A stretch of DNA of 52,675 bases from Desulfobacteraceae bacterium (GTDB taxonomy: Bacteria; Desulfobacterota; Desulfobacteria; Desulfobacterales; JACKCP01), in NCBI GenBank assembly GCA_050253255.1, contig JBFWJK010000002.1, positions 1 to 52,675 on the forward strand, given 5' to 3'. Within the stretch, counting starts at the first letter, position 1, and every line of letters begins with the position of its first letter. The notes under the pieces are model-generated. The model had not been told where the DNA came from. It saw only the letters and a program-made list of their open reading frames with translations, and did not search any database. Below, one piece after another: positions 1 through 52,675 of the stretch. The position numbers and the translations under genes were made by a program.

Positions 1-31
1 ATGAAAATTGCAGCCTGTAAAAAGACTGGAT

Positions 32-925
32 TCATATACACCAGTTCACAGCAAGTGCAGCGGCAATATATGAGAATCCTTCAATGTAGGCGGCACCTAA
101 ATTCTGCTTTTCCTGTCCAGCAATTTCCTTTGAAAGACTTTCTGAAGGAAGAAGAAGCTTGTCTGTCAAAACTCTTACAAGCGGCATGATAAGAAGCCCG
201 ATCAATGCATAAATCAGATATTGTTTTATATTATAGCTCCAGGAATAAAAATCACCTTCAGCACTGAGACCTATAATAAGTCCTGTCCCTATAAGAAGGC
301 CGCCAAAGCTGACACCTGCAGCAACATTGTCTTTTTCAATTTCGTCATGAATATCATATGGAAGAATAAAATTATAAATTTTACCTGCCATAACCAGAAT
401 TACCTGACCTACAGCCCAGAAACCAACCGCAGTCCAGATACTTCCCCCCTCTCCGCTGACCGAGCCGTAAATCAGAAATCCGGATGCTACACAAACACCG
501 AAGTTGACAGCTCCGGTTCCCTGATTTTTATCCCGGATCAGCTCATCACTTACCTTGAATTTATGCAAAATAACCTTATCACATATAATTGCTGAAAGAT
601 TTAAGAGAATAACCGCTAGTAGACCGTAAATTGTTATATCGAGAAAATCAGAGATCAGTCCGTTTGAAGAGCCGGCAACAGCACCTCCGATTGATATGAC
701 AAGGCCCAGATAGTAGCCCGAAAGTGAAAGAGCAAGTGCAGGGTTGTCATTTTTTACAAGCTCATAAACTATATTGTAGCTTCTGTTTAATTTATCATTT
801 ACAAATTTACCGATAAAAAAAATTGCATAAAAGGAAAAAAGCAAAACAGCGGAATGAATTATTATATCCATAAGTTCAGTGTCCTTAAATATTTGTAAAA
901 ACTTTTTTATTGACTCAAAACTCAA
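32..925 (-). CDS. Integral membrane protein with four DUF350-type repeats (YjfL-like)
   Basis: 297-aa ORF that is hydrophobic throughout. Four repeats carry the DUF350-like N-x-[AG]-x-[AG] motif ahead of a Gly-rich helix (NPALALSLSG, NQGTGAVNFG, NVAAGVSFGG, NLGAAYIEG). Confidence 0.7.
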   Translation of the reverse strand: MSFESIKKFLQIFKDTELMDIIIHSAVLLFSFYAIFFIGKFVNDKLNRSYNIVYELVKNDNPALALSLSGYYLGLVISIGGAVAGSSNGLISDFLDITIYGLLAVILLNLSAIICDKVILHKFKVSDELIRDKNQGTGAVNFGVCVASGFLIYGSVSGEGGSIWTAVGFWAVGQVILVMAGKIYNFILPYDIHDEIEKDNVAAGVSFGGLLIGTGLIIGLSAEGDFYSWSYNIKQYLIYALIGLLIMPLVRVLTDKLLLPSESLSKEIAGQEKQNLGAAYIEGFSYIAAALAVNWCI

Positions 926-956
926 GTAATTTAAGCAGACAGGAAAAAGTTAAACT

Positions 957-1643
957 TTATTTACCTATTCTTCCCGCTTTCCCCCTGAAAGTCCCTGTCT
1001 TGGTTCTGCCTATTTTTTTATTGAGATTGGTCTGAAATTTTTGTTTAAAACCTGCTTCTCTTGCTTTTCTTCTTTCAAAAAACGATGGGTTGTTCTGCCT
1101 TGAAAGAGAACCTCCTGTACCGTATCTGTTATTTCCGTAATAAACCATATTTCTTCCGGAATAAGATCTGTAAGTATCATAATCGTTTCTGTAAACAGGT
1201 CTGTACCATCCTCCCATCAGATGGCTGAACAAAGCATATTTTCCATAGAATTCCCAGAAACTGTTCCCGCTGGAATCAGTTTTCCACTCTCCGTATCTGG
1301 AATCTCCCACATACTGATAACCTGGGGGAGAAGGCTGTTCCTGAAGCCTGCCGTCTTTTTTATCAACAAGAGCCATCCCAAGAAACCCTGAATTCAGTCT
1401 GAAATACTTTTCACTGACCTTGAGCCATGGAGTTACATATGCGTCATCAGGTGTAACCACTCTGTATTTATGATAATATGAAGCAGAAACAAACCCTTCT
1501 TCCTTCATATCCTCAAGAATTATTGAATAGGTTGGAACTTTATTAAGCGAAGAATTAAGCCTGTCTATCGGCGGAGGCTGTGATCCGCATGAATAAAAAA
1601 TAAAAAGCAGAAACAAAAAAACTGACCAGCTTAGCCTTTTCAT
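957..1643 (-). CDS. Lipoprotein of unknown function, Tyr/Gly/Arg-rich with a basic C-terminal tail
   Basis: 228-aa ORF. Signal peptide with lipobox (LFIFYS-C-GS). The mature part is rich in Y/G/R/N and ends in a K/R-rich tail. Lies 31 bp upstream of the DUF350 gene on the same strand. Confidence 0.55.
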   Translation of the reverse strand: MKRLSWSVFLFLLFIFYSCGSQPPPIDRLNSSLNKVPTYSIILEDMKEEGFVSASYYHKYRVVTPDDAYVTPWLKVSEKYFRLNSGFLGMALVDKKDGRLQEQPSPPGYQYVGDSRYGEWKTDSSGNSFWEFYGKYALFSHLMGGWYRPVYRNDYDTYRSYSGRNMVYYGNNRYGTGGSLSRQNNPSFFERRKAREAGFKQKFQTNLNKKIGRTKTGTFRGKAGRIGK

Positions 1644-1680
1644 AAAATAGCCTGAAATTAATGATTGAAATTACAAACCT

Positions 1681-2163
1681 TTACCACAACCAGTTTCTCT
1701 CTTTTCCTGAAAAAATTGAATTGTAGTAAACTTCTTTTCTCGGCTTAATATACAGTTTAATTTCCGCTGTTGCAATCCCCCCCTGATAATTTATTTCCTC
1801 AATATTAGCACCGCGCATATAGGATTTTGCAACCACCTGGATTTCATCTTCAGCAAGACTTCCGTTTCCGGCTTTTGAATTGGCCTGGACAATCAAACCT
1901 GCAAGTCTTTCGGAAAGTCTTCTGTACCCATCTAGAACTGCGGCTCTTTCAGCCATATATTTCTGTTCCATCGGGGTTCCGTTTTCAGGAGCAAGCCCTT
2001 TTCCGGTTTCTGTAATAAGTATTTTTCTGTCTGCTTCCTCAGGCTCGATTCCGGCAATCAGATTGTCATGCATCCTTACAAACTGATATTCCTTAAGAAC
2101 ATGGTAATCAGTGGCACAGCCCCAAAGAAATATACAAACAAAAATTACAAACATTTTTTTCAT
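1681..2163 (-). CDS. LPP20/FlgP-like lipoprotein
   Basis: 160-aa ORF. Lipobox FLWG-C-AT. The segment ERAAVLDGYRRLSERLAG resembles the LPP20-family core. Co-directional with the two downstream genes. Confidence 0.5.
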   Translation of the reverse strand: MKKMFVIFVCIFLWGCATDYHVLKEYQFVRMHDNLIAGIEPEEADRKILITETGKGLAPENGTPMEQKYMAERAAVLDGYRRLSERLAGLIVQANSKAGNGSLAEDEIQVVAKSYMRGANIEEINYQGGIATAEIKLYIKPRKEVYYNSIFSGKERNWLW

Positions 2164-2233
2164 ATTAAATTCTCCTTAATGGATTTTTTTATAAATTCGG
2201 TCAAATCTCTTTTATACTTTAACTATAATTAAC

Positions 2234-2431
2234 ACCTGGATTGAGCGATTTTCAAGTTTGCTGCATATACAAGGCAAATTGTATCAGGCGATACTTTTGC
2301 TATGCATGATGCAATTTAACGCAGTAGATGCGGCAAAATTGGAAAGCCCGAAGGGTTTCATATTTTTAAATACAATAAGCTTAATTCATTGAAAATTTAT
2401 TAATTTAAAATGCGAAACGCTCAATTCAGGT
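2234..2431. repeat. MITE-like intergenic repeat, copy A (carries a 60-bp internal insertion at 2282-2341)
   Basis: 14-bp terminal inverted repeats ACCTGGATTGAGCG / CGCTCAATTCAGGT (13/14 match), flanked by AAC on both sides. The core is near-identical to 6342-6480. Confidence 0.6.
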
Positions 2432-2621
2432 AACAGTTGATCCTTAACTCATATGCCTTAAACTGAAAAAGACTTTCTTCCCTTATGAGTGCCAACACTC
2501 ATTAAAATAGGGTCATAAATCTATATCTTTATATGACAGTTATATCTATGATGAATAAAATCTATGCTTTCCTTAATAAGACATGATTACCCCCTCAGCA
2601 AAATCTCTCCAAGTAAGCTTC

Positions 2622-2662
2622 GGCGGTTTGCAACAAACCGCCTTTTCTTTCCTTTTTTCTTT
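2622..2662 (+). terminator. Orphan rho-independent terminator on the plus strand
   Basis: Perfect 9-bp stem GGCGGTTTG-CAA-CAAACCGCC followed by TTTTCTTTCCTTTTTTCTTTT. No annotated plus-strand gene lies upstream. Confidence 0.5.
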
Positions 2663-2802
2663 TAATCTTGATTTTAACAACTCCATAAAGTACAAAAAGA
2701 CCAGAATCTTGAGTCTATGGTCAGTTTGATATCCTAGCTTTTCTGATTGCTCTCTTTTACAAAGCTGTCTAACAAATCAACTATCTAATCCAAAGGACAA
2801 TT

Positions 2803-3603
2803 ATGGATTTTGTTTTAAATATCTCAAGACTTTTCGGAGAAAAAGTTATCTTCACTGTCAACGGCCTGGGGAAAATATTCATCTTTTTTATAAAAGGGAT
2901 TTTCCTTTTTTTCAAGTGGCCGGTTCAGTTTTCCAAACTTTTGAATCAGATTTATTTCATAGGCTTAAAATCAGTTCTAATAGTCTGCCTTACTGCACTT
3001 TTTACAGGAATGGTTCTTGGACTTCAAGGCTATTACACTCTAATTAAATTTGGTTCAGAAGGCTATCTTGGAACTGCTGTAGCACTGACTATTGTAAGGG
3101 AGCTTGGCCCGGTTCTTACAGCGATCATGATTGTTGCCAGAGCAGGTTCAGCAATGACTGCCGAAATCGGAATAATGAGGATTTCAGAACAGATCGATGC
3201 TCTTGAAACCATGAATATAAACCCCTTAAGATTTATTTTCAGCTCAAGAATATGGGCAGGAATTATAAGTTTTCCCCTTCTTACAGCAATTTTCGATTTT
3301 ATCGGAATTATCGGAGGCTATATATCAGGATCGATCCTTCTGGGTCTTAACGCCGGTATTTATTTTGCCAGAGTTGAATCAAGCATCACAATGAATGACA
3401 TAAACGGAGGCTTTATAAAAGCATTTGTCTTTGCTCTGGTAGTAATTACAATATGCTGCTACAAAGGGTTTTACACTCACCTCCAGAAAAACGTTTCAGG
3501 TTCAAAAGGCGTTGGATATTCAACCACATCTGCAGTTGTTTTATCCTGTGTATGGATTCTTGTATTCGACTATGTAATAACCTCTTTTTATTTTAACGGA
3601 TAA
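2803..3603 (+). CDS. mlaE: Phospholipid ABC transporter permease MlaE
   Basis: 266-aa polytopic protein with MlaE-type segments (GSEGYLGTAVALTIVRELGPVLTAIMIVARAGSAMTAEIG, ALETMNINP). First gene of an mlaEFDCA-ordered operon. Confidence 0.9.
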   Translation: MDFVLNISRLFGEKVIFTVNGLGKIFIFFIKGIFLFFKWPVQFSKLLNQIYFIGLKSVLIVCLTALFTGMVLGLQGYYTLIKFGSEGYLGTAVALTIVRELGPVLTAIMIVARAGSAMTAEIGIMRISEQIDALETMNINPLRFIFSSRIWAGIISFPLLTAIFDFIGIIGGYISGSILLGLNAGIYFARVESSITMNDINGGFIKAFVFALVVITICCYKGFYTHLQKNVSGSKGVGYSTTSAVVLSCVWILVFDYVITSFYFNG

Positions 3604-3605
3604 TT

Positions 3606-4352
3606 ATGACATATACTTCAAAACCACCTGTAGAACTAATAGAAATATCTAAAAGCTTTGGAGAACTTAAGGTTTTAAACGGAATAAGCCTTAAAATCGA
3701 AAAAGGAAAAATAACCTCCATAATAGGCAAGAGCGGTGAAGGTAAAAGCGTTCTTTTAAAGCACATAATAGGTCTTCTCAAACCTGACAGGGGCAAAATA
3801 TATTTTGACGGTAAACTTTTAAGTGAAATGACAAGACCTGAAATAAAGGATTTCAGAAAAAAAATAAGCTATATGTTTCAGGGCAACGCTCTTTTCGACT
3901 CTATGACTGTTTTTGAAAACATTGCGCTCCCCCTTTATGAAAACAATGAAAATAAAGAAAAAATCAAGGATCTTGTCTCAAAAAGAATAGCCCAGATGGA
4001 GCTTTCAGGTTCCGAGGACAAATATCCCTCTGAACTTTCAGGAGGAATGCAGAAAAGGGTTGCCCTTGCACGCGCCCTTGTTAATGAACCCCAGATAGTG
4101 CTTTTTGACGAACCGACAACCGGACTTGATCCTATAAGAAAAAATTATGTTCACAAAATGATTTCGGACTACCAGAAAAAATTTCAGTTTACTGCTGTTC
4201 TTGTCAGTCATGAAATACCAGATGTTTTTGAAATTTCAGATGTAATAATGATGCTTGATGAAGGGAAAATTGTTTTTACAGGAACAAAAGAAGAAATAAA
4301 AAATACAGAAAATCCCTATGTCCGGAAATTTGTTGAAGGCATAGCATACTAA
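3606..4352 (+). CDS. mlaF: Phospholipid ABC transporter ATP-binding protein MlaF
   Basis: Walker A GKSGEGKS, ABC signature LSGGMQKRVALARAL, Walker B IVLFDEPTTGLD. Starts 2 nt after mlaE. Confidence 0.9.
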   Translation: MTYTSKPPVELIEISKSFGELKVLNGISLKIEKGKITSIIGKSGEGKSVLLKHIIGLLKPDRGKIYFDGKLLSEMTRPEIKDFRKKISYMFQGNALFDSMTVFENIALPLYENNENKEKIKDLVSKRIAQMELSGSEDKYPSELSGGMQKRVALARALVNEPQIVLFDEPTTGLDPIRKNYVHKMISDYQKKFQFTAVLVSHEIPDVFEISDVIMMLDEGKIVFTGTKEEIKNTENPYVRKFVEGIAY

Positions 4353-4374
4353 AGTGTTAAAATTCGGAGGATAA

Positions 4375-4857
4375 ATGAAAAAAGCAACCCTTGAAACCGG
4401 AGTAGGCCTTTTTGTCGTGTTCGGTCTTATCTGCACAGCATATCTTACTGTAAAGCTTGGTAAAATGGAGCTTCTGGGAACAAATTATTATACACTCAAA
4501 GCAAACTTCAGGACAGTGGCAGGCCTGAAAACAGGAGCAAATGTTGAAATAGCAGGTGTACAGGTAGGAACTGTTGAAAATATAAGCCTCGATACCAGGA
4601 CTCACACGGCAGTCACTGAACTGAAAATAGAAAAAAAAGTAAAACTTTCAGCTGATGTAATAGCATCCATAAAAACATCAGGCCTGATAGGTGATAAATA
4701 TATCCAGCTTTCACCAGGAGGTGATCCAGAAATTCTCGAACCCGGCCAAATGATTACTGAAACCGAATCACCAATAGATTTTGAGGAACTTATCAGTAAA
4801 TATGTTTTCGGTTCAGTTGACAGTAAAGATTCAGACATGGGAGATTTTTTAAAATGA
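4375..4857 (+). CDS. mlaD: MCE-domain periplasmic substrate-binding protein MlaD
   Basis: 160 aa. N-terminal TM anchor followed by an MCE-like core (AGLKTGANVEIAGVQVGTVENISLD). GGAGGA Shine-Dalgarno sequence upstream. Confidence 0.85.
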   Translation: MKKATLETGVGLFVVFGLICTAYLTVKLGKMELLGTNYYTLKANFRTVAGLKTGANVEIAGVQVGTVENISLDTRTHTAVTELKIEKKVKLSADVIASIKTSGLIGDKYIQLSPGGDPEILEPGQMITETESPIDFEELISKYVFGSVDSKDSDMGDFLK

Positions 4858-5474
4858 TGAAAAAAGCAGTTTTTACATTATTCATCTTTCTGGTCATGAG
4901 CATGAACGTCTATGCACTGACGCCGATGGAATCAATCAAAAAGCCAACCGAAGAGATAATTTCTATTCTTAAAGCTGAAAAATACAGCACTCTTACTCCC
5001 GAGCTTAGAGAAGAACAATGGAATGAAATCTGGAATGTTGTAAAAAATTCATTTGACTTCAAAATCATTTCAAGACTTGCAGTGGGTAAATACTGGAGTT
5101 CCTTCTCCGGTGAAGAACAAAAATCTTTTCAGAAACTTTTTGCAGAGCTTCTTGCAAACACCTACATTAACAAAGTTCAGGAAAACTTTAAAAACCAGGA
5201 AGTCACTTATATTGATGAAAAAATATCAGAAAAAAAAGCTGAAGTACTTGTTCACGTGGCTCTTGAGGACAAGCCTGTTCCGATAATTTACAGAATGCTC
5301 GACAACAACGGCTGGCTTATCTATGATGTCAAGATTGAAGGAATGAGCATGATAAAAAACTACAGAAGCCAGTTTGATGAGTATCTGTTTAAAAAATCTC
5401 CTGAAGAACTTATCAATGCACTTGATTCTAAAATCACTCAGCTGAGGGAAGAAAGAAAAAAACCGGTTAACTGA
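4854..5474 (+). CDS. mlaC: Periplasmic phospholipid-binding protein MlaC (Ttg2D family)
   Basis: Signal peptide. Ttg2D-type motif FDFKIISRLAVGKYWSSFSGEEQKSFQKLFAELLANTY. ATGA overlap with mlaD. Confidence 0.8.
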   Translation: MMKKAVFTLFIFLVMSMNVYALTPMESIKKPTEEIISILKAEKYSTLTPELREEQWNEIWNVVKNSFDFKIISRLAVGKYWSSFSGEEQKSFQKLFAELLANTYINKVQENFKNQEVTYIDEKISEKKAEVLVHVALEDKPVPIIYRMLDNNGWLIYDVKIEGMSMIKNYRSQFDEYLFKKSPEELINALDSKITQLREERKKPVN

Positions 5475-5475
5475 T

Positions 5476-6315
5476 ATGAAAAAAATAATTTTTTTTGTTG
5501 TAATTTTCGCTTTTTTTTCAACCTCTTTTATTTCATATGCTGAAGAGACTTCTGAAAATTCAAAAAGTTTTGAAGACTCCTTGTTTGAGGAAATAAATGC
5601 TGATTACAGTACAAAGGATTCAGACTTTTCAGACGATGAACTGCTTGACGACGAACTTTTCAAAGATGAATACTCAGATAAAAAAAAATCAGCAAAGGAT
5701 TCAATCGATGACTATGATCCGATTGAACCGGTTAACAGAGCAATATTTTACTTTAACGACAAAGTATATATCTATGTTTTTACTCCTGTTGCAAAAGGAT
5801 ATGTAAATGCCACACCCAAATTTGCAAGAACAGGCATAAAAAACTTTTTTTCAAACCTTGCATCTCCACTAAAAGTTGTAAACAATCTTCTTCAGGGTAA
5901 AGTAAAAAACGCCGGAAAGGAAACCGGAAGATTTTTTGTAAATACTTTTCTTGGATTTCTGGGATTTATTGATTCTGCAAGCTCAATTGAAAGCCTCAAT
6001 CCTCCTGATGAGGATCTTGGACAGACCTTCGGCAGATGGGGTATAGGAAACGGGCCATATATTGTACTCCCTTTTCTGGGACCTTCCACTTTGCGGGATA
6101 CAATTGGAATGGCAGGAGAATTTTACATAAATCCGGTAGATTATGCTCTGGACATTGACAATGAAGGAAAGCTTGCAATGAGTGCTGTAAACGGACTGAA
6201 TGAACTGCCTGGCAGGATGGAACTTTACAAAACCCTCAAAGACTCTGCTCTTGACCCTTATACTGCTGCAAAAAACGCTTACATACAGCTAAGACACGAA
6301 CAGGTTAAAAAATAG
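5476..6315 (+). CDS. mlaA: Outer-membrane lipoprotein MlaA/VacJ
   Basis: VacJ-family motif DPIEPVNRAIFYFNDKVYIYVFTPVAKGY. Acidic low-complexity linker after the signal sequence. Last gene of the mla operon. Confidence 0.85.
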   Translation: MKKIIFFVVIFAFFSTSFISYAEETSENSKSFEDSLFEEINADYSTKDSDFSDDELLDDELFKDEYSDKKKSAKDSIDDYDPIEPVNRAIFYFNDKVYIYVFTPVAKGYVNATPKFARTGIKNFFSNLASPLKVVNNLLQGKVKNAGKETGRFFVNTFLGFLGFIDSASSIESLNPPDEDLGQTFGRWGIGNGPYIVLPFLGPSTLRDTIGMAGEFYINPVDYALDIDNEGKLAMSAVNGLNELPGRMELYKTLKDSALDPYTAAKNAYIQLRHEQVKK

Positions 6316-6341
6316 TTACTGCAAAATCTGCTCTGAATTTA

Positions 6342-6480
6342 TCCCAACTTGAGCGATTTTCAAGTTTGCCGCATATACAAGGCAAATTGGAAAGCCCGCA
6401 GGGTTTCATGTTTTAAAATATAATAAACTTAATTCATTAAAAATTTCTTAATTTAAAAATATGAAACTCTCAATTTAGGT
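6342..6480. repeat. MITE-like intergenic repeat, copy B (short form)
   Basis: Collinear with 2234-2431 minus the 60-bp insert and in the same orientation. Terminal inverted repeats are degenerate. Flanked by TTA on both sides. Confidence 0.6.
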
Positions 6481-6542
6481 TTATTTTAATAAAATGACAA
6501 GCGGCAAAGATTTTGATGCAGACAAATAGATCAGAGCATGAG

Positions 6543-7208
6543 TCATAAATTTTTTGAGACAAATGAATCAAAGTCAAATTTTTTTTCAAAGGGACTTTCA
6601 TCAGAAAAGATAAACTTATCTGATAAAAAATCACAACCTTCAAAGTTTTCCCGCAGTATTTTAAAAACAAAAATTTTTTTATAATGATCAAAAATTGCCT
6701 GATTTCTGTTTATCATACCAATTTCATCGCCGCACAGATTCATCACATCAGAATTTTTGCCGTACTCCTGATAAAGATAACAGCTTAAAAGCATGTCATC
6801 AGAAATAAAAAGAAAATCCGAACCGCATTGCCAGAAAACCGGGCTTTGGCTGCTTCCCGGAATTTTGACAGTTTCATGAAGTCCTTTTTCATCATATCCG
6901 GAAATAAAAAGCTTCATAAGAGTCTTGTTTTTTATACAGGGAATAACTATACCCTCTCCCAGTACAAGAGAATCTGACTTCTCCTCCTGTATCCCCCAGC
7001 TTTCACATGATCTCAGGGTAAGCTTCTTGTTCCATCCAAACATCTGCTCTTTAATAAAACTGTTTTTAAAACCCAGAATAAAAAGCTCTGCCAGAACATC
7101 TTCACTGTGTTTTCCCCAAAGCTGATGTTCAGTCCTAATTAAAAATGCCATTGCTTTCTTTATCCAGAGGTCTGAAGGAGGATTATTATCAAAGTCTCTA
7201 TGTTTCAT
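6543..7208 (-). CDS. Hypothetical cytoplasmic protein (no family recognised)
   Basis: 221-aa ORF with no signal peptide, lying 15 bp downstream of the lipoprotein gene on the same strand. It has a weak, uncertain resemblance to degenerate primase/Toprim-type folds (GIVIPCIKNKTLMKLFISG ... FLFISDDMLL). Confidence 0.45.
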   Translation of the reverse strand: MKHRDFDNNPPSDLWIKKAMAFLIRTEHQLWGKHSEDVLAELFILGFKNSFIKEQMFGWNKKLTLRSCESWGIQEEKSDSLVLGEGIVIPCIKNKTLMKLFISGYDEKGLHETVKIPGSSQSPVFWQCGSDFLFISDDMLLSCYLYQEYGKNSDVMNLCGDEIGMINRNQAIFDHYKKIFVFKILRENFEGCDFLSDKFIFSDESPFEKKFDFDSFVSKNL

Positions 7209-7223
7209 TGCTTAAAAAACTTC

Positions 7224-8105
7224 TTACTGCTCAGGAGGCTGAGGAGGAATCATGTTGAATCTTACCATCTGATCGGGGTACTGAATTATAAACTCTTCCA
7301 GGCTTCCTCTGCTTCCTGCGATTATAATGTTATTAAGTTTCAGCTCTTTGAGCATACCCTTGAAATACGGATTGGCAATTTTTTCAATATTTTTCATGTG
7401 CTCTTTAACTTTTGTAAAATTATTCATCTCATTATACTCAAGTGAGGAAAAATAAAAAATAAGATCATCTCTGAAAGAGGGATGCACAGGAATTAACTGC
7501 GGCATTTCTTCCTTCGTCTTAGCAGGTGTTTCAAGAGTCTTGATAAAACTTAAACTAATGCAGGCAAATCTTTCTTTTGAATACGGAGTATCTTTTTTAA
7601 GATTTACTATCAATGGATCCATATCTATTTTTTGTTCGGTAATAAAAGCCGAATCACCGGATGATGAACCTGATCCAGATTTCTGTGACCTGATTCTCAG
7701 CCATTCCATTTCAGCCCCTGAATCTTCCTTTGAAAGAACAAGCTTTTCATCTGAAAGTGAAGAAATCACATACTGATAAGTATTTCCGGGCTTCCAGCCT
7801 GTTTCTATCTCATCTCCAGATTCAACCGTGATGTTAAAATACTTATTTTTATCAGACAGTTCCCATTTACCCTTTTGAGATCCTTTTTTCTGAATAATTT
7901 CAGAAAACTGTCCCTGCTGTCTGACCTGAGATTCCCAGTTCCCGTTTGCCTTTATGCTCATTATTATCAGACTTCTTCTATAGCTGAATCTCCAGTCATC
8001 GACTATTTGAAGCTCGAATGGGTCCTCACCCTTATCTGAACCTGAGCAGGACATTAAAAAAAGGAAAAGACAAAAAACTATCAAGGGCTTTTTAATCATC
8101 TTCAT
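7224..8105 (-). CDS. Lipoprotein with a lipocalin-like N-terminal part and a FliL-like C-terminal domain
   Basis: I use the internal start at 8105 (MKMIKKPLIVFCLFLFLMS-C-SG lipobox). The C-terminal segment (DPLIVNLKKD..RFACISLSF ... FRDDLIFYFSS ... IIIAG) follows the FliL-family pattern. A Ser/Gly linker sits between the two halves. Confidence 0.55.
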   Translation of the reverse strand: MKMIKKPLIVFCLFLFLMSCSGSDKGEDPFELQIVDDWRFSYRRSLIIMSIKANGNWESQVRQQGQFSEIIQKKGSQKGKWELSDKNKYFNITVESGDEIETGWKPGNTYQYVISSLSDEKLVLSKEDSGAEMEWLRIRSQKSGSGSSSGDSAFITEQKIDMDPLIVNLKKDTPYSKERFACISLSFIKTLETPAKTKEEMPQLIPVHPSFRDDLIFYFSSLEYNEMNNFTKVKEHMKNIEKIANPYFKGMLKELKLNNIIIAGSRGSLEEFIIQYPDQMVRFNMIPPQPPEQ

Positions 8106-8313
8106 CTTTTTTTTCACAGTAACAGTTGTTGTCATCACAGATATTGCACTCATACGAAGCATCAACATCATTTTCTGATTTCCTTTTTTTCGAAGAAAAA
8201 ACAAAGTAAACAATGCCGCAGACAATCAAAATTCCAAATATAAAATACATCATTATTTTTACCCCGCTTTATTCTGTTTCAACTAATTGCTGTATGATTA
8301 AACACCCACTGAT

Positions 8314-8643
8314 TTATCCCCAATTATTTCTGAATTCATCCAAAAATACAACGTTGGATTCTGTACTATTTTTTAAAGTTTTAATCCCGAAGCAATTACA
8401 TGAAAGCCAGAACCTGAAACACTTTGGGCATAATTCAAAAATACAGCCGACATGATGATATCCTCCCTCTAGCACTCCGCAGTGGGGACACCTTTTTTTT
8501 ATGCTGCTATGAATTTCATATAATGTCTTGTTCCTCGGCTTATAGGGGAGAGCTTTGTAAAAAACTCCGTCTATTCTAATAAAATGTTTTACACATGATT
8601 CTGAAAGACCTTTTTCCCTGCCGCATAAACTGCATTTCGCCAT
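8314..8643 (-). CDS. Small Cys-rich putative zinc-binding protein
   Basis: 109 aa with CxxC pairs (CSLC, CPHC, CPKC) plus CNC and His residues. Lies 25 bp downstream of the batE-like gene on the same strand. Confidence 0.5.
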   Translation of the reverse strand: MAKCSLCGREKGLSESCVKHFIRIDGVFYKALPYKPRNKTLYEIHSSIKKRCPHCGVLEGGYHHVGCIFELCPKCFRFWLSCNCFGIKTLKNSTESNVVFLDEFRNNWG

Positions 8644-8668
8644 AACAATAAATTTTCTTTAACTTAAA

Positions 8669-9385
8669 TCAGATGACACCAAGTCTTGACTTATTTACCC
8701 ATCCCGGCTTTCCCTCAATTGTTAGAATTTTGCAGAAACCATCTTCGCATTTATTAATTTTAACCATTGAACCTTCAGAAAGAGAAAAAAGAGTTGATGC
8801 TTTTTCACTATGGGCCGAGAAAATCTTTGCTCCGCTTACGATTATACCTTTTTTACAAATATTATACTCAAGAAAGTAATTTATACAGCTTAAAATTAAA
8901 TAAATGCTTAAAATACATGTAATTATTTTAAAACCAAAAAATTTTTTCCTGAATAAAAGCAGAAACAGAAAAAAAACAAAAAAAACAAGAGACAAAATAT
9001 TTATAAAAAATTCAGAAAAATAAGTTCGTAAAAAAAATATTTTATCAGTTAAAAATGTTTGATTTTTATCATTAATCGAAAGTTTTGTAAGACAAACGTC
9101 CATATTGAATTTAAGGTCAGGATCAAAGAAAAGATATTTTTCTGCCTTTTTATACCACTGAAAAGCATGACCATATTTTTCAAGCTTAAAAAAGCAATTA
9201 CCAATATTAAAGGCAAGTTCACCTGTCACTTTGTAATTATCAGCCTCTGCCTGAAAAAGCTCAAGGGCCTTTTCATACTGATTTTCATTGTAGAATTTCA
9301 CAGCTTTGTCAAAGTCAGCAAAAGCACAAATAGGACTTAAAATAAAACCGGATAAAACCAGTAAATAAAAAAATTTCCTAAACAT
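8669..9385 (-). CDS. batE: BatE-like TPR + membrane + SH3 domain protein
   Basis: Signal peptide, TPR-like N-terminus (YENALELFQ, GNCFFKLEKYGHAFQWYKKA), hydrophobic helices and a C-terminal bacterial SH3-like segment (GSMVKINKCEDGFCKILTIEGKPGWV). Last gene of the Bat array. Confidence 0.7.
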   Translation of the reverse strand: MFRKFFYLLVLSGFILSPICAFADFDKAVKFYNENQYEKALELFQAEADNYKVTGELAFNIGNCFFKLEKYGHAFQWYKKAEKYLFFDPDLKFNMDVCLTKLSINDKNQTFLTDKIFFLRTYFSEFFINILSLVFFVFFLFLLLFRKKFFGFKIITCILSIYLILSCINYFLEYNICKKGIIVSGAKIFSAHSEKASTLFSLSEGSMVKINKCEDGFCKILTIEGKPGWVNKSRLGVI

Positions 9386-9387
9386 TT

Positions 9388-11076
9388 TTAAAACCTTTTA
9401 ATAAGATTTTTTCCCTTTGAAACCAGATTTTTCAAATCAAAGTCTGTATTTTCGCCGGAAAATTCTGCAAATTCAAGTTCTGATAAATATTTTTTTATTT
9501 CATCATCATCTGTTTTAGAGATAAAGGTTTCAACTGTTTCACCATACTTCTCCAGAAAATAATTATTTAAAACAAATCTAAGTTCATGGATATTTTTCTT
9601 TTCAGAATTTTTCTTTTCAATACTACCAAGTTTTTTAAGACATACAGTTTTTATATTTTTTGAAAATACTGAAGGAGTTATTTTTCTAAACATTAAAAAA
9701 AGACAAAAACAAAAACCTGTTGCAATATAAAGCTTTAAAAATAAAGAATAATCCGGAACCGAAGAAAACATGGTTTCCTTTTGTTCCTTTAAATAAATTA
9801 TATCATCCCTTAATTTGGGTTTTTTTATTTTTTTATCCTCTTTTTTTTCAATAATTTTATTTTCTGAATTTTGTTTTTTTTCCGGAATTTCACCAATTTC
9901 ACCTGTTACTGAAAAAGTTTTTTTCTCAATTCCAATATCAACCCATTTTTCTTTTTCAGGATCAAAAAAACAAAATTTCTGGCCTGGAATTTCAAAGGTT
10001 CCTGATTTTGATGGAACAACGGCATAATTAAATGTAACCTCGCCCTCTTCACCCTTTGAAGATTTTTTTAATTCAAATTTTGGATTATCAGGATAAATTT
10101 TAAAATCATCTGTGCTGTAAATTTCAGGAAGCTTTATATCAGAAAGGTTTCCAATTCCTTTTACTCTTATCCTGTAATTGATGAAATCGTCTGCTGAAAT
10201 TGTGTTTTTATCGATATCTGCAGATACGGAAATCCGGCCGATTATGTTTGAAAAAAAAGAATTTAAGCTGTTTTTTGGAAGTTTTTTTATAACGTATGGT
10301 ACATCCTGTGTAAAAATAATTTTTTTGGAAGTCTGGAATGTTGAAAATCCAGGATCACTGAAAAATGGATCATTAAAAAAAGAATTGTTCTGTCTTGATG
10401 TTCTTCTGCCTGTTTGGGCCTCGATTCTAACAGGAGGTATCTGTCCCTCAGCTGTGGCAAAAGGATAAAGTGCATAAATAATTTCTGATACTGTATATGT
10501 TTTTTTGCCGATGATTTTGGAATATGTTCTGTCATCAAGTCTTTCTGCCTTGAAATTTTTAAAATCAGGCTCTTCAAATCCGATTTTCAATACACTTTCA
10601 TCAGAATAAATTAAAATTTTAAACTCCACTGCCTCACTTATATATGGTGAACTGTCGGAAATAAAAGCCCTGGCAAAAAAATTGTCTTTCCCTGGAATTC
10701 CGGCATCTGTTTTGGAAACATTTATTTCAAGGGGATTGGTTTTAAAACTCCCCTTATTTGTTTCAATTTCAAATGGAGGAATAATAATTTTTCCTTCTTT
10801 TACAGGAAGAACATTGAATGTATAAATAATTTTTTCTTCACGTTTTCCGTTTATAATTCTTATGCTTGAGCTTGTTGATGATGAAAGGACTTTTAATCCT
10901 TCAATTTGGGGAAGGTTAACGCTTCCTTTTGCATTTTCAACGCTTACAATAATATTAAATGTTTCATTTGTCTTTACTTCTGTTCTGTCAGCTCGTATTG
11001 CCACACTGGAAGCAAAAGAAAAATCTGTTAAGAAAATCAGAATAATAAAAGTAGAGAAAAACAAGAGTCTTTTCAT
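9388..11076 (-). CDS. batD: BatD-like oxygen-tolerance protein
   Basis: 562 aa. Signal peptide, repeated Ig-like segments (VSVENAKGSVNLPQIEGLKVL, PPFEIETNKGSFKTNPLEINV), a late TM helix and a cytoplasmic tail. Position matches Bat operons. Confidence 0.75.
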   Translation of the reverse strand: MKRLLFFSTFIILIFLTDFSFASSVAIRADRTEVKTNETFNIIVSVENAKGSVNLPQIEGLKVLSSSTSSSIRIINGKREEKIIYTFNVLPVKEGKIIIPPFEIETNKGSFKTNPLEINVSKTDAGIPGKDNFFARAFISDSSPYISEAVEFKILIYSDESVLKIGFEEPDFKNFKAERLDDRTYSKIIGKKTYTVSEIIYALYPFATAEGQIPPVRIEAQTGRRTSRQNNSFFNDPFFSDPGFSTFQTSKKIIFTQDVPYVIKKLPKNSLNSFFSNIIGRISVSADIDKNTISADDFINYRIRVKGIGNLSDIKLPEIYSTDDFKIYPDNPKFELKKSSKGEEGEVTFNYAVVPSKSGTFEIPGQKFCFFDPEKEKWVDIGIEKKTFSVTGEIGEIPEKKQNSENKIIEKKEDKKIKKPKLRDDIIYLKEQKETMFSSVPDYSLFLKLYIATGFCFCLFLMFRKITPSVFSKNIKTVCLKKLGSIEKKNSEKKNIHELRFVLNNYFLEKYGETVETFISKTDDDEIKKYLSELEFAEFSGENTDFDLKNLVSKGKNLIKRF

Positions 11077-12899
11077 TACCAGTCCTTTTCAACTTCTTTT
11101 TTTTGATAATATGGAATAAGTCCCATGGGTTTGTCTTTTACCTTATTAAAAAGATCATATTCATAATTAAATTTTTTTGGGGAATTATTTTCTTTTTTAT
11201 TTAAACCGGAAACTGCTTCTTTATTTTCATTATCATTTTCAGGCTTATTTTTATTATCTTTCTCTTCAGATAATTCTTTATCTTTATTTTTGTCCTGTTT
11301 GTTAAAATCTGATTCTTCTTTTTTTTCAGGGTTGTCTTTAAAAGGTTCATTTTCTGGCTTCTCAAAATTCTTGTCTTTATTTAAATTTTGTCCTTCTTTT
11401 GTTTTGTCATCTGATTTTTTTGAATCTTGATTATTTTCTGAATTTTTATTGTTTTCCTTATTTTTATTATCTTTTGAATCTTTATTTTCCTCTTCCTGTT
11501 TTTTTTTGTTTTTAAGCATTTTAGCAAGAGTTAAATTTTTTTTTGCATCGTTGTCTTGTGGAAATTTTTCAAGATATTTTTCATAGAGCTCTATTGACTT
11601 GTCATAATTTCCTTTTAAAAGGTGGATATTTGCAAGATTAAAAAGGGAATTAAACTTTATATCATCTGGAGCTTTTTCTGATTCATAAACCTTTTCATAA
11701 TTTTTCTGAGCATTTTCAAGGTCATTTTTCTTATAGGAAGCATTTCCTATATTATAATAAAGTTTTATATCATCAGGGTTTTCTATCTGATCTTTTACCC
11801 AGGCCTGGTATGCTTTTTCATAATTTTTATTTTTGTAGTTCTCAAGTCCTTCAGTTTTGAGATTTTTTGAATATGATTCACAGGGAAGCAAAAAAACAAG
11901 TAAAAAAACAAATATTTTTAAACTGATTTTTTTCCTTAAAATAAAAGATAAAATCATTGAAAAAAAAGCAAGCAGTCCAAAAAGTCTGTATGAACTTGTA
12001 TTTTCAATATTTTCTTTTTGCTCAAATTCCTTTAAATCCATTTTGTCCCTGATCTGCTTTTCATAAATATTTTTAAGGTCAAATCCCTGCTGCGCATCAA
12101 AATACATTCCTTTAAATTTATTGGAAACATCCCTTAAAACTTTGTCATCTTTTTTTGAAATTAGAATTTTACCCTGGTCATCCTTTAAAAAACCTTTATT
12201 TTCAAGAGGTACAGGCCCGCCTTTTTCTGTTGCAATTCCAATTGTAAAAACAACAATATCTTTTTTTTTCTCCAGAGAATTCAAATCTTTTCCTGTATTT
12301 TTCTCTCCGTCTGAAATAAAAATCACAACTTTAGAATCACTGCTTTTTTGATCAAAAAGACTAAAGGCCTTTTCAAGTGCTTTGTAAATATTTGTACCGC
12401 CTACCGGAAAAGTGTATGGGGAAACATTTTCAAGAAAAAGATCAAAACCTCTGTAATCAAGGGTAAGCGGAGAAAGAACAAAAGCATCTCCTGCAAATAC
12501 CACAAGCCCAGCTTTGTCACCTTTTAAGTTTTTCACCAGATTGGAAATTTCAAGTCTGGCCCTTTTGATTCTTGAAGGTTTAACATCTTCGCAAAGCATA
12601 CTTTTTGAAACATCAAGAACAAAAACAATTTCAACGCCTTTTTTTAAAATTTCTGTTTTTTTATAACCTGTTACAGGACCAAGAATTGAAACAATCAAAA
12701 AAAATACAGCAAATCCTGCCAAAAAATCAGAAAAAAATCTTTTTTTATTAAGATTATTAATGGTTATTTTTTTTAATGCTTCAGAATTTGAAAAATGATT
12801 TAAAATCTTTTTTCTCTGCACCCTTGAATAAATAAAAAGACATATGACAGCAGGAATAAAAATTAAAATCCAGAAATATTGAGGATATAAAAACTTCAT
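11076..12899 (-). CDS. batB: BatB-like VWA protein fused to BatC-like TPR repeats and a K/N/E/D-rich tail
   Basis: Two N-terminal TM helices. VWA MIDAS motif (VFVLDVSKSM ... ISDGEKNTG). A central TM helix, then TPR repeats (YEKAYQAW, GNASYKKNDLENAQKNYEKV, ANIHLLKGNYDKSIELYEKY). A low-complexity tail of about 130 aa is encoded at 11130-11516. Confidence 0.8.
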   Translation of the reverse strand: MKFLYPQYFWILIFIPAVICLFIYSRVQRKKILNHFSNSEALKKITINNLNKKRFFSDFLAGFAVFFLIVSILGPVTGYKKTEILKKGVEIVFVLDVSKSMLCEDVKPSRIKRARLEISNLVKNLKGDKAGLVVFAGDAFVLSPLTLDYRGFDLFLENVSPYTFPVGGTNIYKALEKAFSLFDQKSSDSKVVIFISDGEKNTGKDLNSLEKKKDIVVFTIGIATEKGGPVPLENKGFLKDDQGKILISKKDDKVLRDVSNKFKGMYFDAQQGFDLKNIYEKQIRDKMDLKEFEQKENIENTSSYRLFGLLAFFSMILSFILRKKISLKIFVFLLVFLLPCESYSKNLKTEGLENYKNKNYEKAYQAWVKDQIENPDDIKLYYNIGNASYKKNDLENAQKNYEKVYESEKAPDDIKFNSLFNLANIHLLKGNYDKSIELYEKYLEKFPQDNDAKKNLTLAKMLKNKKKQEEENKDSKDNKNKENNKNSENNQDSKKSDDKTKEGQNLNKDKNFEKPENEPFKDNPEKKEESDFNKQDKNKDKELSEEKDNKNKPENDNENKEAVSGLNKKENNSPKKFNYEYDLFNKVKDKPMGLIPYYQKKEVEKDW

Positions 12900-13876
12900 G
12901 GTATTTCAATTAATCTTTTGTGGGTTAAAAAAATACTCAGCAAAAATAAAAAAAGAGAAATAAATAAAAAATTAAGATAATACTCATTATCTGTATCAAA
13001 AATTTCAACTTTTACAGTTGTGCTTTCAAGTTCATTTATATTTTTATATATGTTTTCAAGCTCTTTTCTGTTTTTTGCATTAAAGTAAAGTCCGTCTGTT
13101 TTTTCTGCAATTTCTTTTAAAAGCTCTTCATCAATTGAGACTCTTCCCTTTCTTAGAACTTCCCTTCCAAAAAAGTCTTTAACCGGAAAAGGTGCATAGC
13201 CTGTAGTTCCTATCCCAATTGTATAAATTTTAATATTTTTTTCACCTGCTTGTTGTGCAGCAGGCATTGGCGGAATTTCACCGCTGTTACTTTCTCCGTC
13301 TGTAACAAGAATAATTATATTATTTTTGCTTTCAATATCTTCAAGCCTTTTTGAAGATACTGCTATTGCATCGCCTATTGCAGTATTTTCTCCGGCCATT
13401 CCTATAAGAATTTTATCTATAAAAAAATCTATTGAACTGTAATCCCGTGTAAGAGGAAGAAGAGTAAAGGCATGGGTTCCAAAAACAACAATTCCTATTC
13501 TGTCGCCTTCCCTTTTTTTTATAAAGTCTGAAACAATTTCCTTTAATACATCAAGTCTTGATAAGGTCATGGATTCATCCATGTCCCTTGCTCTCATGCT
13601 TCCTGAAACATCTAAGGCAAGAACTATATTTACCCCTTTTGACTCATAAAAAGTTTTTTGTTCTCCGGTGCGCGGATTTGCAAGTGCAATAACAAGAAAT
13701 AAAAGTGCAAGATATTTCAAAAAAGTATTCAGGTGAAAAAAAAGAAGATTTCCAGACTTTAAACTGAATGGATGACTTCTCAGGAAAAAACCTGGTTCTG
13801 ATTTTTTTTCAATAAAATAAATAAAAGGAATAATTAAAAGCAAAAATAAATATATGGGGGATTCAAACTCAAACAT
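12896..13876 (-). CDS. batA: BatA-like membrane-anchored VWA protein
   Basis: N-terminal TM helices, VWA MIDAS motif (VLALDVSGSM ... VTDGESNSG), C-terminal TM helix. ATGA overlap with batB. Confidence 0.8.
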   Translation of the reverse strand: MFEFESPIYLFLLLIIPFIYFIEKKSEPGFFLRSHPFSLKSGNLLFFHLNTFLKYLALLFLVIALANPRTGEQKTFYESKGVNIVLALDVSGSMRARDMDESMTLSRLDVLKEIVSDFIKKREGDRIGIVVFGTHAFTLLPLTRDYSSIDFFIDKILIGMAGENTAIGDAIAVSSKRLEDIESKNNIIILVTDGESNSGEIPPMPAAQQAGEKNIKIYTIGIGTTGYAPFPVKDFFGREVLRKGRVSIDEELLKEIAEKTDGLYFNAKNRKELENIYKNINELESTTVKVEIFDTDNEYYLNFLFISLFLFLLSIFLTHKRLIEIP

Positions 13877-13878
13877 TT

Positions 13879-14403
13879 TTATATTTGATCTTTTTTCGAT
13901 TTTAAATTTTTAATATCTGAAACAATAAATTCTTTTAAATACAAATAAAAAAAATCAAAGGTTTCCCTGTCATATACTTTTGAATCAGAAAACCTTATTT
14001 TTTCACTATGATTTAAAAACCTTAAAATCTTTTCAAAATCATCATCAAAAAAGACACCTTCTGTTTTTTTCTTAATCTCTTTTTCAGACATTGCCGAAAA
14101 ATCGCTGCCTAATTTAAGGCCGAGATATTTTTTAAAAACAATAAAAAGATCTGTCCATTTTTCCTTTAAGTCATTTACCTGGTCAGTTTTAATTTTTTCA
14201 AGTTCATCAATTATAATTTTTTCATATAAAATTTTTTCAGGCTGATTTTTCTTTGATTTGATTTTTTTTAATAGAAAAAAGAGTAAAATTACTGCTGCTG
14301 AAATTAAAATAACGGCAATCAGCAAAAAAGGGTCAAAACCTTTATCAAATTCTGCAAGCCCTTTAATATCAGCCATTTGTTTTGCAATATCCAAATTATC
14401 CAT
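13879..14403 (-). CDS. DUF4381-like single-pass membrane protein of MoxR/VWA operons
   Basis: 174 aa with one TM helix (FLLIAVILISAAVILLFFLL). The conserved position between the DUF58 and batA genes fits. Overlaps the DUF58 gene by 8 nt. Confidence 0.5.
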   Translation of the reverse strand: MDNLDIAKQMADIKGLAEFDKGFDPFLLIAVILISAAVILLFFLLKKIKSKKNQPEKILYEKIIIDELEKIKTDQVNDLKEKWTDLFIVFKKYLGLKLGSDFSAMSEKEIKKKTEGVFFDDDFEKILRFLNHSEKIRFSDSKVYDRETFDFFYLYLKEFIVSDIKNLKSKKDQI

Positions 14404-15289
14404 GGGTTTTTTGTACCCTCATATGCCTGAATCTGAAATAATTTATCAAAAAATCAGCTGAAGACTGATCTGTATCAAGAATTAAAAGATCCGAGTTAAT
14501 TTTTTGAAATTTTTTCTTTAAATTATTTTCAAACTCAAGCCCTTTTTTAATTAAAAGATTTTTCTCTTTTTTGGAACTTAGATCAAAAAAAACTTTTTGG
14601 TCTGTTTCAGGGTCAAGAAAAGAAACAAGCCCTTTTTCAGGAAAGGAAAAATCGTTTTTATCACTTATTTTAACACCAATAATCTGATTGTCTTTTTTTG
14701 CCATTTTAAGTTCATGATAAAAATCATCTGAAATAAAATCCGAAACAAGAAAGCAGATTGTTTTTGACCCTGAAACCTTTGAAAAAAAGTTCAATGCCTT
14801 TGAAATATCTGTTTTAAGGCCTTTTTTCCTTTCAAATGTATAAATTTCCTTAATAAGCCTCCATACATGGGAAACACCTTTTTTCGGAGGAAGATAAAGT
14901 TCTACATCATCTGTAAAAAGAATAAGCCCTGCCCTGTCATTGTTTTTTATTGCAGCATATGCTGCAACAGCTGCAAATTCAGCTGCTTTTTCAGTTTTTG
15001 TCATGGAAGAACTTGTAAAAATTCCAGAGGAACTCATATCTATCATTATAATTACACAAGCCTCCCTTTCCTCCCTGAAAACCTTTATATAAGGCCTGTT
15101 CATTCTTGCTGAAACCTTCCAGTCAATTGCCCTTACATCGTCTCCCGGCTTATATTCCCTTACTTCCTCAAACTCCATCCCCGAACCTCTGAATACAGAC
15201 CTGTACTGCCCGCTCATTGCAGCACTTACCATAAGAGAGGTCTTTAAATGGAGTTTCTTTATTTTTTTGAGTTCTTCTTTTGAAATCAT
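14396..15289 (-). CDS. DUF58 protein (degenerate VWA partner of MoxR)
   Basis: Hallmark DUF58 motif RGSGMEFEEVREYKPGDDVRAIDWKVSAR followed by a VWA-like beta strand (VIIMIDMSSS). Confidence 0.85.
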   Translation of the reverse strand: MISKEELKKIKKLHLKTSLMVSAAMSGQYRSVFRGSGMEFEEVREYKPGDDVRAIDWKVSARMNRPYIKVFREEREACVIIMIDMSSSGIFTSSSMTKTEKAAEFAAVAAYAAIKNNDRAGLILFTDDVELYLPPKKGVSHVWRLIKEIYTFERKKGLKTDISKALNFFSKVSGSKTICFLVSDFISDDFYHELKMAKKDNQIIGVKISDKNDFSFPEKGLVSFLDPETDQKVFFDLSSKKEKNLLIKKGLEFENNLKKKFQKINSDLLILDTDQSSADFLINYFRFRHMRVQKTHG

Positions 15290-15295
15290 AAAGTT

Positions 15296-16270
15296 TTATG
15301 GAACGCTTATTTTATTTAAAATTTCTTCAATTACAGCTTCACTTTCTATATCTTCTGCTTCTGCTTCATATGATAAAAGAATTCTGTGCCGTAAAACATC
15401 ATAGGCAGCATCTTTTATATCATTTGGGATTACATATGCGCGTTTGTCAAGCAAAGCCCTTGCCTTGGAAGCAAGTGCTAGAAACATTGTTGCCCTTGGA
15501 GATGCTCCAAACCTTATATATTCTTTTATATCAAGATTGTAATCACCCGGATTTCTTGAGGCACACACAAGATCTACAATATAGTTTTTAAGACTTTCAT
15601 CCATATATATTTTAAAAACAAGTTCTGACATTTCCTCAATCTGCAAAGGATCTGCAACAGGATTTATTTTTTCAGGTTTTGAAAAAATCATTTTCTCAAG
15701 AATAAGCTTTTCTTCTTCTTTAGTGGGATAATCAATTTTAAGTTTTAACATGAACCTGTCCACCTGAGCTTCTGGAAGAGGATATGTTCCTTCCTGCTCA
15801 ATCGGATTTTGAGTTGCAAGCACAAGAAAGGGAGACGGAAGAAAATAGGTTTTGTCTCCTATTGTAACCTGTTTTTCCTGCATTGCTTCCAAAAGTGCAG
15901 ACTGAACCTTTGACGGAGCCCTGTTTATTTCATCTGCAAGAATTATATTATTGAAAACAGGCCCTTTTTTAACTGTGAAATCACCTGTTTTAGGAAGATA
16001 AATTTCTGTACCGACTATATCTGCAGGAAGTAAATCAGGGGTAAACTGAATCCTTTTAAAACCTAAATTCACAGTTTCAGAAAGAGCTTTGACTGAACTT
16101 GTTTTTGCAAGGCCGGGAACCCCTTCCAAAAGAACATGCTGTTTTGTTATAAGTGCTGTGAGAAGCCCGTCGCAAAGTTTGGTTTGGCCTACAAGATGTT
16201 TTTTTACTTCATTTCTAATCTGGTCAATAACTTCTGAAATCTGAGCAATTTTTTCCTTAATTTCATCCAT
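15296..16270 (-). CDS. moxR: MoxR-family AAA+ ATPase
   Basis: Walker A GVPGLAKT, Walker B IILADEINRA, MoxR-type QNPIEQEGTYPLPEAQVDRF. First gene of the Bat operon. Confidence 0.9.
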   Translation of the reverse strand: MDEIKEKIAQISEVIDQIRNEVKKHLVGQTKLCDGLLTALITKQHVLLEGVPGLAKTSSVKALSETVNLGFKRIQFTPDLLPADIVGTEIYLPKTGDFTVKKGPVFNNIILADEINRAPSKVQSALLEAMQEKQVTIGDKTYFLPSPFLVLATQNPIEQEGTYPLPEAQVDRFMLKLKIDYPTKEEEKLILEKMIFSKPEKINPVADPLQIEEMSELVFKIYMDESLKNYIVDLVCASRNPGDYNLDIKEYIRFGASPRATMFLALASKARALLDKRAYVIPNDIKDAAYDVLRHRILLSYEAEAEDIESEAVIEEILNKISVP

Positions 16271-16360
16271 AAAGTAAAAAACCCTATAATTTAAATTTTT
16301 CTGTTTAATAATACTCTGTCTATGAAGATTAAAATTAATAATTTAGAAGTAAATTTCAAG

Positions 16361-16401
16361 AAATAAAAAAAGCCGCACGTATAAAGGAATAGTGCGGCTT
16401 T
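16361..16401 (-). terminator. Rho-independent terminator of the small membrane-protein gene
   Basis: 10-bp stem AAAGCCGCAC/GTGCGGCTTT (16368-16377 / 16392-16401). On the minus strand it is followed by a T7 run (16361-16367). Confidence 0.65.
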
Positions 16402-16423
16402 AAAAGAAAGGAAACAACAATTT

Positions 16424-16621
16424 TTAGTGCTTTGGGTTAAAGCCTTCAATTATAAGAATATTTGCGAAATATGTTGGAAATCCTAAAAGGATACCGCCAA
16501 GAAAATAATTTGATCCTGCTCCGCCGATTCCTTTGGAAACACCAACAAAAATCAAAACAATTGCAAGCCAGATAATTGCATTTAAAACAGTAGGCTTAAA
16601 AGGCAAAAATTCCATGATCAT
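16424..16621 (-). CDS. Small two-TM membrane protein, unknown function
   Basis: 65-aa ORF with two hydrophobic helices separated by GIGGAGSN. It has its own terminator and is separated from both neighbours by more than 150 bp. Confidence 0.45.
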   Translation of the reverse strand: MIMEFLPFKPTVLNAIIWLAIVLIFVGVSKGIGGAGSNYFLGGILLGFPTYFANILIIEGFNPKH

Positions 16622-16780
16622 ACTCCTTGTATTTTATTAAAATTATTTTAAGTCGTTTTTTTATGTCAAATTTATATTAAAGTTTTTTATCTTATTTAAA
16701 AATAAAGTCAAATCTAAAATTGAATTACCGACTTAAAAAAATTCTATCCTGAAACTCTGGATTTATTAATTAACCAGTAA

Positions 16781-18007
16781 TTAATCCATTACTACACCGT
16801 AATCACTTCCGTATTTATCCACCACAAAATCAATATCCTTGTCTCCTCTGCCTGAAAGGTTTACAAGGATTGATTTCCCTTTTCCAAGCTCAGGTGCAAG
16901 TTTTATTGCATGTGCAACTGCATGGCTGCTTTCAATTGCAGGAATTATTCCTTCAGTTCTTGAAAGCTCGAAAAAAGCATCAATTGTTTCTTTGTCGCTT
17001 ATTGTTACATAATTTACTCTTTTCAGATCCTTTAAAAGAGAATGCTGAGGACCTACACCTGGATAATCAAGACCGCTTGCAACAGAATAAACTTCAAGCG
17101 GATTTCCTTTTTCATCCTGTAAAAGATAGGATTTAAAACCATGAAGAATCCCAGGGGTTCCAAGTTTTAAAGTTGCAGCATGTTTTCCCGGCTCAAATCC
17201 GGTTCCTGAAGGCTCAACACCATAAATTGAAACAGACTCGTCTTCAAGAAAAGCAGTAAAAAGACCCATTGCATTTGAACCGCCTCCAACACAGGCTGCT
17301 ATGGCATCCGGGAGTTTGCCGCAGGCTTCCTGGAACTGCTCCCTTGCCTCGTATCCGACTATCTGCTGAAAATCTCTTACCATCATTGGAAAAGGATGGG
17401 GACCTACAACAGAACCTATTGCATAAAGCTGGGTTACAGGATCTTCAAGGTATGCTTCAAATGCTGCATCCACTGCATCCTTGAGGGTCTTTGTTCCTCT
17501 TGTGACAGGGATTACATTCGCGCCAAGAATTTTCATTCTTACAACATTTGGATGTTCTTTTTTAATATCAACAACACCCATGTAAATATCGCATTCAAGA
17601 CCTGTCATAACGGCTGCTGTTGCAAGAGCGACTCCGTGCTGACCTGCTCCTGTTTCAGCAATAACCTTTTTCTTACCCATTTTCTTTGCAAGGAGTGCTT
17701 CACCAAGACAGTGATTTATCTTGTGAGCTCCTGTATGATTGAGGTCTTCCCTTTTAAAATAAATATCTGCTCCACCAAGTTTTTTTGAGAGATTTTTAGC
17801 ATAATAAATAGGGCTTGGTCTTCCCACATAAGTTCTGTAGAGATGCAGAAGTTCTTCCTGGAAAGACTTGTCATTTTTGATCTCAATATATGCTTCAGTT
17901 ATTTCCTTCATGATCTTTTCAAGTTCAGGAGGAATAAAACTTCCGCCGTATTCACCAAAAAAGCCCGACTCATCAGGCATTTCATAATTTAAAACTTTTT
18001 TGCTCAT
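16781..18007 (-). CDS. trpB: Tryptophan synthase beta chain
   Basis: [13 protein letters not shown], the PLP-lysine motif [15 protein letters not shown], and GGGSNAMG; 408 aa. Confidence 0.92.
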
Positions 18008-18309
18008 TTCCCTGATCCTTCAAAATTAAAATTATCCAAGATTTTTTTTACACAGGAATCTTCTTTTTTCAGAATTTTTGAACCTCTAGTAATTTTACAC
18101 AGGGAAATTTTATAATCCTGTGCAATTTTTCTCTGAGGCTGGCCGCTGTATACAGCCTTGAGAAGTTTCCATCTCAATACAAGATCAAAACATTCTTTTC
18201 CGGTCATGATTTCTTCAATAAAAGCTTTCATTTCTGACTTGTCTGTTATTTCGCAGAATATATCTGCAAGTTCATCAAAAGCTTTTTCATCTAATGTTCT
18301 CTGGCTCAT
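18004..18309 (-). CDS. TrpR-related YerC/YecD-family DNA-binding protein
   Basis: The segment [42 protein letters not shown] matches the YerC/YecD helix-turn-helix region. I prefer the start at 18309, which follows a G-rich Shine-Dalgarno sequence. The track start at 18336 is the alternative. ATGA overlap with trpB. Confidence 0.7.
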
Positions 18310-18366
18310 CTTCCCCCCGAAAAAATGTTTCTGCATATAGAAACACAGAGCCTGACTTTTGTCAAC

Positions 18367-18660
18367 CTAAACCGAACGCTTTATCATGGAGTTTCTGAAA
18401 TAAAGACAAATATCAATACCTACAAGCAAAGCATTCAGGACATAAAGCCAGATAACATTATCATAATGGTAGAAAACCTTATGAAGAACACCTGAAACAT
18501 AACCTGTAAAAATAATAAGCATAAATGCAAGGCTTTTACCTGAATTATCCCTTGAAGTGTACGATTTAGATATACTTGCAGGCCAGGCGCTGCCAAAACA
18601 GACAAGCATGATTATCTCAAAAAAACTCATTTCAAATATCCTTATAAAAAATTTAGTCAC
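18367..18660 (-). CDS. Small 3-TM membrane protein (PQ-loop/SemiSWEET- or LAB_N-like, uncertain)
   Basis: 97-aa ORF with three hydrophobic helices. The loop WPASISKSYTSRDNSGKS resembles a PQ-loop. Divergent from waaA. Confidence 0.4.
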   Translation of the reverse strand: MTKFFIRIFEMSFFEIIMLVCFGSAWPASISKSYTSRDNSGKSLAFMLIIFTGYVSGVLHKVFYHYDNVIWLYVLNALLVGIDICLYFRNSMIKRSV

Positions 18661-18816
18661 AGGCTGAAGACAATAAGCTTTTTTTGTACACCAGCCTCTC
18701 AGATTATCTTTTTCTGCTTTTTATATCCGATTAAAACCAAAAGCAAACACATGATTGCTTGCAGTAATAAAAAAAAATCTGTATGACCTTAAAAAAATAA
18801 AAAACACAGGATCAAT

Positions 18817-20097
18817 ATGAAAATAACCTTTGTAACATACAGATTTCTTTCAGCAATAGCAGGTGAAACCTTAATATTAGTTTCAAGATTTTTAAATCTT
18901 TTCAAAAAAAATGAAATCACGTCTTTTTTCTTTAAGAGAAGCTTTCAAAATATAGTATCTTCACGCCATGGCAGAAAAAAAATCTGGTTTTACGCTTCTT
19001 CAGTTGGCGAAGCAGGCGTCTGTGAAATTCTTATAAAAGAAATTTTAAAACAGAAAAAAAATATTGATTTCCATGTTTCACTCATGACGGATTCAGGCTG
19101 TAAGATCGCACATTCAAACCTTTCCCATCTTGCAGATATTTCCTATTCCCCGATAGACACACCCTTTAATGTTGAAAAAACCTTTAAAATTATTAAACCT
19201 GACCTTTTGTGCATAATAGAAACCGAACTCTGGCCAAACCTGATTTTTGAGGCAAAAAAGAATAAAATTCCTGTAATTATTTCAAATGCAAGGATTTCCA
19301 ACTCATCCTTAAAAAATTATCTCAAGATAAAAGAACTTTCAGAATTTGTATTAAGCCTTGTCGACAGGTTTTATGCCGCATCCTTCAAAGACCGGAAAAA
19401 CCTTCTGCAGCTTTCCTGCGCAAATGAAAAAATATTTGTAACAGGAAATGCCAAATACGATTTTTACATAGATAAAAACAATACTGAAAAGATCAGAAAA
19501 ACTTTCCAGAAAATGCTTGGATTTAATGAAAATGACCTGATTTTTGTCTGCGGAAGCACAAGAGAGGGTGAGGAAGAAATTTTAACCTCAGTATTTAAAA
19601 AACTTAAAAATAATTTTCCGGATCTCAAACTTGTTCTTGTTCCAAGACATCTTTCAAGGCTTGATGAAATAAAAAAAATTTTCATAAAAAAAAATATAGA
19701 CTTCAGATTGAGAACAGAAAATTCAGATAAAAAATCAGATGCGGTCATCATAGATACAATGGGTGAGCTAAAAAAAATTTATACTCTTGCAGATATTGTT
19801 TTTGTCGGGGGAAGCCTCAAAAATTTTGGAGGCCAGAATATTCTCGAGCCTGCTTCCCTTGGAAAGCCTGTAATTTTCGGTAGATACATGGACGATTTCA
19901 AGGAAATTTCACAAATTATTTTAAGTGAAAAAGGAGGGTTTCAGGTTTCTGAAGCGGATATATACGATGTAATAAGAAATCTTCTTGAGGATAATGACCT
20001 GAGAAAAACAACCGGACTCAATGCTTTTTACGCAGTTGAAAAACACAGAGGAGCTGCAAAAAAGCAGGCTGAAGAAATTTTAAAAGCTCTTGGTTGA
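18817..20097 (+). CDS. waaA: 3-deoxy-D-manno-octulosonic acid (Kdo) transferase
   Basis: N-terminal membrane anchor, ASSVGEAGV motif, and C-terminal GT-B segments (VFVGGSL..GGQNILEPA..GKPVIFG). Confidence 0.85.
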   Translation: MKITFVTYRFLSAIAGETLILVSRFLNLFKKNEITSFFFKRSFQNIVSSRHGRKKIWFYASSVGEAGVCEILIKEILKQKKNIDFHVSLMTDSGCKIAHSNLSHLADISYSPIDTPFNVEKTFKIIKPDLLCIIETELWPNLIFEAKKNKIPVIISNARISNSSLKNYLKIKELSEFVLSLVDRFYAASFKDRKNLLQLSCANEKIFVTGNAKYDFYIDKNNTEKIRKTFQKMLGFNENDLIFVCGSTREGEEEILTSVFKKLKNNFPDLKLVLVPRHLSRLDEIKKIFIKKNIDFRLRTENSDKKSDAVIIDTMGELKKIYTLADIVFVGGSLKNFGGQNILEPASLGKPVIFGRYMDDFKEISQIILSEKGGFQVSEADIYDVIRNLLEDNDLRKTTGLNAFYAVEKHRGAAKKQAEEILKALG

Positions 20098-20100
20098 TAT

Positions 20101-20832
20101 TTAAATTAGCTTTAAGATCAGTTCCTTCAACTCACTTAAAACAAAGTTGTAATGATCTATTGTTTCATCCTCACTCATTTTATAAGTGGTCAGAGAATGA
20201 CCTGCATTTTCAACCAAATAAAGACTGCATTTATCACCCAGCTTATCACATATTTTTAAGAGAAGTTCTTTTCTGCACAAGGGATCTCTTGTACCACTTG
20301 CAAAAATTACAGGGCAGTTAATAAGACCAAGAGATTCGTCTTTTGCCTTTTCAGGCCTTCCGGGCGGATGCAGGGGATATCCTAAAAAAACCATAAGGTC
20401 AGGTTCAAAATACCCTGATGCAGTAATTTCAGCAGCAATTCTTCCACCAAGGGACTTTCCTGCAGCTATCATTTTTTTAGATGGAAACGCTTTGTTGTTT
20501 CTCATGTAATTATAGGCTTCGATCCAGGCTTTTTTAAGAATTTTTGGAGAATCAGGTGATGTTTTATTTGCATATCTGTAAGGGAAATTAAATCTGAGAA
20601 CAGGAATTCCTGCTTCACCCAGTACTGAACAAAAACCTTTCAAAAGATAATTATCCATATCATTGTTTGCACCATGGGCTATCACACCTGAAATTTCTGC
20701 GGGATTTTCAGGGATTGTTAAAATTCCGTTAAAAATTTTCCCGTTTTCCATATTAAATTTAACTTCTTTTTCAATCATATGAAAATCTGATCCATAAAGT
20801 TTGATATTTAACTTTTTTGTATTATTATACAC
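20101..20832 (-). CDS. Alpha/beta-fold hydrolase (KANL3/Tex30-, dienelactone-hydrolase-like)
   Basis: Nucleophile elbow GKSLGGRIA, and a C-terminal GTRDP ... GHS arrangement that fits an Asp/His pair. The start may lie at an internal Met. Confidence 0.7.
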   Translation of the reverse strand: MYNNTKKLNIKLYGSDFHMIEKEVKFNMENGKIFNGILTIPENPAEISGVIAHGANNDMDNYLLKGFCSVLGEAGIPVLRFNFPYRYANKTSPDSPKILKKAWIEAYNYMRNNKAFPSKKMIAAGKSLGGRIAAEITASGYFEPDLMVFLGYPLHPPGRPEKAKDESLGLINCPVIFASGTRDPLCRKELLLKICDKLGDKCSLYLVENAGHSLTTYKMSEDETIDHYNFVLSELKELILKLI

Positions 20833-20912
20833 ACAAAGAATTATTGAAAAAGAAAAAATTTAGACCATATCCTATCAACAACACTATTTTGCCGACGGAG
20901 GTATGAAACCCC

Positions 20913-21311
20913 ATGGAAAAAAAATTTGAATTTGTCAAATCCTGCATAATCGAAATGGGTTTTGACATTCTTTCTGAAGACCAGAACGAAGAATTAATAG
21001 TCATATCTGATGAGGAAAGCTCAATTTCAAACCTTGTAATTGACTGCGAGGATCCCATTCTTGTAATGGAACAGGTTATAATGAGCGTACCCCAAAATAA
21101 CAGAAACGAACTTTTTAAGAGACTTCTTCAGATGAACAGGGAAATTGTCCACGGAGCCTTTGCTCTTAATACAGATGAAAGCCTTATAGTTTTCAGAGAT
21201 ACTCTTCAGCTTGAAAACATTGACAGAAATGAAATTGAAGGATCGATAAGATCCCTTGAACTCGCTCTTTCGGAATACGGTGAAGAGCTTATTGAATTCT
21301 CAAAAAACTAA
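20913..21311 (+). CDS. YjfI/YbjN-like (DUF2170-type) protein
   Basis: 132 aa. Its length and pattern (EELIVISDEESSISNLVIDCEDPILVMEQVIM ... SLIVFRDTLQLENIDRNEIEGSI) resemble E. coli YjfI, the gene that precedes the PspA paralog yjfJ. Confidence 0.55.
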   Translation: MEKKFEFVKSCIIEMGFDILSEDQNEELIVISDEESSISNLVIDCEDPILVMEQVIMSVPQNNRNELFKRLLQMNREIVHGAFALNTDESLIVFRDTLQLENIDRNEIEGSIRSLELALSEYGEELIEFSKN

Positions 21312-21333
21312 TTTTTACAGGGAGTAAAAAACA

Positions 21334-22041
21334 ATGTCACTTTTCAAACGCATTTTTAAAATAGGTCAGGCAGAAGCTCATTCAGCCATAGATAAGCTTG
21401 AAGATCCCGTAAAAATGACTGAACAGGGAATAAGAGACTTGAAAAACGACCTCCAGGCTGCAATGGAAACCCTTGCACAGGTTAAGGCCATAGCAATAAG
21501 GACCAGAAGGGATTCAGACAATAAGAAAAAACTTGCCGCTGATTATGAAAGAAAGGCAATGCTTCTTCTTCAGAAAGCTCAGTCAGGCGAGCTCGATACA
21601 GCAGATGCAGAAAGACTTGCCACTGAAGCTCTTTCTCAAAAGGAAAACCTTGCCGGTGAAGCAGTAAGTCTTTCGGAGCAGGCGGCTGCCCATGAATCAA
21701 GAGCTTCACAGCTTCAGGACAATGTAAATAAAATAAAATCTACAATTACAAAATATGAAAATGAGCTTATAACACTCAAGGCAAGATCAAAAACAGCTCA
21801 GGCAACTGCAAAGATAAACAAGCAGCTCTCAAAAATTGATTCGTCCGGAACAATCTCAATGCTTGAGAAAATGAAAGCAAAGGTTGAAGAGCAGGAAGCA
21901 CTTTCACAGGCTTACGGAGAGGTTGCAAATACAGAAAAATCTGTTGATGATGAAATAAATGCCGTTCTTGCTTCTTCATCAAAACCTTCGCAGAGCGATT
22001 CACTTCTTGAACTTAAAAAGAAAATGGGACTTTTAAACTGA
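21334..22041 (+). CDS. PspA/IM30-family protein
   Basis: N-terminus MSLFKRIFKIGQAEAHSAIDKLEDPVKMTEQGIRDLKNDL and a long coiled-coil that is typical of the PspA/Vipp1/YjfJ family. Confidence 0.85.
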   Translation: MSLFKRIFKIGQAEAHSAIDKLEDPVKMTEQGIRDLKNDLQAAMETLAQVKAIAIRTRRDSDNKKKLAADYERKAMLLLQKAQSGELDTADAERLATEALSQKENLAGEAVSLSEQAAAHESRASQLQDNVNKIKSTITKYENELITLKARSKTAQATAKINKQLSKIDSSGTISMLEKMKAKVEEQEALSQAYGEVANTEKSVDDEINAVLASSSKPSQSDSLLELKKKMGLLN

Positions 22042-22047
22042 TAATTC

Positions 22048-22073
22048 AAGCCTTCCGTATACGGAAGGCTTTT
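22048..22073 (+). terminator. Hairpin after the pspA-like gene (weak terminator or attenuator)
   Basis: AAGCCTTCCG-TATA-CGGAAGGCTT is a perfect 10-bp stem followed by only TT, so termination is probably partial. Confidence 0.4.
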
Positions 22074-22090
22074 AAACAGGAAAGATAAAT

Positions 22091-22621
22091 ATGGGCTTTT
22101 TTGATTTTTTTAAAAAAAAGAAAAAAGACAGGTCAGATATTGGAATAAAAGATCTGTTACCCGGGGACATGGTCGATTTTGACATGAAAACCTGGGAAGT
22201 CAAAGCAAGGCACAAATATGACTATGATGGTGAAACAATATACGAATGGCAGCTTAAATCAAGCGATGACAATATTTTTCTTGAAATAGACGATGATGAA
22301 TCAAACAGTCTCATAATAAGCAGAAAAATACCAAATTCATTTATTGACCAGTCTGTATTCAATGAAATTTCCAATTCAGATGATGCACCTGAAGAAATTG
22401 AAGTTGAAACCAAAAAATATTACCTTGAAGAAGTGTCCTCAGGATATTTTTTTGAAAACTCTTCTTCGCAGGAGCAGCCGTTTATAGCCTATGATTATTC
22501 TTCAGCTGACGGAGACAGTTTCATAACAATAGAACAATGGGGTGAAAGAAGTTTCGAAGTATGCAAAGGCTGCAGCGTTTTTGAATACCAGTTCACAAAC
22601 TTTCTTCCGGGACCAGGTTGA
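22091..22621 (+). CDS. DUF4178-like protein
   Basis: The segment GDMVDFDMKTWEVKARHKYDYDGETIYEWQLKSSDDNIFLEIDDDE matches the DUF4178 pattern that often accompanies PspA genes. Confidence 0.6.
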   Translation: MGFFDFFKKKKKDRSDIGIKDLLPGDMVDFDMKTWEVKARHKYDYDGETIYEWQLKSSDDNIFLEIDDDESNSLIISRKIPNSFIDQSVFNEISNSDDAPEEIEVETKKYYLEEVSSGYFFENSSSQEQPFIAYDYSSADGDSFITIEQWGERSFEVCKGCSVFEYQFTNFLPGPG

Positions 22622-22628
22622 TTTCTGC

Positions 22629-23153
22629 ATGGAACTCATAGAAATAATTGACAAAAATCACAAACCGACCGGTATGGTAAAGTCAAGGGATGAAGTTCAT
22701 CGCAAAGGCTATATACATAAAACGGTTCATGTATGGGTTGTAAGCCCGGACAATCAGATTCTCATCCAGAAAAGAGCAAAAACAAAGCTTACCCACCCCG
22801 AAATGTGGGATGTTTCATGCGCCGGACATGTAAGTGCGGGTGACACATCCCTTGAAACAGCAGTAAAAGAACTGTATGAAGAAACAGGAATTAAGGCTTC
22901 CCCTTCTAAATTTCAGTTTATTACCTCCATTGAAAAAAAATACTTTTCTTCCAGTATAAAGGACCATGAAATTTATGATGTTTTTCTTTTAAGGATGAAA
23001 GTAAACATATCAGAACTCAAAAATGACCCCCTTGAGGTTGAAGAATTAAAACTTATGGATGCAAAAACTTTTTTTCTATCTGCAAAAAGCAGCAGGAATT
23101 TTATTTACAATAAAGAAGAATATAAAATTATGGAAAAAATCCTTTTACAATAA
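22629..23153 (+). CDS. NUDIX hydrolase (IPP-isomerase-like subfamily)
   Basis: Nudix box GHVSAGDTSLETAVKELYEETGI. I use the internal ATG at 22629 (MELIEIIDKNHKPTG), which avoids the 80-nt overlap of the track ORF with the DUF4178 gene. Confidence 0.8.
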   Translation: MELIEIIDKNHKPTGMVKSRDEVHRKGYIHKTVHVWVVSPDNQILIQKRAKTKLTHPEMWDVSCAGHVSAGDTSLETAVKELYEETGIKASPSKFQFITSIEKKYFSSSIKDHEIYDVFLLRMKVNISELKNDPLEVEELKLMDAKTFFLSAKSSRNFIYNKEEYKIMEKILLQ

Positions 23154-23423
23154 CCTGTCAATTTTCATTTTCAAACAAAACCCACATCTAAAATAATCTT
23201 TATTTTTAACTGGTTAACCATCTGGTTTGACCTCTTAACGATTTTTAAAGGTTCAATTTATTACAATTTGTTCTTAACTGAAAATAATCATTGAACTAAA
23301 TATAATTTTAATTTATACCTTTTTAAAATAATGCGCCAAGACCATTTTTTTCAGCTTAGTACTGGAATAATTTCAGGATTAAAAATTTTTAAAAAACAGG
23401 CGGTTTTAATTTTGTCTCTATGA

Positions 23424-24458
<1,035 letters not shown>

Positions 24459-24473
24459 AATTTGAGGTTTAAA

Positions 24474-25670
24474 ATGGACAAACTTTTTATTGAAGATCTT
24501 GAACTTGATAATAAAAAGGTGATTGTAAGGGTTGATTTCAATGTTCCTTTGAAAGATTCAAAGATTTTAAACGACAAAAGAATAAGAGCTGCACTTCCTA
24601 CCATCAATTATATCTTAAGTAAAAATGCCTCTCTTGTACTGATGTCTCATCTTGGAAGGCCAAAGGGTAAAATTGTTCCTGAGCTAAGTCTTAAGCCGGT
24701 TGCAGATCATCTCGGAGTACTCATAAATAAAAAAGTTAAATTTATTGATGACTGCATTGGAGAAAAGGTAAAAAAAGAGATTGAGGACTTAAAGGCAGGA
24801 GAAATACTTGTTCTTGAAAATCTGAGATTTAAAAAAGAAGAAACTGAAAACAATCCTGATTTTGCAAAAGAACTTGCTTCCCTTGCAGATATTTATGTAA
24901 ATGATGCTTTTGGTACAGCCCACAGAGCACATGCTTCTACTGAGGGGATAACAAAATTTATCGGGAAAGCTTCATGCGGATATCTTCTTAAAAAAGAAAT
25001 AGATTATCTGAAAACTGCCCTGGAAAATCCCAAAAGGCCTTTTACCGCAATAATCGGCGGAGCAAAAATCTCGGGTAAAATTGATGTTATAGACTCTCTT
25101 CTTCCAAAGGTAGACCATCTTTTAATCGGCGGAGGCATGGCATCAACTTTTCTTAAAGCCAAAGGACTTGAAACCGGGCGTTCCCTTATTGAAGAAGACA
25201 AGGTTTTGCTTGCAAAGGAACTTCTTTCAAAGGCAGGTGATAAAATAATTCTGCCAGATGATCTTATTGTAACTGATGTACTGGACTTTGATGCAGGGGT
25301 TATAGGCAGAATAAAGCATGTAGAAAACAGCCAGATACCAAAGGAAATGATGGCTGTGGATATAGGCCCCGGTTCTGTAAAAAAATTTTCCGATATAATA
25401 AAAAAATCAGGTACAATTGTCTGGAACGGTCCCATGGGAGTTTTTGAAATTGATGAGCTTTCCAAAGGTACTTTTCAGATCGCCCAGTCAATGGCCGATG
25501 CTTCGGCAAAAGGGAGTATTACAATAATCGGGGGAGGTGATTCAGCCTCTGCAATCGAGCAGGCAGGACTTTCCGATAAAGTTTCCCATGTTTCAACCGG
25601 AGGCGGAGCCTCTTTAGAATTCCTTGAAGGTAAAAAACTTCCAGGCCTGGAAGCTTTATCTGACAAATAA
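24474..25670 (+). CDS. pgk: Phosphoglycerate kinase
   Basis: VRVDFNVPL, SHLGRPKG, NDAFGTAHRAHAST, and GGGDS..STGGGASLE. The ATG at 24474 follows a GAGG Shine-Dalgarno sequence. The track start at 24462 is a TTG. Confidence 0.95.
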   Translation: MDKLFIEDLELDNKKVIVRVDFNVPLKDSKILNDKRIRAALPTINYILSKNASLVLMSHLGRPKGKIVPELSLKPVADHLGVLINKKVKFIDDCIGEKVKKEIEDLKAGEILVLENLRFKKEETENNPDFAKELASLADIYVNDAFGTAHRAHASTEGITKFIGKASCGYLLKKEIDYLKTALENPKRPFTAIIGGAKISGKIDVIDSLLPKVDHLLIGGGMASTFLKAKGLETGRSLIEEDKVLLAKELLSKAGDKIILPDDLIVTDVLDFDAGVIGRIKHVENSQIPKEMMAVDIGPGSVKKFSDIIKKSGTIVWNGPMGVFEIDELSKGTFQIAQSMADASAKGSITIIGGGDSASAIEQAGLSDKVSHVSTGGGASLEFLEGKKLPGLEALSDK

Positions 25671-25759
25671 ATATTAAAATCTGATTTTTTTGTTTGGTGA
25701 AAAACTTCACTGAACAAAAAAATCGGTTTGTTTTTTCTTATTTTATCCGGAGTATTTCA

Positions 25760-27160
25760 ATGAATAAAACAAAAATTGTCTGCACAATAGGTCCGGCAAG
25801 CAGCACCCCTGAAATAATAAAAGAACTTATAAAATCAGGGATGAACGTTGCAAGACTTAATTTTTCCCATGGAAGTCATGAAGATCACAAAAAAACCTTT
25901 GATCTCATAAGACAGATTTCTGATGAGCTTGACATCCCTGTTGCAGTTCTTCAGGACCTGAGCGGTCCTAAAATAAGAACAGGAAAAGTTGAGGGAAACG
26001 GGATTGAACTTATACCCGGAAAAGAACTTGTTCTTACAACAGATGAAGTAATTGGAAGCGGAAAAAAGGTTTCGGTCTCATACAAAAAACTTCCTCAGGA
26101 TGTAAAAATAAATGAACTGATTCTTCTTGCAGACGGACTGATGGAAATCAGGGTAAAGGAAATAAAAGGGAACGATATAACCTGTATTGTTGAATCCGGT
26201 GGACTGCTTACATCCAATAAAGGGATAAATCTTCCCGGAACAAGCTTAAACATTCCGGCTCTGACACAAAAGGACAGGACAGATTTAGAATTCGGTCTTT
26301 CCATAGGAGTTGATTTTGTAGCACTTTCATTTGTCAGAAGCGCCGGAGACATAGAAGAAATCAAGGAAATAATCGGATCTTTCGGCAGGACAACTCCTGT
26401 AATTGCAAAAATTGAAAAACACGAGGCAATTGAGCATTTTGATGAAATTCTTGATAAAGCTGACGGAATTATGGTTGCCAGAGGAGATCTTGGTGTTGAG
26501 GTTCCGCTTGAAAATGTTCCGATTTACCAGAAAATGCTTGTAAACAAATCCGTAAAAGCCGGAAAGCCTGTAATTATAGCAACCCAGATGCTGAGTTCCA
26601 TGGTGAGCTCGCCAAGACCTACAAGAGCTGAGGCAACAGATATTGCAAATGCAGTTCTTGACGGTACAGATGCACTCATGCTTTCTGAAGAAACAGCAAG
26701 CGGAAATCACCCTGTGGAAGCTGTGAAATACATGAGAAAAATTGCAGATAATGCTGAAAAGGAATATCCATATCCAAAATTCAAGTTTCAGCCGGATTCA
26801 GAAGCATCAAGAGCTGTTCCTTATGCTGCATGCGTTCTTTCAAGTTTTACAAATGCATCTGCCATAGTTGCACCTACAAGATCAGGATATACTGCCGCAC
26901 AGATTTCAAGGTTCAGACCTGAAAGCAGAATAATCGCTCTCTCCCCGCTTAAAGAATCAATAAGAAAACTTTGTCTTTACTGGGGATGCATTCCAAAAAT
27001 ATTCGGAGACCCAAAAGACACAGACGAAATGCTTGATCAGGGAGCAAAGGCCGCACTGGAATCCCGGCTTGTAAAAAAAGGCGAAACAATTATAATAACA
27101 GCAGGACATCCTGTCTGGGTCTCAGGAACAACAAACATGCTTAAAGTCAAGGAACTTTAA
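25760..27160 (+). CDS. pyk: Pyruvate kinase
   Basis: MNKTKIVCTIGPAS, NVARLNFSHG, MVARGDLGVE, and ATQMLSSM. I use the start at the internal ATG 25760. Confidence 0.93.
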   Translation: MNKTKIVCTIGPASSTPEIIKELIKSGMNVARLNFSHGSHEDHKKTFDLIRQISDELDIPVAVLQDLSGPKIRTGKVEGNGIELIPGKELVLTTDEVIGSGKKVSVSYKKLPQDVKINELILLADGLMEIRVKEIKGNDITCIVESGGLLTSNKGINLPGTSLNIPALTQKDRTDLEFGLSIGVDFVALSFVRSAGDIEEIKEIIGSFGRTTPVIAKIEKHEAIEHFDEILDKADGIMVARGDLGVEVPLENVPIYQKMLVNKSVKAGKPVIIATQMLSSMVSSPRPTRAEATDIANAVLDGTDALMLSEETASGNHPVEAVKYMRKIADNAEKEYPYPKFKFQPDSEASRAVPYAACVLSSFTNASAIVAPTRSGYTAAQISRFRPESRIIALSPLKESIRKLCLYWGCIPKIFGDPKDTDEMLDQGAKAALESRLVKKGETIIITAGHPVWVSGTTNMLKVKEL

Positions 27161-27165
27161 AAAAT

Positions 27166-27660
27166 ATGGAATATAAAAAATCTGCCTTTCCTGAAAAAAA
27201 GAAAATTGCACTTATAGCCCATGATGCAAAAAAAGATGAAATGATATCATGGGTAAAGTCCAACAGGAAAATTCTTCTCGAGAATGAGCTGTATGCAACC
27301 GGTACCACCGGAGGGATAATCGAAAAAGAGCTCGGAATTAAAATCAGAAGAATGCAGAGCGGCCCTCTTGGAGGAGACCTGCAGATTGGTGCTCTGATAT
27401 CTGAACAGAAAATAGATATACTGGTTTTTTTCTGGGATCCGCTTGAAGCCCAGCCCCACGAACCAGATATAAGAGCACTTCTTCGACTTGCTGTTTTATG
27501 GAATATCCCTGCGGCAACAAACACAGCTACAGCCGACTTTATATTCTCCTCTCCACTTTTCAGCGGGAAATATACAAGAATAGTCCCGGACTATGAGACT
27601 TATCAGAAAAACAGAGAAGCAAAGATTGAAGAATGCATTAAAATGTGTGCAAAAAGCTGA
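27166..27660 (+). CDS. mgsA: Methylglyoxal synthase
   Basis: ALIAHDAKKDEM, LYATGTTGG, GPLGGDLQIGALI and DPLEAQPHEPDI motifs. Starts 5 nt after pyk. Confidence 0.9.
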   Translation: MEYKKSAFPEKKKIALIAHDAKKDEMISWVKSNRKILLENELYATGTTGGIIEKELGIKIRRMQSGPLGGDLQIGALISEQKIDILVFFWDPLEAQPHEPDIRALLRLAVLWNIPAATNTATADFIFSSPLFSGKYTRIVPDYETYQKNREAKIEECIKMCAKS

Positions 27661-27885
27661 TAAATTTCCCCGCCATTTATCCTGCCTGGTAAATAAAATT
27701 CTGGGGAAACATTAAAATTTAACAACCGGCAAAATTTTATCCAGAAGTTTATATATAAAAAAATTTCAATTAGTTATAAGCTGAATTAAAATTTATTTTT
27801 CTAAAAATAAATTTTTTTATTGTTTGAAGGATTTATTTGTATAATTATTGCCATGAATTTTTATGAGAAATCTAAGGAGAGTTTT

Positions 27886-28746
27886 ATGGCAAAGATAGGT
27901 TTTGTAACTGATTCAACAGCAGATTTTCCACATGGTCTTGATAAGCAGAATAATATCCATATCATGCCTGTGCATGTGGTAGTTGATTCAAAAGATTATC
28001 TTGACGGAAAAGAAATTTCAAACGAACAGGTGATTGAAAAAATGAAAAACAATCATCATGTCTTTACAAGACCGGCTGCTCCTGCCGAATATGCTGATTT
28101 TTACGAAAAACTTCTTGAAAAATATGATTATATCCTGTCTTTCCAGGTTGCTTCAAACCTTTCTGAATGCTTTCAGAGTGCAAAAAGTTCTCTAAACCTC
28201 CTTCCCCCGGAATCGTCAAAAAAAATTAAAATTATTGATACAAGATCCACAAGCATCGGCCAGGGAATGTATGTATTGAAAGCCATAGAGACCATAAAAA
28301 AAGACAAGACTGTCGAGGATCTTGAAAACAAGGTAAATCTGATAATGGGAACCAATATAAATAATTTCACAGTCGACTCTCTGATCTGGCTCAAAAAAAG
28401 CGGTAAGATAGGTACTCTCGGAGCTGCTTTCGGAAATATGCTGGATATAAAACCTCTTATTGTTTTAAAGGATTCACAGCTGAAACCCCTTGGAAATATC
28501 AGGGGCAAAAAAAATGTTTTGAACGAAATGGCGTCATATGCCGGCAAGACAAAGAAAAAAACAGGATTTGACTATGATGTATGGGTTGCCCACTGCGATG
28601 CTGTTGATGATGCAAAATATCTTTGTGAAAAACTTGCAGCAAACCTTGGAATGGATGAAAAAGAAATAAGGATTGCAAAAGCCGGGGCAGCAATTTCTGT
28701 TCAGACAGGCCCCGGAAGCATAGCCTGGGGTATGGTAAAAAAATAA
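27886..28746 (+). CDS. DegV-family fatty-acid-binding protein
   Basis: MAKIGFVTDSTADFP and the C-terminal AAISVQTGPGS are typical of DegV. The ATG at 27886 follows an AAGGAGAG Shine-Dalgarno sequence. Confidence 0.85.
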   Translation: MAKIGFVTDSTADFPHGLDKQNNIHIMPVHVVVDSKDYLDGKEISNEQVIEKMKNNHHVFTRPAAPAEYADFYEKLLEKYDYILSFQVASNLSECFQSAKSSLNLLPPESSKKIKIIDTRSTSIGQGMYVLKAIETIKKDKTVEDLENKVNLIMGTNINNFTVDSLIWLKKSGKIGTLGAAFGNMLDIKPLIVLKDSQLKPLGNIRGKKNVLNEMASYAGKTKKKTGFDYDVWVAHCDAVDDAKYLCEKLAANLGMDEKEIRIAKAGAAISVQTGPGSIAWGMVKK

Positions 28747-28831
28747 CCGATTATTTTTCCGGACCAATTGTTTTGAGGCTCCGGAAAACTTAAACCTGAA
28801 GATAAACTTTATAAAAGGTCCGGATGTTTTT

Positions 28832-29263
28832 TCACCCCTGCATTACTGATTCAGCCATCAGCTTTGATCTCACAAAAATTCCGCTTCCTCTTGCTATTTC
28901 GTTATTATCGCTGTCACACAGGACTGCTTCTGAAATAAACTGAGACCTGGTCTTGTTGACTACCCTGCCGTAAACCTTTAGAAAACCGGTTGAAACAGGC
29001 CTTGTAAAATATGTGGTAAAAGAGGCTGTTACAAGAAAATATTTATCTTCAAGTGAATTTGCAGCAAAATATGCGCCGTCATCAAGCATTTTAAAAAGTA
29101 CGCTTCCATGAACGAAACCGCCTGAATGAAAAAATTTTTTTTCTACTTTTATTTCAATTTCGCACAGACCTTCATTAATCCTGATTACAGGATTGTAAAA
29201 TTGATTGACCGGAGCTTTTTCATACATTTTTTCGAGTTTTTTAAAATGCTCTTCTTTCTTCAT
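28832..29263 (-). CDS. PaaI-type hotdog-fold thioesterase
   Basis: 143 aa. The segments NQFYNPVIRINEGLCEIEIKVEKKFFHSGGFVHGSVLFKMLDDG fit the PaaI/YbdB pattern. Confidence 0.75.
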   Translation of the reverse strand: MKKEEHFKKLEKMYEKAPVNQFYNPVIRINEGLCEIEIKVEKKFFHSGGFVHGSVLFKMLDDGAYFAANSLEDKYFLVTASFTTYFTRPVSTGFLKVYGRVVNKTRSQFISEAVLCDSDNNEIARGSGIFVRSKLMAESVMQG

Positions 29264-29449
29264 TTCTTCCTCAAAACTTAATTTTAAGTTAAAAAATTAA
29301 AAAATTTCTTCACATAATCTGAATTTCACATATATTATAAATCTGGCTTAAGCCAGTTTTTTATGAAAAGAACCAATAAACTACTGGAATTTATAAAATA
29401 TATTAAGTAATATTGTTTTTTTAATTTTAGAATTTAAACGGAGTATCTT

Positions 29450-30457
29450 TTGAAGCTTAAATGCCCCCATTGCAATAAAATTTATAACATCCCCGAAGAA
29501 AAAATACCTTCCAACCCAAACCTGAAAATCAAATGTCTTAAGTGTAAAGGAACAATCTCGCTTAAAGACGATATATTGCTTGAATTCAAAGAAACAGTCA
29601 GAGCACCTGATACTCAAAATTTAAAAAATACTAAAGAAACTATTCTGCAAAAAGCAAAGGCTTTACCTCCCATACCGGAAATACTTGCCAAGGCAAGGCA
29701 GATACTTACTGACGAAAACAGAGATATAAGAGATCTTGCAGAAGTTCTTGAAAAAGATCAGGCAATGACAGCAAGGATTCTGAAAATTGCCAATTCCGCA
29801 TATTATGCACTGAAAAGCCCTGTAAATTCAGTTCAGCAGGCCTGTATAATTCTTGGGTCAGATGTTTTACTCCAAATGATTACTTTGGCAAGCACTTCAA
29901 AACTTCTGGGAAAAGAACTTGCTGGGTATTCAATAAGCTCAGGCGAAGTATTCACCCATTCCACAGGAGTAGCATTCGCGTCAAGACTTATAGCTCTTAA
30001 GACAGACCCGTCACTTAATGCAGACGCTTTTTCAGCTGGCATACTTCATGATGCAGGAAAACTTCTGCTCGATGAAAGTCTCATAGAAATCAAGGAATAC
30101 TTTGTTTCAAAAGTATCTTCCGGAACTCCTGTCCATATTGCGGAAATGGAAATTTTCGGATTTGATCACTGTGAAATTGGATATGAATTTCTTCAGAAAT
30201 GGAATATTCCTGAAGCTCAGCTGAAAGCTGTAAGATATCATCACGAACCATCAAAATCAGGAAATGACCTGCTGTCTTTCATAGTTCACACAGCAAATCA
30301 GATCATGGATATGCCAATGGAACTTTCTGTCAGCGACAACCAATACATTGATCCTGATGCTTTCAAAATTCTTAAAATTACAGCTGAAGAACTGGAGCAG
30401 ATAAGAAAAGACGCATTTATTGCAACAGAGGAAGTTTTTCACGGATTCATTTCCTGA
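29450..30457 (+). CDS. MJ0042-type zinc-ribbon + HDOD domain protein
   Basis: N-terminus MKLKCPHCNKIYNIP...IKCLKCKG has two CxxC pairs. The HDOD core follows (LPPIPEILAKARQIL...ILKIANSAYYAL...AGILHDAGKLLL). TTG start with a GGAG Shine-Dalgarno sequence. Confidence 0.75.
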   Translation: MKLKCPHCNKIYNIPEEKIPSNPNLKIKCLKCKGTISLKDDILLEFKETVRAPDTQNLKNTKETILQKAKALPPIPEILAKARQILTDENRDIRDLAEVLEKDQAMTARILKIANSAYYALKSPVNSVQQACIILGSDVLLQMITLASTSKLLGKELAGYSISSGEVFTHSTGVAFASRLIALKTDPSLNADAFSAGILHDAGKLLLDESLIEIKEYFVSKVSSGTPVHIAEMEIFGFDHCEIGYEFLQKWNIPEAQLKAVRYHHEPSKSGNDLLSFIVHTANQIMDMPMELSVSDNQYIDPDAFKILKITAEELEQIRKDAFIATEEVFHGFIS

Positions 30458-30570
30458 AAACTTCATTAAGACAATTCAGCATAAAAAGGATTTTAACAGT
30501 TTATAATGCTGTACTTAGAAGAAATAACCCTGTTTTTTAAGAATTTTTTTGGGAAAATTAAAATCTTGTC

Positions 30571-30598
30571 TTGACTGAATCTTTGCATCTGGTATTTT
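30571..30598 (+). promoter_or_regulatory. Candidate sigma70 promoter with extended -10
   Basis: TTGACT (30571-30576), a 16-nt spacer, then TGGTATTTT (30590-30598). It lies between the HDOD gene and the activase operon. Confidence 0.35.
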
Positions 30599-30675
30599 GA
30601 AAGAAACTCTTTTTATTTTGATAAACATGGTTAACATAAAAATATGCCTTTAAAAAATATTTAGTTTCAAAACAG

Positions 30676-30728
30676 TTTTGCCTGAGCACTGCTTTGCCGG
30701 AGCACTGCTCAGGCAAAATTTTTTATTT
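30676..30728 (+). terminator. Strong intrinsic-terminator-like hairpin upstream of the activase operon
   Basis: 13-bp stem TTTTGCCTGAGCA / TGCTCAGGCAAAA (30676-30688 / 30706-30718) followed by TTTTTTATTT. The stem-loop contains the direct repeat GAGCACTGCT twice. Confidence 0.55.
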
Positions 30729-30737
30729 AGCCCTTCA

Positions 30738-30751
30738 ACTGGTCAACCAGT
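30738..30751. promoter_or_regulatory. Inverted repeat ACTGGT-CA-ACCAGT, a possible operator
   Basis: Perfect 6-2-6 inverted repeat located 12 nt upstream of the annotated activase start codon. Confidence 0.25.
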
Positions 30752-30762
30752 AAACCAAAACA

Positions 30763-32223
30763 ATGAGGCCGACAATGGAAAAGAAATTAATTAAACCAAG
30801 ACTGAATGAAACAAAAGAATTTGAAAGACTTCCTGGAAAAAAATCTGAGGTTTTTTTCAGGATCCCCTTCCTTTTCCTCGAAACTGCTGAAAAAAGACTA
30901 AAAGACGCCTGGGAGTGCGCTGAAAACATAATAAAATTTTTTGAAAGCAAAAATTTCAGAAAATCTGCATCTAAAGATTCTCTTTTTTTTGAATTAAATG
31001 ACAATTCAAAGGCAGAAATAACAGCTGATAATTCTGATTTATGGGTCAGAACAAGACTGGAAGACAATCAGAACCTGATTCAAGACCTTGAATATGAGAT
31101 TTTAAAACTAGACAGAAAATGCTTTAAGTATTTTTTAAAAGGCGGAGATGTCTGTGCCTTCACTTCAAAAAATAAGATATGGGAAGAAAGTCTGAAAGGA
31201 TATATAGGACTTGATGCAGGGTCCATATCAATAAACATTGCCTTTGTTGAAGAAAGCGGAGTTATTTTTGAAACAGAATACACTCTCACAGAAGGAGATG
31301 TAATAAACAACATCAAAAAAGGATTTACCAATCTTAAGAAAAATCTTCCGGCAAACACAACAATTCTTGGGTCAGGTGTAACCGGCAGCGGCCATGAAAT
31401 TTCTGCTTCACTTTTAAATGCAGATGTGTATGAGACAGAACTTGACGCACATGCTGAAGCAACTCTTCATATGCTCCCTGAAACACAGGTCATATTTGAT
31501 ATAGGAGGCCAGGACTCAAAGGTAATGTACATTGAGGACGGTGAACTTGACGAAGCAGGAATGAACAAAAAGTGCGGCGCCGGAACAGGAGCTTTTTTAG
31601 ATGCACAGGCAGACAGACTTGGAATTCCAATTGAAAAATTTGGTGAAACAGGACTTAAAGCTAAAAAGCCCTACTCTTTTTCCAGCATGTGTACAGTATT
31701 TGTCGGACGGGACTTAATTGCTGAGCAGGCAAAAGGAAATACCAAGGAAAATATAATAGCCGGACTTCACAGAAGTCTTGCAATGAACTTTTACTCAACT
31801 CTTGGGATCAACAAAAAAACTATAAAAACTCCAATTGCATTTCAGGGGGGGGTAGCTTCAAACTCAGGAGTAAAAAAAGCTCTTGAGGATCTCCTTTTTG
31901 AAGCAAGAGGAAAAAAAGTGGAGCTTTATATCCCCATGCATCATAAGGTAATGGGGGCAATCGGGATGGCACTTTTTGCAAAAGAAGAGCTTGAAGGAAG
32001 CCAGGGGAAATTCAGGGGAATTGAAACCATCTGCAAAATCAGATCTGATTTCACAGAGTGCTCAAAAGCAGAACAGCTTAACTGCAGGAAACAGATGCTC
32101 TGCGATCTTGTCCACTTATATATCGGGGATGAGGTAGTGGAAACACTTTATGCATGCGAGGAATATTCTGAATTTCTCGAAAATGAAAAAAACATTGAAC
32201 TTAAAGCCAATTTCGGAGGTTGA
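30763..32223 (+). CDS. BcrAD/BadFG-type [4Fe-4S] ATPase (2-hydroxyacyl-CoA dehydratase activase-like) with N- and C-terminal extensions
   Basis: ASKHA motifs GLDAGSISINIA, DIGGQDSK and FQGGVASN, plus cluster-type cysteines in KCGAGTGAFLD and SMCTVF. About 145 aa of unrecognised N-terminal sequence and about 70 aa of Cys-containing C-terminal sequence. Confidence 0.8.
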   Translation: MRPTMEKKLIKPRLNETKEFERLPGKKSEVFFRIPFLFLETAEKRLKDAWECAENIIKFFESKNFRKSASKDSLFFELNDNSKAEITADNSDLWVRTRLEDNQNLIQDLEYEILKLDRKCFKYFLKGGDVCAFTSKNKIWEESLKGYIGLDAGSISINIAFVEESGVIFETEYTLTEGDVINNIKKGFTNLKKNLPANTTILGSGVTGSGHEISASLLNADVYETELDAHAEATLHMLPETQVIFDIGGQDSKVMYIEDGELDEAGMNKKCGAGTGAFLDAQADRLGIPIEKFGETGLKAKKPYSFSSMCTVFVGRDLIAEQAKGNTKENIIAGLHRSLAMNFYSTLGINKKTIKTPIAFQGGVASNSGVKKALEDLLFEARGKKVELYIPMHHKVMGAIGMALFAKEELEGSQGKFRGIETICKIRSDFTECSKAEQLNCRKQMLCDLVHLYIGDEVVETLYACEEYSEFLENEKNIELKANFGG

Positions 32224-33275
32224 TTTTGAAAAAAACAGGATGGTTCTGCACTTATACTCCGGTTGAGCTGATACATGCCGCAAATGTCATACCTTTCGGA
32301 ATAAGAAAAGATTCCAGAGCTGAACATGAGGATGTGCTTCTTGGAGATTCAATGTGCTCATATGTAAGATCATGTATGGGAGGAGCACTTACAAATGCGT
32401 ATGACGATCTCAACGGGGTCGTGATTGCCCATTCATGCGAGTGCATGAGAAGACTTGCTGACGGCTGGATGTTCAGACAGGAACAGATAAAACCCAGGCT
32501 GATTCATATTCTTGATATTCCAAAAATAGTATCCGAGTCTTCAATAAAATTTTTTGCCGGCTCCCTCAAGAGACTCAAAAATGACCTTGAAAGCCATTAT
32601 GGGCCGATAAGCAATGAGAGTATCTTCGAGTCAATCGAAAAATACAAAATAACAAGAAGTCTTTTCAAAGAGGCAGACAATTTGCGCAAAGATATTTCCA
32701 CACCAGTTACAGGCATGGAAATCGAGGAACTGATGAATGATTATTTTGCAATGCCTGTTGAAGTCTTTAATGAAAAAATGAAAAAATTCATTGATTCAAA
32801 AAAAGGCATAAAAAGCTCAGGGTCAAAACCAAGAGTGATGGTGATCGGAGGTCCCGGTAACAAAAGTCTTGTAAAATCGATTGAAGATTCCGGCGGCATA
32901 TGCGTAGCCGAAAACATGTGTACAGGCTTAAGAGCATACTCAGGGTCATACGGTGATGAAAAAGACCCTTTTGAACTTCTCGCCAGGCTTTACCTTGAAA
33001 AAACACCCTGCCCCAGAATGCTTGGTGAAAAATCAAGACAGAAAACAAACGAACTTCCAAAAATCATTGATGAGTACAAAATAGACGGCATAGTTTATTT
33101 TTCAATGAAATTTTGTGCCAATATGCAGATGGACTGGGCGCTTTTAAAAAACGATACTGTTACAGACCTTCCCATGAAGGTGATAGAAGGTGACATCAGC
33201 TCAGAAATCAATGAACGGGAAATTTACTCTTTTATAAAAAGACTTAAAAAAAGAAAGAAAAAAAATGAGTCGTGA
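32220..33275 (+). CDS. 2-hydroxyacyl-CoA dehydratase / benzoyl-CoA reductase family subunit (HgdB/BcrC-like)
   Basis: The segments WFCTYTPVELIHAANVIPFGI, DSMCSYVRSCMG and AHSCECM fit the BcrC/BadD/HgdB family. TTG start overlaps the activase stop. Confidence 0.75.
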   Translation: MILKKTGWFCTYTPVELIHAANVIPFGIRKDSRAEHEDVLLGDSMCSYVRSCMGGALTNAYDDLNGVVIAHSCECMRRLADGWMFRQEQIKPRLIHILDIPKIVSESSIKFFAGSLKRLKNDLESHYGPISNESIFESIEKYKITRSLFKEADNLRKDISTPVTGMEIEELMNDYFAMPVEVFNEKMKKFIDSKKGIKSSGSKPRVMVIGGPGNKSLVKSIEDSGGICVAENMCTGLRAYSGSYGDEKDPFELLARLYLEKTPCPRMLGEKSRQKTNELPKIIDEYKIDGIVYFSMKFCANMQMDWALLKNDTVTDLPMKVIEGDISSEINEREIYSFIKRLKKRKKKNES

Positions 33276-34599
33276 AAATATAATAAAAGAAAATTCTGAA
33301 GCAAGGAAAGTTCAGCTCAAAAACTTTCTAAAAGCAAACGGACTTACTGATATCGAGCCTGCTGATGCTGTTAAGCTTGCATTTACAGCTCCATACGAAA
33401 CACTTTCACCTTCCGCAAAAAGGGGATATGTAAACACAAAACAGTTTTTCAATGCATACAACATGAACACTTCAGGTCAGGATGAATATCATCATGTTGC
33501 ATGGAGGTCTCTTTTTGTTCCAACTGAGCTTATGTATGCCATGAACCTTGTACCCTACACAACTGAAATGGTAGCATCCCAGCTTGCAATGTCCGGAGCG
33601 GCAAGAGAAAGAATTGAAACAGCTGAAGCTTCCAATTTTTCAGGGGATCTTTGCTCCTTCATGAAAACCGTTGCTGGAGGAGTAATTGAAAATATATTCC
33701 CAACTCCTGATATCCTTCTTACCTCAACCCACTTATGCGATCCCTCTGCAAAGTATGCCGAACTTGCATCACACATCTACAAACGGCCTGAATTTATCCT
33801 TGATATTCCTTACGGTATATATGATCTCAATATGAACCAAAAAGGGAGTGAAGATGAAAAGAGAATAAATGAAGCGGTAGAATATGTAACAGAACAGTTT
33901 CATGAAATGATCAGTTTTGTCACTGAAAATACAGGGCTTGAACTGGATCAGGAAAAGCTGAGAAAAATATGTGTCTGGACAAATGAGGCAAGAAGATATC
34001 TTGACGAGGGAAACAACATAATTTTATATGAAAGAACCTCCTCTAAAAAAGGCATACGGGAACTTGACTATGCTGCAAACCTCATGCAGACATGGGGTAC
34101 TGAGGAGATTGTTGATGTCTATAAATCAAGATATGAAGATTACAGAAAAAACCAGCATGAAAAAAGAGAAATAACTGTTCCAAGAATTGCATGGTTCCAT
34201 TTGAGACCTTACTTCAAGAATCTGCTTATGGATTACCTTGATGAAAAAATTGAAATTTCCGGATCTCAGGTAAATTTTGTCTTTTTTGACGACCTGGACC
34301 CTGATGACCCTGTAAGATCAATTGCAAGAAGGACAGTTATGCACCCTGCCTTTTCTTCTGTAATGGCAAGGACATCAATTGCAATTGAAAAAATTCCTGA
34401 AGATACTAGTGGAATAATTGCATATTACCCGAAGTCATGCAGACATTTCCACGGTGGCGCAATAATGGAAAATGAAATGTTCAAAAAAGCAGGAATTCCG
34501 ATTCTTACAATTGACGGCGACTGTGTAGATGACAGGGGGGACGATTTCCCAATTGTGAAAACAAGAGTGGACAGGTTCCTTAAAGCAATTTCCAGATAG
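33265..34599 (+). CDS. 2-hydroxyacyl-CoA dehydratase family subunit (HgdA/BcrB-like)
   Basis: The segments WRSLFVPTELMYAMNLVPY, GDLCSFMK, THLCDPS and YYPKSCRHFHGG fit the same family. Overlaps the preceding gene by 11 nt. Confidence 0.75.
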   Translation: MSRENIIKENSEARKVQLKNFLKANGLTDIEPADAVKLAFTAPYETLSPSAKRGYVNTKQFFNAYNMNTSGQDEYHHVAWRSLFVPTELMYAMNLVPYTTEMVASQLAMSGAARERIETAEASNFSGDLCSFMKTVAGGVIENIFPTPDILLTSTHLCDPSAKYAELASHIYKRPEFILDIPYGIYDLNMNQKGSEDEKRINEAVEYVTEQFHEMISFVTENTGLELDQEKLRKICVWTNEARRYLDEGNNIILYERTSSKKGIRELDYAANLMQTWGTEEIVDVYKSRYEDYRKNQHEKREITVPRIAWFHLRPYFKNLLMDYLDEKIEISGSQVNFVFFDDLDPDDPVRSIARRTVMHPAFSSVMARTSIAIEKIPEDTSGIIAYYPKSCRHFHGGAIMENEMFKKAGIPILTIDGDCVDDRGDDFPIVKTRVDRFLKAISR

Positions 34600-34654
34600 T
34601 TTTTACAGCGACTGACTTTCAAATCAGTCAGACAGACTTAAACAAAAATACACA

Positions 34655-34691
34655 TAAAAAAATAAGAGGCTTAACTCTGGTCAAGCCTCTT
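34655..34691 (-). terminator. Rho-independent terminator of the rubrerythrin-like gene
   Basis: 9-bp stem AAGAGGCTT / AAGCCTCTT (34664-34672 / 34683-34691). A T-run follows on the minus strand (34655-34663). Confidence 0.65.
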
Positions 34692-34741
34692 ATAATTTGT
34701 TTACCGGACACAAAATTGCTTTTTATAAAAACACAGACAAT

Positions 34742-35236
34742 TTACTTCTTCAGTTTATTCAGGAATCCATTCAGCTGAACAACGTGTCTTTGCTCTTCCT
34801 TGATTATTTCATTTATTTTATCCTGTCCCATTTTTTCAGGAACAAGATATAAAATCCCTACATAAAAAAGTATGGAATCCTTTTCAAGTCCTATGGCAGT
34901 ATTGATAATTTCCTCAATTGTTTCATCGCCGGTAAGAGCTTTGACTGCATCAGGACTGCCTTCTCCTCCATGATATTCCGCCATGGACATCAGATAATCT
35001 GTCAGTTCATTATCTGGATCAAATACTGTCTTTGCCTTTTCTGCATCTGAAAGCTCTTTTCTCATTTTTTCAAAAATTTCTTTATGAGTATCTTCCATAT
35101 TGGCAAGTTTTTCAAGAAACATTACATTTTGAGCATCTTCCTGAAGGCTTGCAGCCTTTCTGTAAAATTCAGCTCCGTTTTCTTCAATCTTTATTGCAAC
35201 CTGAAACACTTCATCAGCATTAAAATTATAAGACAT
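34742..35236 (-). CDS. Rubrerythrin/ferritin-like diiron protein
   Basis: Four-helix pattern with two E...ExxH pairs (EENGAEFY / MEDTH, and GLEKDSILFY / EEQRH). No rubredoxin domain. Confidence 0.7.
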   Translation of the reverse strand: MSYNFNADEVFQVAIKIEENGAEFYRKAASLQEDAQNVMFLEKLANMEDTHKEIFEKMRKELSDAEKAKTVFDPDNELTDYLMSMAEYHGGEGSPDAVKALTGDETIEEIINTAIGLEKDSILFYVGILYLVPEKMGQDKINEIIKEEQRHVVQLNGFLNKLKK

Positions 35237-35447
35237 TTTTTTCTCCCTTTTGATTTAGATTTTTAAAGGACTGAGACCGGATTTTTTAATTTAATATGAA
35301 ATATTTATTTTTCAATACCATATTACACAAATCATTTCCACCTAAACCGGGCTTTATATATTTTTTTAAAATCTTAAACCAGTATAAAACCAGCTGTTTC
35401 ACAGTGACAAAACAAAATTCAAATCACTTATCAGATCCGGTATTGAT

Positions 35448-36851
35448 TTAATCAGAAGAGTAGTGATTAATATATTTTTTTGAAACATATTCCAGCCTGA
35501 GTCCAAGAAAAATCCCTGAGACAGTAAGCCCGAAAATAAGACTGAGCCAGAATCCGTTTGCTCCCATTGGAGAAACAATCCAGTCCGTCATTGAAATTAC
35601 ATATCCTATTGGAAGAGTTATAACCCAGTATGCAGCAAAAGTGAGAATAAAGGTGACGTTTGCGTCTTTGTAGCCTCTCAAGCCGCTTTGAGCTATAACC
35701 ATCATTGCATCTGAAACCTGATAAAGCGCTGCGGTCTTCAGAAGAGAAACAGCAATATTTTTTACTTCCTGTTCATCAGTGTAAAATGATGCAATAAGCT
35801 CCGGACAGAATCTGGTAAAAAGAAGAGTGCAAACAGCAGCAGTCATTGCAAAACTGATTCCTGTCAGACATGAAAATCTTGCAGAGTGCGGATTCTTTTT
35901 TCCAATTTCATGCCCGGTTCGGATAGTAACAGCCATTCCGATGCTGAGGGGAAGAGAAAAAACCAGGGATGAGTAATTCAAAGTTATCTGATGGCCTCCA
36001 ACAACAGCCGGGCCAAGAACCCCTATAAACAAAGTTATGCATGCAAAAATACTGCATTCCATAAACAATGTCCCCCCAATTGGAATCCCAAGATAAAGAA
36101 TTTCCTTTATTCCCTGAAATTTTGGAAGCCTTATTTTTTTATATATTTTCATTCTTCTGACTTCTTTATCAATGAAATAATAAATAAGCATGAGTATAAA
36201 AAAAAGCCAGAAAGTAAGCCCTGTAGCAAGTCCGCACCCTGCCCCGCCCATTTCCCTGAACCCGAATCTGCCGTAAATAAGTGCGTTATTAGCAAAAAAA
36301 TTAAAAATCAGAGATATAAGAGATATAAACATTTCCGGTCTTGTTTTTCCAAACCCTTCAATAAATGATTTCAGACACAGGTATACAGAAACAGCCGGGA
36401 GTCCGGTTGAAATGCCGAATAAATAGCCCTTGACAACTTTTTTTACTTCAGAGTCCAGATTCATGAACTCCAGAATAAAATCAGGATTTATAAAAAGAGC
36501 AAACAGTACCGCAGCAAAAAAAAGGCCTATCCAGAGCGAGTCTGACAAAACTGAAACAGCTTTCTCCTCGTTTCCCGCTCCCTTATGCTGGGCTGTGATG
36601 GCAACAACCGCCATCATTATGCCGTTAAGTGAGATTACAAAAGGGAAAAAAAGACTTGAGCCTATGGCAACAGAAGCAAGAGCTGTCTTGTCATAATGAC
36701 CAGCCATTACAGTATCTATAAAGCCCATTGCAGTCATTCCAAGCTGAGTCATAAATATGGGGAGTGAAAGCATAAGAATAGATTTTAATTCATTGAAATA
36801 CCGGCTGAAGAAGCCTGGCCTGAAAAATAGAACTTTCATTGTTTCCTTCAA
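35448..36851 (-). CDS. MATE-family efflux transporter (NorM-like)
   Basis: 467 aa and 12-TM-like. The N-terminal segment LSLPIFMTQLGMTAMGFIDTVMAGH is typical of the MATE family. Confidence 0.85.
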   Translation of the reverse strand: MKETMKVLFFRPGFFSRYFNELKSILMLSLPIFMTQLGMTAMGFIDTVMAGHYDKTALASVAIGSSLFFPFVISLNGIMMAVVAITAQHKGAGNEEKAVSVLSDSLWIGLFFAAVLFALFINPDFILEFMNLDSEVKKVVKGYLFGISTGLPAVSVYLCLKSFIEGFGKTRPEMFISLISLIFNFFANNALIYGRFGFREMGGAGCGLATGLTFWLFFILMLIYYFIDKEVRRMKIYKKIRLPKFQGIKEILYLGIPIGGTLFMECSIFACITLFIGVLGPAVVGGHQITLNYSSLVFSLPLSIGMAVTIRTGHEIGKKNPHSARFSCLTGISFAMTAAVCTLLFTRFCPELIASFYTDEQEVKNIAVSLLKTAALYQVSDAMMVIAQSGLRGYKDANVTFILTFAAYWVITLPIGYVISMTDWIVSPMGANGFWLSLIFGLTVSGIFLGLRLEYVSKKYINHYSSD

Positions 36852-37030
36852 ATATACTTGAACTTCAAAGGACTAAAATCAATTTTTATCCTTTGAGTAA
36901 TACATAAGATTTATGAGATATCAAATATATTAAAAAGAAACAATCAATAAAATTCAATTTTCATCTCACAATAATTTTATCGAATTTTAGAAGATAATAT
37001 CTTGAATTTATTTAAAATTTTAAAACAGGA

Positions 37031-38932
37031 TTAAAGCTTGGGGCATTTATTTGTGCTGATCATTTTTTCTATTTCATCGGCCATCATTGGTTTTCCAAAA
37101 TAATAACCCTGCATACAGTCACATCCCATTTTGTGGAGAAGCTCTCCTACCTCCTTTGTTTCAACACCTTCTGCCGTTGTTTTTTTCTGAAGACTTTTTC
37201 CAAGACTTATGATTGTCTGAACAATTTTTCTGTTTTCAGGGGATCTATCCATATTTCTTACAAAAGAAAGATCAATTTTTATGTTATTGACAGGAAACAT
37301 ATGAAGATAGCTCAAAGAAGAAAAACCGGTGCCAAAATCATCAAGAGCAATTAAAAAACCAAGCTGATTGAGATATTTTAAATTGGAAATAACAAGGCTT
37401 TGATTTACCATTACTGAACTTTCAGTTATTTCAAACTCAATTTTTTCCGGATTAACATCATAATTGGCTATAAGCCTGTTTATTTTTTCGGGGAAATTTT
37501 CATCCTGAAGATCAATAGCTGACAGGTTTACACCAACTGTAAGGTCATAACCTTTTTTATTCCATTTTTCTGCCTGAGCAAGTGATTTCATAAGAATATG
37601 TTCAGTCAGCCTTTTAATTATCCCGGTTTTTTCAGCAATGGGAATAAATTTTCCGGGTGAAATCATACCATGCACAGGATGATCCCATCTTGCAAGTGCC
37701 TCTGCTCCTGTTATTCTTTTTTCTCTGAAGCAGTATCTGGGCTGAAACAACGGAAAAATGTTATCATTATCCATTGCAGACCTGAAGTCCACTTTTATGA
37801 AAATATCTAAGGAATCGATATTGTCATATTTTTCACTGTAAAGGCTTATTCCGTTTTTATCTGATTTTGACTTATGAAGTGCAACATCGGCTTTGCGGAT
37901 AAGATCTGATATATTTTCAGCGTCTTTGGGATAAAGTGAAATTCCCAGGGAAAGATCTATCTGAAACTTCTGTTCACCAAGTATAAAACTTTTTTCACAA
38001 TTAGTCACAATTCTTGAGGCTATTCCAAGGGCGTCATTTTCTGTTTCAATTCCAGGAAGAATAACTGCAAATTCATCGCCGCCGAACCTTCCGACAATAT
38101 CCTGTTCCCTGCAGGACTCCCTTATTCTTGCAGATATTATTCTAAGAGCAAGATCGCCGGTCTGATGACCGAAACTGTCGTTGATTTCCTTGAATCTGTT
38201 AAGATCAACCTTTATAAGAGCAGCAGAGCTGATTGCTCCGTTTTTAAGCATGCTCTTAAGTCTTTCAATTATAAAATTTCTGTTGGGAAGAGAAGTGAGT
38301 GAGTCGTGATATACCTGATGCTTCAGCTGCTTTGTTCTTTCTTTTACTGTTTTTTCAAGCAATAAGTTATTTTTTGTCAAAATTTCATAAAGTTCAATAC
38401 TTTCGAGAAAATTGGAGCAGACAAGAAGAGTGGTAGAAAGAAGAAGAAGAGAAATTTCAGGGATCTTCCCCATCTCATCTCTTGCAAAACTTGCCATAAA
38501 CATTCCTCTGATTCTTGAAGAAGTGGTCATGACATGAAGCAGAAGGTCATTTTGCTGATTAAGAGAATTGACAATAACTGATCTTTTTTCCCTTAAAGCC
38601 CTTGCAAATGTCCAGTCTTCTATCAGCCTTTCAAGCTCCTTCAAAATATAAGATTCATCAGAAAAATCGTTTCTGTAGGCAAGCCTGAAGTCAGAGGTTT
38701 TTTCATCAACCAGAAAAAATGAAACATCTTTAAGCGGAAGAATTTTTCTGATTCTCGATTCTATATCTTTTAAAAAGCTGAGTTTGTCATAATCACCGCT
38801 TTTGAGCCTGTCCTTGAGATTGAAGTCAAAAAGATTAAGGGCCTGCTCAAGCATTTCGACTGAATAGGTGTTTATTTTTTCAAGATATTTTATTCTTTCT
38901 TCCAAAAGCTGTTCTTTTTTTCCGGAAAACAT
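37031..38932 (-). CDS. GGDEF-EAL c-di-GMP turnover protein with an N-terminal GAF-like sensor region
   Basis: Intact GGDEF motif (RFGGDEFAVIL) with an RxxD I-site (REQD) 5 aa upstream. The EAL domain has EALARW, EITES, DDFGTGFSSLSYL, KIDLSFV, EGVE and QGYYFGKP. Confidence 0.9.
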   Translation of the reverse strand: MFSGKKEQLLEERIKYLEKINTYSVEMLEQALNLFDFNLKDRLKSGDYDKLSFLKDIESRIRKILPLKDVSFFLVDEKTSDFRLAYRNDFSDESYILKELERLIEDWTFARALREKRSVIVNSLNQQNDLLLHVMTTSSRIRGMFMASFARDEMGKIPEISLLLLSTTLLVCSNFLESIELYEILTKNNLLLEKTVKERTKQLKHQVYHDSLTSLPNRNFIIERLKSMLKNGAISSAALIKVDLNRFKEINDSFGHQTGDLALRIISARIRESCREQDIVGRFGGDEFAVILPGIETENDALGIASRIVTNCEKSFILGEQKFQIDLSLGISLYPKDAENISDLIRKADVALHKSKSDKNGISLYSEKYDNIDSLDIFIKVDFRSAMDNDNIFPLFQPRYCFREKRITGAEALARWDHPVHGMISPGKFIPIAEKTGIIKRLTEHILMKSLAQAEKWNKKGYDLTVGVNLSAIDLQDENFPEKINRLIANYDVNPEKIEFEITESSVMVNQSLVISNLKYLNQLGFLIALDDFGTGFSSLSYLHMFPVNNIKIDLSFVRNMDRSPENRKIVQTIISLGKSLQKKTTAEGVETKEVGELLHKMGCDCMQGYYFGKPMMADEIEKMISTNKCPKL

Positions 38933-38943
38933 TTTTTAATACC

Positions 38944-40170
38944 TTAACTTAAGAATTCAAGACTGGTCTGCATTTCAATCTGGAGCTGTCTTATTATTAC
39001 AGGAACTGCGTTTGAAGACAGACCAAGAATCTCCCATGAATATTCGTCAAGAGGGAGAACAAGCTTTTCACCTGAACAGCCGATTTCAACTGCATTGACA
39101 ATTACTTCTGCAAGATGGACAACAGAACACTGCAGCGGGAACCTGGAATTTTGAGGATTATGGTGATTCTTTGAAATATCTGTTACAAGATCAGGCATCT
39201 GCCATTTAAGACAAATTTTTTCTCCTGCTTCACAATGTGTGAAACCAAGATATTTTTCTTCAGCCTCAAAAAGAAAGAGATCCTTTTCCCAGGCTTCCTT
39301 AATTATCAGAGCTGTTTTCAAGGGTATTCTTTTAAGCATGATAAGCTTCCCTATATCATGCATAATACCTGCAACAAAAATCTGATTATAATCCTGGCAG
39401 TCTGTCTGTCTTGCAATAATTTTTGAGCAAAGCCCAACTGCCAGTGAATGAGTCCAGATTTTTTTCATATCAATATATTCAGAAGGTACATCCTTAAAAA
39501 TTTTGATCACAGAAAGTCCCATTGCAAGAAGACAAAGCTGCCTTGTTCCAAGGATTACAACAGCATTGTAAATTGTATCAATCTTTTTTGGAAATCCGTA
39601 AAAAGAGCTGTTGACAAGCCTTAAAGTCCCTGCACAAAGAGAAGAATCTTTTTCAACAATTTTTGCTATATCAGAAGCATTTCTTCTCGGATTTTCAATA
39701 GCTTCCATAAGTCTTGAAAAAACATCAGGAAGAACAGGGAGTTTTTCCTCATTTTCAATAAGATCCTCCAGTGTTAATATATCACTGAAACCTGTAATCA
39801 GGTCATAATCTTCATTTACCGAAAAATTTGGCATAAAGCCTTCAGGAGAAGAAAGGTTCATCTGCCTTCCATAGGGAAGAGTGAGCTTGAAAAGTTCTTT
39901 TATGCATGGATTTTTGACATTGGATCTAAAAAAACGGGCATTCGCTTTTTCAACTATATCCGAGAGCCTTAAATTCTGAGCATTTTTTTTTAAGCTGATT
40001 CTTTCTTCAAAAGCTACATCAACCTCATAGACACCCCACATCTTAAGAATGCGCAAATGATGTTTTTCGATTACAGAACCTCTGTTTAAAAGAACCCTGC
40101 CGTTTCTGTCTTCGATATCATCTTTTACAACCATTCCCGGAACAAGTTCAGATGTTGATATCTTTGTCAT
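38944..40170 (-). CDS. DUF3391-like N-terminal domain + HDOD domain protein
   Basis: The N-terminus ELVPGMVVKDDIEDRNGRVLLNRGSVIEKHHLRILKMWGVYEVDV resembles the N-terminal module of HD-GYP proteins. The HDOD core has LPVLPDVFSRLMEAI and GIMHDIGKLIM. Lies 11 nt upstream of the GGDEF-EAL gene. Confidence 0.8.
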   Translation of the reverse strand: MTKISTSELVPGMVVKDDIEDRNGRVLLNRGSVIEKHHLRILKMWGVYEVDVAFEERISLKKNAQNLRLSDIVEKANARFFRSNVKNPCIKELFKLTLPYGRQMNLSSPEGFMPNFSVNEDYDLITGFSDILTLEDLIENEEKLPVLPDVFSRLMEAIENPRRNASDIAKIVEKDSSLCAGTLRLVNSSFYGFPKKIDTIYNAVVILGTRQLCLLAMGLSVIKIFKDVPSEYIDMKKIWTHSLAVGLCSKIIARQTDCQDYNQIFVAGIMHDIGKLIMLKRIPLKTALIIKEAWEKDLFLFEAEEKYLGFTHCEAGEKICLKWQMPDLVTDISKNHHNPQNSRFPLQCSVVHLAEVIVNAVEIGCSGEKLVLPLDEYSWEILGLSSNAVPVIIRQLQIEMQTSLEFLS

Positions 40171-40681
40171 AAATATCCCTGTTAAAATTTTAGAACCATT
40201 TAAACTGCTGGCAAAAACTAAAAACCAGAGTCAGATTATATTAACCAGTTACCGGCAATATGTCAAAATAAGTTTTTAACTATAAACAATGATATTTATA
40301 AAAAACATTAAATAATTTTTAAGAACATGATTTATATAAATTCTTTGGTTTCTCTGATTTTAACTTATTATTAATTAAGGAAAATATAAACATATCTTCT
40401 TGAAAACCGAGCTGAGCTGAGTCTTATAAAAAAAAATACTCTTTAACATACTAAAAACTTTTAAAATTTATTTACTTTAAGAGAAAAAATAATTATATTA
40501 TTTTTTAAGTTTCCACATTTTTTACAGCACTAAAATAATTTTGATTTTTAAATATTTTGTTTATAAATCAATTTTATATTCACTAGCAAGCTTTTCAGCG
40601 AAGGAGGTGTGTATATTCAATTAATACAAGTACTAAAGTTCTTTTTTTTAAAATTTACTGTATCTAAAAACGGAGGTAATT

Positions 40682-41530
40682 ATGAAACAAATCAAACTAT
40701 TTCTTTTTGTATTTTTATTATGCTTTATGTTTTCACTAAACGCAGGCGCTGTCACTGTTACACCATTTGACAATTCCGATAACATGGCTCAGGCACTTTT
40801 AGGCACAGGTATTACAATTACAGGGACATCATATACAGGAGCAACCGGAGCATCCGGGTATTTTTCAGACGGTTTTTCATCAGGACTTCAGATTGACAAA
40901 GGAATACTTCTGACTTCGGGATTTGCTTCAAATGCCAACGGTAATTCCAATACAAGCGACGGCATAACAGGAGACAACGGTCTTCCAGGCAGCACTCTTC
41001 TCAACACCCTAATTCCTGGATATACAACTTATGATGCAACAATACTTTCCATAGATTTTCAAAGTGCGGGTGAAAATGCATATTTCAACTATGTCTTTGC
41101 ATCAGATGAGTACAATGAATATGTAAACAGCTCATATAACGATGTATTCGGTTTTTTCATGAATGATATAAACTATGCTCTTATTCCCGGAACTGATACT
41201 CCGGTTTCAATTAACAATGTTAACAACTTCAGCAACTCTTCATATTATTTCGACAATGACAACAACGACAACCCCGGAGCTTTCAACTTTGAATACGACG
41301 GATTTACATCAATGTTCACTGTATCCATAAACGGTCTTACTCCCGGTGAAACCTACAATCTGAAGCTTGCAATTGCCGATGCCGGAGACAATGTTCTTGA
41401 TTCAGGTGTATTCATTCAGGGAGGTTCTTTTTCAAACACTACTGATCCGGTTCCCGAACCTTCAACATTTATTCTTTTTGGACTTGGAATATTAGGGTTT
41501 TGTTCAATGATCAGAAAAAGACAAAACTAA
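40682..41530 (+). CDS. Choice-of-anchor-L domain protein with PEP-CTERM sorting signal
   Basis: Signal peptide. Domain segments GILLTSG, FNYVFASDEYNEYVNSSYNDVFGFF, EYDGFT and LAIADAGDNVLDSGVFIQGGSF. The C-terminus is PVPEPSTFILFGLGILGFCSMIRKRQN. Confidence 0.75.
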   Translation: MKQIKLFLFVFLLCFMFSLNAGAVTVTPFDNSDNMAQALLGTGITITGTSYTGATGASGYFSDGFSSGLQIDKGILLTSGFASNANGNSNTSDGITGDNGLPGSTLLNTLIPGYTTYDATILSIDFQSAGENAYFNYVFASDEYNEYVNSSYNDVFGFFMNDINYALIPGTDTPVSINNVNNFSNSSYYFDNDNNDNPGAFNFEYDGFTSMFTVSINGLTPGETYNLKLAIADAGDNVLDSGVFIQGGSFSNTTDPVPEPSTFILFGLGILGFCSMIRKRQN

Positions 41531-41562
41531 AAAACAGGTCAAAAAAGTTTTCTTTGATTAAA

Positions 41563-41599
41563 AAAACCGGGTTTGATTTTTAACCCGGTTTTTCTTTTC
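41563..41599 (+). terminator. Rho-independent terminator between the convergent PEP-CTERM and pilY1 genes
   Basis: 11-bp stem AAAACCGGGTT / AACCCGGTTTT (41563-41573 / 41582-41592) followed by TCTTTTC. An A-run upstream could allow bidirectional use. Confidence 0.6.
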
Positions 41600-41604
41600 A
41601 AAAA

Positions 41605-44600
41605 TCACCATTGTTTCCAGTAAAGCATTTTACCAGCAATTGTTGTTTTTGGAGGCATAGTCGGAAGACCTCCGGACGGCGGTGCAACACCGACTGCAAA
41701 GTCTGTTGCTCCGTTATTGAATTCGTCTTCTCCATAGTCCTGGATATCTCCTCTTGAAAGCTGGATGAGATATTTGAATTTCAAGTCAGAATCTATGTCA
41801 AATTTATCTACATCAGGACAGATATCAGCAAAAATGCCCTGACCGGTTGCACAGTTCAAGGCCCAGGATCTTGACTGGCCTCCGCACTCGCAGATCACGT
41901 TTGTTGGCATTGAAGTATTGAAAAAAACAATATTGCTGTCTGTTGCTGCAGGATCTGAATAACATCTTTCTCTCAAATAAGGACCTTCATTAGCTTTAAG
42001 AGGCACTTTCCATGCTGCGAGATCAGGTTTGGTATTCACATTCAGGAGATCATCGCAGGTGAGGTCTGTTGCATTGCTTATTTTATTTATTGTTCCTACC
42101 TTGCAGGTGTTTGCCGCATCGCATGAAAACGGAACACCGTAAAGGTAATTTACGTCATTTGAATTACTCTGGGTATCGTCGTCAGGAACAAAGTACCGTC
42201 CTGTCCCAAAGTAAAGATACGGATAGTTTGCGAAATCAGAAAAACATCTTGATAACACTACAGGGCCTGTAACAGGATTTCCTATTGAACCTGTAAGAAA
42301 GGAAGTATCGTAATTCCAGGCTGCAGGGTCTGAAGAACCTGTGTAGATTTTTATTACTCCCCCTCCCATGAGTTCGTACTCTTTCAGCGAATTATCGGTA
42401 TAACCGAGAAAAACGAAATCTGTCTGGCCATCATCATTCACATCAAAGCCGTCTGTGAAAAGTCTTCCGCCAAAAGCATTTTTGATATTGAATTCATTAG
42501 TATCATCACCGGTTATATTAAGTTCTGAGCCGGTTAAAAGGTCAACTGTAAAGACCTTGAGATTTTGAACAGAGGTTCCGTCATAACCTGTCGGCCCGGA
42601 GGCAAACATCACAAAATGTTTGTAGTTTCCGTCAGCATCTTTTCTTTTTACATACGCCGGACCTGAATATGAGAAACCAAGTCCGTCAGGAGCATATCTC
42701 CAAAGATATTTCGGATTCTTGGGATCTGAAATATCAAGGGCAAAATATGCTGAACGTCCTACCGGAGCAGTATCAAGCGGAGGGTTTACGCTGCCGTTGC
42801 TGTTCCCTCCGCCAAATCTCATTCCCCCTATAAGTATGGTCTGGGAACCTGTATTGATAATATATGGCTTCATATCCACTGTATAAAGGTGGTCATATTC
42901 AGGCGATGCCATAAATCTCAGGTAAGGCATAGCGTCCTTTGGAACAAAAGCCCACTCTTCTATTCCGATCTTATCCTGAGTGCAGTTTACTGAGTTATCA
43001 TCGCAAATCTGTGTAGGACTGATTTTCACACCTGTATTTCTCAGATATCCAAGCCTGAAGGCGTGAAGCATACCTGAGTTGCTGCCTACATATATTACTG
43101 AATAATTATCATAACTTACAATAGTTGGGGAGGAGTAGGTTATGTCACCTAACTTCCAAACATTTTCAGAAAGAGAACTGTCAGTTGCTCTTGTCCGGCA
43201 GCCGTCATAATCGCGCCCTCTTGTGTAGCTGATAAGTTTTTTAAAATCGGGAGCCCCTGAAGCATCAAGAAGGCACGGATTATAATCAGCAGTTCCAAGA
43301 CTTGATTTAAACAAATCACTGTTGTCTGCCTTAAATTCTTTCAGATTGTCATCTTTATCCACCCCATAAATCTTTCTGTCCTCAGGCTTTGTGTTTTTTA
43401 GATTTTCTCCGCAGTCAAAAAGATTTTTTACATCCTGAAGAGAAGAATAAACCATGTCAGGATCTGAATCTAACTCTGTTCCGTATTCATTTGAATCATA
43501 TGCATTGATTTTCAAAGAATCATTTTTGACCAGATAATCAAGTATTCTGTCTTCCTCTATATCAAGAATATAGTTTTCATTTGTATCTTCTCTTATATTC
43601 TGGACCAGTTCAAATGCACTGGAAGCATTCTTTATGTAATCATTAAGATACCAGTTTGATACAAGATCGCTTGTCCATTGAACTTTTTTTTCGTTCTCAA
43701 ATTCCTTTTCAGGATAAAACGCAGCCTGAGCAATTGCAGAACCGCTGGATATTCTTGATGTAAGAGCTGTAACAGCTGTTCCCGAAGAAGTACCCTGCCG
43801 GATTTCTTCAAATATCGATGTCAGGGCTTTTGCCATGGCCTCTCCGTCATCAGCTTTAAAAAAACTGTCAGGAACTCCGTCTTTGTCTTTATCCCATTCC
43901 TTACAGCAGTCATCATAATCTACGCCCGGGTTACACTTAGTTCTTGGGAAGCTTACATCAAGACTGTTATCAGTTTCTTTAAATTCATAGGGAGTATTTG
44001 AAGAACATGATTCAAGATTATTATATTTTCCAAAAGCTGCAACTGTTTTCATAGAATTTTCGCCAGTCTGAGAATCAGAAAATGCAAAAAGAGAATAAAC
44101 ATCTGCGTTCTGAGTACCCGCTAACTTTTCAACTCCTGAAGCATCAACTTCTGATCTTAAATCTAATGAATGAAGCTTATGCGCCCACGTATCAGGGTCC
44201 TGGCTCCCTCCATATTCACCGTCAGAAATTAAAACAACATAAGTTTTTCTGCACCATGCAGGCTCCATGATACCATCATTGTTTTTTTGATAGTATGGAT
44301 CATATGACGTACCAATACCAACGAATCCGCTGTTATAACTGCTGATCAGTGAAGAATCCTGGGTAAGATAGTAATATGCTTCTTTAAGAGCCTCACCCGT
44401 ATGAGTACCGTTGTAGGCAAGAGTATCTTCAAAAGCCGATATCAATTTTGACTCATCATTCTGATGAAGACCATACTTGATTAACCCTTCCTTTGCACTG
44501 CTGTTACCTGAATTTGCATATGCAATAAAACCGAATCTTACCTTGTCGAAATTCTCCTGTATTATTCCTTTCCTTTGATCTTTATCAATTTTAACATTGG

Positions 44601-45270
44601 CATATCTTTCAAATATTTTTTGCTGATTAGACTCACCATAATTTTTATAAAGCGTTATTATCATATCATTGAAGTAAGCATTTCCTTTGTCATAATTTAC
44701 CGGCCGTATATAAAAACCGTAATCTGTCCCTGAAAGAGTTACTGATCTTTTTGCTCCTTTTGGTTTTAAAATGCAGTAATTCTGACCTTCAGGACATTCT
44801 GCATAACCGCCGAAAAGACTTTTAAAAGAGACATCCACTCTTGACATCAGAATAAAGTTTAAAAAATTCCCGGAAAGACTGTCTTTTGAACCAATTTCTC
44901 TATCGGTATATGATGTGTTTTCGTCAATTTCCCAGTATCCCAGAGAATTATATTTGTAATATTTCTCTGTATCAAAATAGCCGAAATATATTTTACTTTT
45001 ATCATAAGACACATTGATATTATTACTGAAGTTTCCGTAATTGGCCACATCGTAACTATATCCATGCCACACAGTTCCATAATTAGCCGGCCCCTGCATA
45101 CTTCCGGAATAGTCCATGACAAACAAAACATTGGCCTTGGCATCGGCACTGATAAAGGGTGGAAGAGCTGCATAATCAGAATTGGATGCCGACATGGAAA
45201 CACCAGGGATACTAAAAAGGAAAAACACAAGAAAAATAACTGTATTTTTGGAAAAACTAATAGACATCAT
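41605..45270 (-). CDS. pilY1: PilY1/PilC-family type IV pilus tip protein (N-terminal VWA, C-terminal beta-propeller)
   Basis: 1221 aa. Signal peptide, LPPFIS...NVLFVMDYSGSM (MIDAS), GNFLNFILMSRVDV, VVLISDGEYGG, the propeller signature YVGSNSGMLHAF, and a DVNDDGQTD loop. Confidence 0.85.
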   Translation of the reverse strand: MMSISFSKNTVIFLVFFLFSIPGVSMSASNSDYAALPPFISADAKANVLFVMDYSGSMQGPANYGTVWHGYSYDVANYGNFSNNINVSYDKSKIYFGYFDTEKYYKYNSLGYWEIDENTSYTDREIGSKDSLSGNFLNFILMSRVDVSFKSLFGGYAECPEGQNYCILKPKGAKRSVTLSGTDYGFYIRPVNYDKGNAYFNDMIITLYKNYGESNQQKIFERYANVKIDKDQRKGIIQENFDKVRFGFIAYANSGNSSAKEGLIKYGLHQNDESKLISAFEDTLAYNGTHTGEALKEAYYYLTQDSSLISSYNSGFVGIGTSYDPYYQKNNDGIMEPAWCRKTYVVLISDGEYGGSQDPDTWAHKLHSLDLRSEVDASGVEKLAGTQNADVYSLFAFSDSQTGENSMKTVAAFGKYNNLESCSSNTPYEFKETDNSLDVSFPRTKCNPGVDYDDCCKEWDKDKDGVPDSFFKADDGEAMAKALTSIFEEIRQGTSSGTAVTALTSRISSGSAIAQAAFYPEKEFENEKKVQWTSDLVSNWYLNDYIKNASSAFELVQNIREDTNENYILDIEEDRILDYLVKNDSLKINAYDSNEYGTELDSDPDMVYSSLQDVKNLFDCGENLKNTKPEDRKIYGVDKDDNLKEFKADNSDLFKSSLGTADYNPCLLDASGAPDFKKLISYTRGRDYDGCRTRATDSSLSENVWKLGDITYSSPTIVSYDNYSVIYVGSNSGMLHAFRLGYLRNTGVKISPTQICDDNSVNCTQDKIGIEEWAFVPKDAMPYLRFMASPEYDHLYTVDMKPYIINTGSQTILIGGMRFGGGNSNGSVNPPLDTAPVGRSAYFALDISDPKNPKYLWRYAPDGLGFSYSGPAYVKRKDADGNYKHFVMFASGPTGYDGTSVQNLKVFTVDLLTGSELNITGDDTNEFNIKNAFGGRLFTDGFDVNDDGQTDFVFLGYTDNSLKEYELMGGGVIKIYTGSSDPAAWNYDTSFLTGSIGNPVTGPVVLSRCFSDFANYPYLYFGTGRYFVPDDDTQSNSNDVNYLYGVPFSCDAANTCKVGTINKISNATDLTCDDLLNVNTKPDLAAWKVPLKANEGPYLRERCYSDPAATDSNIVFFNTSMPTNVICECGGQSRSWALNCATGQGIFADICPDVDKFDIDSDLKFKYLIQLSRGDIQDYGEDEFNNGATDFAVGVAPPSGGLPTMPPKTTIAGKMLYWKQW

Positions 45271-45607
45271 CGCTTTTTACCTTTTCTGAGTAAATTAGAA
45301 CAACATTGTCTTCTTTGGACAATACATGAACAAAATCATATTTTTGAATAATTTTAAAATTTTCTTCAGCATCTATGGTTCTGATTCTTTTGTATTTAAC
45401 CGGCTTGTGCCTGTAGAATAAAATCTGATTTTTGTTTTTTTCTATGTACTGAACCGGCCCGGCAATCATTTTGTAACCCTGGTCTTCAAGTTTTTTTGCA
45501 ATAGCATTTAAGGGAGATTTACTTTCAGCCGGAACTGAACCTTCTTCAGAAAATAATCCGTCCTGAAAACAAAAAACAAAAAATACAACCAGTAAAATAT
45601 GCTTCAT
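45257..45607 (-). CDS. Small secreted protein, unknown function
   Basis: 116 aa with a signal peptide (MKHILLVVFFVFCFQDG). Its 3' end overlaps the pilY1 start by 14 nt. Confidence 0.5.
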   Translation of the reverse strand: MKHILLVVFFVFCFQDGLFSEEGSVPAESKSPLNAIAKKLEDQGYKMIAGPVQYIEKNKNQILFYRHKPVKYKRIRTIDAEENFKIIQKYDFVHVLSKEDNVVLIYSEKVKSDDVY

Positions 45608-45636
45608 ACTGCCCCCGTTTTTTAACCTTATTAAAA

Positions 45637-46356
45637 TTAATTCTGTCTTAAAAAAAAGAAAATATCTTCGGGCATCCCAACACTGACAATACCCTCAGGA
45701 TTTATAGCAAATGGGAATTTATTGATGGAAAGAGCTTTGGCTACCAGCCTGTTATAATCAATTGAATCATAAGTAAATTCTTCTTTTAAATTCTGATTTG
45801 CGTTTCCGCAGGAATCGCTGATAAAGCACTCAAGAGCCTTTTTTTTATCATTTTGAGCTATTTCAAAAATTTCCCTCGTTTTCTGAATACTTTTCTCAGA
45901 AGATATCGGTACTATTATAAAATAAACTTTAAATTCATCATTTATCTCAGAAAGCTCAATAATTTCCTTTGCAAGCTTATGACAGTAAAAGCACCCTGGC
46001 TCAGCAAATACGTATGCTTTTTTCTCACCAGACCCTATCCCCAGACTGAACATTTTTTCAGGTTTTATACCAAGAAAGTTAAAGTCAACTCTGTTTTTAA
46101 AATACTTCATTTCCTGAACTGAAGAAATTTTTCTCCCGTTCCAGACATCAAAGAATTCTCCCTGAAAAACATATCTGCCGTCCTCAGATATCAGATAATT
46201 AATGCCGGATTTGGTTTTTACCAGATTGAGATTTTCAAGAGGTAATCTGTTTTTCTGAATAATATTTTCCGGAGGAATAAAATCTGCAGAACAAAAGGAA
46301 GAAAAAAAAACTACAAAAAAATATGAAAGTATAAAATACTTCAGGAAATAATTCAT
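45637..46356 (-). CDS. DsbC/DsbG-like periplasmic thiol:disulfide isomerase
   Basis: Signal peptide, DsbC-like N-terminal dimerisation segment (INYLISEDGRYVFQGEFFDV), and a thioredoxin fold with the CxxC motif PGCFYCHKL. Confidence 0.7.
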   Translation of the reverse strand: MNYFLKYFILSYFFVVFFSSFCSADFIPPENIIQKNRLPLENLNLVKTKSGINYLISEDGRYVFQGEFFDVWNGRKISSVQEMKYFKNRVDFNFLGIKPEKMFSLGIGSGEKKAYVFAEPGCFYCHKLAKEIIELSEINDEFKVYFIIVPISSEKSIQKTREIFEIAQNDKKKALECFISDSCGNANQNLKEEFTYDSIDYNRLVAKALSINKFPFAINPEGIVSVGMPEDIFFFLRQN

Positions 46357-46373
46357 TTTAAAAAACCTTATAT

Positions 46374-46910
46374 TCAGTTTGAAAAACCGGCTTCAACCAC
46401 AACGTTGCCTCCGTTTTTTGCAGAACGCGCTATAACTACAAATTCATTATCTGAGCTGTTCAGATTTCTGTAAACAACATATTGAGCATCTGGATCGGCA
46501 GAAAGATTGCGGGGATTTATAACCGCCTTTCCCGCACTCCAGTCGTTTACAATCTTATCAACTTTTATTGCATTCAAAACAGGAGTGTTTGAAGTATCGT
46601 AGCTGGCTCCGTCTTTCATATACGCGTCATCTTCATTATAAAGATCCAGAATATCATTCACCCATGAAGCTGAATTATCTGCAATCCCGTTCAGAACAAG
46701 ACTTTTTGCCTGATTTACCGCCGCATCCGCAAGAATCAGATTTTCTTTATAGACTTTATAATTTCTGCTGATCTGCAGATCAGTTGAAGAAGTTGACATG
46801 GATCCTATTCCGATAACAGTGAGAAGCAGCATTATAAGAAGAGTTGTAAGAAGAACAGAGCCTTTTTCATTGTCAGAGGATAAAAAAAACGGATATAAAA
46901 TTTTATTCAT
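46374..46910 (-). CDS. pilX: PilX-like (GspK-type) minor pilin
   Basis: PilX N-terminal domain pattern KGSVLLTTLLIMLLLTVIGIGSMSTSSTDLQISRN...AVNQAKS. No Glu at position +5. Confidence 0.7.
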   Translation of the reverse strand: MNKILYPFFLSSDNEKGSVLLTTLLIMLLLTVIGIGSMSTSSTDLQISRNYKVYKENLILADAAVNQAKSLVLNGIADNSASWVNDILDLYNEDDAYMKDGASYDTSNTPVLNAIKVDKIVNDWSAGKAVINPRNLSADPDAQYVVYRNLNSSDNEFVVIARSAKNGGNVVVEAGFSN

Positions 46911-46932
46911 AAAACACTCTCATAATTTTTTG

Positions 46933-47310
46933 TTACAGGCCTTTCACCCACGGAAAACTCAGGGAATGATTTCTTCCTCCCTCTGCCCACAACACAGTAA
47001 CAGTTATGTCAAGAGTAAGGTTCCCGTTATCTACAACATTCCATTGAACATTATATGTTTTATTGCCGGCATTTTTTGTTTCATTGTGACCGCCGGTATT
47101 AAAGGCAGGATCAAGAGGGCTTGTAATATCCGATAATTCCTCTATTTTACCCATGGCAATATCGGTTGCATGAACTATGCTTCTCGAATCTGCAAGACCC
47201 TTTGCAAAATACGCCTGCATCATGCTCAGTGCAAAAAGCCCCACTGAGAACAATGCAAGAGCAAAAAGCACTTCGATCAATGTAAAACCTGATTCTTTAT
47301 TTTTTAACAT
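46933..47310 (-). CDS. pilV: PilV-like minor pilin
   Basis: Prepilin motif G|FTLIEVLFALALFSVGLFALSMMQ, which is the PilV-type LxxGLxAL..Q pattern. 125 aa. Confidence 0.8.
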   Translation of the reverse strand: MLKNKESGFTLIEVLFALALFSVGLFALSMMQAYFAKGLADSRSIVHATDIAMGKIEELSDITSPLDPAFNTGGHNETKNAGNKTYNVQWNVVDNGNLTLDITVTVLWAEGGRNHSLSFPWVKGL

Positions 47311-47335
47311 TTGGAAGCTTCTCCACTCTGTTTAT

Positions 47336-47974
47336 TTACATATTTCTCAGTTTTATTTCATTTTCAAAACAATATGTATTGTCAAACTCATCCTTGAATG
47401 CACCTGTTATTTTTCCGCAGATTCTGATTCTTACCATACTTATGTCTCCCAGATTGCCATTCCCTGTCGGATCATTATCCACTGTACCGTCATCAAGTAT
47501 ATAGGTAAAAACAGCCGAATCTATTGTTCCGTTTTCGGTCAGAGGTGAAAATGGCTGCCCTGCACCGTTTCTGAACATTATTGTATCGGCTGCACTGTCA
47601 TACCAGTATGAAAGATCAAACTCGCAGCCGCCGTCTCCGTCATGGTCGTATTTTATTGAAATCGAATTTTGATCTGTATCATTTTTATCAATTTCTGCAC
47701 CGGAATATGAAGCTCCGTCATAAAAACCGGCACAGGCTGCTGTCTGTGAAGGATCAAGACCTGCCATCATGACATTACCAGACATCATTTCCATTACCGC
47801 TCTGATGTCCTGCTGAACCCCTGCAACCTTTTCCTGGACTGTATTTACTCTATTTGTCGAAATAAAAAAACTTGTCAGAGCAAGAAGAAAAAAGCCTGAA
47901 ACTGCAAGAGCAATTAATATTTCTATAAGAGTAAAACCTGCATTTCTGCAGAATTTATTATCTGTTCCAGTCAT
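47336..47974 (-). CDS. pilW: PilW-like minor pilin
   Basis: G|FTLIEILIALAVSGFFLLALTSFFIS...VQQDIRAVMEMMSGNVMMAG matches the PilW N-terminal pattern. Confidence 0.75.
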   Translation of the reverse strand: MTGTDNKFCRNAGFTLIEILIALAVSGFFLLALTSFFISTNRVNTVQEKVAGVQQDIRAVMEMMSGNVMMAGLDPSQTAACAGFYDGASYSGAEIDKNDTDQNSISIKYDHDGDGGCEFDLSYWYDSAADTIMFRNGAGQPFSPLTENGTIDSAVFTYILDDGTVDNDPTGNGNLGDISMVRIRICGKITGAFKDEFDNTYCFENEIKLRNM

Positions 47975-47988
47975 ATTTTATCTGCCTT

Positions 47989-48519
47989 TTAATTGATTTT
48001 AACTCTGCCGCCCGGCATCACTTCCAAAAAAATTTCATATCCGGAATCGTTGGAAAATTTTACCTTTGAAGATGCTCCCACATCAGGCAGACCTCTTGAG
48101 TTGAAAGAAAAAAATGAGCTACCAAAATTATCGTTAATCAACTTAACGCCAGATGTCCCGTCCAGACTGAACGAAAATATCATTTCATCATCTGCAGGTT
48201 TGCATGAATTGTCGGAATTGGTATCAAAACAGCCGAAGGCACTTCCGCTGCTTCCTCCGCCTGTGTAGGTAAATTCCACCAAAGATTCTCTGTTGTTTTT
48301 CACAGCTTCCATCTTTGCTTTCTGAATATTTACTCTCAGCTCTCTTGCTGCGGATTTAGCCTTGTAATCAGGTATAAGTCCGCTAAGCCCGTTCATTGCA
48401 AGAGAAGCAACTATTCCGGCAATCGCAACTGCTATCATAAGTTCGATAAAGGTGAATCCGTTTTTTTTGTTTGATAAGATACAGGGAGGAAACTTTGGAA
48501 AAAACTTTTTTTCAGACAT
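47989..48519 (-). CDS. FimT/FimU (GspH-domain) minor pilin
   Basis: G|FTFIELMIAVAIAGIVASLA...KSAARELRVNIQKAKMEAV. I prefer the start at 48519 (MSEKK), which follows an AGAGG Shine-Dalgarno sequence. The track start is 48564. Confidence 0.75.
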   Translation of the reverse strand: MSEKKFFPKFPPCILSNKKNGFTFIELMIAVAIAGIVASLAMNGLSGLIPDYKAKSAARELRVNIQKAKMEAVKNNRESLVEFTYTGGGSSGSAFGCFDTNSDNSCKPADDEMIFSFSLDGTSGVKLINDNFGSSFFSFNSRGLPDVGASSKVKFSNDSGYEIFLEVMPGGRVKIN

Positions 48520-48610
48520 TAAAACCTCTGTTACTTTAAAAATCAAAATGGCTTTATCTTTCAATAATTTTAAAAAAGATTTTTTCTACTAATTACTACT
48601 TAAGTTTAAG

Positions 48611-48639
48611 CTAATAGCTAAAATAATGTCTATTGTCAA
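48611..48639 (-). promoter_or_regulatory. Candidate sigma70 promoter for the minus-strand pilin operon
   Basis: On the minus strand: TTGACA (48639-48634), a 17-nt spacer, then TATTAG (48616-48611). The -10 element is weak. Confidence 0.3.
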
Positions 48640-48751
48640 TACTTTACAGGAAAAAATTTATTTACTTTCAAATAGTTACATGCAGCCTTGAATTCCAGCC
48701 CAAATTAACCGATTAATAATTTTTTTAAATAAACACTGTAAATTAAATAAA

Positions 48752-48780
48752 TTGCAAATTAATTTCATTGTTTGTATAAT
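48752..48780 (+). promoter_or_regulatory. Candidate sigma70 promoter for the plus-strand pilin operon
   Basis: TTGCAA (48752-48757), a 17-nt spacer, then a perfect TATAAT (48775-48780). It lies about 26-35 nt upstream of the first possible start codons. Confidence 0.45.
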
Positions 48781-48805
48781 AACTTCAATTTTAATAACAT
48801 AAACA

Positions 48806-49387
48806 GTGTGCAATATGCCTAACCCCTCCAGCTTAAAGAACAGATCAGGATTCACTATAATTGAACTTATCATTACTTTAATGGTAATGGGAATTCTTGC
48901 GGGGATTTCATACCCCATAATAACTTCATGGCTTCCAAGAGAAAAACTTAAATCTGCCGCAAGGGATCTTGTCTCGGATGTCCAGACTGCAAAAAGTCTT
49001 GCCGTTGAAAAAAACACAACATACACCCTTTTATTCGACGACTCTTCCACACCAGGTAAATATTTCTGTTTTCATGACGCCAACTCAAATTCAGCTTTTG
49101 ATTCAGCCACAGAAACCAAAATATTTGAAACTGATTTCAACTCGGATGAAAATAAAAAATACAATATCGACTTTGGAACAGGCAATGCGGTAAACGACTG
49201 GAACGGAAACGCTATAGCTTCAAGTATTGTACTCACAGACAAAGTGATTGTGTTCGATGAAAAAGGGCTTGCAGACAGATCAGGATCAGTTTTTCTCAAA
49301 AATAAAAACAATGACATATGCTACAGCGTAAGCATAACTGGTGTTGGCTCATTAAAAATCAGGGAGTTTAACGGATCATCATGGTAA
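48806..49387 (+). CDS. FimT/FimU (GspH-domain) minor pilin, second copy
   Basis: G|FTIIELIITLMVMGILAGIS...KSAARDLVSDVQTAKSLAV. GTG at 48806 or ATG at 48815 could be the start. Confidence 0.75.
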   Translation: MCNMPNPSSLKNRSGFTIIELIITLMVMGILAGISYPIITSWLPREKLKSAARDLVSDVQTAKSLAVEKNTTYTLLFDDSSTPGKYFCFHDANSNSAFDSATETKIFETDFNSDENKKYNIDFGTGNAVNDWNGNAIASSIVLTDKVIVFDEKGLADRSGSVFLKNKNNDICYSVSITGVGSLKIREFNGSSW

Positions 49388-50094
49388 ATAACTTTATCTG
49401 TAAAAGTCAGAAAGGATTCACACTGGTTGAAATAATGGTTGCCATGGCAATTTCCTTCATAATTCTTGCCGGTGTTTACGTAAGTCTTAACTCACAGCAT
49501 AAAAGTTATGTTGTGCAGGATGACATTGTCGAAATGCAGCAGAATATAAGAGGTGCAATACTGACAATGACAAATGACATTCGTGAGACAGGATGCGATC
49601 CCCTTGAAAAATCTGTAGCAGGTCCGGAAACTGCTCTCCCGGGAATTTTTTCATTTACAAGAGACATAAACGATGCCGCCAACTCATTTGAACCTGACGG
49701 TGATGTCAATGACAACGAAGAATATATCACATACGGGCTTTTACCTGCTGAAGACACAGACTCAGACGGAATACCCGACTCAGGAGGTGTTTCTTCCCTT
49801 GGAAGAATAAGCGGTGCCGGCAGTTTTCAGACTCTTGTAGAAAACGTTGAATTTGTAGAATTTAATTACATACTCGATGACGGAACTTCCGCATCCTCAG
49901 TTCCAGTTCACAATCTCGGCCAGATCCGCTCAGTTCAGATCAGCCTCCTCCTTAGATCGTCAAAAACAGACCCTCAATATTCAGATACAAAATCATATAC
50001 AGCGGCCTCAGGCACTGTTTTCGGCCCATACAATGACAATTACAGAAGACGCCTTGGATCCACCTCAGTTTACTGCAACAATATGGGGTATTAA
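49381..50094 (+). CDS. pilW: PilW-like minor pilin, second copy
   Basis: G|FTLVEIMVAMAISFIILAGVYVSL...MQQNIRGAILTMTNDIRETG. Overlaps the preceding gene by 7 nt. Confidence 0.75.
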   Translation: MVNNFICKSQKGFTLVEIMVAMAISFIILAGVYVSLNSQHKSYVVQDDIVEMQQNIRGAILTMTNDIRETGCDPLEKSVAGPETALPGIFSFTRDINDAANSFEPDGDVNDNEEYITYGLLPAEDTDSDGIPDSGGVSSLGRISGAGSFQTLVENVEFVEFNYILDDGTSASSVPVHNLGQIRSVQISLLLRSSKTDPQYSDTKSYTAASGTVFGPYNDNYRRRLGSTSVYCNNMGY

Positions 50095-50097
50095 ATC

Positions 50098-50619
50098 ATG
50101 ATCTCGGTAAATAAAAACGGATTTACACTGATAGAAGTTCTAATGGCAATGGTTGTTTTAAGTATAGGCATCCTTGCAATTTCAATGATGCAGATCAAAG
50201 CGATCGAAGGCAATTCAGAGGCTTACTCAAGATCTGTTGCAAACAATGTAGGAACAACTGTCATCGAAGAGCTGAAAAGACTTCCTTTTGATGATTCAAA
50301 TTTATCTGCCGGATTCAATCTCGATGCAGGGAAAGCTTCAGCAGGAGGATCTCCCGATCCATCTGCCGCAGGGCATGAACTGAGTGCAGGACTGCTTCCC
50401 GCTTTGTCAAATGTTCTGACTGTTTCAGGCAATCAGGTAATTGATGACAACAACAAATCTTATACGGTTTTCTGGAATGTAATAAACAACAACATTTTTA
50501 CAGGGAGCGGTACTAAAACACCATATTGCACAATAAAGCTTTTTGTATACTGGGACACACCTCTTGGCACCAGTCACCTTGAGTTTACAGCTGTAAAAGA
50601 CAATAATTTTTTAAATTAA
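50098..50619 (+). CDS. pilV: PilV-like minor pilin, second copy
   Basis: G|FTLIEVLMAMVVLSIGILAISMMQ. Confidence 0.8.
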   Translation: MISVNKNGFTLIEVLMAMVVLSIGILAISMMQIKAIEGNSEAYSRSVANNVGTTVIEELKRLPFDDSNLSAGFNLDAGKASAGGSPDPSAAGHELSAGLLPALSNVLTVSGNQVIDDNNKSYTVFWNVINNNIFTGSGTKTPYCTIKLFVYWDTPLGTSHLEFTAVKDNNFLN

Positions 50620-50633
50620 AATCAGGAATAAAA

Positions 50634-51200
50634 ATGGATAAGTTTAATTACAGCAACCAAAAAGGATATGTTATAATCACTGCCCTTCTTGTACTGATAG
50701 TTGTAACTTTACTTGGTACATGGGCATTGAAGTCAAGTTTTTTTGAAATTAAAATTTCCGGGAATCAGCAGAGATGGAACAAAAATTTCAATATTTCAGA
50801 CGGCGGGGTAAAAAAAGAGGCTTCAAATCTGGGGTATGCTTCATCCAGTTATTACAGCTGGTACCAGATTTCCGACCCTGATAAATACAACAGCCTTCTT
50901 CTGCCGCCTGCGACCCAGACTGCCTTTGATCCAGGCAGTGACATGACCATTACATCCGACTACCACACAAAATTCAGCTCCAACCAGAAAGATCCTCTGT
51001 ACTGGCCTCACCAGAATCTTCTTGGAAGCACTTCCGACGACACCACAGACTATTCATACTATGTAAAATATCTTTATCCTGACAACCCCCCGAAAGGTTA
51101 TGATTCGTCCTCATTTTCAGGCTACAAATTCCAGATTATTTCAAACAGAAACATTACTGTAGAGGCAGGCGGAAACAAGGTCGGCGTAAAAAAGAATTAA
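50634..51200 (+). CDS. pilX: PilX-like (GspK-type) minor pilin, second copy
   Basis: KGYVIITALLVLIVVTLLGTWALKSSFFEIKISGN fits the PilX N-terminal domain. No Glu at position +5. Confidence 0.65.
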   Translation: MDKFNYSNQKGYVIITALLVLIVVTLLGTWALKSSFFEIKISGNQQRWNKNFNISDGGVKKEASNLGYASSSYYSWYQISDPDKYNSLLLPPATQTAFDPGSDMTITSDYHTKFSSNQKDPLYWPHQNLLGSTSDDTTDYSYYVKYLYPDNPPKGYDSSSFSGYKFQIISNRNITVEAGGNKVGVKKN

Positions 51201-51229
51201 CACTAAATTTAATGAAGGAGACAGGTATA

Positions 51230-52675
51230 ATGCGTTTTTTTAACTTTAAAAACAAAACCGGATATTGTTCTATAATTTCAATATTGATCTTCTTCAGCTT
51301 ATTCTCATATTCCCATGCAAAAGATACTGATATTTACGAGGTAAACATAAAGCAGAACGCATATATGCTTATGGACAACTCCGGTTCAATGGACTTTGGA
51401 GTTTATGAGCATACAATAGATTACGGAGAAATGTTTGACTACCTCTTTACAATGGTCGACGGCGGTACGGGTACCTACATCCATGATACAGTGAACAACA
51501 GTGATGTTTTTTATCAGTCTCACCAGCCCAAAAATAAAATCTTTCTCTGGCAGGGTAAAATAGGAGTTACAACCAAAGTGGTTGACGGAAAAACAATAGC
51601 TTTTACCGGAGATGCTTCCGATCCTGACTATTTATGGTATTCAAACACTCTTGTGGACACCCATACAGTCATCGACGAATCAGGCAATCTTGCCCACGAC
51701 GGATCAGCTTCTGCCCAGAGACTTACCACAGATGCAGACGGAAATATTCTGTTTGACGGGGTAAAACTTCCCCTGGGCCAGGATATAAAACTCCATGATT
51801 TCAGTTCTCTATATGACGGAACAATTGTTGACAACGGATTCGGCGGTCTTTTAAATGCTCCGGGATATTATTTCAGCGGATATGAGGGGGTTACAGCAGG
51901 AAGCCTAAACACTGCAGAAAACGGAGATTCAAACATTTTCTTCTTTGTGACAGGCAACTGGGTAAACATGCAGGCCATGTACAATCTTCACTATACAACT
52001 AACAACCCGAACCCCACTGGAGCCTCAACTGGTGATTCCGCCTGGAAGTTTGAGCTTTTCCCAATTTCAGAATCCGGATGGTCAATAATTGAATACAATC
52101 TGGATTACCCTGAAGGTGATGGAGTCAAGTACGAAAACAACCTCAAGGAGAAAGACACGGAGCGCACCATAACTCATCCGGGGGCAAAACAGATTCAGAT
52201 TCATTTTTCAGAGTTTGATGTTGAAGGAGATAAAAATGCGGCAACCTTCAAATACGATTATGTTGTTTTAAGGGACAGCGCAGGTGCTGCAGTCCAGTAT
52301 TATGACAATGACAACAAGCCAACATCTGGAGACGGCTGGTCTGTCACTGTTTATGACGACACAGTAAACATTGCACTAGCTACAGACTATTCTGTTCTCG
52401 GGACAGGATATGTAATCGATAAAATAAGAGTAACTTATCATCTCGATTCCTATTTAATGCAGAACAGACTGGATGTCGCAAAGGATGCAATGCTTTATGC
52501 CCTTGACACTTTCAAAGGAAAAATCAACTGGGGATTTGCAACATTCAAATACAGCGGAACATCAGGAGACGGAGCAACTCTGCACCACTCTCTCAATCCT
52601 TCTCTTTCAGATGATGCAAATTCGGCTTCAATCAAAACTCATGTTCAAAATCTTACTCCAATGTACGGAACGCCC
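51230..52675 (+). CDS. pilY1: PilY1-like VWA protein, 5' partial (runs off the window end; absent from the ORF track)
   Basis: ATG at 51230 follows an AAGGAG Shine-Dalgarno sequence. My translation gives 482 codons with no stop through to the window edge. It contains a signal peptide, the MIDAS motif YMLMDNSGSM, GNWVNMQAMYN, a CUB-like segment, and then a VWA helix (RLDVAKDAMLYAL ... LTPMYGTP). Confidence 0.75.
   Translation, partial: MRFFNFKNKTGYCSIISILIFFSLFSYSHAKDTDIYEVNIKQNAYMLMDNSGSMDFGVYEHTIDYGEMFDYLFTMVDGGTGTYIHDTVNNSDVFYQSHQPKNKIFLWQGKIGVTTKVVDGKTIAFTGDASDPDYLWYSNTLVDTHTVIDESGNLAHDGSASAQRLTTDADGNILFDGVKLPLGQDIKLHDFSSLYDGTIVDNGFGGLLNAPGYYFSGYEGVTAGSLNTAENGDSNIFFFVTGNWVNMQAMYNLHYTTNNPNPTGASTGDSAWKFELFPISESGWSIIEYNLDYPEGDGVKYENNLKEKDTERTITHPGAKQIQIHFSEFDVEGDKNAATFKYDYVVLRDSAGAAVQYYDNDNKPTSGDGWSVTVYDDTVNIALATDYSVLGTGYVIDKIRVTYHLDSYLMQNRLDVAKDAMLYALDTFKGKINWGFATFKYSGTSGDGATLHHSLNPSLSDDANSASIKTHVQNLTPMYGTP

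Follow-up and report, generated by a model that had tools for sequence, protein, structure and literature searches.

The two gene sets that face away from each other in the window, by which we mean the entire 52,675-bp contig of a Desulfobacteraceae bacterium (GCA_050253255.1, JBFWJK010000002.1), probably represent two complete, independently transcribed T4aP priming/tip modules of anciently diverged types, each consisting of four core minor pilins and a PilY1 adhesin (probability roughly 0.78). Judged by analogy with known systems, their most likely function is to supply two alternative or redundant priming/tip complexes to one T4aP machine. The genes form two compact operons that lie back to back and diverge from an AT-rich spacer, as the initial annotation had described and as ORFs, profiles and base composition bear out. 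Both operons share the order H-W-V-X-Y1, in which genes for GspH/FimU-like, PilW-like, PilV-like and PilX-like minor pilins precede one for a large PilY1-type protein. The minus-strand operon (set 1) comprises seven genes in total, since it carries genes for a DsbC-like oxidoreductase and a small secreted protein between X and Y1. Intergenic gaps inside each set range from -14 to +29 nt, consistent with operons. The features are as follows, each with the evidence for its assignment.

37031-40170, minus strand: genes for HDOD and GGDEF-EAL proteins that lie downstream of set 1, listed for context only (Pfam)
41605-45270, minus strand: set 1 PilY1, 1221 aa, 21 Cys (PF28373; family profile against 3hx6)
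45257-45607, minus strand: small secreted protein, 116 aa (no family match)
45637-46356, minus strand: DsbC-like periplasmic thiol-disulfide oxidoreductase, 239 aa, CFYC motif (Thioredoxin_2)
46374-46910, minus strand: set 1 PilX-like minor pilin, 178 aa, without Glu+5 (PilX_N)
46933-47310, minus strand: set 1 PilV/GspI-like minor pilin, 125 aa (N_methyl, sub-threshold matches, similarity to set 2 V)
47336-47974, minus strand: set 1 PilW/GspJ-like minor pilin, 212 aa (N_methyl, weak matches, similarity to set 2 W)
47989-48519, minus strand: set 1 GspH/FimU-like minor pilin, 176 aa, prepilin site G|FTFIE (N_methyl and GspH)
48520-48805, no strand: divergent spacer, 286 bp, GC 0.21 (sequence and composition)
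48806-49387, plus strand: set 2 GspH/FimU-like minor pilin, 193 aa (GTG at 48806) or 190 aa (ATG at 48815) (N_methyl and GspH)
49381-50094, plus strand: set 2 PilW, 237 aa (PilW and N_methyl)
50098-50619, plus strand: set 2 PilV-like minor pilin, 173 aa (N_methyl; TIGR02523 near cut-off)
50634-51200, plus strand: set 2 PilX-like minor pilin, 188 aa, without Glu+5 (PilX_N)
51230-52675, plus strand: set 2 PilY1, N-terminal 482 aa, no stop codon, cut by the contig end (translation; orthologue profile)

Profile searches lead both sets to minor-pilin and PilY1 families, some subunits through weak or orthologue-profile matches. Each of the six H, W and V proteins scores above the cut-off of the Pfam N_methyl model, and a prepilin motif of the type G|F/M-T-L-I/V-E and a hydrophobic helix can be read in their translations. 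Both X proteins retain the hydrophobic helix, lack Glu+5 and match PilX_N, with 36.4 bits for set 1 and 25.7 bits for set 2 against a Pfam cut-off of 25.5. The H protein of set 1 exceeds the Pfam cut-offs for N_methyl (34.4 bits) and GspH (26.3 bits), and that of set 2 reaches 30.2 and 27.7 bits, respectively, the latter again above the GspH cut-off. Of the two W proteins, only that of set 2 passes the Pfam PilW threshold (41.4 bits, cut-off 26; N_methyl 38.6), and the V protein of set 2 (N_methyl 33.1) comes close to the PilV model TIGR02523, with 50.0 against a cut-off of 52.2. The W protein of set 1 weakly matches PpdB/PRK10557 and GspJ, and its orthologues weakly match PF27121 (PpdB); matches of the set 1 V protein to the GspI and PilV TIGR models stay below threshold (PilV E 4e-4). 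We assign these two set 1 proteins as probable PilW- and PilV-like subunits from such weak matches, their position and their reciprocal similarity to the set 2 counterparts.

Recognition of the two large proteins depends on family profiles. As single sequences, neither is recognised as PilY1 above cut-off by local Pfam or NCBIfam models, and phmmer searches of the PDB with both return no match, such that family profiles are required for their placement. A profile of 24 set 1 PilY1 homologues (A1) matches the structure of P. aeruginosa PilY1 (3hx6) with an E-value of 2.9e-47 over ~410 residues. The precomputed domain of the set 1 protein is PF28373 (PilY1_homolog_dom), and its homologues carry PF05567. 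The protein can be read as a signal peptide, a vWA domain with the MIDAS motifs DYSGS, GTHTGEAL and LISDG, for which the Pfam VWA score is below threshold, and a beta-propeller containing the loop DVNDDGQTD. By profile, it is a PilY1 family member with a C-terminal PilY1-type propeller. In the HMM alignment, DVNDDGQTD coincides with DNNSDGVAD of P. aeruginosa PilY1, both conforming to the pattern Dx[DN]xDGxxD, which marks an EF-hand-like, putatively calcium-binding loop within the set 1 propeller.

The PilY1-like identity that had been given to the last plus-strand ORF stands at the level of the family, but the ORF is only the N-terminal third of a gene that is cut by the contig end, and the C-terminal propeller is therefore tested only in orthologues. 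The fragment comprises a signal peptide, the MIDAS motif DNSGS, a long insert bearing a CUB fold (~285-402) and the start of the vWA core, and the window sequence stops at the GTP of a GTPLGEAL motif; the remaining MIDAS T and D are present in orthologues. Full-length orthologues in the metagenome scan span 1450-1570 aa, and the N-terminal part of 25 of them is 45-65% identical to the window protein. A word-based homologue search had returned fragments and frameshifted pieces suggestive of a shorter set 2 PilY1, a form refuted by the intact ~1500-aa metagenome ORFs. The profile of the orthologues (A4) matches 3hx6 (E 1.7e-16) and aligns end to end with the set 1 PilY1 family (hhalign probability 100%), collinear over 997 columns that include the MIDAS DxSGSM, GTPxGEAL, CRKxYV..SDG, the propeller start and FGTG, and Pfam PF05567 is below threshold or absent in these orthologues. 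We place the set 2 protein in the PilY1 family on this basis, with a propeller predicted from its orthologues. For the insert, Foldseek matches numerous CUB chains at a probability of 1.0 (highest target TM-score 0.69), and the Pfam CUB model (cut-off 21.4) scores 22.4 in one orthologue (L089) and a sub-threshold 18.6 in the window protein. The AF2 model of the 482-aa fragment has a mean pLDDT of 55.7, and region 285-402, at pLDDT ~80, is alone usable. Set 2 PilY1 carries its CUB-fold insert inside the vWA domain.

The corresponding pilins of the two sets remain recognisably related by BLASTP, with 34% identity over 104 aa for H (E 1e-14), 28% over 201 aa for W (E 2e-14), 30% for V (E 9e-14) and 30% for X (E 2e-5). 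The N-terminal parts of the two PilY1 proteins yield no significant pairwise BLASTP match. Pilin identities of 28-34% together with unmatched PilY1 N-termini exclude a recent duplication, so that the strong divergence first noted by eye is now supported by computed values. Judging from these sequences, the two sets are ancient paralogues that have diverged most in the N-terminal parts of PilY1.

As both sets appear to be modules of the T4aP kind and are strongly diverged, alternative tip complexes are the natural reading. Several minor-pilin/PilY1 sets per genome are common and have been proposed to form alternative priming and tip complexes (PMC8833165), and alternative complexes for one machine have a direct precedent in M. 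xanthus (PMC7541494, PMC8833165, PMC9109919). Multiple sets are thought to give one pilus machine different adhesive tips. Each operon would be transcribed from its own promoter inside the AT-rich spacer. By analogy with M. xanthus and P. aeruginosa, a single T4aP machine, its genes located in another part of the genome, would provide the inner-membrane platform on which one set's four pilins and PilY1 assemble. The resulting complex would prime major-pilin polymerisation and come to sit at the pilus tip, where the differing N-terminal domains of PilY1 may confer differing adhesive or sensing properties. The sequences themselves establish which genes are present, the families they belong to, how far the sets have diverged and that the layout is not conserved, whereas the shared machine, the location at the tip and the functional differentiation of the sets are inferred. 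Profiling of the window ORFs reveals neither pilA nor any of pilBCDMNOPQ, in agreement with the initial annotation, and the partner machine is therefore assumed. In eight metagenome loci, genes whose products have a canonical T4a major-pilin N-terminus are found no more than a few kb away from set-2 modules, and two near-complete genomes carry pilin genes with ComP_DUS/Pilin_GH domains at a distance of 5-6 kb from set 1.

It is possible, but in our view doubtful, that the two sets are redundant back-ups, co-expressed and priming the same pilus, which differ in robustness towards redox or calcium conditions rather than in adhesin specificity. Indeed, under standard conditions T4aP motility in M. 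xanthus is sustained by either cluster_1 or cluster_3 on its own (PMC8833165). Set 1 is furnished with its own DsbC-like oxidoreductase and the calcium-loop-like DVNDDGQTD, and the set 2 PilY1 orthologues are Cys-poor (median 9 versus 21) and have no aligned counterpart of that loop. However, pairwise comparison shows no relationship between the N-terminal parts of the PilY1 proteins, and the additional CUB-fold domain modelled in set 2 points to different ligands.

A more specific proposal is that the spacer constitutes a bistable or reciprocal control element, acting for example through one regulator or nucleoid protein, which allows one tip complex per cell at once, possibly under c-di-GMP control. 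Both divergent promoters would be confined to the 286 bp, whose GC content is 0.21 versus 0.358 for the complete window; HDOD and GGDEF-EAL genes follow set 1; an independent divergent H-W-V-X-Y1 pair occurs in another Desulfobacterota MAG (L031); and the PilY1 proteins of M. xanthus are differentially expressed via the HsfBA phosphorelay (PMC9109919). Yet the spacer contains no sigma-54 pattern, no Rfam riboswitch, including those of the c-di-GMP type, and no RNA structure beyond that of shuffled sequence, and its sigma-70-like matches are not commoner than in shuffles. Nor does an alignment of the set-1 upstream regions of five genomes disclose a conserved promoter motif, as AT-rich DNA aligns uninformatively. 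An invertible or phase-variable promoter was likewise rejected, there being neither inverted repeats flanking the spacer nor a recombinase gene among the profiled window ORFs. The L031 pair, moreover, has a TPR gene between its two operons.

The distribution of the modules also argues against such a control element. Set 1 is the resident module of the lineage, with synteny conserved in close relatives: in the sister genome L086 it occurs by itself, collinear with window positions 30100-48417, and synteny with the window stops at the spacer. In a further genome (L001), a third kind of module lies in tandem behind set 1. Set 2 occurs patchily, as an accessory module that other contigs carry either alone or in tandem with set 1. 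Of 52 metagenome loci with a relative of set 2, none shows set 1 in divergent orientation and four have set 1 upstream in tandem; a metagenome scan with the set 2 H protein found nothing. The head-to-head layout is thus absent from 52/52 loci with set-2 relatives and from the closest relatives of set 1 that were examined. In L086, where set 2 is missing, set-1 pilY1 is also followed by the HDOD and GGDEF-EAL genes, so that their proximity predates the dual layout and is uninformative about it. We consider a control element in the spacer improbable. Rather, the head-to-head arrangement is probably a lineage-specific juxtaposition and not a dedicated switch. Of the earlier proposal that one machine is equipped with two alternative tips, the diverged T4aP-type modules and the M. 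xanthus precedent favour the alternative tips, but neither a choice between sets through the shared divergent region nor a switchable system signalled by the mirror-image layout beside c-di-GMP genes is borne out.

That one set serves another type IV filament machine, such as the T2SS-like or secretion pseudopilus that has been proposed in Geobacter, is very improbable: the window has no machine genes and all eight pilin-like proteins match the GspH, GspI, GspJ and GspK models, but these matches are weak and far below the cut-offs, both sets terminate in the T4aP-associated PilY1, and T4a-type major pilin genes adjoin relatives of both sets. To our knowledge, PilY1 is associated with T4aP and is not a T2SS component. 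The T2SS proteins GspH-I-J-K do resemble the pilins of each set in number and predicted roles, including a K/X-type subunit without Glu+5; however, T2SS operons have no PilY1, and Gsp equivalog scores are far below cut-off here.

The reading of the locus as two T4aP priming/tip modules finds its closest parallel in clusters 1-3 of M. xanthus (fimU-pilV-pilW-pilX-pilY1), which likewise provide several sets per genome, each of four minor pilins and one PilY1. There, too, homology between the pilins of different sets is recognisable, and the PilY1 proteins of the three clusters combine highly divergent N-terminal domains with a conserved C-terminal propeller (PMC7541494, PMC13190605). In both organisms an accessory periplasmic gene lies beside pilY1, but TfcP of cluster_1 is a cytochrome c, whereas here a DsbC-like protein of thioredoxin fold is accompanied by a small secreted protein. 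The M. xanthus clusters are described as separate (PMC13190605), whereas the two sets abut head to head here, and the insert of set 2 PilY1 has a predicted CUB fold in place of the DUF4114 or lectin-type domains of M. xanthus.

The P. aeruginosa operon fimU-pilVWXY1Y2E is similar in its core minor pilins, equivalent to GspH, GspI, GspJ and GspK, in the architecture of its PilY1, whose MIDAS-bearing vWA domain is N-terminal and whose propeller is C-terminal (3hx6), and in a small ORF that adjoins pilY1. Unlike in P. aeruginosa, the order here is H-W-V-X-Y1, a PilE-like fifth pilin is missing, two sets are present instead of one and a DsbC-like gene is located inside the operon. Possession of several tip gene sets is already well known, and the locus is a further example from the Desulfobacterota, with two well-separated module types, one with a DsbC-like oxidoreductase built in and one with a CUB-fold adhesin domain. 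It illustrates that such modules are gained beside one another in variable orientation. It may serve for cataloguing PilY1 diversity and for picking candidates for adhesion studies in sulfate reducers, and opens no new mechanism.

The two additional genes of set 1 may be linked to its PilY1. In Pfam, the DsbC-like protein scores 27.7 for Thioredoxin_2 (cut-off 27) and 22.9 for DsbC_N (cut-off 25), and the DsbC, DsbG and ThlOxiredEpsilon models all remain below cut-off (DsbC equivalog 32.5 versus 215). The 116-aa secreted protein matches no family among Pfam and NCBIfam-type profiles, and a homologue search with it gave a single near-identical match. The end of its gene overlaps the start of pilY1 by 14 nt, and its orthologues occur only immediately upstream of set-1-type pilY1 (L001, L086, L087, L088, L006); the DsbC-like gene is kept at the same position in L001, L086, L087 and L088. 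Tentatively, and with the odds in our view clearly against it, the two proteins could be dedicated periplasmic maturation factors of PilY1 in strict anaerobes, a functional analogue of TfcP, with the two tips differing in ligand and in redox/calcium needs. If true, a maturation pair adjacent to an alternative, CUB-bearing PilY1 would yield tips unlike in ligand and in redox/calcium requirement. An association of the DsbC-like neighbour with Cys-rich PilY1 found no support (1.72 versus 1.81 Cys/100 aa; Mann-Whitney p = 0.71). We note that loci of Geobacteraceae and Nitrospirota, too, have distant DsbC-like ORFs upstream of pilY1 and in its orientation, at distances of ~7 bp to 3 kb, and the pairing of DsbC-like genes with pilY1 could therefore have arisen repeatedly.

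The two minor-pilin and PilY1 gene sets diverge from a common intergenic spacer, and ORF listing reproduces the gene map drawn for both in the initial annotation. H, W, V and X denote GspH/FimU-, PilW-, PilV- and PilX-like minor pilins.

Genes of the two sets (from the ORF listing, except for the last line, which is from translation)
Set 1, 48519 down to 41605, minus strand, seven ORFs:
First ORF, minus strand: H-like, 176 aa
Second ORF, minus strand: W-like, 212 aa
Third ORF, minus strand: V-like, 125 aa
Fourth ORF, minus strand: PilX-like, 178 aa
Fifth ORF, minus strand: DsbC-like, 239 aa
Sixth ORF, minus strand: small secreted protein, 116 aa
Seventh ORF, minus strand: large protein (PilY1), 1221 aa
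Set 2, from 48806, plus strand: four pilin ORFs, 193, 237, 173 and 188 aa
51230 to window end, plus strand: large ORF of set 2, 482 codons, no stop

Intergenic gaps within each set are short (-14 to +29 nt), in keeping with operons. The intervening spacer (48520-48805; 286 bp) has a GC content of 0.21, compared with 0.358 for the window. The window is the entire 52,675-bp contig, and the large gene of set 2 is therefore cut by the contig end.

In both sets, the H, W and V minor pilins exceed the cut-off of Pfam N_methyl; the H proteins also exceed that of GspH, and the X proteins that of PilX_N. Of the two W proteins, only that of set 2 exceeds the PilW cut-off. The V protein of set 2 scores 50.0 against NCBIfam PilV (TIGR02523; cut-off 52.2) and its set-1 counterpart matches this model weakly. 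The W and V proteins of set 1 were placed by weak PpdB, GspJ, GspI and PilV matches, by position and by BLASTP to their set-2 counterparts. The H, W and V proteins carry the G|F-T-x-I/V-E site; Glu+5 is missing from both X proteins, as is usual for a PilX/GspK-type subunit. The corresponding pilins had been described as strongly diverged, and BLASTP between the sets agrees, giving 34% identity for H (104 aa aligned, E 1e-14), 28% for W (201 aa, E 2e-14), 30% for V (131 aa, E 9e-14) and 30% for X (57 aa, E 2e-5).

Neither large protein reached a PilY1 model in the local Pfam and NCBIfam libraries, and neither matched the PDB as a single sequence. The 1221-aa protein of set 1 has 91 database relatives, many of them named PilY1 and carrying PF05567, and itself bears PF28373 ('PilY1_homolog_dom'). 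A profile of 24 relatives (A1) matches the C-terminal domain structure of P. aeruginosa PilY1 (3hx6) with E 2.9e-47, and in this alignment the DVNDDGQTD loop of set 1 is aligned with the calcium-binding loop of 3hx6.

For the set-2 protein, a first search for relatives returned fragments and frameshifted pieces only. The C-terminal ones among these pieces (A2) match 3hx6 with E 7e-10, and A1 with 98.7% probability. A metagenome scan found 52 loci with set-2 relatives, many with intact ORFs of 1450-1570 aa that match N-terminal and C-terminal profiles alike. A profile of 25 of these ORFs (A4) matches 3hx6 with E 1.7e-16 and the set-1 family with 100% probability (E 4e-44 locally; 997 collinear columns in global mode). 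Landmarks common to A4 and the set-1 family are a MIDAS DxSGSM directly past the signal peptide, GTPxGEAL, CRKxYV..SDG, the NDGMLH propeller start and FGTG. The matches to 3hx6 and the collinearity of A4 with the set-1 family therefore identify both large proteins as PilY1-type. Thus, the family proposed for the plus-strand gene stands, by way of the orthologue profile A4, for a gene that is itself incomplete, with 482 codons before the contig end; judging from the orthologues, its full product would contain the propeller. The presence of two divergent minor-pilin and PilY1 sets, as first read from the sequence, is confirmed by ORFs, family profiles and BLASTP.

The N-terminal parts of the two PilY1 proteins have no significant pairwise similarity. 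Set-2 PilY1 contains a long insert past the first vWA strand, and this insert includes a CUB fold. In the AF2 model of the 482-aa fragment (mean pLDDT 55.7), only residues ~285-402 are confident (pLDDT ~80); a Foldseek comparison of this segment finds many CUB domains, with probability 1.0. In addition, A4 matches CUB chains weakly, and Pfam CUB is barely above cut-off in one orthologue (from contig L089). Set-1 PilY1 has 21 cysteines in 1221 aa versus a median of 9 in set-2 orthologues of ~1500 aa, and its calcium-loop motif has no aligned counterpart in these orthologues, as judged by profile alignment.

PilY1 is associated with type IVa pili. In eight loci, genes with a canonical T4a major-pilin N-terminus lie no more than a few kb from set-2 modules, and scores to the T2SS GspH-K models fall far below cut-off. 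The window itself contains neither pilA nor any of pilBCDMNOPQ, as had been noted. Multiple minor-pilin/PilY1 sets are common, and it has been proposed that they allow priming and tip complexes that differ in their properties (PMC8833165). M. xanthus carries three such clusters, whose PilY1 proteins diverge N-terminally (PMC7541494, PMC13190605) and are differentially expressed (PMC9109919). By analogy, the two sets may plausibly encode alternative tip complexes. Since multiple sets are already known from M. xanthus, the locus is a new example of a known arrangement; modestly new are that a DsbC-like gene forms part of an operon, that one PilY1 bears a CUB fold and that the two sets directly adjoin each other.

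The suggestion that the sets are switched through a shared control region beside c-di-GMP genes found no support in repeat, sigma-54, riboswitch or RNA-structure signals of the spacer. No inverted repeats flank it, and the only long inverted match nearby is shared prepilin-coding sequence. The spacer has no sigma-54 site and no match to an Rfam family, c-di-GMP riboswitches included; it contains two sigma-70-like matches, and shuffled sequences contain 2.9 ± 1.5. The predicted folds of the 5' leader regions are no stronger than those of shuffled sequences, and the set-1 upstream regions of five genomes gave no informative alignment. By default, we regard the spacer as a plain pair of divergent promoters.

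The remaining window genes encode Mla, BatA-D/MoxR, KdtA, glycolysis enzymes, HGD-D, MatE, GGDEF-EAL, HDOD and a PEP-CTERM protein. A sister Desulforegulaceae contig (L086; PilY1 60% identical) is collinear with window positions 30100-48417, and downstream of its set 1 lie the HDOD, GGDEF-EAL, MatE, rubrerythrin-like and HGD-D genes of the window. Upstream of its H gene, Fer4/CCG, S4, UDG and DFP genes take the place of set 2, such that synteny breaks exactly at the spacer. The same c-di-GMP genes thus follow set 1 where set 2 is absent, which identifies them as part of the ancestral set-1 neighbourhood.

Elsewhere, set 1 stands alone in two near-complete genomes (L087, L088), with a pilin gene bearing ComP_DUS/Pilin_GH domains 5-6 kb away, and set 2 stands alone on L002 and L003. 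On L004, set 2 lies upstream of set 1 on the same strand, and on L001 a module of a third kind, W-V-X with a 1751-aa PilY1 bearing PA14, follows set 1 in tandem. In approximately 18 of the 52 set-2 loci, the sequence upstream of the H gene extends for 3 kb or more, and none of these has a divergent minor-pilin operon there; in four set-2 loci (L114, L118, L119, L126), a set-1-type pilY1 precedes the module in tandem. Of 80 genome loci surveyed, ~10 combine two PilY1 modules within 10 kb, usually as tandems; one of these ~10 loci (L031) holds an independent divergent pair, its operons separated by a TPR gene. Modules thus often adjoin one another, in varying orientation, and the head-to-head form of the window is not conserved. 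We note that sigma-54 activator and response-regulator genes lie just downstream of the stand-alone set-2 module of L003 (14933-16319, minus strand) and are candidate regulators for this module type.

The DsbC-like protein of set 1 has a thioredoxin fold with CFYC and a weak DsbC N-domain match, whereas the 116-aa secreted protein matched no family; the 3' end of its gene overlaps the pilY1 start by 14 nt. Both genes keep their position in L001, L086, L087 and L088, and L006 also has the 116-aa protein. Distant DsbC-like ORFs are found upstream of pilY1 on the same strand in Geobacteraceae (L028, L039, L040, L049; ~7 bp to 1.1 kb) and in two Nitrospirota loci (L032, L036; 2-3 kb), suggesting that the association of DsbC with PilY1 recurs across lineages. 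The minor-pilin gene order differs in these Geobacteraceae and Nitrospirota lineages. PilY1 cysteine density does not explain the DsbC-like neighbour, as loci with and without it show no difference (p = 0.71). A full-text literature search joining PilY1, disulfide isomerase and minor pilin returned nothing relevant; a precedent for an accessory periplasmic protein inside a minor-pilin cluster is TfcP of M. xanthus cluster_1 (PMC8833165). In L088, a near-complete Desulfobacterales genome, a VKOR-DsbA fusion gene (4468-5655) adjoins the pilin gene and lies ~1 kb from the set-1 module, another instance of disulfide-forming machinery associated with the pilus genes of an anaerobe.

A different conserved secreted protein of ~113-119 aa is encoded directly downstream of set-2-type pilY1 on other contigs:

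Genes for the ~113-119-aa secreted protein past set-2-type pilY1
L089:14518-14865
L098:14542-14901
L100:12921-13265
L101:14618-14959
L135:14499-14840
L002:7534-7875

Its sequence is not related to that of the 116-aa protein encoded before set-1 pilY1, one copy matches DUF1344 weakly, and its position in the window would fall beyond the contig end.

Between set-1 pilY1 and the HDOD gene, the window encodes a PEP-CTERM 'choice-of-anchor L' surface protein (40682-41530, plus strand; NF038133, 247 bits) whose gene is absent there in L086. This stretch is the least conserved, down to 94% identity, relative to a 99.2%-identical strain contig. In another sample, a near-identical strain contig (L005; Ga0376486_000021, 97.6 kb), compared with window 20747-41452, ends just short of the 3' end of set-1 pilY1, and the window contig ends inside set-2 pilY1; these assembly breaks may reflect strain-level heterogeneity at the pilus locus. 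Between the convergent PEP-CTERM gene and pilY1 lies a 40-nt imperfect inverted repeat (41534-41621; AACCCGG...CCGGGTT core), probably a bidirectional terminator, with weak Rfam matches that are all sub-threshold. A complete BatA-D/MoxR-type aerotolerance-like operon (9388-16270, minus strand), which is unrelated to the pilus-tip modules, encodes MoxR AAA_3, DUF58, two vWA proteins, a vWA-TPR protein (BatB-like) and BatD, and adjoins a gene for a FliL-domain protein.
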